DNA of 64,000 bases from Macrostomum lignano (lineage: Eukaryota), in the NCBI GenBank assembly GCA_002269645.1, contig NIVC01000440.1, positions 434,001 through 498,000 on the forward strand. Reading direction: 5' to 3'. Numbering within the stretch: the first letter of the stretch is position 1; every line of letters starts with the position of its first letter. Positions 1-64,000 of this stretch are shown in pieces. A program made the translations under genes and the position numbers. Below the pieces are notes generated by a model. That model had not been told where the DNA came from, did not search any database, and worked only from the letters and a program-made list of their open reading frames with translations.

Positions 1-1265
1 CTCTCTCCCTGTCTCTCCTCACTCTCTCCCTGTCCCTCTTCTCACTCTCTCCCTGTCTCTCCCCTCACTCTCTCCGTCTCTCCCCTCACTCTCTCTCCAG
101 TCTCTCCCCTCACTCTCTCTCCAGTCTCTCCCCTCACTCTCTCCCTGTCTCTCCTCACTCTCTCCCTATCCCTCCCCTCACTCTCTCCCTGTCTCTCCCC
201 TCACTCTCTCTCCAGTCTCTCCCCTCACTCTCTCCCTGTCCCTCTTCTCACTCTCTCCCTGTCTCTCCCCTCACTCTCTCCCTGTCTCTCCCCTCACTCT
301 CTCTCCAGTCTCTCCCCTCACTCTCTCTCCAGTCTCTCCCCTCACTCTCTCCCTGTCTCTCCTCACTCTCTCCCTATCCCTCCCCTCACTCTCTCCCTGT
401 CTCTCCCCTCACTCTCTCTCCAGTCTCTCCCCTCACTCTCTCCCTGTCTCTCCCCTCACTCTCTCCCTGTCTCTTCCCTCACTCTCTCCCTGTCTCTTCC
501 CTCACTCTCTCCCCGTCTCTCCCCTCACTCTCTCTCCAGTCTCTCCTCACTCTCTCCCTGTCCCTCCCCTCACTCTCTCTCCTGTCTCTCCCCTCACTCT
601 CTCTCCAGTCTCTCCCCTCACTCTCTCCCGGTCTCTCCCCTCACTCTCTCTCCTGTCTCTCCCCTCACTCTCTCCCTGTCTCTCCTCACTCTCTCCCTGT
701 CTCTCCCCTCACTCTCTCCCTGTCTCTCCTCACTCTCTCCCTGTCCCTCCCCTCACTCTCTCCCTGTCTCTCCCCTCACTCTCTCTCCAGTCTCTCCCCT
801 CACTCTCTCCCTGTCTCTCCCCTCACTCTCTCTCCAGTCTCTCCCCTCACTCTCTCCCTGTCTCTCCCCTCACTCTCTCTCCTGTCTCTCCCCTCCCTCT
901 CTCCCTGTCTCTCCCCTCACTCTCTCTCCAGTCTCTCCCCTCACTCTCTCCCTGTCTCTCCTCACTCTCTCCCTGTCCCTCCCCTCACTCTCTCCCTGTC
1001 TCTCCCCTCACTCTCTCTCCAGTCTCTCCCCTCACTCTCTCCCTGTCTCTCCCCTCAATCTCTCTCCAGTCTCTCCCCTCACTCTCTCTCCTGTCTCTCC
1101 CCTCACTCTCTCCCTGTCTCTCCCCTCACTCTCTCTCCAGTCTCTCCCCTCACTCTCTCTCCTGTCTCTCCCCTCACTCTCTCCCTTTCTCTCTCCTCAC
1201 TCTCTCTCTGTCTCCCCCCTCACTCTCTCCCTGTGTCCCCCCTCACTCTCTCCCTGTCTCCCCTA
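1..1265. repeat. Pyrimidine-rich tandem repeat, ~21-25 bp unit (CTCTCTCCCTGTCTCTCCCCTCA), intronic
   Basis: Degenerate unit read directly; runs off the left edge of the window. Confidence 0.95.
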
Positions 1266-1332
1266 TCACTCACCAATTGGCATGACTGCTGAATAGCCAC
1301 TTGCTAACTTTGCATTCCACCCGACTGCCTAG

Positions 1333-4300
1333 GCTGGAAGATCCACAACGTTCCGGTCTCGTTCCGGCAGAAACTTATTGCCAAATTTTGTCAAAGTTTT
1401 TGCCCAGCAGAAGTTCGTCAGAATTTTCGGATCGACTGGAGAAACTGGCGAAGGATTTTGCGGCAAGTCGGGGAGCCGGCGTGAACTACGAGACGTTCCT
1501 GCAGCTCTTCCACTGCAGGTAAGAGCTTGGGGTGAGCAAACTGGTCTCCGTCACTCAGACTCCGTCACTCAGACTCTGTCACTCAGACTCTGTTACTCAG
1601 ACTTTGTCACTCAGTTTCTGTCACTCAGACTCCGTCACTCCGTTTCTGTCACTCAGACTCCATCACTCAGATTCTGTCACTCAGATTCTGTTACTCAGGT
1701 TCTGTCACTCAGACTCCATCACTTAGACTCCATCACTCAGACTCCATCACTCAGACTCCATCACTCAGACTCTGTCACTCAGACTTTGTCACTCAGACTT
1801 CATCACTCAGACTCTGTCACTCAGACTTTGTCACTCAAACTCCATCACTCAGACTCTGTCACTCAGACTCTGTCACTCAGACTTTGTCACTCAGACTCCA
1901 TCACTCAGACTCCATCACTCAGACTCTGTCACTCAGACTTTGTCACTCAGTTTCTGTCACTCAGACTCCGTCACTCCGTTTCTGTCACTCAGACTCCATC
2001 ACTCAGATTCTGTCACTCAGATTCTGTCACTCAGATTCTGTCACTCAAACTCCATCACTCAGACTCCATCACTCAGACTCATCACTCAGGCTCGATCACT
2101 GAGATTCTGTCACTCAGACTCCATCACTCAGACTCCATCACTCAGACTCATCACTCAGGCTCGATCACTGAGATTCTGTCACTCAGACTCCATCACTCAA
2201 ATTCCGTCACTCAGACTCCGTCACTCAGATTCCGTCACTCAGACTCCGTCACAGATTCCGTCACGAACTTCTAACAAAATCCTGAAGTAAACTAAAGAAA
2301 GCCATATAGAACAGTATATAAGATCCACTGAATTTTACAAAAAACTAAGAATATGATTTATGACTTTCAAGGCTGTATTCGCATGCTTTGGTCACGAGTT
2401 CAGTCTGTACTGACTGAACAGACTGAACAGACTGAGCAGATTACGGCTGTCACGTTATATTTATAGGCTTTATTCTGACAGGTAAGGCGGATTCTTTATA
2501 CGACTTAGCATCATTTGGCTGTATAGAGTTGGCTTTGGCTATCCGAATGACAGCAGAATAAGACTGATGGGCCAAGTCAAGCCATTTAATCTTCTGCTGC
2601 TTGTTTGTGAGTTGGGGAGGAAGCTCAGTCCTCATTCACGGGCTCCGAGAAATTTACTACGTATTTATCTGAATCTCCATTTCAATAATTTTCTTATCAG
2701 TATAGTTGTCTCATTGTGCTAGACAATAGTTTTTCTTAGAAATATTAAAACGTAAAAGGTTTCATTTCCTCTCCTCCCTGTGCCTCCCCCTCCCCCTCTC
2801 CCTCCCTCCTCTCTTTCCCCTCTCACTCTCCTCTCTCTCCCCTCTCACTCTCCCCTCTCCCCTCTCACTCTCCTCTCTCTCCCCTCTCACTCTCCTCTCT
2901 CTCCCCTCTCACTCTCCCCTCTCCCTCTCCCCTCTCCCTCTTCCCTCTCTTCCCCTTGTTTCTCTTTTCTCCCTCCTACAAGCGACCGTCTTCCCTCTCC
3001 TCACTTTACCTCTTCTTCATCTTCCTCTCCCTCCTGCCTCTCCGCAGGCGCCAGTCAGCAGCTCCTTTGGAAGTCATCGCTGACGCGCCTGTCGAAGACG
3101 CCGCAGCGGCCATCGAGCACGTGAGCACAGCGGAAGCGGGCACGCAGTGGTCCAGGCAAGGGACAGCTCGGCGCGAGGTGCAGCCTCGGCACCTGGCCGA
3201 GATTTGCCGGCCGATTTGCGACTCGCTGAGCCGCCACCTGCACCAGGTGGACAAGCTGGTGAAGACCGAGGCGGCCTTCAGCGGCGGGAAGGGCGGCCGA
3301 GTCGACTGGCAGGCATTTCAGGCTCTGCTGATGAGGTTGGCAGTTTGAGTCTGTGGCTGTTCTGTGGCTGTGTCTGTGGCTGTGGCTGTGGCTGTTCTGT
3401 GGCTGTGTCTGTGGCTGTGTCTGTGGCTGTTCTGTTGCTGTGACTGTGGCTATGGCTGTGTCTGTCTGTGGCTGTGGCTTTTCTGTGGCTGTGGCTGTTC
3501 TGTGGCTGTCTGTGGCGGTGGCTTTTCTGTGTCTGTGTCTGTGGCTGTGTCTGTGTCTGTGTCTGTGGCTGTTCTGTGGCTGTTCTGTGGCTGTATCTGT
3601 CTCTGTGTCTGTGGCTGTTCTGTGGCTGTGTCTGTGGCTGTGTCTGTGGCTGTGTCTGTGGCTGTGTCTGTCTCTGTGTCTGTGGCTGTTCTGTGGCTGT
3701 GGCTGTTCTGTGGCTGTGGCTGTTCTGTGGCTGTGGCTGTTCTGTGACTGTGGCTGTCTGTGGCTGTGTCTGTGGCTGTGTCTGTGGCTGTGTCTGTGGC
3801 TGTGTCTGTGGCTGTGTCTGTGGCTGTGTCTGTGGCTGTGTCTGTAGCTGTGTCTGTGGCTGTTCTGTGGCTGTGGCTGTGTGGCTGTGTCTGTCTCTGT
3901 GTCTGTGGCTGTTCTGTGGCCGTGGCTGTTCTGTGTCTGTGGCTGTTCTGTGGCTGTGGCTGTTCTGTGGCTGTGTCTGTCTCTGTGTCTGTGGCTGTTC
4001 TGTGGCTGTGGCTGTTCTGTGGCTGTGGCTGTTCTGTGACTGTGGCTGTTCTGTGGCTGTGGCTGTTCTGTGGCTGTGGATGTGGCTGTTCTGTGGCTGT
4101 CTGTGGCTGTGGCTGTTCTGTGGCTGTTCTGTGGCTGTGGCTGTTCTGTGGCTGTGGCTGTGACTGTTCTGTGGCTGTTCTGTGACTGTGGCTGTTCTGT
4201 GGCTGTTCTGTGGCTGTGGCTGTTCTGTGGCTGTGGCTGTGGCTGTTCTGTGGCTGTGGCTGTGGCTGTTCTGTGGCTGTCTGTGGCTGTGGCTTTTCTG

Positions 4301-7300
4301 TGTCTGTGGAACTTCAAAGGCAGCTTCAAGAGCAGCGGTACCCAGAAAAGCGAACAATCCCACAACCGAACAGGGCGGCCTCGTGTTTCATGTCTCTGTG
4401 CTGAATGGCTTGAGCTCTTCGTTTATTGAGGAAAATTCCCCAATCCTTTCTCTGTTTGAGTCCTTGCAGCTGGATGCAATAAATTTCCCCCACGCAGTCT
4501 TTTCTCTCGGGTAAATTCCAGAATTTCAGAAATTTCCACCTGGCTTGAGAATCTGCATTGTTTTTGAATTGCTTTGAAGCGCCGATGAAGCAGGATTCTG
4601 GATTTTTTCCCACGGGACGCTGGCTCATTAAGGAAGTCATCCCGCCTGCTCGATGACCCTATCATTGCACTTGCTGTGTCATCTTGCTAGGAAACTGCTA
4701 ATCTCACCTGCTCAGAATTGCACCTGCGAGAGAGATTTTTGCCTGTGAATTTCTATCTGTCTGCTTTGCTAAAGAATATTTGCACTGCCAAACACCCGAC
4801 AGAATCAATGCAAAAGTCAGCCCCGAGGAGGCTGAGGGAATCTGGTTGAGTCTGACCGATGGCTGCTCGGCAATCCCCTTTCGTGAGGTGTTCGCGCGGC
4901 TCTGGACTCTGGGAAAAGCTGACAGTGAGAAATGATCTCTTCTGGGTGTTTTTTGGTGACAATCTGCTTGCGTGATGGCATTATCTTCCAGTAAGATGAA
5001 GTGACTTCAGAAAAAAATGTAACTTCTCATGATGTAATGTAGCTTCAGGTGGTGTAATGTAGCTTCAGGTGAGGTAATGTAGCTTCAGATGGTGTAATGA
5101 AGCTTTAGATGGTGTAATGTAGCTTCAGATGGTGTAATGTAGCTTCAGGTGAGGTAATGTAGCTTCAGGTGAGGTAATGTAGCTTCAGGTGAGGTAATGT
5201 AGCTTCAGGTGAGGTAATGTAGCTTCAGGTGAGGTAATGTAGCTTCAGGTGAGGTAATGTAGCTTCAGGTGAGGTAATGTAGCTTCAGGTGAGGTAATGT
5301 AGCTTCAGGTGAGGTAATGTAGCTTCAGGTGAGGTAATGTAGCTTCAGGTGAGGTAATGTAGCTTCAGGTGAGGTAATGTAGCTTCAGGTGAGGTAATGT
5401 AGCTTCAGGTGAGGTAATGTAGCTTCAGGTGAGGTAATGTAGCTTCAGGTGAGGTAATGTAGCTTCAGGTGAGGTAATGTAGCTTCAGGTGAGGTAATGT
5501 AGCTTCAGGTGAGGTAATGTAGCTTCAGGTGAGGTAATGTAGCTTCAGGTGAGATAATGTAGCTTCAGGTGAGGTAATGTAGCTTCAGGTGAGGTAATGT
5601 AGCTTCAGGTGAGGTAATGTAGCTTCAGGTGAGGTAATGTAGCTTCAGGTGAGGTAATGTAGCTTCAGGTGAGGTAATGTAGCTTCTTATTAATCGCCTA
5701 CACCGCTCAGAACTCAGCCTCAGGTCCTCGCTGCTCCACCACTCGGAGTCTCAGAAGCGCCCAAAGCAGCAAAACCGGATGAGTTTGAAACCTCGCAGCG
5801 GCCAGCAGCCGATGAGGCAGTCCGGATGCGGGGCAGCCGCGACCTTCGAGCCGCCTCCGGGGCCAAGCGTCGAGGCCGTCCTTCGGCGGTGTCGCGACAA
5901 AGTGCAGTCGAACCTGGACCGACTTAGACAGGAGTTCGCGTCCTTCGACCCGCAGGGATCTGGTCGTGTGCACCAGGACTGCTTTCTGGTTCGTGTGGGC
6001 TGATATTGATTGCTTTGTGGGTATGGAAGGAGCGTCAGGAAAGGCAATGGAGCTTCAGTTGGATCAGTGACTTCAGCTTCAGTTGGATCAGTGACTTCAG
6101 CTTCAGTTGGATCAGTGACTTCAGCTTCAGTTGGATCAGTGACTTCAGCTTCAGTTGGATCAGTGACTTCAGCTTCAGTTGGATCAGTGACTTCAGCTTC
6201 AGTTGGATCAGTGACTTCAGCTTCAGTTGGATCAGTGACTTCAGCTTCAGTTGGATCAGTGAAGCTTCAGTTGGATCAGTGAAGCTTCAGTTGGATCAGT
6301 GACTTCAGCTTCAGTTGGATCAGTGACTTCAGCTTCAGTTGGATCAGTGAAGCTTCAGTTGGATCAGTGAAGCTTCAGTTGGATCAGTGAAGCTTCAGTT
6401 GGATCAGTGAAGCTTCAGTTGGATCAGTGAAGCTTCAGTTGGATCAGTGAAGCTTCAGTTGGATCAGTGAAGCTTCAGTTGGATCAGTGAAGCTTCAGTT
6501 GGATCAGTGAAGCTTCAGTTGGATCAGTGAAGCTTCAGTTGGATCAGTGAAGCTTCAGTTGGATCAGTGAAGCTTCAGTTGGATCAGTGAAGCTTCAGTT
6601 GGATCAGTGAAGCTTCAGTTGGATCAGTGAAGCTTCAGTTGGATCAGTGAAGCTTCAGTTGGATCAGTGAAGCTTCAGTTGGATCAGTGAAGCTTTATAA
6701 ATGTCGAGTTTAAAACCGCTCCAGAACAACCAGGCCTTGAGAATAATTTATTTAGAGTGTTTCTCTAATTTTATTTAGATTTCCAGTCATTAATCTGGGA
6801 TCATTGGAATAATTTTGCTTAACATTTCGTGTTTCACCTCATCTTTTACAAGCAGCAGCAGCTTTTACAATAATTGCTGCCTGGATAAAGGCCGTCTCCA
6901 GTTATAATTACGGATAAATATGGGATTAGCGAAGTGGAACCGCCGGCATCCGAGACGTCCCGGAGAGTGAAAATTTCGAAGCAATTATCGCATCACTCTC
7001 CGCCCGAAAGACTAAAGAGCATCTGAAGCAGCCGAAGGGGCACTATAGCTAATTAGCTCGTATTTCACCTAAAAATACTTTGGCGTCCAAAAGTAGAGAG
7101 CGTCCTTTATTTTGGCGGTGCTTTCTGGGGGTCGGGGGTTGTTGTTTGGGGGTTTGGTGTTTGGGGGTTTGGTGGTTGGGGGTTGGTGTTTGGGGGTTGG
7201 TGTCTGGGGGTTGATGTTTGGCGCTTGGTGTTTTGTGGTTGGTGTTTGGCGCTTGGTGTTTGGGGGTTGATGTTTGGCGCTTGGTGTTTGGGGGTTGGGG

Positions 7301-9014
7301 GTTGGTGTTTGGTGGTTGGGGGTTGGGGGTTGGTGTTTGGTGGTTGGGGGTTGGGGGTTGGTGTTTGGTGGTTGGGGGTTGGGGGTTGGTGTTTGGGGGT
7401 TTGGTGGTTGGGGGTTGGTGTTTGGGGGTTGGTGCACAGAATATGTGGGTTGGTGTTTGGGGGTTGATGTTTGGCGCTTGGTGTTTTGTGGTTGGTGTTT
7501 GGGGGTTGATGTTTGGCGCTTGGTGTTTTGTGGTTGGTGTTTGGGGGTTGATGTTTGGCGCTTGGTGTTTTGTGGTTGGTGTTTGGGGGTTGGGGTTGGG
7601 GGTTGGGGTTGGTGTTTGGGGTTGGGGGTTGGTGTTTGGGGGTTGGGGGTTGGGGTTTGGTGTTTGAGGGTTGGTTTTTGGGGGTTGGTGTTTAAATTTG
7701 ATATTTCAGGTTTAAAGCTGACGTTTTAGGGTTGGGATTTTCGTGACTAGGGTTAGGAATAGGTTAGTACACAAGTAAGCATATTTTTTCTTATCACATC
7801 CTTACTCCAGTACGTACTTCCAGTGAACATCTAAGATTTGACCCCAAAGTCGCATATCCGCTGGGTCTTAGTGACAGTAACTTTATTGTACTTTTATTTT
7901 CAGCTACTGGCCGCGTCGGTCGGTCTGCCAGCATCGCAACCGGAGCTGAGACTGCTCTGCGACCGGTTCCTGACTCATGGCCAGGGCGACAGGTGCGTCT
8001 AGATTGGGGTCCGGAAAATGTCTGAACACATCTCATAGTTGAGCATTAGCATTTACTGTCTAGATTGAAGTCTAGATGCCTGTCTAGATCCGCATTTGCT
8101 GTCTAGATTGAAGTCTAGATGCCTGTCTAGATCCGCATTTGCTGTCTAGATTGAGTCTAGATGCCTGTCTAGATCCGCATTTACTGTCTAGATTGAGGTC
8201 TAGATGCCTGTCTAGATCAACATTTACTGTCTAGATTGAGAGAGGTCTAGATGCCTGTCTAGATCAACCTGTCTAGATTTCTACTGTCTAGATTGAGGTC
8301 TAGATGCCTGTCTAGATCAACGTCTATTTACTGTCTAGATTGAGGTCTAGATGCCTGTCTAGATCCGCATTTACTGTCTAGATTGAGGTCTAGATGCCTG
8401 TCTAGATCAACATTTACTGTCTAGATTGAAGTCTAGATGCCTGTCTAGATCCGCATTTACTGTCTAGATTGAAGTCTAGATGCCTGTCTAGATCCGCATT
8501 TACTGTCTAGATTGAAGTCTAGATGCCTGTCTAGATCCGCATTTACTGTCTAGATTGAGGTCTAGATGCCTGTCTAGATCCCATCACATTCGTCCCCCTT
8601 CTGCCCCCACTGCAGCGGGAGTCGCAGATTTGACTATCTGAAATTCCTCGCCTATTTCAACTTCAAGTCGTCCCTGTTTGTCGAGGCAGCGGTTGACAAA
8701 GACAAGGTGAGGCTCTCTTAATTACACGTAGCGATCCTCTGAGACCTGTCAATCAGTGAATCGTGAATTATCCTGCAGCTCGCGCGGGACTGGAGACAGC
8801 TGATTCAGTACTGCAGGCGAAGCGACCCAGACAGAAGGAACCACGTGAGCCGGCAGCGCTTCAAACTCGCACTGCATCAGATTCTGGCTGTCAAACTAAC
8901 CACCGCCAGCTGAACCTGGCCCTGCGAGAGCTGGGATTCGAGCCCGAGACCACTATGATCAATTATTTCAAGCTTGTTGAACGATTGTTGGACTTGTTTG
9001 CTAAAAAGTCTTGA
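1333..9014 (+). CDS. Multi-EF-hand calcium-binding-type protein (EFCAB6-like architecture), 3' part; apparent 1-nt frameshift in last exon
   Basis: Exons with GT-AG ends and matching phases: 1333-1518, 3048-3335, 4803-4924, 5711-5988, 7904-7992, 8628 (alt 8616)-8706, 8779-9014. EF-hand-like segments recur: DPQRSGLVPAETYCQIL, LRQEFASFDPQGSGRVHQDCF, RFLTHGQGDRFDYLKFL, SDPDRRNHVSRQRFKLAL, TTMINYFKLVERL. The 5' end lies outside the window. Confidence 0.75.
1546..2265. repeat. 14-bp tandem repeat (TCACTCAGACTCYG), intronic
   Basis: Unit read directly; accounts for the ORFs called between 1378 and 2290. Confidence 0.95.
2765..3040. repeat. CT-rich low-complexity repeat ending at the 3047/3048 acceptor
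   Basis: CTCTCCCCTCTCACT-type units seen directly. Confidence 0.85.
3349..4306. repeat. Degenerate CTGTGG/CTGTT/CTGTGT short-unit repeat, intronic
   Basis: Seen directly; generates open frames on both strands. Confidence 0.95.
5030..5687. repeat. 20-bp tandem repeat (AGCTTCAGGTGAGGTAATGT)
   Basis: About 27 near-identical units plus a few 5' variants. Confidence 0.97.
6051..6695. repeat. 24-bp repeat (AGCTTCAGTTGGATCAGTGACTTC) switching to a 20-bp deletion variant
   Basis: 24-bp units dominate to ~6350; 20-bp units lacking CTTC run to 6695. Confidence 0.97.
7133..7690. repeat. G/T-rich repeat (GGTGTTTGGGGGTTGGGGGTT variants)
   Basis: Seen directly; many G4-5 runs on the + strand. Confidence 0.93.
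8050..8580. repeat. ~43-bp tandem repeat with three TCTAGA palindromes per unit
   Basis: Unit ATTTACTGTCTAGATTGAGGTCTAGATGCCTGTCTAGATCCGC. Confidence 0.95.
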
Positions 9015-9054
9015 AGTTGCTTATTAGATAGGAAGAGATAGGTACACATGGGTG

Positions 9055-9678
9055 AGAAGAGACAGGTAGACATAGAGAAGAGACAGGCAGACATAGAGAA
9101 GAGACAGGCAACATAGAGAAGAGACAGGTAGACATAGAGAAGAGACAGGCAAACATAGAGAAGAGACAGGCAGACATAGAGAAGAGACAGGCAGACATAG
9201 AGAAGAGACAGGCAGACATAGAGAAGAGACAGGTGGACATAGAGAAGAGACAGGCAGACATAGAGAAGAGACAGGCAGACATAGAGAAGAGACAGGTGGA
9301 CATAGAGAAGAGACAGGCAGACATAGAGAAGAGACAGGCAGACATAGAGAAGAGACAGGTGGACATAGAGAAGAGACAGGCAGACATAGAGAAGAGACAG
9401 GTGGACATAGAGAAGAGACAGGCAGACATAGAGAAGAGACAGGCAGACATAGAGAAGAGACAGGTGGACATAGAGAAGAGACAGGCAGACATAGGGAAGA
9501 GACAGGTGGACATAGAGAAGAGACAGGTGGACATAGAGAAGAGACAGGCAGACATAGAGAAGAGACAGGCAGACATAGAGAAGAGACAGGTGGACATAGA
9601 GAAGAGACAGGTGGACATAGAGAAGAGACAGGTGGACATAGAGAAGAGACAGGTGGACATAGAGAAGAGACAGGTAGA
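9055..9678. repeat. 21-bp tandem repeat (GACAGGYRGACATAGAGAAGA) just 3' of the EF-hand stop
   Basis: Seen directly; explains ORFs 8963-9778. Confidence 0.96.
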
Positions 9679-10167
9679 CCCAATGAAAAGAGTTAAAAGT
9701 TTTAAACTGGCCCTGCACACAAAAGTTTCTACAAGTCATTTTTTACTTGTTTACACTTTTCACCGCAGTTTCAGTTAAAAATGAGATTGTAAATATTTGT
9801 TTTTATTGTTGAATGAGCGCACATCATGTATTGGAATTTTTACTTTAAACTCAGGCATTGCCCGGATGAGGAGCAAAGGAAGCTGAGGACAGCCCAGATG
9901 AGAATGATATGGAGTGACTCAAGAAAACAACTTCAATTCCTTGAGTCTGCACTCGGTAATCCAGAAAAAATAATTTGCATTTTCATTAACGCAGCAGCCG
10001 CTCATGGGCTCAACTGCCCGAGGTTCGCAGCGAACACCCCACTTTAAGATGGCGAAGTCCATACAGATGAAGGACGGACCAGAATCCTTAAAGAGATGAT
10101 TACCTGTCAGCTTGATGGCTATAGAAGATCAAATATACACGGAATCCTTGAAACCAGACTGAAGTTG

Positions 10168-10992
10168 ATTAGATCTGGATTACACAAAGTGAGAGATGAT
10201 TAGATCTGGATTACACAGAGTGAGAGATGATTAGATCTGGATTACACAGAGTGAGAGATGATTAGATCTGGATTACACAGAGTGAGAGATGATTAGATCT
10301 GGATTACACAGAGTGAGAGATGATTAGATCTGGATTACACAGAGTGAGAGATGATTAGATCTGGAATATACAGAGTGAGATATGATTAGATCTGTATTAC
10401 ACAGAGTGAGAGATGATTAGATCTGGAATATACAGAGTGAGATATGATTAGATCTGTATTACACAGAGTGAGAGATGATTAGATCTGGAATATACAGAGT
10501 GAGATATGATTAGATCTGTATTACACAGAGTGAGAGATGATTAGATCTGGAATATACAGAGTGAGATATGATTAGATCTGTATTACACAGAGTGAGAGAT
10601 GATTAGATCTGGATTACACAGAGTGAGAGATGATTAGATCTGGATTACACAGAGTGAGAGATGATTAGATCTGGATTACACAGAGTGAGAGATGATTAGA
10701 TCTGGAATATACAGAGTGAGAGATGATTAGATCTGGATTACACAGAGTGAGAGATGATTAGATCTGGATTCCACAGAGTGAGAGATGATTAGATCTGGAA
10801 TATACAGAGTGAGATATGATTAGATCTGTATTACACAGAGTGAGAGATGATTAGATCTGGAATATACAGAGTGAGAGATGATTAGATCTGGATTACACAG
10901 AGTGAGAGATGATTAGATCTGGAATATACAGAGTGAGATATGATTAGATCTGTATTACACAGAGTGAGAGATGATTAGATCTGGATTACACA
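10168..10992. repeat. 31-bp tandem repeat (GATTAGATCTGGATTACACAGAGTGAGAGAT)
   Basis: 31-bp period read directly. Confidence 0.96.
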
Positions 10993-11606
10993 GCGCGCTA
11001 AACTTCAGAGACGGTGAGGCAGGAGAGGGGAGTTATGAATGAGGATAAACAGAGGCACCAGACAGAAATCCCTCTCAGGGAACACAAAAGGTCACCTTTC
11101 TATATTTATACTAGACTTATCTCTACGAAATTCTGCTATCAATCCAGCAGACCAGCATCCTTGGACTGACAGTTGTCAGAAATGCTCAAGTTATTAAATG
11201 CGCCAAGCTGTTCTCGCAGGCAGTAGCCATATTCTTCCCATATGCCAACTTTTTATCCCAGGGGATTGCTGGGTGAAAAGTTAATTGGTGCAAATTCTTA
11301 GGGTCCGAGTTGCTCGCGGCGGACACCGGAAAAATGCAATTTCAACGCGAATTAACAAATTATTAATGAAACAACGCTGTCAGTTGTGTTTGTATATATT
11401 TCTGCAGTTGGGGCGTGCTTTGCACGAATGCAATTAAAAAGCGATTAGATTAGATTGGTAATGCTTTGAAGTCTCGCGATAGACTTTCAGTTGCCATGAG
11501 AACATCGGTTGGAAAAGTATTGAAAAAAACCATAGACAAAAAGGCGCGGTTTTGAAGCGGGGGAAAATATTCATCGAATCTTCATCAGAGCTCAGAAAAA
11601 GCCTTA

Positions 11607-11979
11607 GATCTGCTTCAGCAGCAATCCTGGATTCCCAGATCTGCTTCAGCAGCAATCCTGGATTCCCAGATCTGCTTCAGCAGTAATCTTGGATTCCCAG
11701 ATCTGCTTCAGGAGCAATCCTGGATTCCTAGATCTGCTTCAGCAGCAATCCTGGATTCCCAGATCTGCTTCAGCAGCAATCCTGGATTCCCAGATCTGCT
11801 TCAGCAGTAATCCTGGATTCCCAGATCTGCTTCAGCAGCAATCCTGGATTCCCAGATCTGCTTCAGGAGCAATCCTGGATTCCCAGATCTGCTTCAGCAG
11901 TAATCCTGGATTCCCAGATCTGCTTCAGCAGTAATCCTGGATTCCCAGATCTGCTTCAGCAGCAATCCTGGATTCCCAG
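11607..11979. repeat. 31-bp tandem repeat (AGATCTGCTTCAGCAGCAATCCTGGATTCCC)
   Basis: 31-bp period read directly. Confidence 0.96.
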
Positions 11980-12529
11980 AGTAATTATTCATCTAACACA
12001 CAAACTTTAAAGTTCAAAGTTAACTTTGGGTGCCCAATTTCACTTCTTAACAAGCCACCACAACAGCAAACTATATAGATACACATTGAACAAGCACAGT
12101 TAGCAAGCAAATTAGAAACTGTGTCAGAACAACATAGGCTTACAGTACTAAAAGTAATCAACGAACAGTTCACATAGGGGACTCTCCCGGGAATTCAGAT
12201 AGATAGCAGACACAATTTAGACTACAGAAACCAGTCTTTACCCAAAAGCGCAAACAAATTTTCCAGATATAGGAATAAGATATAGGATAAGATATAGGAT
12301 ATCTTATATATCTTATATCTAGATATAGGAATAAATTATCCTCCCAAAAGCAGAATTTTGAGCACCCTGGTGCAAGGCCTTCTGTGACACCTTCCCACTG
12401 CCAGCGCTGAGGGGTGTGAATGGCGCAATAACTCCCTCAGCCAATTTTCGTTCACAGAGAGACCCACCAGAGACGCATAAGAGCAGCGAGATCAGCTCAA
12501 AATTCCACCGCAGTTCTGGAGCGTCCTTG

Positions 12530-14482
12530 TCAGACAGCATTGGAGGCCGTCAGTGGAACCGTCTGCTGTCTGAACTGTCCGCACTGCGCCACGGTCGCGG
12601 CTTCGCCAACTCCGAGAGCAGTGGCTCGGCCGTTCGTGACGCTGGAGCTGGGCTCGCCGGAGCAGCGGCAGCAGGCCTGGCGCAGTCGGACTCGAAGCTC
12701 GTTGCGGATTTTCTGCCCGGAGGCGCAGTACAGCAGGAAGTTCACGCAGTGGTTGGAGTACATGCACAGGTGGGTGATGGCCTCAACCAGGCGGTAGCGA
12801 GAGTAGGAATGAATATTCTCGCTCAGAGCGGCGAGGTCAATGACCCCGGACAGGGTGGTCAGGATCTTCAGCAGGGTCACCGGAAACGAGGCGACAAAGT
12901 AGAACGTGGAGATGGAGAGGAGCAGGATGGTCACCTGCCGGACGCTCTCCTCGGCGTTTCGGTTCTTCCTGTTGGGATTCGGCGTCTCTCTGACTGCGGA
13001 TGTACTTGCCGATGACAGGCCTGCGAGAAGGGGAGCAAATAAAGAAGCAGATGGGCGTTGCACTTCAATTTCGCGGCAGACCGGCTATCGTTGCAAAATT
13101 CATTAGCGAGACAGCGGGAAGCTTTTCTTAGGGGATAGGGGATTAACGTCACGCGTGTCATTTCTAGACAGCTCGGTACTCTCAGACTTTGCCCAAGCCT
13201 TGGCTACCTTGACAGCGGCAGGGCAGCTCAACGGTAAACGCGTCCGACTCTCGCGCTGCGACCCCTGGTTCGATTCCGTACACCCTGAGTGAGCGTGTGT
13301 ATGAGCCTGCGTACAGTATGGGTGTGCTTGTGTGTCCTCAGGAGTCAGTGGAACGAGCACAACTGTCGTCAGCGCTGGTTGTGTGCCCGCAAAATATAAA
13401 AGTACATTTATGTACTCGAAAATATGCGGGTGGGGCCAAATCTTGTAAATCCAATCGTACAAGTAACTTCCCTTAAGAGCTCGACATTTGACTACGATAT
13501 AGTTTCACTGCCACTATTTGACCGCCGGTTTAGGTTAGGGTTAGGGGGGTTAGGGTTAGGGCTAGGGTTATGGAGGTTAGGGTTAGGGTTATGGAGGGTT
13601 AGGGGGGTTAGGGTTAGGGCTAGGGTTAGGGCTAGGGTTATGGAGGGTTAGGGCTAGGGTTAGAGCTAGGGTTATGGAGGGTTAGGGGGTTAGGGTTAGG
13701 GTTAGGGCTAGGGTTATGGAGGGTTAATTGATGGCAATCAAACATCGTGGTGACTCACCAGACTGATGCTGGCAGTTGCGGCCTTGGCTGGCGTTGAGCC
13801 TCTGCTGCCGGCGCACCCGGGCTCTGCGCAGCTGGCAGATGGTGACAATGTTGCAGGAGAAGATCACAAGCAGAGGCAGAATGAAGTACAGCACGGCGTC
13901 AAGAATGCTGATTGGTCCGGTCAGGTGTTCAGCTTCCGGTTTGATGTCACAGGAGTCGTACAAAACCGTATCGTTCTGACCCGAGTGCGGTCGCCTTTCC
14001 AAGATGAAGAACCAGTAGGAGTTGATGAGGCCGCTGAAGACTAGGATGGCTGTGAGGATGAGTCGCATCCGCTTTGAAGACTGAAAGCTGGCGGCCTTCA
14101 GCGGGAAAGAGATGACCAGGGCTCGCTCCAAGGAGACCACGCTGATCAGCAGCGCGGAGAAGTAGCTGGAGAAGTAGGACACGAACTTGTTCCCCAGGCA
14201 ACAGGCCAGGCACTGTAGCTCGATGCTGAACCCAAAGAACTGCTGCAGCCAGCGGTTGAGCAGGCTAGACGTGAGCACTAGCTGGTCGGCCAGCCCCAGC
14301 ACAACCAGGTACTTGTTGGCCACATTGGTTCGGCACTTTGGTAGCAGCAGCCAGATTAGCAGAGCGTTACCAAAAGTGCCAACCAAGAATAGGAAGGGGT
14401 CGGCGAACCAGTGGATCCACTTGTACAGCCGGTACTCGCGAGTATTGGCGTACAGTTCCATCTCGTAGGTGGCCAAGTGCAT
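12530..14482 (-). CDS. Class A (rhodopsin-like) GPCR, FMRFamide/peptide-receptor-like, 404 aa, 2 coding exons
   Basis: Exons 14482-13759 and 13020-12530 (phase 1 GT-AG intron; 1215 nt). TM1 GTFGNALL, TM2 LGLADQLVL, TM3 SLERALVISFPL, TM5 YFILPLLVIFSCN, TM6 FYFVASFP, TM7 SNHCVNFLLY, helix 8 SGQKIRNEL. Confidence 0.9.
13530..13725. repeat. Degenerate telomere-like (TTAGGG/CTAGGG) repeat in the GPCR intron
   Basis: GGTTAGGG, GGCTAGGG and TTATGGAGGG units seen directly. Confidence 0.9.
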
Positions 14483-17400
14483 TGTTGTGACAGACGGACC
14501 GATTTTCAAAAAATAAAATTGGATGTTCAGCGTTCGTGTGCTGCGGCCGTTGGGTTGCCAGGAGAGCTTCAGCTGATTCTAGGTCTGATGAAGCTGTGAG
14601 AAGGCCCCCCGCGGACTGCTTGCTCCGATGTGGCTGGCTGGAGCGCTGCAGCCAATGGGGACCTCAAACTGAATAAGAGATGGGAAGCTGAAGCAGAAAA
14701 GCGTTGTTGCACTCGAGAAATTTCAGCGGTTCTTGCTGTTCAGCAGCCGATCTTTTCTATCGCAGAAGAGTTCAGCGTCCTTTCCCTGCCAGCCTGAAGT
14801 GTTGGCAAAATATCATGGGCTTTTGTCCGGGTGCCGGTCTGCATCGTGGCGCATTGCTTTTCAAACCGTTTAAAGCATTACTGCAGCCGCTGACAGACCA
14901 TCGCGAAGGGGCCGCAGGGGAGAGGGGAGTTCTGGGCGCTGCATGATCTGCATGACCTGCACAGAATCTGGACTAACGAACCGATATGGCACAGTAATCC
15001 CCTCTGCTAAGTGACCCTTCACCAATGCAAGCTCAATTCCGACTCAAATTTGACAAATTGGACTATTTGCAGAAATAGTTTGCGTAACTGCTAGGCCAAG
15101 GCTTTGTGGTACATGCGATTGAAGTTCTAGCTTGCTGCGCATGCAGTCTCTTTTATTGTCTGTCCAAAGTTGATCCTCAAGTTTATTACGCGGTCGTGTG
15201 GCCTCGCGATTAAGCCACTAGTTTGTTTCTTTAGTTGCTTAAATGGACTAACTGGTTTGATTGGTAGTTGCTGCCACCAGGTTCCTGAGGTTCCTAATCT
15301 TAGTACTTAGCAACTGATTGAGACAGGAACGGTCCAACAGAATGTGATAAAGTTATTTTCAGTAAATAAGAGGTTTTGAACATTAACTTCCCTATTATTT
15401 CCTGCTTTAGGAGCCGTTTGGGCGTGATTCCCAATTTACTAGGGCATGACTCCTCTCGTGAAATCTAGTTTTCTATGTTCTATTTCCAACTTTCAACTTA
15501 TAGTTAAAAAGTTAAAAGTTTTTAAGGGTCGGGAGACGACATTTTTTTCATTTGATAAGTTGGGCCAAAAATATTTACCCTGCGCTTCAGCCCTAGGGAG
15601 GGCTCCTACGCAAATATTATATTTTAGGCTCAGTGTTCATAATAAATTTAGTCCAATTATGAGCGATTGAGAAGAAACGCATCAAATAAGAGATGAAGAT
15701 TAAAAGATAAAACGACGAAAGATCGAAGGTCAAGAGGCTAAAACAAATAATGAAGAAATAAGAGGTGACGATGGCCTAAAACAAATTAGAAGAATTTAAA
15801 ACAAATATTGGGGATATAACTATACATAAAACAAATAGGTGAATTTAGAAATATATAATAAAACATTATTTCAATAAAGCTAATGTATAAAACTAACACA
15901 AATAACTTAAAGTGCAAAGTATATTCAGTGGCAAAATTGTTCCCAAGAGATAAAATTATAGCCTCAATGGTTGATTTATTGATTTTCTGTTCGAACAGAG
16001 TCAGTCAGTCTAAAAATCCTTATTATGAAGGATTCCAACTAATGCAACCTAACCATACATAAACTAGAATCCCAATCGGGGAAAACCAATTAAATCTACT
16101 AAAAGGTGCAAAATATAGATCCCTAATTAAGGCAAAAGCGGCCAGCCTAGTGATATTCCTAGAATAGCCCAGGGCAACCTCCGTAGACTAAAGACTGTTC
16201 GACCAAAAAAGCACAAATAAAAATAAATAATATACAGTGATTAGAACATGTAGTGTAAGTAAGGTGAACATAAAACTAAAAAACTAATACTGTCCATCCG
16301 TATTAAATCACAGAGTAATAAAGCGTACCCACCCCGGTGGGAGATGCGCAACGCGGATTTTTCCCAAATAATTATTTAATGTATTCAAGTTTTCAACTCC
16401 GTCTATTAAGGGTCGGGAGACGACAGAAGCCCATCTGCTCTTTACTTGTAAGGTATCCCGCAAGATCTAACTAACCTAATTACTGATGTTTCCGCAACTG
16501 GAAGCTACTATCAATAGCGTTAAAGCAAATTCACTGTGATTAAACTATGCCCAAACTAAAAATTGCAAGTTAAATTTGCGTTGTTCTCCTGTTGTCTCTT
16601 ATTAGTGTCGGGAAGTGTAAAATATTGTTCTGTACCATATTCTCTACAAGCACACAGCTAGCGGGCTGCCAAAGGTAGATACTGGGATAAGCTATAGCTA
16701 TGTTCATCTGATCAGCCCATGCTCCCTGAACTGAGGGTCGAACTGCCACTCATCCAACCATATAAGGCAGCAACATCCCCCTCTTCTCCATCTCCAGCTG
16801 CGGCCGCTGTTGCAGCAATCACATCCTGTTTTCCGTAATTACTAAGGGCTTTCGCTGCTGCTGTCGCTGCCCATGGACTTCTAGCGTGTCTGGGAGAGGA
16901 GCTCCGACTGACGGCAAACACGCCATTTTTATCCTAATGGGTTACATTTAAGTGCAGAGTATGCAGCCCCTGCATGGACAGTTCAAGTAGGACTTTCCAC
17001 TTGATTCAATTTCGTTAGAAGGCGACGAGGCGACGTATCTTGGCCGTGTCTTAGTATGCTCAAGAGAAATCGAATTTTTCTCCCCCAATTTCGTCTATGG
17101 CTAAACCCGATACGCCAAATGCACGTTCCCTACCAGAAGTCAGCCCATTTCTAAGAAATGAATTGTAGCAACCTTCTGAGCCGAGCCCTAGGACTGCACC
17201 GCGTGATGCAAAACATTTTCCATTCCAGTTGGCTAGTTTCTATAGTAGTCCTTGGTCCTAGCCACAGCTGACGCTTGGATTGGACGCAGGAACTTCTGGT
17301 CTTGACCAGAAGAGCGGAGAGCGGAGCTGCGCGACCTTGCCTGAAACTATTCGAGATGAGATAAACAGAACCCCCCCCGCCCCAGCTCCATCAATCTCCA

Positions 17401-17695
17401 GTCTAATAGCTGTGCCACCCACTTGCACCAGCAGTCGCTCTTTATCTGAACATGGATGAGCGGGGAGAATTCGGCTGTTGCACAGATTTTATTACACCAG
17501 CCATAGCTGCATATATACAATATAAGATAAGGATTTGGTGGCAGTCTGGAGGAGTCCCGGCAGCAGCTGAAGTGTGTTTATTATTGCAGGTATGCCGCGC
17601 GATGAGGACACTCGATGCTATCCTATGCTATATTTGATGCTTAAATACTCGTAGCCTAAATATGCACACTTGGCCCGGCTGTATATATAGTGGGG

Positions 17696-19339
17696 ATGCT
17701 TGGCAAGGACTGTGGGCTGCGCCAGGTTCCAGTGATGCGGCTATGCAGACTCCGACTGGCTGTCTGCCTCGGCCTGGTGGTCACTTGCTGGCTGCTGTGG
17801 CGACGCGCAGGAAACAGCAGCAATAATAGCGACAGAGAAGTCTGCATAGCAACCAGCTTCAAAGCTTTGAAACTCGCCGGCTGGTCCGGGGACGTCCGCA
17901 GAGATTCATTTCAGACCAGGTCGGCGGCCGTGGACTGGGACCGACTGTCCGACGCCTGCCAGTCAGAACTGGCACCTGATGAAGGCCATCGCGCAGCCGG
18001 GCCAGTTCCCGAACGCTGCTTTGTTGAGAAGCTGAGCCGGCCGGTCAGGCTCAAGGCGATGCAGCAGCTGGGCCGGCTGGCAGATGAGCTGGAGAGGGCC
18101 GGCGTGGACTTCTACCTGGACATGGGCACCGCTCTGGGCGCCCTGCGCCACTTGGAGATGATCCCTTACGATGAGGATATCGATTTGAGGATTGATGAGG
18201 AGCAGAAAGCGGCAGCCAAGATCGTGCTGGAGAAGCTGAGGTACAAGTGGCCCGGTATGCTGTTCCAGGACACCGAGTGGCTCAATCAGCACTGGAAGGT
18301 GCACCTGAGGGACATTCTCGACCCTGTGCTGGACAGGTGATCATGCTGTGGTAATAGGGATATGGAGCTTCAGTTGCAGAGCTGTTTCGCCTGTTTTACT
18401 TCTTGAAAGCGTTTCCTTCCCTAACAACCCGCTGCTTCCCCCTAGCAACCCGTTGCTTGACCCTAGCAACCCGCTGCTTCCCCGTAGCAACCCGTTGCTT
18501 GACCCTAACAGCCCATTACTTGACCCTAGCAACCCGTTGCTTGACCCTAGCAACCTGTTGCTTGACCCTAGCAACCCGTTGCTTGACCCTAGCAACCCGC
18601 TGCCTCCTCCCAGTAAAATTGGCGCCTAGGATAATGTAACTGCCCCCTAGCAACCCGTTGCTTGACCCTAGCAACCCGCTGCTTCCCCGTAGCAACCCGT
18701 TGCTTGACCCTAGCAACCCGCTGCTTCCCCGTAGCAACCCGTTGCTTGACCCTAACAGCCCATTACTTGACCCTAGCAACCCGTTGCTTGACCCTAGCAA
18801 CCTGTTGCTTGACCCTAGCAACCCGCTGCCTCCTCCCAGTAAAATTGGCGCCTAGGATAATGTACCTGCCCCTAGCAACCCTAGCAACACACCAATCTCG
18901 CTGTCGCACTCATTGCTCACATCGCTACCCACGCAGACCCGTGGCCATAGACATTTTCTTCTACCAACTGAATCGAACCACGGACCAACTGCTGATCCGC
19001 GAGCCGCCATTCAGCTTCCCCATTGGGGATATTTTTCCCACCAGGCGGCGTCCATTCCATGGCCGGTGGTACCGCACGCCCAACTCAATCGAGTCGATGA
19101 TAGTGGGATATTTTCCCAACAGCAGCCTGGCCGAATGCGTCTATTATTTGCACGATGACTCGCCGTTCGCCAGCTGCAGCAGGCCCGTGGTGCCCTGCCG
19201 AGCCCTGGCTGACAGGTTCGACTTCGCCAGCACCATTCAGCTGGGCAGCGGCCAGCTGCAGCTGCTCAGAGCTGCCGCGGCTGCCGGGAGATGGCGGGCC
19301 GCCGGACTGGCGTATGTGGCCGGGGCCGACCGACTCTGA
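17696..19339 (+). CDS. LicD/fukutin-related nucleotidyltransferase-fold type II membrane protein, ~347 aa, 2 exons
   Basis: Exons 17696-18336 and 18937-19339 (phase 2; 1044 nt). N-terminal anchor LAVCLGLVVTCWLLW; LicD motif GTALGALRHLEMIPYDEDIDL; second-exon motifs AIDIFFY and DIFPTRRRPFHG..Y.TP. Alternative ATG at 17735. Confidence 0.85.
18418..18890. repeat. 21-bp repeat (CCCTAGCAACCCGTTGCTTGA) with a 226-bp higher-order duplication
   Basis: The non-repeat spacer CCTCCTCCCAGTAAAATTGGCGCCTAGGATAATGTA occurs at 18603 and 18829. Confidence 0.93.
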
Positions 19340-19349
19340 CACTGCTGGG

Positions 19350-19430
19350 TGGACTGACAGATGGACAGACAGACAGACAGACAGACAGCCAGACAGACAG
19401 ACATACAGACACTAAGACATCAAGGCACTA

Positions 19431-19463
<33 letters not shown>

Positions 19464-19515
19464 CTAAAACAGGCAGACAGACAGACACTAAGACAGACAG
19501 ACACACAGAGACAAG
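19350..19515. repeat. (GACA)n microsatellite, degenerate
   Basis: Seen directly. Confidence 0.9.
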
Positions 19516-20004
19516 ATAGGCAATGCATTTGTATCTACCTATTTAAATATGATTCAGTAAAATTGTCAGCTATGTCACTATTCCTGAGCCAGCAATAAAG
19601 CACAGTGAATGATAACTCAATAATGTTCGATAGCAGACATTTTTAATACTCTTTGAAGCTTTCCAATTCATTCACTTGAGCCAGCCAACCCCAGTGCACA
19701 CGAGTCCTGCCCAGTCATGGCGTGGCTTTACTGTACTGCACTTGTGATAAGAATATGAGTATAATTAAAAATTTAATTGCCAAGTCGGATTAAGCCGGCA
19801 ACCCGCATCCTACTGGAGGCGCTGACCGCTGACGCCAGAGAGGCGTCGGGAAATGACTCGGGAAAATTGGATAGTTGAATAATTATTAGGAATCATTCAT
19901 AACTATCTACCTAAATATGGAATCTCTTGTATGCGTACATATAACGCTGTAATTCTTGGCTAGAATTATAATACTGTTACTGTGAGTCATATAATGGCCC
20001 TTAT

Positions 20005-21180
20005 CCTAGAATGCATGACCACTAGCACTGACCCCAGCCTAGAATGCATGACCACTAGCACTATGACCCCAGCCTAGAATGCATGACCACTAGCACTATG
20101 ACCCCAGCCTAGAATGCATGACCACTAGCACTATGACCCCAGCCTAGAATGCATGATCACTAGCACTATGACCCCAGCCTAGAATGCATGACCACTAGCA
20201 CTATGACCCCAGCCTAGAATGCATGATCACTAGCACTATGACCCCAGCCTAGAATGCATGACCACTAGCACTATGACCCCAGCCTAGAATGCATGATCAC
20301 TAGCACTATGACCCCAGCCTAGAATGCATGATCACTAGCACTATGACCCCAGCCTAGAATGCATGACCACTAGCACTATGACCCCAGCCTAGAATGCATG
20401 ATCACTAGCACTATGACCCCAGCCTAGAATGCATGACCACTAGCACTATGACCCCAGCCTAGAATGCATGATCACTAGCACTATGACCCCAGCCTAGAAT
20501 GCATGATCACTAGCACTATGACCCCAGCCTAGAATGCATGACCACTAGCACTATGACCCCAGCCTAGAATGCATGATCACTAGCACTATGACCCCAGCCT
20601 AGAATGCATGATCACTAGCACTATGACCCCAGCCTAGAATGCATGACCACTAGCACTATGACCCCAGCCTAGAATGCATGATCACTAGCACTATGACCCC
20701 AGCCTAGAATGCATGACCACTAGCACTATGACCCCAGCCTAGAATGCATGATCACTAGCACTATGACCCCAGCCTAGAATGCATGATCACTAGCACTATG
20801 ACCCCAGCCTAGAATGCATGACCACTAGCACTATGACCCCAGCCTAGAATGCATGATCACTAGCACTATGACCCCAGCCTAGAATGCATGATCACTAGCA
20901 CTATGACCCCAGCCTAGAATGCATGACCACTAGCACTATGACCCCAGCCTAGAATGCATGATCACTAGCACTATGACCCCAGCCTAGAATGCATGATCAC
21001 TAGCACTATGACCCCAGCCTAGAATGCATGATCACTAGCACTATGACCCCAGCCTAGAATGCATGATCACTAGCACTATGACCCCAGCCTAGAATGCATG
21101 ATCACTAGCACTATGACCCCAGCCTAGAATGCATGATCACTAGCACTATGACCCCAGCCTAGAATGCATGATCACTAGGA
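20005..21180. repeat. 35-bp tandem repeat (CCTAGAATGCATGAYCACTAGCACTATGACCCCAG), ~33 copies
   Basis: Near-identical units with one C/T variant position; no spacers. Confidence 0.97.
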
Positions 21181-21635
21181 TGACCACAATCTCTATCGTT
21201 TTATCTCTATCTCTAATCAAGCTCTATTTCTACCGCTCCGATCTCATTATCTCTACCTCTATCAAGTAGGTGCTCAGTTCTATCACTACTACACTATGCA
21301 GGCTTCATCAGTATGTGACGCAGGGCCGTTACTCCCAGATAAAAGTAGAGAGCAGAGTGTGATGGATATTAGATTAGACCAGCAGACAGTGACAGAGTAC
21401 ATGTACAAGAGTGCGAATTTTGCCTGCCAATATGACATATACTGTAACTGTATTAGCAGCGCTATCTGTGGCATTACACACGCTTGCCCGCCGGACACTG
21501 CCAAGCCTCACAAGCAGTATTACTTTAAGTGGGTTTTCACGATAAAAAATATTCTCGTGCTAAGGAAGTAAGTAAAGACTATAAGCTAGGCAAAAATTGA
21601 TCAATACATTGTAGCGGGGAATTGTGCGGTGGGCA

Positions 21636-23160
21636 GGCATCTGACGGGCAAATATCTGACAGGCAAGCATCTGACAGGCAAGCATCTGACAGGCAAGCAT
21701 CTGACAGGCAAGCATCTGACAGACAAGCATCTGACAGGCAAGCATCTGACATGCAAGCATCTGACAGGCAAGCATCTGACAGGCAAGCATCTGACAGCAA
21801 ATATCTGACGGGCAAGCATCTGACAGGCAAGCATCTGACGGGCAAATATCTGACAGGCAAGCATCTGACGGGCAAGCATCTGACAGGCAAGCATCTGACA
21901 GACAAGCATCTGACGGGCAAATATCTGACAGGCAAATATCTGACAGACAAACATCTGACAGGCAAGCATCTGACAGGCAAGCATCTGACAGACAAGCATC
22001 TGACAGGCAAGCATCTGACGGGCAAGCATCTGACAGACAAGCATCTGACAGCAAACATCTGACAGGCAAGCATCTGACAGACAAGCATCTGACAGGCAAG
22101 CATCTGACGGGCAAATATCTGACAGGCAAGCATCTGACGGGCAAGCATCTGACAGGCAAGCATCTGACAGACAAGCATCTGACGGGCAAATATCTGACAG
22201 GCAAATATCTGACAGACAAACATCTGACAGGCAAGCATCTGACAGGCAAGCATCTGACGGGCAAGCATCTGACAGACAAGCATCTGACAGCAAATATCTG
22301 ACAGGCAAGCATCTGACAGACAAGCATCTGACAGGCAAGCATCTGACAGCAAATATCTGACGGGCAAGCATCTGACAGGCAAGCATCTGACGGGCAAATA
22401 TCTGACAGGCAAGCATCTGACGGGCAAGCATCTGACAGGCAAGCATCTGACAGACAAGCATCTGACGGGCAAATATCTGACAGGCAAATATCTGACAGAC
22501 AAACATCTGACAGGCAAGCATCTGACAGGCAAGCATCTGACAGACAAGCATCTGACAGGCAAGCATCTGACGGGCAAGCATCTGACAGACAAGCATCTGA
22601 CAGCAAATATCTGACAGGCAAGCATCTGACAGACAAGCATCTGACGGGCAAGCATCTGACGGGCAAGCATCTGACAGGCAAGCATCTGACGGGCAAGCAT
22701 CTGACAGGCAAGCATCTGACAGGCAAGCATCTGACAGGCAAGCATCTGACAGGCAAGCATCTGACAGACAAGCATCTGACGGGCAAATATCTGACAGGCA
22801 AGCATCTGACAGACAAGCATCTGACATGCAAAAATCTGACAGGCAAGCATCTGACAGGCAAGCATCTGACAGACAAGCATCTGACGGGCAAATATCTGAC
22901 AGACAAGCATCTGACAGACAAGCATCTGACATGCAAATATCTGACAGGCAAGCATCTGACAGACAAGCATCTGACGGGCAAATATCTGACAGACAAGCAT
23001 CTGACATGCAAATATCTGACAGGCAAGCATCTGACAGGCAAGCATCTGACATGCAAGCATCTGACATGCAAGCATCTGACATGCAAGCATCTGACATGCA
23101 AGCATCTGACAGACAAGCATCTGACAAGCAAGCATCTAAAAGGCAAGCATCTGACAGGCA
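21636..23160. repeat. 15-bp tandem repeat (GCAAGCATCTGACAG) with 14-bp variants
   Basis: Seen directly; explains ORFs 21560-23284. Confidence 0.97.
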
Positions 23161-23589
23161 AACACCCCAATCTAAATGTTTGGTAAAGTAAAGTCAAGTC
23201 AGAAAATAACAGCCATTGAGGTTTCAATGGTAATACGCTAAACAGAATGCCGGAGTCAATATTCATGCATATATTGGTGAACACACAGGTTTATATAAGG
23301 AGCTGACCAAGCTAATATGATTTGTTGTTTTCTGAAACAGCAAATTTTCATAAGACAGCATTCCGATATTTTAAAACTAATGCTACTACTTGAACCTCAG
23401 TCAAACAGTAGTAGAGTGAGATGATAGAAATTGAAATTTGTTTTCGAACGATCACGCTTACTTATTTGACTCGCAATATATGAATAATGTAATAACAACA
23501 CGATGAAACCTACCATTTTATGTAGCACTGGGTGTTGCTGGGACGACAAATTAAAAACCACACACGTAACCAAGTTTAGAACTCTGAAT

Positions 23590-24260
23590 GATTAATTATC
23601 CCCATCTAGTCTGAATGGGAGAATTATCCCCACCCAGCCTGTATGGGAGAATTATCCCCATCTAGCCTGTATGGGAGAATTATCCCCAATTAGTCTAAAT
23701 GGGAGAATTATCCCCACCCAGCCTGTATGGGAGAATTATCCCCATCTAGCCTGTATGGGAGAATTATCCCCAATTAGTCTAAATGGGAGAATTATCCTCA
23801 TCTAGCCTGCATGGGAGAATTATCCTCATCTAGCCTGCATGGGAGAAATGTCCTCATCTAGCCTGCATGTGAGAATTATCCTCATCTAGCCTGCATGGGA
23901 GAATTGTCCTCATCTAGCCTGCATGTGAGAATTATCCTCATCTAGCCTGCATGGGAGAATTGTCCTCATCTAGCCTGCATGTGAGAATTATCCTCATCTA
24001 GCCTGCATGTGAGAATTATCCTCATCTAGCCTGCATGGGAGAATTATCCCCATCCAATCTGAATGGGAGAATTGTCCTCATCTAGCCTGCATTGAGAGAA
24101 TTATCCTCATCTAGCCTGCATAGGAGAATTATCCCCATCCAATCTGAATGGGAGAATTGTCCTCATCTAGCCTGAATGGGAGAATTATCCTCACCCAGCC
24201 TGTATAGGAGAATTATCCCCATCCAATCTGAATGGGAGAATTGTCCTCATCTAGCCTGCA
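23590..24260. repeat. 28-bp tandem repeat (GGGAGAATTATCCTCATCTAGCCTGCAT)
   Basis: Seen directly, downstream of the SPT5 stop. Confidence 0.95.
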
Positions 24261-24442
24261 CGATTTAATTTTCTTAACCCAGACCAGAAATAAGCAATAG
24301 TTTATCTTTAAGCAACATAAAAATGAAATTCAACAATGCAGACACATGAAAAGTGCAACTCCCAACAAAGAACAACAGCAATGCACAGGCCCAGAAACTA
24401 AAGTCCTCTGTTTTAGGTCAGGTGCAGAAGTGAGTCTAATGC

Positions 24443-27400
24443 TCAGGACGCCGCGTCAACCTGGTCGATCATCTTAGCCAGCAGGCTCAAGTTGAGCAGC
24501 TTCAGCGGTCCCTCGGTGATCTTGACGACGCCTTCGTTGGTGTCCACACTGAGGCACTGGCCAGTCTGGTGCCGGTCCTCGCCGGCGATCACCTTCACTC
24601 GGTCGCCGGACTCGGGCACTCTCGGCGTCAGGTGCTGCGCGTTCACCGACACGACTCGCTTCTCAGCGGGCAGGTAGACGCTCGCCTGGTGGCCCGACAC
24701 GCCGCGCACGTGACCCTCAAGATTGCGCAACGATTCGTCCTCGCAGCTGGCCCTGATTGTCACCACAATGTCGGGCGTCACCCATTCCACACCGTCTGAG
24801 GAGTTCTGGTGCAGCAGAGCTCCGCCCGGAGTGTGCGGCGTGTAGGGCAGGCCGCCTGGGGTCAGCGGGCTGAAGCCGGGCGACGGGCTGAAGTCAGAGC
24901 CAGACATCGGCGAGGCCTCCGTGATGCCGCGAGCCGTTGGAGTCAGCGGGGCACCGGCGGACACCTGGGATAGAAACGGTGAAAGTGAGCACCTGTTTGG
25001 AGCACAGGCTAAACTCCTTGATAGCCTCCCTCAGCTGGTCATTGAGCAGCATTCCCCACACCCTCAGCTAGTCATTGAGCAGCATTCCCCACACCCTCAG
25101 CTATTCATTGAGCAGCATTCCCCACACCCTCAGATGGTCACTGAGCAGCATTCCCCACACCCTCAGCTGGTCACTGAGCACCATCCCCACACCCTCAGCT
25201 GGTCACTGAGCACCATCCCCACACCCTCAGCTGGTCATTGAGCAGCATCCGCCACACCCTCAGCTGGTCACTGAGCAGCATTCTCCACACCCTCAGCTGG
25301 TCATTGAGCACCATCCCCACACCCTCAGCTGGTCATTGAGCAGCATCCCCCACACCCTCAGCTGGTCACTGAGCAGCATCCATCACACCCTCAGCTGGTC
25401 ATTGAGCAGCATCCATCACACCCTCAGCTGGTCATTGAGCAGCATCCCCCACACCCTCAGATGGTCATTGAGCAGCATTCCCCACACCCTCAGATGGTCA
25501 CTGAGCAGCATCCCCACACCCTCAGCTGGTCATTGAGCACCACCCCCACACTCTCCGCTGGTCATTGAGCAGCATTCCCCACACCCTCAGCTGGTCACTG
25601 AGCACCACCCCACACCCTCCGCTGGTCATTGAGCACCACCCCCACACCCTCAGCTGGTCATTGAGCAGCATCCCCCACACCCTCCGCTGGTCATTGAGCA
25701 GCATCCCCCACACCCTCAGCTGGTCACTGAGCAGCATCCCCCACACCCTCAGCTGGTCATTGAGCAGCATCCCCCACACCCTCAGCTGGTCATTGAGCAG
25801 CATCCCCCACACCCTCAGCTGGTCATTGAGCAGCATCCCCCACACCCTCAGCTGGTCACTGAGCAGCATCCCCCACACCCTCAGCTGGTCACTGAGCAGC
25901 ATCCCCCACACCCTCAGCTGGTCATTGAGCAGCATCCCCCACACCCTCAGCTGGTCACTGAGCAGCATCCCCACAACCTCAGCGGGCAGTGACTCACAGA
26001 CGGGGTCTCCATCTCGTAGTCATAGTCAAACGAGTCGGGCCCGAAGCGGTGCCTGGGCGTCGCTCCCGAAGTCGGGTCCCAGGCGGAGCCGGGATGGCCA
26101 GGAGTGGCGCCGCCCTCGGCCCTAGGCGTCATATTGCCGTAGTGCGGAGTCCTGGAGCCGTCGTGAATCGGGGTCTGGCCGCCGGCGCCGTACATCGGGG
26201 TCCGACCTGAGCCGCCGCCCATTCCGTAGCCGGGAGTCTGGGCGCCGTGCAGCGGCGTGCGGCCGTAGGTGCTGGCTGACGGCCGGTTCTGGCGCTGCCC
26301 GTCCACCGGGGTGATTCGTGATCGATCAACGCTGATCATCTTGTACTGGGAGTGCAGCTCCAGCCGTACCGTGTTGTCAATCACGTCCTTCACAATGCCC
26401 ACGTGATTCTTGAAATGACCTTGCGTCACTCTGACTGTCTGGCCGATCAGGCCGCGGTCGGCCGCCGCCGCCGCAGCAGCCGCGGCTGCCGAAGCAGAAC
26501 GGAAGCCTCTGCCGCGGCCGCCGGTGTCCATAGCTGGGGCGCCTACGCCACCGCCGCCGCCGCTCATGGGGTGGATGGGGCTGGCGAACGGCTGCGACAG
26601 AGGCTTGGGCGGCCCTCCACCGCCTCCGCCAACCCGGGCGGCAGAGGTGCCCCCGCCAGCCCGCTGCAGGTGTCGAGTTCGGGCCACCACAATGCCGCCG
26701 TTCTCAGAGTGGGTGCGGCAGTAGACGAACGCCCAGGAGCGGAATATGTGACGGACCTCACCCTGGAGATTAAAGAAATGGGTTGGATTATGCTAATGCT
26801 CACCGATCTCTTATGGTCCGGTCCCCTACCACCCTCCCTCTCTCCCCTACCACCCTCCCTCTCACCCCTACCACCCTCCCTCTCACCCCTACCAGCCTCC
26901 CTCTCACCCCTACCAGCCTCCCTCTCACCCCTACCAGCCTCCCTCTCTCCCCTACCACCCTCCCTCTCTCCCCTACCACCCTCCATCTCTCCTCTATCAC
27001 TCTCCCTCTCTCCCCTACCACCCTTCCTCTCACCCCTACCAGCCGCCCTCTCTCCCCTACCACCCTCCCTCTCTCCCCTACCACCCTCCCACTCTCCCCT
27101 TTCATTCCCATCCACCCTACCATCCCTATCTCTCCTATTAACCATATCTACCCTATCATCACCCATCCCCCCTATTACCCTCCCTTTACCACTATCGGCG
27201 GCAAGAAACCAACCTGGTAGCCGCTGTGCGGTCCCTCGGCAATCTTGACCACCTCCTTGGGCTGGATCGGGTGCCCGTCAGCGTCCAACGCCTGGGCGTG
27301 CCGATTGTCCCGCCTGCGCAGCAGGGCGTTCTGCTTCACCCGGATGACCTTGTCGTGCATAGTGAGCAGCGAGAAGTGCTCCTTCTCTAGGCGGATGATC

Positions 27401-28325
27401 ACGCCAACAGTTTGCGGATCAATCTGCACCAGGTCGCCAATCTGGTAGTGTCCGGCCTGGTCAACGCCTGTGGAAGTCTCAGCGCACAGTTGAAGGTCTT
27501 TCACGGCCACTTTGAACTCGTTGAAGGTCAGGTCGGACAGGACAATGGCTACGCTGTTGTCTACGCGAATCACAAGGCCTGTGTCGCCTTCGAAACGGCC
27601 GCCGATGGCCTGGAGTGATATATTGAAAATTATATAGTAGTTTTTTTCCATGCTATTATTTACTGGCACTACTCAACTGCGGACGAATTAGGTTGGGGTT
27701 TAGCAGTCAATTTGTGGCTGTCAAATTGAGGCAGTCAGGTTCGGTGCGTAGAGACGGAAAACAAACAAGTTTTCACAGGAACTGCTCGTTGTGTTGGCAG
27801 ATGGAAGGATTCCGGGTGAGTGCAAGGGGGAGGGATATTTCATGAGAGACGGCGATAGAGGAGAGAGGGAGGGTGGTAGGGGAGAGAGGGAGGGTGGTAG
27901 GGATGAGAGGGAGGCTGGTAGGGGAGAGAGAGGGTGATAGGGTAGAGAGGGAGGGTGAAAGGGGAGAGGGGGAGGGTGAAAGGGGAGAGAGGGAGGGTGA
28001 AAGGGGAGAGAGGGAGGGTGAAAGGGGAGAGAGGGAGGGTGGTAGGGGAGAGAGGGAGGGTGAAAGGGGAGAGAGGGAGGGTGAAAGGGGAGAGAGGGAG
28101 GGTGAAAGGGGAGAGAGGGAGGGTGGTAGGGGAGAGAGGGAGTGTGGTAGGCGAGAGAGGGAGTGTGGTAGGCGAGAGAGGGGGGTGGTAGAGAGAGAGG
28201 GAGGTGTTAGGGGAGAGAGGGAGGCTGGTAGGGGTGAGAGGGAGGCTGGTAGGAGTGAGAGGGAGGCTGGTAGGGGTGAGAGGGAGGGTGGTAGGGGAGA
28301 GAGGGAGGGTGGTAGGGGAACAGAG

Positions 28326-28410
<85 letters not shown>

Positions 28411-31400
28411 AGGGGGAGAGAGGAAGTTAGAGAGGTGGGTGAAATGGGATCAGAAGCAGGTCACTGGGTGAATCTGAGGGCCCAGATAACACATCCCAGA
28501 TGATCAAATTCAAGCAGCCCGAAGCCCGCAGCCAACCAACCTTGACGTGATTGCCTGGGTTGAAGTGCTTCCTCAGCTCGCTAGACGGGAACGGCAGCGG
28601 GTCTTTGAGATCGTCGTGATTCGGCAGTATGGTGACCTCGTCACCTTCAATCCGAATAACCCGTCCCTGAAGGTCCTTGAGTTCGCCTTCACAAACTTCA
28701 ACAACGTCGCCAGGAGCGAAAGCGTGGGCGGATGAGTCCGATCGACTGCCGGAGCCCACGTTGAGCATCTCGAGTCCAGCGGGGGTGTCTGGGGTAGCCT
28801 GGAACTTCTCCAGTTCGGTTAGAGTCGGCTTTACTCCTTCGCTAATGATGGCGTTCATTTTGAATGTCTTACGCAAGAAGCCTTTGATGTCGTAATAGTT
28901 ACCCTCGAATATTGTGTAGTCGCCTTCTCGATTGGTCTCGCCGCCAATCTCGTGGATTCGGGTGCGATCGAATAGGGCCTGCATAGCAACAGGATTTGAC
29001 AGGTAGGGTGATAGAGGTAAGCGAGCTTTCGCAGTGTGTCTAAAACACAAACGATGCTAGAATAAACAAGTGAAACTCGCAAAATGTGCTTATACCTCTT
29101 TATCTAAAGAGTTTTTGATTTATACTAATACAAAAATTTAAAAGCTTATTTAACTTTTCGAGGCAACAATCGCCTCTGGTTTTCTACAAGCAGACCCATT
29201 ATATTGGCATCTTCATCCTGTTTTACCGAGTCCAGACTGCAGGAAAACTTGAAACCGAGAAAGATATCTCTCCTTCCTTACTGCTCTCTCATTGGCTGAG
29301 CTAGATCGGGCCTACCCTCAAGACGTCTCGTCCGTCTGACTTTGACCTCTCTCCTTACTGCTCTCTCATTGGCTGGGCTAGATTGGACCTGCCCCCTAGA
29401 CTGAGTTTCGTCCGTCTGACTTTGACCTCTCTCCTTACTGCTCTCTCATTGGCTGGGCTAGATTGGACCTGCCCCCTAGACTGAGTTTCGTACGTCTGAC
29501 TTTGACCTCTCTCCTTACTGCTCTCTCATTGGCTGGGCTAGATTGGACCTGCCCCCGAGACTGAGTTTCGTCCGTCTGACTTTGACCTCTCTCCTTAATG
29601 CTCTCTCATTGGCTGGGCTAGATTGGACCTGCCCCCTAGACTGAGTTTCGTCCGTCTGACTTTGACCTCTCTCCTTACTGCTCTCTCATTGGCTGGGCTA
29701 GATTGGACCTGCCCCCTAGACTGAGTTTCGTTCGTCTGACTTTGACCTCTCTCCTTACTGCTCTCTCATTGGCTGGGCTAGATTGGACCTGCCCCCTAGA
29801 CTGAGTTTCGTCCGTCTGACTTTGACCTCTCTCCTTAATGCTCTCTCATTGGCTGGGCTAGATTGGACCTGCCCCCTAGACTGAGTTTCGTCCGTCTGAC
29901 TTTGACCTCTCTCCTTAATGCTCTCTCATTGGCTGAGCTAGATCGGGCCTGCCCCCTAGACTGAGTTTTTGCCGTCTCTTACACTTGTGTACATTGAGTA
30001 AAATGCCTGTTGTTCATTCTTAATCATTTTTGCTCCTGACATCGTCCCGCAACGGTTTGCGCACGGAATCCAAACCAGCTCTCTCACCTGAGGAAACCGC
30101 TTGAACCGCCTCTTATTCATCGCCTGCTGCTCCCCGCCGCCAGCGTCCTTGTCCTGGCCGCGCAGCACTCCCCGCTTCCTGCTGTAGTCAATCCGCGGCA
30201 GCAGCACCAGGTCCACCTGGTTCATGGATTCTCGAACTTCGTACACCCTGGCCAGGTCGTCTTTAAACAAGCCGGTTTTAAGCCGAACCCACTGGCCGGG
30301 CCGAAGCGCCGTTGTATCTTTAACAACGCGAAGTACGTCGGTCATCTCGCCAATGGGCACCATCTGCTGCTGGTAGCGGCCGCGGCTCAACGCACCGATG
30401 CCTTCAATAGCCTGCTTGACGTGCGTGAGCTTGAACGATTCAATGTACACGTAGCCTTTCAGATTGTCCTTGGCGATCACTGATTTTATCTGGAGCGGCT
30501 CGTCCGTATTCTGGTAGGCGATCATCTTGCGCATCAGGCTGAGCACCACCTGCCGATGGGATTGATTGACAGGTGAGACAGATTCTAGATTAATTATATG
30601 GATAGCTGAAGATCGGTTAATCTGGTTGAATTACAATAGTAAGGCAGACAGACTATATATACCCAGCATGTATAGGACAAAGACTATACATACCCAGCAT
30701 GTATAGGACAAAGACTATACATACCCAGCATGTATAGGACAAAGACTATACATACCCAGCATGTATAGGACAAAGACTATACATACCCAGCATGTATAGG
30801 ACAAAGACTATACATACCCAGCATACATAAGACAAAGACTATACACACAGACTATACAGACAAAGACAGATGCATAGATAAGCTGCCCAGACCAGAACAA
30901 GTCAACAAAGAGTCAAACCTGCTTCTCCTCGCCCTCCTGGCAGCGGACCACCCACAGGTTGGGATCCTTGACGCCGGGCAGATTGCTCTGCTGGCTAATC
31001 TCGTCGGCCATGTGTGCACCCTGGCCGAATCGCTCCGCCCCGGCGGCGCCGCGCGAATACCGGTTGCGATAATAGTTCTCAATCTCCTCCTCCTCCTCGG
31101 GGTCGAACCGGTCCTTCTCGCTGTTCCATCGTTCGTCGTTGTTGTAGCGCAGGCGCTCCTCGAACTCCTTGGCCGTCTCCGCGGCCAGCTTGGACTCGTC
31201 CAACAGGCCGAGATCGTCTCCGTCTTCATCTTCGTCGTCGTCATCATCATCGTCGACGTCGGCCTCATCGACTACGAAGCTGCGCGGATCGAACTGCTTG
31301 CGACTGTCGCCGCGCCTGCGCTTGCCCTTGTCTGAGCTGGACTTCCTCTGGCTAGAGCCCGATGCGCCTGCATAATTGTTTTTGCATTGTGATTGCATGC

Positions 31401-33555
31401 CGGAAAATTTTAGGCTAATAATAGATCAGGGAATTTCCTCGATTGTACATACATGGTGGAAAACAACCAGTTAGCTAAAAATAGAACAAGGATTCCCTTA
31501 ACTATATATGCATATTAGAAAGCAGCACACAAAAGCTAAAAATACGAGGGTTGTGTCATAAATTCGCTGACAAACTTACATAGTGTCTGTTTCTTTTGTA
31601 CTTTGGGGCAGAATTTTTTGTTACAGACTAAGGCACCATCGATCTTATTGTCTATGGAAAATCTTCCCTCTGGCTTTTGAGATAAGGCAGAAATCGAGTG
31701 GCATTCAAACCACCCTTCTAGCCAGTATGGAGAAAAGTGAAGCTGCCAAGCGCACTGTCATTTGGTCGTTGTGGAAGCAGCAGAAGAAGCAGGCTGATAT
31801 TTACTGCGAGCTGCTGCAAATCTTTGGTGAGGATGCACCTTCGAAACAAACTGTGTCAAAGTGGGTGCAGCGCTTTGAGGACGGCTGGGAGACAGTTGAT
31901 GATGCTCCCCGACCCCGCCCAGGTGCACCGCGGTCATCCACTTCCAGTGACAACATCCAGCGTGTGCAGCATGCCCTGGACGATGATCGTGGAGCAACCC
32001 TGAGGCAGTTAGAGGACTTGTTGGCGATACCAATGAAGAGCATTCATCGCATCATCTCCGACCATCTGCATATGACACGAGTTGTTGCACGATGGGTCCC
32101 TAAACTGCTGACTCCTGTCCAACTGCAAGAGAGGGTCCAGATGTGCCGCCACCTGCTCAACGCCTATCAAAACGAGCCCGACTTTCTTGGCCGCCTGGTG
32201 ACTGGTGATGAAACGTGGTTTCACTTCTACGAACCGGAAACAAAACAGCAGAGCAGCGTCTGGAAGGCTACTCACGAACCCCCACCGGTCAAGGCCAAGG
32301 CGGTGCAGTCAGCAGGTAAGCGCATGGCCACCGTGTTCTGGGACAGAGAAGGCATCTTGCTGATCGAGTGGCTACCTGAAGGCAGAACCATCAATGCCAG
32401 TACTACTGTGAAATATTGGAACGGCTGCGTGAGAAGATCAAGAGTGAGCGCCGGGGAAGGATCACCAGGGGCACTGTGCTGCAGCAGGACAACGCCAGGC
32501 CGCATACCTGCAATGCAACTATGGATGTCATCAGGAGACTAGGCTTCGAGTTGCTGCCTCACCCTGCCTATTCTCCTGACCTGGCCCCTAGTGACTACTG
32601 GTTGTTCCCTAAAATGAAAGAGCCTCTTCGTGGCCATCGCTATGGAAGCCTTTCTGCACTTAGCTCGGCCATCAGCCAGTGGGTACGAGGGACCCCCACG
32701 GAATTCTTCGCTCAGGGCATCAGCAAGCTGCCAGAAAGATGGCACAAATGTGTGCAGCTTGGGGGTGACTATGTTGAGAAGTGCAATGTTGACAATTAGC
32801 TGTTCTTTGTTTTGTTTCTTTGATATTTGCAGTTGTCAGCGAATTTATGACACAACCCTCGTAGAACAGGGAATTCTCTCAATTGTATATACATAATAGA
32901 ACACACCATATGATGGCTAAAAATAGAACAGGGAATTCTCTCACTTGTACATACATATTAAAACACACCACATGATAGCTAAAAACAGAACAGGATTCCA
33001 CAGGTTCCCTTTGTCTTCCTGGGTTCAGACACTGGGTTGCCAAATTGAAAACCGGGATGTCAGCTGGCATCAGTAAAAAATCATAATTAATCAAACACCA
33101 CCAGGTCTACCCTACAAATTCCACTGTTTAGCCTCTCTGACCTACAGAAATTGCAAAGTTTACAGACTCCAAAATTTGGCAATTTGATAGTTTTGAACTC
33201 CCAGAAATCGCAAAAATTATAAAATTTTTCATACCCAAAATAAAAAAAGGAGTCACAGAACTACAGAAATTAAATCAAATGGCATCTAGCTTAGAAAAAA
33301 ACAGGGTGCCAATTGACTGAGCTAAAAATAGAACAGGGACTACCCCGAACTAAATTAGGGGATTCCCGAAGAAGTCCAGTAAAGCCTGACCACATCGCAA
33401 CTACCTGAGGTCAAATTTTTACCTTGCCGAGACCGCTTCGAAGGCGGCTGGTTGTCCTCTTCGAGATCCTCGAGCTCTTCCGAGTCGATCTCGTCGTCGT
33501 CCTCCTCTTCGACTTCTTCGTCTTCAACTTTGTCGGATTCTGAGTCGGACGGCAT
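24443..33555 (-). CDS. SUPT5H: Transcription elongation factor SPT5 (DSIF large subunit), 1054 aa, 7 coding exons
   Basis: Exons 33555-33423, 31367-30919, 30549-30088, 28978-28541, 27609-27214, 26762-25998, 24964-24443 (3165 nt; all GT-AG, phases consistent). Acidic N-terminus; NGN domain (PGVKDPNLWVVRC..GEEK..LKGYVYIES); KOW domains (FAPGDVVEVCEGEL, IGQTVRVTQGHFK); CTR repeats (GRTPMYG, GSRTPHYG); C-terminal KOW (DRVKVIAGED). Confidence 0.96.
25025..25985. repeat. 32-33-bp tandem repeat (CCTCAGCTGGTCATTGAGCAGCATCCCCCACAC) filling the last SPT5 intron
   Basis: Seen directly. Confidence 0.95.
26822..27185 (+). repeat. 21-bp C-rich repeat (CCCTACCACCCTCCCTCTCTC)
   Basis: Seen directly; reverse complement of the array at 27860-28320. 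Confidence 0.93.
27860..28408 (-). repeat. 21-bp G-rich repeat (GGTAGGGGAGAGAGGGAGGGT) followed by (GA)n(GT)n microsatellites
   Basis: Seen directly. Confidence 0.93.
29269..29970. repeat. 80-bp tandem repeat, ~8.5 copies, SPT5 intron
   Basis: TTTGACCTCT recurs at 29341, 29421, 29501 and onward. Confidence 0.96.
30648..30860. repeat. 31-bp tandem repeat (AGACTATACATACCCAGCATGTATAGGACAA)
   Basis: Seen directly. Confidence 0.93.
31545..32861 (+). mobile_element. Mariner (Tc1/mariner, DD34D) transposon, full length 1317 bp, in an SPT5 intron
   Basis: Perfect 29-bp TIRs (CGAGGGTTGTGTCATAAATTCGCTGACAA); TA duplication at 31543-44 and 32862-63. Confidence 0.97.
31727..32799 (+). pseudogene. Mariner transposase (~357 aa) with a single 1-nt frameshift at ~32399
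   Basis: Motifs WVPKLL, TGDETW, DNARPH, YSPDLAPSDY; 34 residues between the second and third Asp; two ORFs overlap (31583-32542 and 32416-32799). Confidence 0.93.
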
Positions 33556-36152
33556 GGCTGACAGATGACCAGATGCTGCTAGGCTGGAGCAGAAGTATCA
33601 ATGCTTTTGTGCTATTCATTATTGTAACACTGTGACGCATTGTAAAACTCATACGTTGCTACCTAAAAAAATTAAGAGACTAACAACACATACTTAAGAC
33701 TATGACTCAAGCAAGGAAGAGCTCAATGTGCTTTTTTGTTAAACTTTGACCATAGAATATGCACTGCCAATACTTTTATTAATTATACTTTTTAATTATA
33801 ACAATATAATTGTAAAAACTTGAGTAAGCTTCCTGTGACTTGCTAATCTATTTATTATTCATGAATAAGGAAAAATCTAAATAAAAGGTAGGTTTATTTG
33901 CACATGAACACTTTGCAAAACAATTAAATAAAATTATTGGTTTTGATTAGGCTGATGATAAACTATGAATTTTCATCTTTTAGAAAAAGCTTGCTAAAAT
34001 TGCAATATTAACAAAAAATAGATTTTGTCCTTTTAAAATTGAGCAAAAGGGTAAGTTTAATACAAAGGGCCAATACAAAATTCAGAGCCAATGTATTAAT
34101 TTTTCCAATATTCCATCTCTATTATTATTTGCAGTTTTTAATTCTCAGCCAACTATTATATTGTATGTACTTAAATCTGCCCCCCAAACCTTCCAATGCA
34201 GCCCCAAGGTCCTCAATGATCTAGCATTTCATCTAGTCTCTTGGTCTTTCATCCGACCTCTCTCTTTGCATCACTGTTTTATGTTGGCATTTTATGGTGA
34301 AAGATAGGCTACAGGTCTGAATGTTTCTAGGAGGCAGTAATTAGGTTTGGAATGAGAAGAGAAAGAACAAGACAGGTTTTGGAGTGAAGGAATCTCTTAT
34401 GGTGTGGATGAAATGAGATTTTGATCACTGTCAATTTAAAATATTTGTTTAGACTAAAAAGATGCAACTGTGGTGTTTTAATTCTTTCAGTTATTGGCCT
34501 TTAAGCCCTTGAAAAATTTTGCTATTTGGCCCTTGTTCTAACAATGTTGCTAGGGCCTAACCCCTGATTTAGAATTAGACTATACCCACAACAGGAGAAA
34601 AAATATTGGCTATTGCATAAAAAAGAAAAATAATATTTGGCACATTGTATCTAAGGCCTAGATTTGACTTTTTATAAATTATGCCTGAATTTTTTTTAAC
34701 CATGCCCTATTTTGTAAGATTTATTGTATTCATATCATAGTTAGAGAAGTGCTTTTGCCATAGACAATTTTGATATATAAAAAGAATCCTTAATACATTT
34801 GTTACAAAATTTTAATGCACACTAAGGTCTCTGACTTCATTGTGGCTAATGCATATATTGCACAATTTTTAGCAATTTTTTTATAAAATATATAATTAAA
34901 AAACTTATCAATCTAATATACATTGTTAAATGTTTAATTTCTATAAATGTTAAATATAGTTTTTAGAAGTTAGTACATAGAAATAGCATGGAGAAATAAA
35001 TGGTATAGATCATCCTCCAATTTTTGTTCTATGCTATACCATTTTTAACTATGATTCCTATGATTCTAAGAAAACTAGAAACAAAACAAAAATGATACAT
35101 TGAATATAGAAATTGATTATTTCAATATATAAAGAAAATATTCTTTGTAAATAACATTTTAGTAAAAAATGATTAGTTGACTTAGGCCTACATAATGGAC
35201 AGAATATTTAGGCTTGGCCTTAAATTTTATGCTTACAAATAAGTAAAAATATTTTGCAACTTTTTTACTTGACACAATTTAAAAAATGACAAGGTATTTT
35301 CTATTTAGGCCTTTTCAGAGGTTAGCCAGGTGGGATTTATAAAGTTTAATAAAAATACTGCAAAATAACTTTTAAGATCTCACTCACTTGCAGGAGTCCC
35401 TATACAATCTATATTATATTAAAAGTTAAAATAGGGCCTAGAAAGAATACAGTATTTTGCAATTGCTAGACTACTGCTGAAAACATTAAAGTATCAACTT
35501 TTCTAATAGATAAAATGATTTAATACATTTTTAGAACTTATTTATTTGATGTGCATATTTTCTCAAAGTTAAGACTCAGGCAATCCATTGGTTTCTTGCT
35601 CTAAACTATTTTAGCACTTATAATAATATTGTTCTATGTTATCTAGCTGTCAATCACCATAGACTAGTTGCCCTTGCTTTGACATTAACCAACTAAGCCT
35701 TGAAATGGTTGGCTAGGCACTAAGCAATATCTACTAGAAAATAGTATCAGACCTATAAGAACTGCAATATTGCTATGTTACTCTAGTGCTATAAAGGTAG
35801 GAGTAGGATAGTATTGATGGCTAATATTGGGCATAAAAGAATTGCAAATATTACCATTCAGTCCAAAAGGGTTCTTTTTTAAAGTTAAAGCAATCACCTA
35901 TTGGTGCTGCAATTATTTGATATTTACTTTTGGTTAATAATAGACTTACATCAGTTTGGCAATATCTTGTATATATATCAAATAGCGGATAGTGGATTGG
36001 ATACTATTACCCTTTGTGACTAGTTTTTGATTAGTTGACTTGACTTATTCTATTATAAAAGCATTAAAACAATTTAGAAAAAAATCTAAGCTATGCTAAG
36101 ACTTGGTAGCCTATAGGCCTAAGAGCACACATGATATATAAAGGTCCTACTA

Positions 36153-37461
36153 CGAGGGTTGTTTGGAAAGTCCGCGATCAAATGTGTCTAACAGTTTAAT
36201 GGATTGAACAAATATAACGCTACTCTTCCTGCTTCTCAACGTAGGCACCCTTGAGGCTTATGCACTTGTGCCACCTCTCAGGCAACTTCTCGATGCTGGC
36301 AGCATAGAAATTGGCAGGTGATCCCCTGACCCACTGGCTGATGGCCAATGCCAGGGTCTGTAGAGAGCTGTACTAGCAACCTCGGAGGGTTTTTTCATCT
36401 CTCCGAACAGCCAGAAGTCACTGGGTGCGAGGTCCAGCGAGTAGGGTGGGTGTGGCAGCACCTTGAAGCCCAGGTCTGAAATGGCAGCCATTGTTGCCTG
36501 GCTGGTGTGCAGCCTAGCATTGTTGTGCTGAAGCAGGATGCGATGGCTCAGCTTGCCACGCCGCTGGGCCTTGATGGCTTCATGCAACTTCTGCAGGACT
36601 TGGATATTGTACTCACTGTTTATTGTGGCACCACGAGGAAGCCATTTGATGAGCAGAATACCCTCCTTGTCCCAGAAGATGGTGGCCATTTGCTTGCCAG
36701 CTGAAGGTGCAGTCAGGGCCTTGACAGGTGTGGGCTCATGGCTGGCCTTCCACACACTGCTCTGCATCTTGGACTCTGGCTCACTATAGTGAAATCAGGA
36801 TTTATCCCCAGTCACAATCCAGTCCAAAAAGTTGGGATCACTGTGATATGACTGGAGGAGCTGCCAACACACCTGGACCCGCTCTCGCTGCTGCTGGTCA
36901 ATCAGAAGTTTTGGGACCCAACAAGCAACAATGCGTGACATACCAAGCTCAACTGTCAGGATTGAATGAATGGCCATTGATGAGATGCCAGTAATGGTTG
37001 ACAACTCTCACACTGTAGCTTGGTGATCAATATCCAGAGCACAATGCACAAGCTTGATGTTTGACCTGTTGACCGTGGTGGCAGGCTGGCCACTCCGTGG
37101 AAGGTCATCGACTGTCTCCCAGCCATCTTCAAAATGCTGCACCCACTTGTTGACCATTGTTTTTGATGGTGCACATTTGCCATATGTTGCTTGCAACTCG
37201 TGAAGAATTTCTGCCTGTCACTTTCCTTGTTTCCACAAAAACCAAATGACACTTTGCTTTGCTTCTTCATTATTCAGCATAGTGATGGAATTAGTGTGTG
37301 ACTAAAAACACTATAAGAAGAAAATTCCTGGCTCAAACAAGACCACTCTTGATTTAAAACATTCAGGGTATGATATTTGTTATGGTATAAAGTTTCAAGA
37401 CAAAGTAGTGACTCAAAAAAAGATATGCATGTTTGATTGCAGACTTTTTAAACAACCCTCA
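36153..37461 (-). mobile_element. Decayed mariner, full length 1309 bp, in the SPT5 5'-UTR intron; broken transposase ~37280-36220
   Basis: 30-bp TIRs with 5 mismatches; TA at 36151-52 and 37462-63; motifs WVPKLL, HPPYSLDLAPSDFWLF; stops and frameshifts. Confidence 0.93.
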
Positions 37462-38116
37462 TATAATACCATAGTCCATTTTGTTAATTACAATGTTATG
37501 CCAGAAATATTTGGTATAAGTCAAGAAAAAATAGCCTTGGCATAAAAACAACTAGCTTTTTTAATGTGGCATATAATACAATGACTTGGTATAACTTACT
37601 TAGTAGTTAAATTAAATGGAGATTTTAAATATCTAACTAATATTTTATTATTTGTAAAAAACTAAAACAAAGTTTTAAATCTAAAAGTTGCTCTATCATG
37701 CAATAACTTTTATGAATTTTTTTTATTTTTATAAAGTTTTAGCTAAAAATATACCAATGAAAACAATCAAATTTTTGAATTGAAAAATGTTTGTACAAAC
37801 TACCTCACCCAACCTCTCCTAGCCTAGTCATTATGTCTGGTATGCATTGCCTAAGCTTAGCATAAGTCTAGTATAAATAATGAAATTTTATCAGTATTTT
37901 TCTAATGTAACTCTAAGCATGAAACAGACTAGTTAGAAAGCTTCCTTGCCATACATAGTCACGTGCTTAACCACTAACAACAGAAAGCTGGGCTTCTGAT
38001 GCAATGCTTGTTTTTATTATGGCATATACATAGCATAGTGGCATACCCTATTGCAGCGCATGGCTTAAGTACGCCAGACGCCTACACAACCTGCGCCACG
38101 CTGTGAAATGACTTAC

Positions 38117-38330
38117 CTGTGAAAGAAACCCTAAAGCAAAATTAACGCAGTTTTGGGTAAACGGCAGGAGTAACTATGACTGTCTTATCAAGCCTAAATG
38201 CCTCGGCATCTAATTAGTACCGCGCCACGCTGTACTAATCGCCGCGCGCCATACGCGCCGCGCCGCGCCGTATTAGATCCGCGCCGGACGCCGTCCGTCA
38301 AAATGCCCATGCGCTGCAATCAGGGACTGG
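38117..38330 (-). promoter_or_regulatory. Probable SPT5 non-coding first exon and CpG-rich promoter
   Basis: Minus-strand donor CAG|GTAAGT at 38117/38116; acceptor at 33584/33583, 28 nt before the ATG; CpG-dense patch in CpG-poor surroundings. The TSS is not defined. Confidence 0.55.
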
Positions 38331-38678
38331 CATATGTGCATAGGAGCATAGGATGTGTACCTCCCTATAAAGTTGGATTTCTTAGGCCTAGGCCTATTTT
38401 TATATAGAAAATACACATTATTAAGTATAGGAATACAACATTTACTTACATTGCATTTGCATTGCTTGAGGAATTTTGCTTGCCAAAGTTTGATCACCGA
38501 GTTTTGCTTGGTAAACTTTGCTTGCCAAACTTTGCTTGCTAAGGTTTGTAAGCCAAAGTTTTCTGGTAAAATATCTAGTGATATATATAATTTGGAACAA
38601 TATATAGAGCCCTATATCAAATGATTTAAGCAACAAAGTGTACAAAATAGATTTTTTGTAATGAATATACTACCAATC

Positions 38679-38863
38679 TAGTGGCATAGCCAAGGCAGGC
38701 TAGAGGGACCTAGGCCCCTTTGAAATTTACCCCCCCCCCCAAAATTCTGGACAAAAAATTGCCTCTCCCTTGAATTCCAATGAAAAAAACCCTGCTTTCT
38801 TATATTTTCTCCTCTGGGTACTAAATGGGTCCCCCCAACAAAAATTTCTAGCTATGCCAATCA
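38679..38863. mobile_element. Possible decayed MITE
   Basis: Ends TAGTGGCATAGCC and GCTATGCCAATC are imperfectly complementary; no TSD found. Confidence 0.3.
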
Positions 38864-40033
38864 GTGAATTGCTAGGCCCTATATATAATCACTTATTAGG
38901 ATACCTTAATATCCTAATACCCTAATTATCAGTTTGATGCTAGTAAGAATCCATTTGCAAAGCATCTATAATAAGTAGGGGCAATCTTCTCAAATTGTTT
39001 GTTTAATTATTTCCGGAATTATTTTGCCCTCTATTCAAGGGTGATGGGGAGATGGGGGTTGGAATTAAACAAATGATTTGAGAAGATAGCCATAAGTAGG
39101 CCTAATAATTGACTGACCAACTTCCCTGCAAGCCCTGCAAGCAAACTTTGGCAAGCAAACTTCTTGTAAGCAAATTTCATAGACCTAGGCCTATTAAGTA
39201 CATATAGGCCATAGTCAGGAAGAAGGCATATACACCAGAAATTTTTAAGGTACATTCTCAAGAAATTTGGCATATAGCCATAGGGCCTATGTTAGGCCTA
39301 GCATGCCATAGGCCCTACAAAAAGTGATTTTGGTCGTTTGGTATCAGGCCTAGGGCCTATACATTAATATTTTGGTGTGACATGCACCAAAAATTAAATA
39401 AATACCTTATCAATAATAGTCACAATAGTTGTTCGTATAAGAATAATTACAAAATTCCATTAACTATTTAATGCAAAACAGATTTCTGTTTTCCATAAGG
39501 TAGGCCTAGGCTTAAGATACCTAGGGGTTGGTCCCTAAGGATCTCGGGTTAGGCCTACTTTGGCTTTGCTTCAAGTTCCAGGTAAGGTCAGATCCCTCGG
39601 AGTCGGATGGCTTACAGATACAAGCAATAGGCCTACCATGTCCCATGGCATGATACGTAGGGGCCTATGATACGACACAGGCAATTGCGCGCGACTTAGC
39701 ACCCTGAGGCCTGAGTGTTAACCGAGTTTATCATTTTAAAAAATACGTTACATTAAACTAAATTTGTTTGCTGTGTGTACCTAAAATAAATTTTTAAAAA
39801 TGTTTGCGTTGTATCTTTTTTGTAACCTACTGTTTGACATTTTTTTTAATAATGAGATTTTTCACTAGCTTTTGTTGAAAGTCTCAACTTATCATTAGCA
39901 CACTAATACGGATGATAGGCCTAGCTAGTCGTCCTTGAGAATCATTCACTTTTTCAAAGAGTATCCTGCTAAAGCCTAATAATTAATTTAAGTTTCAATG
40001 TCTCTACTGAAGTATCTTTCAGCATACAAAGTT

Positions 40034-40317
40034 CAAGGACGACTTAGGTAGAAGGACGGGAAACCTTGTTTCTTGAAAGAATAAAAAATTAACATAGAAT
40101 CCCAATTTTCTCGACGAAAAGCTTTATATCGATAGAGCAATAAGAAAGGCACAACATATCAAAAGATGAACACTGGATCTGCCTCCTATCAAAAGCAATA
40201 CCAATTTTCGTGCTGGAAAAATGAAAATTTATTATCTCCGTAGTGTATTTTTGGAAAAGCCTGCCTTCAAAAACTTTTCAAGAAACGAGGTTTCCAGTCC
40301 TACTTAAGGCGTCCTTG
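40034..40317. mobile_element. MITE-like element with ~42-bp imperfect TIRs (CAAGGAC...GTCCTTG)
   Basis: Left and right ends align as reverse complements; an internal segment resembles 52797-52870. Confidence 0.55.
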
Positions 40318-41476
40318 TACAAAGTACATTGTACATTAATTTTTATACACTGCATACTAACAAACATTCATTTTGTTCGGTTGCATATACACTGTTATAC
40401 ATGTACATTCACTTCCTGCATTCCTACTTCACCACTTCTTCACCTTCTTCGCCATCACTTTTCCACTCCCAATAGTTATTACATCCCATTATTAAATATA
40501 AATACAGATTCGCGTAAAAACTTTTTTATTTAAAATATTTTAATAATAAAGTTTTGAGTCATTTTTAGGAGTCAAATAAAATTGAAGTGACATATTTATC
40601 GCTATTATATTTATCGAGGGCCGCAACGATAAAAACTTATTCACATAAAAAAAGAGTCAGCCGACAATCGTTTATCTTTGACCCGAAAAATCAAAGTTTA
40701 CAAAGGATTTTTTCATGCATAAAACATATGAAAACTTGCGAGACACAAAATTACAGAAATAACGGACATGCAAGGGTGGTACGAATACAATACAATAAGA
40801 TATAGAATTCAAATAGCTAAAAAAATCTTCAGAAAAAAAACATAATTTTGATAATTTTGAAATAAAACTTATGCAGGATTTATAATAAGACAAAAATAGG
40901 CAGCATGCATGGCCAGTGCTTGTACAGATTTTAATTAATATATACGGTTTCAAAGTACATTAGTGCAATTGTAATTTGTCATTATCATGCCATCTTACTA
41001 CTGTCAGTTTGTACATATATCATTTCTATGCAATTAGTTATTACGATATGAGAAACAAATTTTGTTTTAATATAATTAAAACATTTAAATCTTCTAAAAT
41101 CGGTGATAACAAAGTACAACAAAATGAGTAATATATATACGAGTTCTTACCGTAGGGCGTTAATTGTAGCAATGAACAATTACAAAATCGGCTTGGAGTT
41201 ACAGATACAAATAAAGGAGTTGGGTGCGTGTTTGCTTCTTCTGACTTCGGCTTCAGTTTCTTAGCAACTCAGGTGAGCAAAAGCACAAGACAAAAGCAGA
41301 AGAGAATTAATAACAAAACAATAAAAACACTGACGGAAAAGTGAAGCGTAACATAATTTTTCTTTCAAAAATGTTTATTAATCTCAATTAATAGGTCGAA
41401 TCCGGTCGAGGAGCATTGAGAAGCGGTGGAGTTGGGAAAATTGGGAGGATGGACCCAGACGGGAGGTCAGGCGAGG

Positions 41477-44400
41477 TCACTGCTGACTGGCGGAGGCGGC
41501 TGCGGCTGAAGCGTTGCTGCGCTGTTTGAGCAGAGTCCAGTCGAAGGTGTAGTCAAACTGATGGTTGAGCGTGCGGAACAGGATGCGGAACAGCTGCCTC
41601 AGGTACATGTAGTCCGGCGCCTCCTCGAACCGCAGGCCGCGGCAGTAGTTCAAGTACATGGTGAACTCGGCAGGGAAGCCTTTGCACAGGCCTTCAACTG
41701 GGGTGGACATTTTCTTTTCGCTGATCTTCTGGTACTTCTGCTTCTTGTTAGCAGCCTGCAACAGTTTGAATGTACAGAAGAGGGGGTTCGTTGGTCAACC
41801 TGGGGTGTTTGAGTCAACCTTGAGTGTTTGGGTCAACCTTGAGTGTTTGGGTCAACCTTGAGTGTTTGAGTCAACCTTGAGTGTTTGGGTCAACCTTGAG
41901 TGTTTGGGTCAACCTTGAGTGTTTGAGTCAACCTTGAGTGTTTGGGTCAACCTGGGGTGTTTGGGTCAACCTGGGGTGTTTGAGTCAACCTTGAGTGTTT
42001 GGGTCAACCTGGGGTGTTTGAGTCAACCTTGAGTGTTTGGGTCAACCTGGGGTGTTTGAGTCAACCTTGAGTGTTTGGGTCAACCTGGGGTGTTTAAGTC
42101 AACCTGAGTGTTTGGGTCAACCTGGGGTGTTTGGGTCAACCTGTGGTGTTTGGGTCAACCTGGGGTGTTTGGGTCAATTTTAGGTATTTGAGTTCACCTC
42201 GGGTAGTTGGGTCAACCTGGGGTATTTGGGTTAACATAGGATGCTGGTGTCAACCTGGGATGCTGGGGTCAATCTGGGATGCTGGGGTCAATCTGGGATG
42301 CTGGTGTCAACCTGGGATGCTGGTGTCAACCTGGGATGCTGGGGTCAACCTGGGATGCTGGTGTCAACCTGGGATGCTGGGGTCAACCTGGGATGCTGGT
42401 GTCAACCTGGGATGCTGGTGTCAACCTGGAATATTAACAATACAAAAAAATTCTGACCTGCAAACCCTGCCAGGGCAGTGAGCCGCGATTAAAGTACATG
42501 AGCACGTAGCCCAAGGCCTCCATATCGTCTCGGCGCGATTGCTCAATGCCTAAATGAGCATTGATAGAGGCGTACCTGGCCGTGCCAGTCAAGTTCTTGT
42601 CCTCGCTGCGGAATTTGAGTTAACTTTGAGCTGATTTTCTGACTGGACGCTAATTTTTCTACTGTAAGTAGCATAACCGACATTTTGAACATAAAAATGA
42701 TGATTAAAAATAAGGAAACGCACCGGTAGGGGATGTGCTTGCCGGAGCGACTGTCCCGGTACTTCTTGGCTAAGCCAAAGTCGATGATGAACACCTGCGG
42801 GATATTAAAATGCTTGAGAGTTAGTTAAAGTTTTTACCATCGCTGAGGCAATTCAGCGTCAGCGTTAATTTTACAGCGTCAATACTGTACTGTACAGCGG
42901 CCCTGACTTTGGTGGCGAGTCTAACAGTCTAGAGCTTACAACATAACTACCTGCATTTAGCTCACCTTGTTGCAGTGCCGCCCAATGCCCATGAGGAAGT
43001 TGTCCGGCTTGATGTCGCGATGGATAAAGTTCTTATTGTGCACGTATTCGATTCTGTTGATCATCTGATCGGCCAGCATCAGCACAGTCTTCATCGTGAA
43101 TCGCCGTGAGCAGAAGCTGAACAGATCCTCAAGGCTGGGCCCGAGCAGGTCCATCACCAGCACATTGTAGTCTTTTTCTACGCCGAACCAGCTAAGTTTA
43201 AGTGGGTTACATGGAATTACCCGTTAGTAACTATCAAGGTTCTTTAAATCTATCCCATTCTGAAGCGCTTGCCAATGAGTGAAAAGCACTCACCGAACAT
43301 GAGGTATGCCGATGCCACCTTGAAGCAGTTTGTACAGCTTGCTTTCATAGAGCAACTGCGGATGGCGGGCCTTCTGACTTTCCAGCTTAACTGCGATTTC
43401 CTAAAAGCATTTTTAAATAGGCTTGGTGTAATTGAATGGTATATCACTTTAACTGGGGGTTGAAGGCTTGAATGTCTGTTTTTGTTTGTTTGAGGTTGAA
43501 ATTTGTTTTACACATTCAAGCATTATCTTACCAATTGCACATTTGCACTTTTTAATGTAATTTCACAGTGGATTTTATGTTATAAAGTTTTGTTATACAA
43601 TTACATTTTTAGCTCACTTGCAAAATATGTAGCATTTTTCTAAAAATTTTCCATCTTAATCCTACTAGACAGTAATTATATGCTGGAATGAAAATTCTAG
43701 TTTTTTTATTCTTTGCCTCTATAAATCAAAAAATTTGCCAAGAATAAGGTGCTTTCATGCTAATTTTCTTATAATATCAATATATTCTTTGAAGTGAGAG
43801 TTTTATTAAACTTTAAAGTGTTTGTTTTTTATAGAAGTTTATAATCCTCCTTTTAATTTTACTCTCTATAAGTTGCTAACAATTTTTACATGCTTGGGCA
43901 TAACCAAGGATTCACCCAGCCATTTCTATTGACAACACACACATGTAAGTTGCTATTGGATGGAATAGTAGTCACGTGACTGCTCTCAGCCAATAGCGAC
44001 TTACATGTGTGTGTTGCCAAAAGAAATGGCCAAGTGATTCCCAAGGTTGCGCATGTATGAATTTTTATTTTAAAAAGTTTTCTTTAATCACAATTAGGCT
44101 ATACCATATATGCCAAACCTGAACTTGGCCATTTTTGCTATATTAAGATCCTTAGTAAGAGGCAAAATTTTAGCATAAAAGCTGCCTTATATTATAGACT
44201 ATGGGCATATAGTATTAGACTACCTAGGTTTAGGACCTTGTTGCTAGAGGCCAAACAAGTACTCAACTGAGTATTCTACATGTTGAGTAATTGACTCTTT
44301 TTTCAACTACTTGACTGTCAAGAAATTTTACTCAGGTCAAGTTGAAAAGTTGAGTATTTTTATGGGTGTTTATATAGATAATATATATAGGGTAAAAATG

Positions 44401-47400
44401 CCCTTCAATATATGAAATATCAATATGGCAATGAAATTTCAACAAGGCATTTTCCTTTTTTTAACAATTGTATCAGTTGTATTGTTGTGCACATCTTGGT
44501 ATTATTATACAAAAAATAACTAAATGGAACACTAACTGGAAATATTATCACTATTTTTTTATTCCATCTAAGGATTTCTTCAGATCCTTATACAAGAATT
44601 TGGCTAGCTAACCAGCTGCAACTACAGCTAGACACTCCTAGAAATATGGATGTCATATTTGGCAATTACAACTTAGCTAGACAACTTAGTGCTGCAGCCT
44701 TTGTTTCATAGAACTCTCATGGAATGACACATATAAGCAAAAATTTATTAGTATATTTTTATTACTTTAATACAAGGGGTGATCAAAAAGTTCTGCAACC
44801 TTTTGTTATAGCTTTTAGTAATAGAATCGACAAAAGCCAAAAACTTACACATATGCGGCTATATCTGTTTGCTATATTTATATACATTTTTGGCTTCCAA
44901 ATGTGCTCCAGTCAAATTTCACAGCCATATATTTTCCATGTGTTTTCAGTAGCTGATGGAAACATCAAAAGACAGTGTTCGCTTCTATATCTTTATGTGC
45001 ATGCAACTTGGTTGCAAAGTGACTGAGATTCATACCGATCGGGTGAATGTTTTAGCTGACTCTGCTCCATCATTTGACACAGTTGCCCGCTGGCTGCGCC
45101 ATTTCTTGGAAGGCTGGGACAGCTTCAACGATGAACCGAGGTCTGGCCGACCCCGGACATCCATGACCGAAGATGTCGTGGCCCATGCCGATGCAATAAT
45201 TCGTGAGGATTGGAGCATTACGCTAAGATTCCTTGCCTATGAGCTTGGTGTCAGCTATGGAAGTGCTCATAACATCATGCATGAGCGACTGGGCTGCACA
45301 AAGACCTGCGCTCGGTGGGTACCCCATCTTCTCACTCCGGAGCAGCAAGCAGAGAGGGTGCGCATCTGTCTCTTGTGGGTGCAAATTTTTGAGCCCCATG
45401 GCCCACGACGACTGTCGGATGTCATCACAGGAGGCGAATGTTGGATCTCATTCTTTTACCAAGAAGGATAAGCAGTCCAACATGGTCTGGCTGGCAGAAG
45501 ATGAGCCTGAGGCCCAAGGTGCTGAAGACCGGATTCCGCAGTTGGAAGCGGATATTCACCATTTTTTCAACTCTCAGGGTGTTGTATCAGTAAACATACT
45601 TCCAGTGGGTGCCACAGTAACTGCCAGGTACTACATAGACACATGCTCTGCCAGGCGTGCTGCAGGAGCGGCAGGAACGTGCGCGAACCAGGCATGGACC
45701 TTGACTACTGCTGCACCATGACAATGCGGCACCACACAGAGCGGCCTCAACCATGGCGTACCTGGAGCAGCAGGAGGTCCGGCTGCTGCCCCATCCACCC
45801 TACTCTCCAGACCTAGCACCCTGTGACTTTTGGCTGTTCCCGAGGATCGAATCCATCATTTCTGGGAGGCCGTTTTCACACATACAAGACCTTGCCCAAG
45901 TGGTACATTCAGCTCTACAGGGTATACCAACTTCTGAGTACCATGACTGCTTTCAGACATGGTGCACACGCATGCGACGGTGCATGGATAGTGGTGGAAA
46001 GTACTTTGAGGGAATGTGACACTGATTAGACGCCGTGGTTGCTGTAACACTGAGTTGTGAGGTCACTTGCAGAACTTTTTGATCAGCCCTTGTATTATTC
46101 ATTTATTTTGATTATTATTTATTATTTAATTTCAAATAAACTAATAAAAACATTTAAAAATAATATAAATTATTTATGATACAATATATTCATATATATC
46201 TTTATATAAAATGACATTATGACAGTATGACTATTAAAAATGCTGCATAAAAATGTGCAGATTACTTGCTTAACATTTCTTGACTACTCAACATAATATT
46301 TCAGCATATTTTTGGAGTGTGCGCTGTGCGCGAAGCTAAAATATGAATTTGTGCACCGAGGTGTACATTCATTTATTGACAAATACATAGCTAACTAATG
46401 CGCTGTAGCACTAAAAACTCAGTAAAAATCCAATTAAAACAAAACTAAAAAACGGATAAATTTCACTGGGTAACAGTTAAAAAATCGTCAGAGTTTTCTC
46501 AGCTGATTCAGACTAATTTTGGTGCTCTGAGTCTGAATATCACATTGATTTTGCCCTATCAGGTCAACTTTTTGAGATACAGCCATACGTCTACCTGACG
46601 GGCTATGCATATATGCTAATACTATAGGGGTCTTAAGTTCCACTTTTGTATCTATGATATATAGGCCCTACATTATTTTAGTATTATATTTATATGTTAT
46701 TTAAATAAATATATCATTTATATATTATATTATATTATATATGTTCATCAATATATAGCATCCTGCCATTACTTTCAGCTTATTGATATGGCTTCGGCTC
46801 GACGGTCATGCAGGAATAATCCTGACGTTTTCTGCTACATCTGCAGAGAATACACGCTATCAGTAGACAGGAAGAACATCACAGGATTTGTGAAGCGTGC
46901 CTACTAGGCTTATTTTAAAGTCAAGTTGGGTGACCAAGATAAGTCCTGGGCACCCCACATAGTGTGCAAGACGTGCGTGGAATACCTCCGGCGGTGGACA
47001 AAGGGCCCAAAAACTTCACTGAAGTTTGGAATTCTGATGGTTTGGAGGGAGCCATTTGACCATGCATCGGATTGTTACTTCTGCGCCATCAACACTACTA
47101 GTATCAACAGGAAGAATTGGCATAGCCTCCAGTACCCCGACCTTCCATCTGCCCGCCGTCCAGTTGCTCACTGCGAATAAATTCCAATACCAGCATTCAC
47201 AGAGCTTCCTGATTGTGATGCTGAGACCCTGAGCACTACAGATGAGGATGGAGATGCAGAAGACAAATATGAAGCACAAGATGGTCCACAGCCTTTTTCA
47301 CAATGTGAGCTTAATGATCTGGTTTGGGATCTCAGCTTGTCAAAGACTTCTTCCGAGCTGTTGGCCTCGAGACTCAAAGAGAAAAATCTTCTTGGCAAGG

Positions 47401-50400
47401 ACGCGCATATTACCTTTTTTCGCAGAAGACATGAGGAATACATGGTCTACTTCTGCCAGGAGGAAGACCTCGTGTATTGCCAAGATGTCTCCAGTCTTGT
47501 TGTCAAACTTGGCGCTCCTCAATACAATCCGAGAGATTGGCGACTCTTCATTGACAGTTGTAAATGCTCTTTAAAGTGTGTGCTCCTCCACAATGGGAAC
47601 CAGTTTGCCTCAATCTCTCTTGCGCATTCGACAACTCTCAAAGAGAAATATGAAGCAGTGAAGTACGTGCTCGACAAAATCCAATATGAGCAGCACCAAT
47701 GGATCATCTGCGTCGACTTCAAGATGGTGAACTTTTTACTTGGTCAGCAATCTGGGTTCAGCTCTGGACAAAGATGGGAGGTGCTTTAACTACCTGTGCC
47801 AAGCTTTTCCTCGACTGACCATTGAGAAGCTGAAGGCTGGCATCTTTGATGGCCCACAGATCCGGCAGCTCATCAAAGACCCAGAGTTTCAAAACTCCAT
47901 GAACACGCTAGAGTGCGCTGCCTGGAAATCGTTTGTGCAGGTGGTGAACAACTTTCTAGGGAACACGAAGGCACCAAACCACGCCAGACTCATCAGCAAC
48001 ATGATAGAGGCCTTCAGAAAACTTGGGTGTTTGATGAGCATAAAGATGCACTTCCTGTTCTCACACATGGAGAAGTTTCCTGAAAACCTTGGGGCAATGA
48101 GCGACGAGCAGGGAGAAAGGTTCTATCAGGACATGCGCCAAATGGAGGAGAGGTACCAAGGGAGGTGGGACGCAGTCATGCTGGCGGACTACTGCTGGTC
48201 ACTGAAGAGAGACAACCCAGCAGCTACTCACACACGGGAATCAAAGAAATGCCAATTTATGCCGTGAACTTTGAACTTTTGTCATGTACAAGTAACACTT
48301 TTCTTATACAAGCTTACTAATTAATACTATGATAACACCTTGATCATATCTAATACATTCTGATCAATTTAATAGAGTAAATAAAACTGAATGAGTGTAA
48401 CTACATAGACTTCTATTTCTTTGGGAAAATGGAAAAACTAGGGGTTTCTTATAATATATAAAAATTTGTTTTTTGGAAAATATAATTTTAAAAAATTTCT
48501 GTTGTGAAAAATCCTGACCTGACTAAGCAAAACCAAGGTCATTTTCAGACTCAGAGCATCAAAATTAGTCTAATTCAGCTGGCTCATTCCATATAAGATG
48601 GACATTTTTGGAAAATAGAAAAAAGTCAATGTTTTTGCTTGCCATTGCCTAATTAGCCTATTTTTTACCAAATGTTTATATTGTGCAATATATACAATCT
48701 AAGAATAAAGGAATGGTAAAATGTTGGATTAGTATGTTATCAATTGGCAAAAAGTCATTTTTGTAAAAATTTGGACATTTTTTGAAGCAAAAGACATCAT
48801 TAAGATTTTGTACCTTTTAAAAACAAATAGAAAGCTTTTGAAGGTTGAAACAAACTATAGATAAAAGTATAGTACTTGCATCATCAGATAAAAGCATTGG
48901 TGACCAAATAATCTATTATATTTTTAATGTATTAGTACCTCAAAGTTACTGAATTGACAGAAAAAAATATGTTACGACCATAATGTTACGACCATAAGGC
49001 TGCCTTTTCTTTTGTATCTTTGTTGCCTTTTGAGTTTATATATTCTAATAAAAGAGTATGATTTCTAAAGATGTTCTTAGTCAAATTTTAAAAATGTATT
49101 GCAAAATATCAAAAATGAAAAATGTTATAAGACTTTTACCTTTTAGTTTCTATATGTCAAAAATCCTGTCGTTACGACCATAAGTGTCATTTAAGGTTTA
49201 ATAGCATCTATACTAATGATGATATCTATATGAAACTCTATAAATATATTCTAGACAAAATAATCTTTCATTTAAAATATTGGTTTAGTATATTCTATTA
49301 TTAGATTTCATTTTATAAGTAAAAATAACCTGTCATGTTACGACCATGCTTATATGAAATGAGCCAGCTGGAAAACCCTGGACGATTTTTCAAAAAAGAT
49401 TTATTTGTTACCCAGTGTTTTTGTACCTTATATAGGCTTTTTTTAACTCAAAACTTTTGCTTTTTTTAGCTCACGTAGAAAATTCTCAAAAGAAATAGCT
49501 TTAACTTTACGTTAAAATCCCATTTTGAATTTTATTATTCATTTCACTTACCAAGAAACAACAATTTTTTATTGATATGCTTGGAAAAAACGTAATCTTA
49601 AAGCTTATTTTATGCACTGCATATGCAGATTATACATTTAGGTGACTCATTGTGAGCTAAATTTTTCTGATTAGGTTTTGCTGTGTACCACTGTGCGCTA
49701 AAAACTTCTGCTAAGCCTTTGTTGTTCACCATGTGCGCCACTTTGCACATATTTTTTGTTGATGTCTGCCGGAATTTTCCGCCATAATGTACACCTTCCT
49801 GAGTGTAGCATTTTTGCTAAAAATTCCTTTGCCAAAATGGGTTGCACCTAGAGCTACAATAGTAATTTAAAAAAAGTTAAAAGCTATCTCTCTTTGTATA
49901 AGCCAATTTAGAGCTATACCTATAGGTTGTAGCTACCTTGGTGTGGCCACCTTATATATGCGCCTTTGAGAATATAGAGTATAGGCTTCCAACTTCCAGT
50001 TGTTTCTAAATTAAAAAAAATAATAGGAAGGCTAAGACTAAGCCTACTGCCTACAAAACTAGAAAGCCTAATAAAGCTATTAATTTATTTTTATTAAAAT
50101 GAAAAAATACAAAAAACAAAAGCCAATGAGGAATTTTTCATATATGTATATATGTATATACTAGCATGTATTCAAATATTTAGGCCTAGCTAGGAGCCAA
50201 AACCAGGATGGAATTCTTGCACAAAAGTTGTTACGCGTTTGTGCGCGCTTGTCAAATTTGTGCCCGCTTGCGCACTGAAAAGAAGCCTACTTGCGCGCTC
50301 TTAAAGGTGTATGCTTACTCCATCATATGCGCTTGCAAAGAAGCTGTTTGCCGCAGAATCACAAATAGGATTTGACTTTTATATGCATTCAACATGGTTA

Positions 50401-51167
50401 TATGCCATGTAGTGTATGCGCGCTCAAGTTCTCCTACTTTTTATAGGCCTAGTCTAGAAGGTTGTTTTTATGCCAGAAAATTTTAAACAAAAGTAAAACA
50501 AAGAAGAATAGTTTTTAGCAAAAATAGTTACTTTAAAGTTTAGTGAAACTCTTATAATTTTTAAAGAATATTTTCTGTAAAAATTATAGTGATCAAGCTA
50601 CTTTACACTTAAAGTACAACTTTCTAGTTTACGTTGGCATAAGAATTGAAAAACTAGAAATTTCATTTTTAGTGCATGGGCCTGCCATGATCTGCTTTTG
50701 CTTTATGAATTTTTTACAGCTGGTGTGCACACTTGCGTGCTGCTCCAAAAACATGCGTGTGCGTTTTCCTACCCCCAACGGCCCAAGCAAGAATTCCATC
50801 CTGGAGCCAAAATAAGAATAAGATGTTATTCTTCTTTAAACTTCTAGCATGCACTATAGTTAAATTTGGGCTGTTAAAAGCCCATTACTTAATATGATCT
50901 TAAGTTTGGAAGCAATAGAGGTTAGGCTAATAATAATGTACAAACTTCAAAACTAAGCTGAAAACTAATAAAAAACATTAAAGTTAAATTTTATCACAAC
51001 ATTGTCAACAATATTTAAACAGTAAATTCAAATAAAAACATCCATACCTCTCCATTTGTTTGGTTTACACCGAGGTAGATTTCTCCAAATGAACCACTTC
51101 CAATTTTCTTAATAAGACGATATTTTTGATTAACAATAAATTCCTTGCTGTTTGCACTACTTGCCAT
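41477..51167 (-). CDS. CSNK1A1: Casein kinase I isoform alpha, 316 aa, 6 coding exons
   Basis: Exons 51167-51048 ([31 protein letters not shown], absent from the ORF track), 43400-43294, 43191-42966, 42794-42724, 42605-42458, 41755-41477 (951 nt; phases consistent). Motifs [79 protein letters not shown]. Confidence 0.96.
41795..42430. repeat. Two related 19-bp arrays sharing GTCAACCT in the last CK1 intron
   Basis: GTCAACCTTGAGTGTTTGG (41795-42180) and GTCAACCTGGGATGCTGGK (42240-42430). Confidence 0.93.
43919..44030. other. Imperfect palindrome: 41-bp arms around AGTCACGTGACT
   Basis: Arms 43919-43959 and 43990-44030 with 3 mismatches. Confidence 0.9.
44773..46092 (+). mobile_element. Decayed mariner, full length 1320 bp, in CK1 intron 1
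   Basis: 26-bp TIRs CAAGG(G/C)TGATCAAAAAGTTCTGCAA-type with 1 mismatch; TA at 44771-72 and 46093-94; motifs [23 protein letters not shown]; several frameshifts. Confidence 0.93.
46464..49417 (+). mobile_element. Chapaev/Chapaev3-type (CMC superfamily) DNA transposon, defective; transposase remnant 46788-48267
   Basis: 12-bp perfect TIR CACTGGGTAACA, TTT on both flanks, longer subterminal inverted similarity. Cys-rich N-terminus [35 protein letters not shown]; later [10 protein letters not shown] and [11 protein letters not shown]. In-frame stops and an internal deletion. Confidence 0.82.
48581..49365. mobile_element. 785-bp non-autonomous TIR element nested in the right end of the Chapaev element
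   Basis: Ends GGCTCATTCCATATAAG and CTTATATGAAATGAGCC; AGCT repeated on both flanks; removal restores the host's subterminal repeat. Confidence 0.8.
50203..50804. mobile_element. hAT-type MITE, 602 bp
   Basis: Perfect 18-bp TIR CCAGGATGGAATTCTTGC; 8-bp TSD AGCCAAAA at 50195-50202 and 50805-50812. Confidence 0.88.
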
Positions 51168-51839
51168 TCTGAAGTGAAAGCACACAAAGTAAATTGAATA
51201 AAACTACCTAGTAACTCAGCAAGCTACTTGAATTCTAGAAAAAATACAGAAAGACAACGAAATATTGCAAAAAACAGCTTTAGGTTTCTAAACAGGAAAC
51301 TTTTTTTAAACTAACAAGGAAGAAGATCAGCTGACTACCAAACGGACAGGAAAGGGTGTTTACGTCTTTCTAAGAAATTTGTGCTTAGCAAATTGTGAGT
51401 GGGCTTATTAAATTGGAAATATTCCTAAGATACAGTCAGCGTACACCAGCTCTAAGTTAAAAGTAATTTTCTTTGTATTCATAAAAAACTTTTACAATTT
51501 GTATGCTCTAAAAACAATCAAGGGTTTTTTAAGTAAAACGTGTGAAACTTTTTGACATCATTTGTTTTAAAATCAATCGTAAATTCCTAAATATAACTCG
51601 CTAAAATTTTAAATGCATAAATGCATTTTTTCATTTCAAATTTTAATTATTTAGAATTAACACTCGTGCATACAATTGTGTGTACTTAGGTTTTAAAGCT
51701 ACCTGTTCCAGTAAAGTACTTACTAAGTTACTACTGGATCCAAAATAGTTCTAAATTTCATGATTTATAGTCTCCTACGAGTCCCGTGATTGCTATATCT
51801 GCAATTGTAACATGCAGTGTATGTAGTCCCCCCTGATCA

Positions 51840-52500
51840 ATATCGTTTATATCCGCCGTAAGCGTAACCCGCCCGAAGCGGGATCCGCCACAATAGCACC
51901 CAAATACACAGAATCCGCCTAGCCCGCATTACATGTACATGATGGCTCAACAAAAACATGTGTACAGTATGAACATGTAATCTATAATCTGTAGACATAC
52001 AGTGTATTACAGAATCCACCGGCCTATGATTACCCGCGGTTGGTTCCGTACCCATGCTAGTTGCAGATTGATGCACAATGTAAGCTTCGCATACTACTTG
52101 TTTCAGTAAATTTTATAGTGACAGCCAGACCAAATTTGACGCGATCGATCTTCACATGTTCACAAAACTCGATCGTTCTCTGTTGCGCACACCCGATTGT
52201 GACTAATTCAGTCACTTTTTACATAGAATTCAAAACTAATGCCACACGCAAAAACAGCGAGTAGTGCGAGAGCGAGGAGAGCCGCAGTCAATCAAAACAC
52301 AAGTACGGGGAAGACAAACGACAAGGAAAGGGGAAGGGAGGCCTTAAGTCTAAATTTATACAGTCAGCCAGTCGCCAAAGTGCACCCGGTCGTGTGCACA
52401 GCTGCAACCTAAAAAACGCAAATTCCACCTGAATCACAATTCACACCAATAGAGAATCCACCCGCGAATACCGAATTTGCCTACACTATTTTATACACAG
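51840..52500 (-). promoter_or_regulatory. CpG-rich region, probable CK1 promoter/5'-UTR exon
   Basis: The CK1 ATG exon begins at an acceptor (51169/51168), so an upstream non-coding exon is needed; CpG density rises here. Confidence 0.4.
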
Positions 52501-53075
52501 CGATAGCGATTAGAAAGGTCGGGGGTTCGATTCTTAACCCACACAGAACAAATTGCAGGTTTTGAGCAAGCCACTAAGCTTGAGGATTAAGGACCTTAAG
52601 GACCACTGTATAGTAGTCGTATATTTCGTATAACAGGCCGTAAAACTCAAAGATCGTGTATTTTTGGAGGCCAATTTCTTAGAAAGAATGCCCCAGGGAG
52701 AAAGGAAGAATTCTTTTTTTTCATCACAACTATAGAGAACATAACAGAGTGACATGCTGTGCATGTTACATATAAATTAAAAGAATAATAATCTTCACTG
52801 CCTCAGATCAAATGCAATCTTTGATTGTGGGATGAAAAAAATATTTTTTCTATCTCCGCAGTGTATTTTTCCCAGGAATTTTAGTTTTACGTCCTGTTAT
52901 ATACTACAGTGGTCCTTGACTTTAGCTCTGAATTGCTTCAGTTCCCAGCTGTAAAATGGGTGCCAGCATTAGCTGGGGTAATTGATGAGTAACTGAACAG
53001 CCGTACGCAGCCTTCAGATGCGGCTGAGCTGTCGGTTGCACCTGTGCCCATTAGGGCAGGGTATACATGTAATAA
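52500..53075 (+). mobile_element. Probable tRNA-headed CORE-type SINE remnant interrupted by a MITE (52598-52917)
   Basis: B-box-like GGTTCGATTC at 52524; CORE-like CCCAGCTGTAAAATGGG at 52944; the insert has 13-bp perfect TIRs AAGGACCACTGTA. Confidence 0.4.
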
Positions 53076-53450
53076 ATTATTCATAATTATTATGGAATCA
53101 AACCATTCAAAGCATTATGGGATATGTGAAGCTTTTTTAATTAACTCACAGGTTAGCGGGCGTCTATAATATTGTTTTAATTATAATTAATTGAGCAAAT
53201 TGAACTCAAGGGACCAAAGAGTTCTACTAAAATTGATTGCGCGTCAGTAAATTTCATGCTGGTCAGATTAATTAGATACAAACACTGGCCAATCAGCAGC
53301 CTTCCCAATCCCAAGGATTCCCAAGGATTTAACTATCATTAATGGCTACCCTCGCCGTTAAATTAATTCCATAAAAAGTCAAACCCTCTTAAAACCCTAT
53401 TAAAACAGTTTAAAAAAATAATAATTAATATATTATCGAATCTGGTTTCC

Positions 53451-56400
53451 ATGGCAACCAAAGAAGAAGATGACGAGTCGCTGATGCGGCAGTTCTGCGG
53501 TTACACTACCGCGCACGGGCTCGGCCGCTTCGGGGCCCAGACTGGCGCCATCGGCCGCGGCCTGTGGATCTGCTTCCTGCTGGGCACCTACGGCGGCTTC
53601 ACTTTCCACATGTACAGCCTCGGCCAGCAGTTCGCCGCGGTGCCTCTGAGAACCAGTCTGAGCACTTCGTTGCCGTTCGAGTTTCCCGACGTGTACTTTT
53701 GCCCGACCGATTTGGTTACTATGAGTCGGGCAAGTCCGCAGGTGAGGCGCTCTGAGGATCGAGGTTGCTATGACAATTTATGCACTGATGTATTTCAACT
53801 GTACGTGTACACAGTAGTTTACAGTAACTGAAGTTCTTGCTGGTGCCCCTTCTGGCTGGCGCCATTGCTGCAGGCGTAGCGCCATATTTTACAACATTCC
53901 AGGTGAACATCAAAGAGCTGACCAGGGCCCTGACCTGCGACACCGACTGCAAGAAGCAGCTGAAATTCGACATCCATTGGAGCCCAGAATCCGGCACGAC
54001 TAGCGCTGCCCAGTATGGACCGGCTGCCCAGGGGCTGCTGCACGTGATCTCGGCAGTTGAGAGCAACATCTCGCAGTCCTTGCACTATGGAAAGAACAGT
54101 GAGGAACCTGCGATTCTGTGATGCTTTTGGCCATGGTGCTGGCGCCCCTGGTGCTGGCGCCCCTGGTGCTGGCGCCCCTGGTGCTGGCGCCCCTGGTGCT
54201 GGCGCCCCTGGTGCTGGCGCCCCTGGGGCTAAAGCCCTTTGTGCATGCATATAAGACAGATAGAGGATAGACAAATAATAAGGCAACAATCATTTCATAA
54301 AATGTGATTAAATTGTGTCAAGTAGGAATAAAAAATAAACCACAGTATATTGCCCAGGATCCCACTATGTACTTCTTAGACACGCGGTAGTAGCAACGTT
54401 CTAGTATTACTTAGTTATTTTCACTTGCGGTTATTTTAGCCTCTGTCAGCACCTGCCGTACAACACTTGGCGGAGAAGAGTACATAGGAAACTTGTCCAT
54501 CGTACATCTGTTCGGCACCGCCCAGGTCAGGGAACCAGTGTCCGACATCAATAATCTGCCAAAAATTGCTCCCTACTTGTCCACCGCTAACTGCATCGGC
54601 TGGAATTCTGCGGCCAGGGAGCTTCAGGCCGCTGGGGTGCCGCTGGCAGCTCAAATCTTGGCCATGGGCTACTCCGAGGACGACAGCAAGTGCAGGCAGC
54701 CCCGCGGTTTGCCACTGAAGAGTTTTCAAGATAATTCCACTCGTGAGTGAGCCTTTTTCAGCCTGTAAAAATAACTGAGATTGCGATTAATAGCCTATGC
54801 TTTAGGATTGCATGTTTTTGTGAGGGTGCAGGCTAGGAAAGATATTTGTCGTCAATGTACACTCATTGGGGATACAGAAATTGAGGTTTGTGCGCTGGAG
54901 AATGAGTCACCAATGTACACTCATTGGGGGTAGAGAAATTGAGGTTTGTGCGCTGGAGAATGAGTCACCAGTGTACACTCATTGAGGGTAGAGAAATTAA
55001 AGCTTGTGAGTCACCATAGAGAATGATTCACCATATTCCAGACCAGATGCACCTGTACGTTGGCTGTCTGGATAAAAATGCGAGTGCAGCGGACTTTCCG
55101 CACCTGTGCCTGCAAGATCCATACGGTTGGATGAATCACGAGCGCTGCGCGGAGTGCTGCTACGTGGCCAATTACACCTACATGGCTCTGCACGGTGACC
55201 AGTGCCTCTGCGGTGAAGAGGTCAGCAATGTCACCGCGCTGTCCCTTAGCGACTTCGCTTGCAGCCGGAAGTGCCGGGGAAATATCGCCGAAGCCTGCGG
55301 CGGAGACGCTGCCGCGATTGTCTATCAAGTTCGGAGCTCAGGTGCGATTTGGCGGTTTAATGCGAGTGGGCTGATCAGTATGTTGGGTGAATGGAAGAGA
55401 GTGAATGTTCATGAGTTCTGTAATGAGTTCATGGGTGAGTTCATGGGTGAGTTCATGAGTGAGTACATGAGTGAGTTCATGCGTGAGTTATTGAGCCAAA
55501 AAAACACACCAAAGCCTCCAACCCGATTCGGGCAGGTTCCAACCCGCTGTTCATTCCTTTCCGAGCTTCAATCGACAGTTTCAACGAAGGCCCTTACTGC
55601 TTCTATAGAGGCAACAGCGGACAGCTGTCAGCCACCTACTGCAACGTACCGTTCTGTCGTAAGCCTTTACTAGCTACTGTAGTAGATTGTATCACACTGT
55701 AGTAGACTGTATCACACTGTAGTAGACTACATCGCACTGTAGTAGACTGTATCGCACTGTAGTAGACTGTATCGCAAAGAATACGTTGTATTTCGACTAA
55801 AATTAAATTTCATTTTTTTGTTAATCTTTCACCAGCGATCTCGCCCGGGTTTGACTGTTTGGCATTAAATAGCGAGGACCAGGTGAGCAGCGGGGAGTAC
55901 CTGCGCTACACTGGCTACAAGAGCCTCACCAACACCAAGGACTCCTGCATTGACTGGACTGCGATGCGACAGGCGCTTCTTAACGGCTCTCGGACCTTCC
56001 GCTTCGATGCTGAACCCTCCATCCTGACTGGTGAGCGCTGGTAGACCTTCAATGCATTCCACTGCACCGCCGTGTTAGACTTCCTGACACATCTTTTAAT
56101 TAGTTCAGATATCCTGAAGCACCCCGAATTCTGGAATACTGACACATACTGTGACTGTCTGACACACAGCTGCCATTCTGTGACTGACACACAGCTGTCA
56201 TCCCGTGACTGTCTGACACACAGGTGTCATCCCGTGACTGTCTGACACACAGCTGTCATCCCGTGACTGTTTGACACACAGCTGTCATCCCGTGACTGTC
56301 TGACACACAGCTGTCATCCCCTGACTGTCTGACACACAGCTGTCATCCCGTGACTGTTTGACACACAGCTGTCATCCCGTGACTGTCTGACACACAGCTG

Positions 56401-59400
56401 TCATCCCATAACTGTCTGACACACAGCTGTCATCCCGTGACTGTCTGACATACGCCCCCCTTCCAGTCAATATCCTTGATGTGTACATCGAAACCCCGGA
56501 CTTCGAGCTGTACAACTACGTATCGCGCCGGGTCTGCCGGGTTTTCAGATGTTTTGACGCAAAAAACGCAAATTATACTACTATCTGAAAATGAAGTAAG
56601 TAGTATACGAAAACGCTATCCTAAGCGTGATATATGGCAATATGTAGTCGTAATAATCCATGTGCTCATATATGTACATTAATTCCATGTACATTAATCC
56701 CTATCTATCTCAAATTGGATATGTACATTAATTCCATGTACATTAATCCCTATCCCAAATTGTCTATCCCCAATTCTATATGTACACTCACATTAATCTA
56801 CAGTGTCATCCCCAGACGGTCTGAGCGCGCACCAAAATTACATGTACAATACTACATGTACGCAGAGGCGAGAATTACTAATCTCATCTACTACCAAATG
56901 AGTCAACTAACAGTGTAGCGTACATCATGTATAAGTATTTACAATGAAGATATATTTACATTTAATCAGTAGCATATTACAGGAATCGAGACATGTACAC
57001 CATCACCAGCAAATAGAATATACAGAAAATTTTACATTGTTTTTCAATAATTTTCTCTTCATAAATGATTTTAAACCTCTCCCAAGTCTGCCCCCCAAAT
57101 GCAGGACTGTGTTGAAGCAGTGCTTTATATTTCTATTGACAGTGGGTATGATACAAGAAGCTTCGTCGCGCTTTAATTACAGTAAACCATCCCCTCGAAG
57201 CTCCTATACTGAATGCTGAATCACCCTTTAACTCGGACCATAGTCAAATTCAACCCTGTTCGAAAACAGCCACCCCTCCGATGTTCACCAGACTCGTCTT
57301 CACAGCGCAGACCCCATAGCAAAATCGAGCTAAATTTTAACACTCGCCCCTGTTCTCTCTGTCCCCCTTCTAAATGCCAAGGAATTTCGACCCTCTCTTC
57401 ATTTTCAGTGTACAGACAGATCTTTCCACAGCACAGACCATATATTAAACTTCAAAACCCCTCTCTTCTCCGATTACGTCATCCATGCCGCCCCAGATAG
57501 CAAGAAACCAACTTTTAATGCACACATCAACCCCCGCGAGCAAATCCGAGTCCGCCAACCTCTACCTGCATTGACAAACCCCAGCTGCATTTGTAAATGT
57601 ACACAGCCTATGAATCAGTGTCTCCACCGCATGCAATTCTGATTTACTTGATCTAAACTTTGTAAGTAGTATAAGTCACCCTTGCGTTTACTAGAAGTAG
57701 TGAAGTCCACAAATTTAAATACGTGAGGCTATTCAATTCTGCCTCTCCGCCTCCCCTACCTTCTCACTTCAAGCTTTCAGACTTGGTCTTTGAGACGGTC
57801 GGTTTAATCTGTTAGAAGCAGGAATGAATCATGCACTGACCTCTCCATACAAAGTAAAGTTGGAATTTCAGACAAGAAATTTGGTTATTTTAAAAGCTAA
57901 ATGACTAGAAATGCACATTTTTTCATTAAAATGCAGCTTTTTACAGTTTTTTTACGATTTTAACCTTAAAATGCAGACTTTGTTGATCAAAATCAGTAGT
58001 TTCATCACTAGAAACCATACTTTCAACAGCTAATTTGTCCAAATGTCGCTTTCAACTTGACCTTAGACAGCTTTTAAGCAGGAATGAACCCCACACAAAC
58101 ATCCACAAGCCAGCCCAAAATCAGCCAAAGACATGGCTATTGAAGCCTAAATTGCTAGAAATGCACATTTTTTCAGAAGAAAATACAATTTTTCACAGTT
58201 TTTATGCATTTTTTACGTTAAAATGCAGACTTTATTGATCAAAATCAGTAGTTTCATCACTAGAAACCATACTTTCAACAGCTAATTTGTCCAAATGTCG
58301 CTTTCAACTTGACCTTAGACAGCTTTTAAGCAGGAATGAACCCCACACAAACATCCACAAGCCAGCCCAAAATCAGCCAAAGACATGGCTATTGAAGCCT
58401 AAATTGCTAGAAATCATGTCCTGTGTTACGACACTGCCTAGCAACCGTATAATTTTATTAATACATGAACTAGCACTCCTATTTTACATTCATTGAGAGG
58501 CGGCGGCAGCGGGTGGAGGGTGGCCAGACCGTGACTGTGCGCAGCACAGTCCCTGTCTCTACTGCCGCCTCCGCCCGCTGCCGCCGCCTCTCAATGAATG
58601 TAAAATAGGAGTGCTAGTTCATGTATTAATAAAATTATACGGTTGCTAGGCAGTGTCGTAACACAGGACATGCGTTTTTCTGTAAAGTAATAATAACCCC
58701 ACCATTAATATAGACAGTTGGTCGTGTAAACGAATAATTTGAAAGTTTAGTCTATGTTTTACAAAATGTCTCTATGAAAACTCATCTTCCTACTGACAGT
58801 AGAGTTTGCAAAAATCAGTTCTTGGAAGAATGCGACATTTTCGTGAAAATATTTAAACTGCTATATTGGGCCTATGACAGATTTTTATTGAGAAACTATC
58901 GTCATTTCCACAGAGAAAGATAAACATGTGAAGCTTTCGTGAAGATTACATCTTCATACTACGGGTGTCAAATTTTCCTGTATTTGACTGAACGTACGTG
59001 CATTTAGTCATAGTCGGGGGAGTACTTCAACCATTTCTCAGGTTTAAATCGGCTGCCGCTTGCATATGTACATCACATGTAAATGAACATGTGGTAAATC
59101 TGATGAGGAACTATGCATACATGCGCGAGTTGCCCGGAAAGAGCTGAGATTGATAGATAATGAAAAATCAGTAGGAAAGAGAGAATGAGGCTGCGTGACC
59201 ACCCACCCCATTATCCTGTCTTTCCGTTGCATGGCAGCACGTAATTAAATGTGTCAAGTGTACAATTGATTCAATCGATTACTCGTTTATACGCAAAGTA
59301 TCGAGAGAGTTTTTAATTGCATCCAAACTTTCTGACTAATGCATTCGTGTGTTCCAAAGAAGGAGACACTGATTCATAGGGTGTGTACATTGACAAATGC

Positions 59401-62400
59401 AATTACAGCACACATGGTAGGGTTGGCTTTGGTAGACGCGCGGATTTGCTTGGTTCGCATTGTTCATATATGTGCATCGAAATTTTTTTCTTGCTAACTG
59501 CTTCTATGGGGATGTATAGATGATGACGTAATCAGAGATAGGGCTTTGGTTGGGGGAGGCTGGGTCCGTGCTGTGAAAAGATCTGCTTGCTTCGTCAAAA
59601 TGTACATTGGGATTGAGAGAGAGGCCGGTCGAATTTCGTTGACAACTAGAAATGGAAAGGTTTGGTCAGAGAATAGGGGTGTATGTGTGTTTTGGCTTTA
59701 TTCAAAATGGTCTGTGCTGCGAAGACGAGTCCATTGACCATTGGGTGTTTGCTGTTTTGCCAATTCAGTATACTGAACCTGTTAAACTGATTGCCTCATG
59801 AGTCACTTTTCTGGGGTATGTGTAGGAGAGAGAGGCCTGAGAGAGACAAGGGCTCGATTTGGGTGGGTCCTCTGGCTCCATTCGTATTGGCCAATTTGGC
59901 GAATTGGCAAATCTACTTGCATGGGTTAAATTATTGAATATGGTCAGAGTTGAAGAATTTGGGGATGAATCAAGATGTAAAGTTGGCAAAAACAACACTG
60001 ATTCACCACATCTAAAAGATGACTGCTAGGAGCTTCGGAAATAAGACTACTGTACACAGCAGCATCAACAAAAGGTATTAAATTGTCAATCAAAATCGAC
60101 CCGTAGATGTGCGATTTTGCATGGTTTACAGTGTTCATATGTGCATCGAAAAATTTTGTTTCTTGCTAACTGCTCCTATGGGGGAGGTGGATGACGTAAT
60201 CAAGATAGGGTTTTGGTTGGAGGAGGCTCAATATATGAGTCTGTGCTGTGAAAATATCTGTTTATACACTGAAATTGGAGAGGGAGGGTCGGAATTCCTT
60301 GACAGTTAGAAATGGTAAGGTCAGAGAGACAGGGACGAGTGGTTCTGTTCTACATGGGTCTGTGCTGTGAAGACGAGTCTAATATGACCATTGGGTGTTG
60401 GGTGTTTTGCCAATTCCGTAATACACTAAACCTGTCCAGCTGATTGCCGCATGAGTCACTTTTCTCGGTGGGTGCAGAAGGAGAGAGAGAGAGGTCTGGG
60501 AGGGACAGTTTAAATGTCAATCGAAATCAACGGGCCGCTTCGCCGACTGTATATGTTAAAATTATTATAGCTAGGTTTATAGCAAACTGTGCGTTTTAAC
60601 CCAATATTCAAGAATAATCCCTTCCCTGACTTCTTGAGGGGTATTTCATGTACCAAATACATACATTTGAATGATGAAACAGCATTTTTGACGATTAAGT
60701 TGTAAAAATTATGGTTTCTGCTGATGAAGTGATTAATTTTGTTCAATAAAGTCAGCATTTTAACGTTAAAAAGAGTAAAAACTGTGAAAAATTGACAAGC
60801 TTTAAACCAAAATGCGCAAATTTCTAGTAATTTAGCTTTCAATGAAAATGTCTTGGGTGGAATTCCAACTTGGGCCGGGGTGTGCATATGGAGATCAGTG
60901 TGTGACTCATTCCTGCTCGAAAGCTGTCTCTTGCCAACTTTGAAATCAGCATTTGGACAAATTAGCGGTTGAAATTATGGCTTTTGGGATGAAACTACTA
61001 AGTTTGATCAATTCGCATTTCGCATTTTAACGTTAGAAAATAATAAAACTGTGAAAATTGGCCTTTATTAAACGAAAGAATGAGAAATTCTATGAATAGC
61101 TTTAAAAAAACGATGGCTTTAGTGGAAATTGGACTGGCTCGGGTAATCCGTGTGCGATTATAATTCCTGCTCAAAGCTGTCTCAGAGTTCCAGAAGTAGC
61201 ATTTGTGATAATTTTGTGTTAAAATTGTGGTTTTTAGTGATGAAACTACTGATTTTGATCAATAAAGTCTGCATTTTAACGTAAAAAATGCGTAAAACTG
61301 TGAAAATTTGTATTTTCTTATGAAAAAATGCTGATTTCTAGCAATTTAGGCTTCAATAGCCATGTCTTTGGTTGATTCTGGGGTGGCTTGTGGATGTTCG
61401 TGGGGGTTCATTCCTGCTTCAAAGCTGTCTAAGGTCAAGTTGAAAGCGACATTTGGACAAATTAGTTGTTGAAAGTATGGTTTCTAGTGATGAAACTACT
61501 GATTTTGATCAATATAGTCTGCATTTTAACGTAAAAAATGCATAAAAACTGTGAAAAATTGTATTTTCTTCTGAAAAAATGTGCATTTCTAGCAATTTAG
61601 GCTTCAATAGCCATGTCTTTGGCTGATTTTGGGCTGGCTTGTGGATGTTTGTGTGGGGTTCATTCCTGCTTAAAAGCTGTCTAAGGTCAAGTTGAAAGCG
61701 ACATTTGGACAAATTAGCTGTTGAAAGTATGGTTTCTAGTGATGAAACTACTGATTTTGATCAACAAAGTCTGCATTTTAAGGTTAAAATCGTAAAAAAA
61801 CTGTAAAAAGCTGCATTTTAATGAAAAAATGTGCATTTCTAGTCATTTAGCTTTTAAAATAACCAAATTTCTTGTCTGAAATTCCAACTTTACTTTGTAT
61901 GGAGAGGTCAGTGCATGATTCATTCCTGCTTCTAACAGATTAAACCGACCGTCTCAAAGACCAAGTCTGAAAGCTTGAAGTGAGAAGGTAGGGGAGGCGG
62001 AGAGGCAGAATTGAATAGCCTCACGTATTTAAATTTGTGGACTTCACTACTTCTAGTAAACGCAAGGGTGACTTATACTACTTACAAAGTTTAGATCAAG
62101 TAAATCAGAATTGCATGCGGTGGAGACACTGATTCATAGGCTGTGTACATTTACAAATGCAGCTGGGGTTTGTCAATGCAGGTAGAGGTTGGCGGACTCG
62201 GATTTGCTCGCGGGGGTTGATGTGTGCATTAAAAGTTGGTTTCTTGCTATCTGGGGCGGCATGGATGACGTAATCGGAGAAGAGAGGGGTTTTGAAGTTT
62301 AATATATGGTCTGTGCTGTGGAAAGATCTGTCTGTACACTGAAAATGAAGAGAGGGTCGAAATTCCTTGGCATTTAGAAGGGGGACAGAGAGAACAGGGG

Positions 62401-63332
62401 CGAGTGTTAAAATTTAGCTCGATTTTGCTATGGGGTCTGCGCTGTGAAGACGAGTCTGGTGAACATCGGAGGGGTGGCTGTTTTCGAACAGGGTTGAATT
62501 TGACTATGGTCCGAGTTAAAGGGTGATTCAGCATTCAGTATAGGAGCTTCGAGGGGATGGTTTACTGTAATTAAAGCGCGACGAAGCTTCTTGTATCATA
62601 CCCACTGTCAATAGAAATATAAAGCACTGCTTCAACACAGTCCTGCATTTGGGGGGCAGACTTGGGAGAGGTTTAAAATCATTTATGAAGAGAAAATTAT
62701 TGAAAAACAATGTAAAATTTTCTGTATATTCTATTTGCTGGTGATGGTGTACATGTCTCGATTCCTGTAATATGCTACTGATTAAATGTAAATATATCTT
62801 CATTGTAAATACTTATACATGATGTACGCTACACTGTTAGTTGACTCATTTGGTAGTAGATGAGATTAGTAATTCTCGCCTCTGCGTACATGTAGTATTG
62901 TACATGTAATTTTGGTGCGCGCTCAGACCGTCTGGGGATGATACTGTAGATTAATGTGAGTGTACATATAGAATTGGGGATAGACAATTTGGGATAGGGA
63001 TTAATGTACATGGAATTAATGTACATATCCAATTTGAGATAGATAGGGATTAATGTACATGGAATTAATGTACATATATGAGCACATGGATTATTACGAC
63101 TACATATTGCCATATATCACGCTTAGGATAGCGTTTTCGTATACTACTTACTTCATTTTCAGATAGTAGTATAATTTGCGTTTTTTGCGTCAAAACATCT
63201 GAAAACCCGGCGGATTTGGCGCGATACGTAGTTGTACACCAATGGCAGGAAGGCGAACAATTTCTGTCGAGCGGCCAGGGTTCTTCTGGATGCAGCGGTA
63301 ACCGAGCAGAAGACCGGCCGACATTACTTCAT
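53451..63332 (+). CDS. DEG/ENaC-family channel-like gene with kringle-like and WSC modules after TM1; exon 6 split by a foldback element; incomplete at window end
   Basis: Exons 53451-53741, 53903-54098, 54440-54742, 55042-55341, 55836-56030, 56467-56512 plus 63237-63332; all GT-AG with consistent phases. Pre-TM1 FCGYTTAHGL, TM1 LWICFLLGTYGGFTFHMYSL, post-TM1 FPDVYFCP. Exon 4 has the WSC cysteine pattern. TM2 is not in the window. Confidence 0.7.
54133..54228. repeat. 15-bp tandem repeat (GGTGCTGGCGCCCCT) in channel intron 2
   Basis: Seen directly. Confidence 0.92.
56140..56450. repeat. 29-bp tandem repeat (GACTGTCTGACACACAGCTGTCATCCCGT) in channel intron 5
   Basis: Seen directly. Smaller arrays also at ~54855-55010 (~59 bp x3), 55410-55490 (12 bp) and 55676-55775 (20 bp). 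Confidence 0.92.
56513..63234. mobile_element. 6722-bp foldback-type element with ~1.8-kb near-identical inverted arms; no transposase ORF seen
   Basis: Mirror positions sum to 119747 from 56509/63238 to about 58330/61417, and the mirrored ORFs in the track are identical or differ by one residue. TGTACA lies on both flanks. Confidence 0.9.
58415..58672. mobile_element. 258-bp palindromic MITE-like insert with perfect 99-bp arms
   Basis: 58415-58513 is the exact reverse complement of 58574-58672; the loop holds a second hairpin GACTGTGC-GCA-GCACAGTC. Confidence 0.88.
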
Positions 63333-63379
63333 GTAAGCGAGCTTTTAGATATAACATCTGTAATCGTCAACGAAGTATA

Positions 63380-64000
63380 TTATTCTATAGACTGCGCAAT
63401 GCAAGGACCCTATGCAGTACACAGTATTCTATGGACTGGACAATGCAATTTACCCAGTACATAGTATTTTATTAACTGGACAATGCAATTAAAAACTTAA
63501 ATACTTGAAAACCAAATCCAAACCACTACCAATAGAAAAGTCATCTTTGAGTTTATATAGTTCATAAAGTTGTACAGAAAAATAACAAATAATTTTGCGC
63601 TAACTTTTTCAGCCGGACAACTATAGTGGACACCGCTAAACCAGTCTGTCCGATTTCAATCACCAATGACGAGATACTACTCAGCTCATGCAGCATCGAT
63701 GCCTGCTGTGAGTAGTATCGCGCTCTACATAAACCAAAAATATGTAAAGCGTCCTCCAGAATGTTTTCCCTGTTCTCCAGAAATTAAATATTCTCGAACA
63801 CCCAGTCTAGCCTCCTAGTCTCGGAGATCTGCAAGGACAATGCAAGGACTCCAGTACTGTACATAGTATTCTATAGACTGGACAATGCAATTTTCCCAGT
63901 CTCGGACACTCGGAAGGTCTCGGACACCTAGTGTCGGATCCACCAAATCTCGGATACTCAGTCTTGGACACCCAGTCTCGGACACACCAAGTCTCGGACA
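63380..64000. repeat. Degenerate intronic repeats (CAGTACATAGTATTCTATAGACTGGACAATGCAA; CTCGGACAC)
   Basis: Dispersed and tandem copies seen directly. Confidence 0.7.

What the first reader, a model, noticed from the sequence alone, without database searches (positions are those of the whole stretch)
53451..56512. DEG/ENaC channel apparently carrying kringle-WSC-kringle modules in its ectodomain
Exon 1 encodes a DEG/ENaC N-terminus: HG motif (FCGYTTAHGL), TM1 and an FP.V..C motif. The in-frame exons that follow do not look like a normal finger domain. Exon 3 is kringle-like (TCRTTLGGEEYIGNLS..NCIGWNS..SKCRQP). Exon 4 is a clear WSC domain (YVGCLD..ERCAECC..YTYMALHGDQCLCG..ACSRKCRGNIAEACGG..IVYQ). 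Exons 5-6 form a second kringle-like unit (DCL..RYTGYKSLTNTKDSCIDW..ANNFCR). Kringle plus WSC is known from Kremen receptors, and WSC domains bind glycans and act in fungal wall sensors. I do not know this pair inside a DEG/ENaC. If real, it suggests a glycan-, matrix- or protein-gated (possibly tethered mechanosensory) sodium channel. The motifs are seen; the fusion and function are inferred; the kringle calls are weaker than the WSC call.
Basis: partly seen in the sequence, partly recalled or inferred. Interest (0 to 1): 0.85.

Follow-up and report, generated by a model that had tools for sequence, protein, structure and literature searches.

The report
Flatworm DEG/ENaC channel with WSC insert
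This gene of the flatworm Macrostomum lignano encodes a complete DEG/ENaC-type sodium channel with about 385 extra residues in its outer "finger" region (a WSC domain nested in the first of two kringle-like modules); the fusion is real, transcript-supported and shared by several paralogues, it sits in databases as a hypothetical protein, and its function is untested.

Summary
The window is Macrostomum lignano contig NIVC01000440.1 (434001-498000), and the finding is the 5' two-thirds of gene Mlig007204.g1 (PAA82974.1, 1052 aa). Exon 1 is a DEG/ENaC N-terminus (Pfam ASC, E 1.5e-10) and exon 4 is a WSC domain (E 6.9e-12).

The deposited protein can be rebuilt exactly from the DNA. It continues past the window into a full ectodomain and a FaNaC-like TM2 (GLWSGISVLTVCELIE). 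The annotation is RNA-seq based. At least three diverged full-length paralogues (about 33% identity) keep the same insert, and one checked locus keeps the same intron phases. So the fusion is real.

Corrections:
The WSC is therefore nested inside module 1, not placed between two modules.
- "ANNFCR" lies at 63253-63270. Exon 7 is split by a 6.7 kb foldback-like transposon that is absent from the homeologous copy.
- The kringle identity is only remote. It is below Pfam threshold. Profile searches of PDB hit only kringles (best single-kringle E 0.0013), but an AlphaFold model of module 2 does not look like a kringle.

All relatives found are from this one species, and I found no paper on them. 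Function (ligand or tether gating) remains inference.

The parts
53451..53741 (+). Exon 1. Start codon, cytoplasmic N-terminus with the HG motif (TTAHGL), TM1 (GLWICFLLGTYGGFTFHMYSLG) and the post-TM1 motif FEFPDVYFCP.
   Evidence: Pfam ASC 41.1 bits, E 1.5e-10, profile positions 1-84. 100% match to P0001 residues 1-97.
53903..54098 (+). Exon 2 (phase 0 to 1). First part of the finger region, residues 98-163. No Pfam hit of its own.
   Evidence: GT-AG junctions in frame. Part of the exact P0001 reconstruction.
54440..54742 (+). Exon 3 (phase 1-1). N-terminal part of kringle-like module 1, carrying Cys1 (STCRTT), Cys2 + Trp (NCIGW) and Cys3 (SKCRQP).
   Evidence: The three Cys, the Trp and CR.P are conserved in paralogues at about 33% identity. 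The profile of module 1 without the WSC hits only kringle proteins in PDB, but weakly (E >= 0.15).
55042..55341 (+). Exon 4 (phase 1-1). Complete WSC domain with 10 Cys.
   Evidence: Pfam WSC 45.9 bits, E 6.9e-12. phmmer to the yeast Wsc1 sensor domain 7pz2, E 2.1e-6. Foldseek of the AF2 model gives 7pz2 as top hit, E 1.3e-3, prob 1.00.
55536..55658 (+). C-terminal part of kringle-like module 1, carrying Cys4 (GPYCFY), Cys5 (TYCNVP) and Cys6 (FC).
   Evidence: This acceptor position reproduces P0001. It aligns to plasminogen/Kremen1 'GPWC....YC.IP.C'. hhalign of module 1 against module 2 gives prob 82.6%, E 9.7e-6.
55836..56030 (+). Exon 6 (phase 1-1). N-terminal part of kringle-like module 2, carrying Cys1 (DCL), RYTGYKSLTNTKDSC and IDW.
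   Evidence: Weak Pfam Kringle match, 11.5 bits, profile positions 8-32. The profile of module 2 against PDB gives 62/62 kringle proteins.
56467..56514 (+). Exon 7, first 48 nt (VNILDVYIETPDFELY). The exon is cut here by an insertion.
   Evidence: P0001 reads ...PDFELYTNGRKANNFCR across the break. The block boundary is AC..CA, so it is not an intron. The homeologue has a contiguous 142-nt exon.
56515..63238 (.). 6724-nt insertion inside coding exon 7. It is a non-autonomous foldback-like element with perfect 1836-nt inverted arms (56509-58344 and 61403-63238) that contain 252-nt tandem repeats. Target duplication is within the palindrome TGTACA (TA, GTAC or TGTACA).
   Evidence: Inverted repeat 100% complementary. 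Tandem repeats. Empty site GAGC-TGTACA-CCAATGG in locus L002. No Pfam domain on either strand. No other copy in the window.
63239..63332 (+). Exon 7, last 94 nt (TNGRKANNFCRAARVLLDAAVTEQKTGRHYF). Carries Cys3 of module 2 (NNFCR).
   Evidence: N.CR is invariant in the paralogues.
63613..63707 (+). Exon 8 (phase 2 to 1). C-terminal part of module 2, carrying Cys4 (KPVC), Cys5 (SSCS) and Cys6 (DAC). The frame stays open, and the next exon starts 43 nt beyond the window end.
   Evidence: The remaining exons lie at window-equivalent 64043-64407, 64704-64909, 65014-65109, 67105-67718 and 68627-68859. They encode the beta-ball/palm/thumb and TM2.

Best explanation
Shown:
- The region is the 5' part of Macrostomum lignano gene Mlig007204.g1. 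It has 13 exons and encodes a 1052-aa, apparently complete DEG/ENaC subunit whose closest solved relatives are the FMRFamide-gated channels.
- Between the first palm strands after TM1 and the conserved 'C.F....C...DF......G.C..FN' motif, where FaNaC has about 50 finger residues, it carries about 385 extra residues encoded by six exons.
- Those residues form a kringle-like six-Cys module with a WSC domain nested between its third and fourth Cys, followed by a second kringle-like six-Cys module.
- Every insert exon or exon pair is bounded by phase-1 introns, and one diverged paralogue keeps the same intron positions.

Inferred: the block entered a phase-1 intron of an ancestral channel gene by exon shuffling, before the paralogues diverged.

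Inferred, about 0.3: the protein assembles as a trimeric Na+ channel in which this finger-borne adhesive module binds an extracellular glycan or protein. That binding would either tether the finger to matrix or act as a ligand sensor that biases gating. The finger is the region that carries gating modulators in ENaC and the degenerins.

Shown: in this copy, exon 7 is interrupted by a young 6.7 kb foldback-like transposon. The near-identical homeologue Mlig028168.g1 is intact and is the safer candidate for the functional gene.

The confidence figure refers to the architecture and gene structure, not to the gating mechanism.
For: Identity of the locus:
- The window is identical to NIVC01000440.1.
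- P0001 (PAA82974.1) is rebuilt exactly from the DNA, with GT-AG at all true junctions.

Channel core:
- Pfam ASC 131.2 bits, E 7.4e-38, in three stretches, plus WSC, on the full protein.
- FaNaC 7yvb E 7.9e-12. TM2 ADLGGALGLWSGISVLTVCELIELL aligns to FaNaC ADIGGTLGLWMGISVLTIMELMELI.
- The only strongly hydrophobic stretch besides TM1 is at residues 975-1004.

Transcript basis: the annotation was built from RNA-seq (StringTie/TACO), a BLAT-mapped de novo transcriptome and TransDecoder (PMC5730564).

Conservation:
- P0102 (1091 aa), P0106 (1033 aa), P0004, P0011 and P0007 share the insert at 30-35% identity.
- All module Cys, the Trp after Cys2, CR after Cys3 and GP.CF are invariant or nearly so.
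- The P0106 locus has the same exon boundaries and phases.

Nesting of the WSC:
- Module 1 has 3 + 3 Cys on either side of the 10-Cys WSC.
- With the WSC removed, module 1 aligns to contiguous module 2 from Cys2 to Cys6 (hhalign prob 82.6%, E 9.7e-6).

Kringle affinity:
- The module 2 profile hits only kringle proteins in PDB (62/62; tPA kringle 2 E 0.0013; ROR1 E 0.005).
- The module 1 profile hits only kringle proteins (10/10; Kremen1 and plasminogen on top, E 0.15).
- Sub-threshold Pfam Kringle hits of 10.6-16.1 bits occur at the same place in six of the proteins scanned.

WSC fold: Foldseek top hits are Wsc1 (E 1.3e-3) and then Kremen1 (E 0.035, 170 columns).

Extracellular location: 7 N-glycosylation sequons in the insert and even Cys counts per module.

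Transposon.
Against: - No functional data of any kind.
- All relatives with the insert come from one species, so the family may be a lineage-specific oddity.
- The transcript evidence is short-read assembly. The jump over the transposon shows that the supporting transcript came from an uninterrupted copy (the homeologue or another allele). Expression of this exact copy is therefore not shown.
- Kringle membership fails Pfam's threshold.
- The AF2 model of module 2 alone (pLDDT 77, 5-sequence alignment) gives no kringle among the top 50 Foldseek hits. Instead it gives weak beta-sheet matches to RNA polymerase lobes.
- The AF2 model of the whole insert is only pLDDT 64.
- The homeologue comparison has only 15 substitutions (5 synonymous, 10 non-synonymous), so it says nothing about selection.
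- Paralogue P0106 has G-I-F instead of G-x-S at the filter.
- All insert exons are frame-symmetric, so isoforms lacking part or all of the insert are possible.
Confidence: 0.85

Rival explanations
1. Annotation chimera. A separate secreted WSC/kringle-like gene lies inside a long intron of an ordinary DEG/ENaC gene, and transcript assembly fused them. M. lignano does produce polycistronic precursor RNAs.
For: The annotation paper reports that almost 7% of assembled transcripts are precursors encoding two or more proteins (PMC5730564). The insert exons are all frame-symmetric, so they could be removed without breaking the channel frame.
Against: - One uninterrupted 1052-codon frame crosses all 13 exons with GT-AG junctions.
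- The insert has no start codon/signal peptide or stop codon of its own.
- The same fused frame exists at independent paralogous loci with about 33% identity. The one locus checked also has identical intron phases. A chance artefact would not repeat like this.
Confidence: 0.03
2. The insert is an optional cassette. The main product is a conventional channel of about 667 aa (exon 2 spliced to exon 9), and insert-bearing isoforms are minor or tissue-specific.
For: Exon 2 ends and exon 9 begins in phase 1. Exons 3-6 are each 1-1 and exons 7+8 together are 1-1. Shorter database models of paralogues lack the WSC (P0006) or parts of module 1 (P0007).
Against: - The deposited RNA-based models of three diverged paralogues (this gene with its near-identical homeologue, P0102 and P0106) all include the complete insert.
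- The short models come from an older, fragmentary gene set and are truncated at both ends.
- Conservation of all insert Cys over about 33% identity argues that the insert is under selection.
Confidence: 0.15
3. The two 'kringle-like' modules are not kringles. They are a lineage-specific Cys-rich fold that shares only short motifs with kringles.
For: - No Pfam Kringle hit reaches the 34.3-bit cut-off (best 16.1).
- Both fail the PROSITE kringle signature as I recall it ([FY]-C-[RH]-[NS]-x(7,8)-[WY]-C): the sequences read KCRQ and FCRA, with no W/Y-C 7-8 residues later.
- The modules are about 140 aa against about 80 for a kringle.
- The AF2 model of module 2 (pLDDT 77) is rich in long beta-hairpins and gives no kringle in the top 50 Foldseek hits.
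Against: - Profile searches of the whole PDB return kringle proteins only (62/62 and 10/10).
- All kringle landmarks occur in the right order in both modules and in all paralogues: C..G..Y.G....T.SG..C..W, N[FY]CR, GP.C and C.[IV]P.C, with six Cys.
- The AF2 alignment had only 5 sequences.
Confidence: 0.35
4. The copy in this window is a dying gene. The transposon in exon 7 abolishes a functional product, and only the homeologue works. This does not contradict the architecture.
For: - A 6724-nt insertion lies in coding sequence, and the site is empty in the homeologue.
- The only GT...AG pair that would remove it in frame (56510...63248) has a weak donor (CT|GTACAA) and no polypyrimidine tract.
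- Perfect 1836-nt arms indicate a very recent event.
Against: - Apart from the insertion the frame is intact, and it differs from the homeologue by only 15 of 3159 coding bases.
- The insertion could be polymorphic in the sequenced line or, less likely given the target-site duplication, an assembly error.
- Cryptic splicing would cost only 5 residues (ELYTNGRK to ELK).
Confidence: 0.45

Closest known systems
FMRFamide-gated sodium channels (FaNaC) and the DEG/ENaC superfamily (Pfam ASC, PF00858)
   Same: - HG motif, TM1, post-TM1 FP.V..C, the C.F....C...DF......G.C..FN motif and the Cys-rich thumb region.
- A TM2 almost identical to FaNaC, including G-I-S.
- FaNaC 7yvb is the best solved match (E 7.9e-12).
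   Different: About 480 residues stand where FaNaC has about 50 in the finger, and they include a WSC domain and two Cys-rich modules. No described DEG/ENaC carries these. Three other M. lignano DEG/ENaCs tested by others did not respond to FMRFamide-type peptides (PMC9234716). Whether those include this family is not stated there.
Kremen1/2 ectodomain (Kringle-WSC-CUB, Dickkopf co-receptor)
   Same: This is the animal protein recalled (from memory) to pair a kringle with a WSC. Kremen1 is the top PDB hit of the module 1 profile and the second family in the Foldseek search of the insert model (5fwt, E 0.035, 170 columns). In Kremen1 the domains pack rigidly against each other (PMC5014086 abstract).
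   Different: - Domain order: here the WSC sits inside the first kringle-like module rather than after it.
- No CUB domain (no Pfam CUB hit).
- A second kringle-like module is present.
- The host is an ion channel, not a single-pass receptor.
- The kringle similarity is far below family thresholds.
Yeast Wsc1 cell-wall integrity sensor (WSC/CRD domain, PDB 7pz2)
   Same: The WSC domain matches by sequence (E 2.1e-6) and by fold (Foldseek E 1.3e-3, prob 1.00, TM-score 0.55 normalised to the target). In Wsc1 this domain is the extracellular head of a mechanosensor and works through surface aromatic clusters (PMC9024836).
   Different: Wsc1 is a single-pass fungal sensor with a Ser/Thr-rich stalk that signals through a kinase pathway. 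Here the domain is part of a channel ectodomain in an animal without a cell wall. Conservation of the aromatic clusters was not examined.
Finger-domain elaborations in other DEG/ENaCs (ENaC GRIP domain; extra Cys-rich regions of nematode degenerins MEC-4/MEC-10). From general knowledge, not tested here.
   Same: The same region of the fold is the variable, regulatory one. It receives lineage-specific insertions that control gating: proteolytic release of inhibitory tracts in ENaC, and links to extracellular matrix proteins in the touch-receptor complex.
   Different: Those elaborations are family-internal sequences, not recognisable mobile extracellular domains acquired by exon shuffling.

Membership tests
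DEG/ENaC (Pfam ASC PF00858) | Profile score above the curated cut-off. | tested here: met
   Exon 1 alone scores 41.1 bits (cut-off 23.6). The full protein scores 131.2 bits, E 7.4e-38, in three stretches covering profile positions 1-84 and 288-455 among others.
DEG/ENaC (Pfam ASC PF00858) | Cytoplasmic HG motif before TM1, and two transmembrane helices flanking a large ectodomain. | tested here: met
   TTAHGL at residues 19-24 and TM1 at about 36-58. The second hydrophobic peak is at residues 975-1004. TM2 is encoded outside the window.
DEG/ENaC (Pfam ASC PF00858) | TM2 with the G-x-S selectivity-filter motif and a conserved acidic residue. | tested here: met
   GLWSGISVLTVCELIELL aligns to FaNaC GLWMGISVLTIMELMELI. 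Paralogue P0102 has G-V-S, and P0106 has G-I-F.
DEG/ENaC (Pfam ASC PF00858) | Trimeric, amiloride-sensitive cation current. | not testable with these tools
   Needs heterologous expression and electrophysiology.
WSC domain (PF01822) | Profile score above the cut-off over the whole model, with the conserved Cys framework. | tested here: met
   45.9 bits, E 6.9e-12, profile positions 1-82 of 82. 10 Cys in the exon. Five further M. lignano relatives reach E<=0.001.
WSC domain (PF01822) | WSC/PAN-like fold. | tested here: met
   In the AF2 insert model, Foldseek's two top hits are the Wsc1 CRD 7pz2 (E 1.3e-3 and 2.5e-3, prob 1.00), then Kremen1. Model confidence is moderate (pLDDT 64).
WSC domain (PF01822) | Carbohydrate or protein ligand binding. 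| not testable with these tools
   Needs a glycan array or pull-down with the recombinant domain.
Kringle (PF00051) | Profile score above the curated cut-off (34.3 bits). | tested here: not met
   Module 1 has no hit at E<=1. Module 2 scores 11.5 bits, and its counterparts in five related M. lignano proteins score 10.6-16.1 bits.
Kringle (PF00051) | Six Cys in the order C1...C2-x2-W...[FY]CR...P.C...C.[IV]P.C. | tested here: met
   Present in both modules and invariant or nearly so across paralogues. Spacing is much longer than in canonical kringles (about 140 against about 80 residues).
Kringle (PF00051) | Significant similarity to solved kringles. | tested here: inconclusive
   For the module 2 profile, all 62 PDB hits are kringle proteins, with best single-kringle E 0.0013. 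For the module 1 profile, all 10 hits are kringle proteins but at E >= 0.15.
Kringle (PF00051) | Kringle fold with 1-6, 2-4, 3-5 disulfides. | tested here: inconclusive
   The AF2 model of module 2 (pLDDT 77, 5 sequences) gives no kringle among the top 50 Foldseek hits. The shallow alignment makes the model unreliable. Disulfide connectivity was not examined.
Kremen family | Ectodomain order Kringle, then WSC, then CUB on a single-pass receptor. | tested here: not met
   The WSC is nested inside module 1. There is no CUB hit on the full protein. The host is a two-TM channel.

The most novel reading that the evidence does not exclude
This is a self-tethered or glycan-gated DEG/ENaC. The finger-borne WSC/kringle-like module would bind extracellular matrix or a surface glycan directly. 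Displacement of the tissue or binding of the ligand would then be transmitted to the gate without separate tether proteins. That would be a one-polypeptide version of the tether model proposed for nematode touch channels, in a flatworm that can be made transgenic.
Probability: 0.15. Interest if true: 0.85.

Novelty: new variant of a known kind. Interest (0 to 1): 0.55.

Why it matters
DEG/ENaC channels are gated by very different stimuli (protons, peptides, proteases, force), and the finger domain is where much of that diversity is written. This is a small family in which a recognisable adhesion or sensor module has been shuffled into that exact spot and then kept through gene duplication. The module includes a WSC domain of the kind that heads the yeast cell-wall mechanosensor and forms part of the Kremen receptor ectodomain.

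If the module binds matrix or glycans, these channels give a direct way to ask how an extracellular attachment is coupled to a DEG/ENaC gate. Macrostomum lignano has established transgenesis (PMC5730564); RNAi there is from general knowledge, not checked here. The frame-symmetric exon structure offers a natural deletion construct, exon 2 joined to exon 9.

It is also a clean example of exon shuffling into an ion channel, and of one extracellular domain nested inside another.

If the insert turns out to be inert decoration, the finding is an annotated curiosity in one species.

Tried and rejected
- Word-indexed protein search with my first 429-aa spliced model found nothing, not even the locus's own protein. 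That index evidently does not cover these sequences, so I ran no further search on it.
- The exhaustive search and the structure tool refuse spliced sequences. I used exon 1 alone for the single exhaustive search and exact sub-sequences of database proteins for folding.
- I first read VNILDVYIETPDFELYNY (56467-56519) as a possible palm strand before TM2. I dropped this once the inverted repeat, the deposited protein and the homeologue showed it to be the middle of module 2.
- I considered the 6.7 kb palindrome as an intron (GT 56510...AG 63248, in frame) or as an introner-like element. I rejected this as the annotated structure because the deposited protein keeps YTNGR and the homeologue has an empty site.
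- I considered a PacBio foldback assembly artefact. That is unlikely, because the inserted sequence is foreign to the locus and is flanked by a duplicated target.
- A regex search for a G-x-S TM2 in all six frames of the window, and a Pfam scan of the + strand 56000-64000, found no further channel exon inside the window.
- Rfam found nothing in the window.
- phmmer of single modules against PDB was uninformative for module 2 and marginal for module 1. Paralogue profiles were needed.
- dN/dS between the homeologues had too few differences.
- The exon structure of P0102 could not be derived because locus L004 was not delivered to the scripting area.

Full report
**What is there**

On the + strand from 53451, a start codon opens a 97-codon exon. 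It encodes MATKEEDDESLMRQFCGYTTAHGL, a hydrophobic helix and FEFPDVYFCP. Pfam places it on positions 1-84 of the amiloride-sensitive sodium channel model (41.1 bits, E 1.5e-10).

Downstream exons with canonical GT-AG sites continue the same frame. The exon at 55042-55341 is a complete WSC domain (45.9 bits, E 6.9e-12).

**Identity of the locus**

An exhaustive phmmer search with exon 1 against 1.84 billion representative proteins found a 1052-aa protein that is 100% identical over the exon. It also found a handful of relatives at 40-61% identity.

- The protein is PAA82974.1 / A0A267GC91 of the free-living flatworm Macrostomum lignano. One source names it only 'hypothetical protein BOX15_Mlig007204g1' and another 'WSC domain-containing protein'.
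- Its contig, NIVC01000440.1 of assembly GCA_002269645.1, is base-for-base identical to the window. The window is therefore positions 434001-498000 of that record.

**Gene structure**

I rebuilt the deposited protein exactly from the DNA.

- In the window: 53451-53741, 53903-54098, 54440-54742, 55042-55341, 55536-55658, 55836-56030, 56467-56514 joined to 63239-63332, and 63613-63707.
- Beyond the window: five more exons at window-equivalent 64043-68859.
- All junctions are GT-AG except the join 56514/63239, which is AC..CA.

The part beyond the window encodes the conserved GCTFGEHLCTIDDFTTVFHPEFGVCHRFN motif, the Cys-rich region, and TM2 (NLMADLGGALGLWSGISVLTVCELIELL). The full protein scores 131 bits on Pfam ASC in three stretches. 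Its best solved relatives are the FMRFamide-gated channels (7yvb, E 7.9e-12), whose TM2 is nearly identical, including G-I-S.

I found no further channel exon inside the window.

**Is the fusion real?**

Three lines of evidence say yes.

- The assembly's annotation is not ab initio. It is a genome-guided transcriptome built from RNA-seq, plus a BLAT-mapped de novo transcriptome, with ORFs called by TransDecoder (PMC5730564).
- A single frame of 1052 codons crosses all exons. The insert has no start, signal peptide or stop of its own.
- The architecture recurs at other M. lignano loci. P0102 (1091 aa) and P0106 (1033 aa) are full length with TM1, insert, core and TM2. P0004, P0011, P0007 and P0006 are partial models. 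They are only 30-35% identical to this protein, yet every Cys of the insert is conserved. The P0106 locus has the same exon boundaries and phases through the insert.

A near-identical homeologue, Mlig028168.g1, lies on another contig, as expected for this recently duplicated genome.

**Anatomy of the insert**

With it, the picture changes.

- Exon 3 carries three Cys: C..(L/G)G.EY.G, then C..W, then CR.P.
- Exon 5 carries three more: GPYCF, YC.VP and C.
- The 10-Cys WSC exon lies between them.
- Module 2 (exons 6-8) has the same six landmarks without interruption: DC, YTG....T..(D/G).C..W, N(F/Y)CR, P.C and C.I..C.
- A profile of module 1 with the WSC removed aligns to the module 2 profile from Cys2 to Cys6 (hhalign probability 82.6%, E 9.7e-6).

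The arrangement is therefore module 1 with a nested WSC, followed by module 2. It is not kringle-WSC-kringle.

Exons 3, 4, 5 and 6 are each phase 1-1. Exons 7+8 together are 1-1, and exon 2 ends and exon 9 begins in phase 1. This is the signature of modules acquired by exon shuffling. It also means the whole block could be skipped in frame.

Relative to FaNaC, protein residues 98-579 stand where FaNaC has residues 156-206. That is the finger region, between the first palm strands and the beta-ball.

**Are the modules kringles?**

The evidence is mixed, and I report it as such.

In favour:
- A five-paralogue profile of module 2 searched against all PDB sequences returns 62 hits at E<=10. Every one is a kringle protein (HGF, tPA, ROR1/2, prothrombin, plasminogen, apolipoprotein(a), Kremen1). 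tPA kringle 2 scores E 0.0013.
- The module 1 profile returns 10 hits, all kringle proteins, led by Kremen1 and plasminogen, but only at E 0.15 or worse.
- Sub-threshold Pfam Kringle matches (10.6-16.1 bits) fall on the same YTG...C..W segment in six of the proteins scanned.

Against:
- Nothing reaches Pfam's 34.3-bit cut-off.
- Both modules fail the PROSITE signature as I remember it.
- The modules are about 140 residues rather than 80.
- An AlphaFold model of module 2 alone (pLDDT 77, five-sequence alignment) is dominated by long beta-hairpins. It finds no kringle among its top 50 Foldseek matches.

The model of the whole insert (pLDDT 64) does recover the WSC fold. Yeast Wsc1 7pz2 is the top hit (E 1.3e-3), followed by Kremen1 over 170 columns (E 0.035).

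My reading is that these are strongly derived kringles with long loop insertions (about 0.6). The alternative is a lineage-specific Cys-rich fold that keeps kringle-like motifs (about 0.35).

**The interruption in this copy**

A perfect 1836-nt inverted repeat (56509-58344 and 61403-63238) brackets 3 kb of repeat-rich sequence.

- The deposited protein reads straight across it (PDFELYTNGRKANNFCR).
- The homeologue has the uninterrupted sequence GAGC-TGTACA-CCAATGG and a 142-nt exon.
- The window copy therefore carries a 6724-nt insertion in coding exon 7. The duplicated target lies within the palindrome TGTACA.
- The element has no recognisable protein domain on either strand and no other copy in the window. 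It looks like a young, non-autonomous foldback-type transposon.
- A cryptic GT (56510)...AG (63248) pair would remove it in frame at the cost of five residues, but both sites are weak.
- The 'intron' in the deposited model is an alignment gap of a transcript that came from an uninterrupted copy.

**How it most likely works**

Shown: the channel core has every sequence hallmark of a working DEG/ENaC subunit, and the insert is extracellular. It has seven N-glycosylation sequons and even Cys counts per module, and it lies between TM1 and TM2.

Inferred from family knowledge: the finger is the regulatory part of the DEG/ENaC ectodomain. WSC domains act as extracellular binding or sensor heads (yeast Wsc1, PMC9024836; Kremen1, PMC5014086). 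Kringles are protein-binding modules.

The most likely mechanism is that the insert binds an extracellular glycan or protein and thereby tethers or allosterically modulates the gate. I put this at about 0.3. A purely structural or assembly role, or an auto-inhibitory plug, are alternatives I cannot separate.

**Distribution and novelty**

I scanned the best 95 of the 97 significant hits of the exon 1 search, plus two longer models of the same genes. 96 of these 97 proteins match ASC. Six have a WSC at E<=0.001, all from M. lignano, and one further M. lignano protein pairs the channel N-terminus with a fibrinogen C-terminal domain. The next relatives are ordinary cnidarian and mollusc channels.

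Full-text searches found no paper that combines ENaC or sodium channel with WSC and kringle, and none that mentions these gene identifiers. A FaNaC study sampled M. lignano DEG/ENaCs for phylogeny and tested three of them with peptides, without comment on such inserts (PMC9234716).

The protein is thus already in public databases with its ASC and WSC hits visible, but it is undescribed. I class it as a new variant of a known kind. It is of moderate interest, which would rise sharply if the insert proves to gate the channel.

Noticed in passing
window 56509-63238: A 6.7 kb foldback-like element with perfect 1836-nt inverted arms, each containing 252-nt tandem repeats, and no protein domain. It is inserted in a coding exon at a TGTACA site. 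The homeologous locus L002 has the empty site. The deposited gene model silently skips it with a non-canonical AC..CA 'intron'.
   Followed up: yes
protein P0005 (M. lignano A0A1I8IY71), not in the window: Another M. lignano DEG/ENaC-like model joins the TM1/post-TM1 region (Pfam ASC E 1.1e-7) to a fibrinogen C-terminal domain (E 2.1e-13). Ectodomain domain capture may be recurrent in this species' channel family, or this short older model may be a mis-join.
   Followed up: no
protein P0106 (PAA86857.1), locus L003: This full-length paralogue has G-I-F instead of G-x-S at the TM2 filter position (LGLWSGIFVLTICELLEF), and its WSC is too degenerate for Pfam. It may be a non-conducting or modulatory subunit.
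   Followed up: no
window 54134-54230, 54853-54998, 55412-55489, 55676-55776, 56151-56450: Five of the gene's introns in the window (all except the first) contain a minisatellite with a unit of 12 to 58 nt. The largest is 10.5 copies of a 29-nt unit ending 16 nt before exon 7.
   Followed up: partly
window 42960-43223 (-), 44953-46016 (+), 12533-14578 (-): Neighbouring features: a protein-kinase exon on the minus strand (Pkinase 40.9 bits), whose gene reaches to about 51167 according to the contig's gene call; remnants of a mariner-type transposase (HTH_32/HTH_48 and DDE_3); and a rhodopsin-family GPCR in two open segments (7tm_1 67 bits).
   Followed up: partly
window 1-10000: The first 10 kb is dominated by long low-complexity or tandem arrays that are open in several frames on both strands, with extreme strand skew (GC skew -0.67 in 1-2000).
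   Followed up: no
module 2, protein residues 407-548 (window exons 55836-56030, 56467-56514/63239-63332, 63613-63707): Unresolved conflict: sequence profiles of this module hit only kringles in PDB, yet its AlphaFold model (pLDDT 77) is a beta-hairpin-rich fold whose weak Foldseek matches are RNA polymerase beta-subunit lobes, not kringles.
   Followed up: partly
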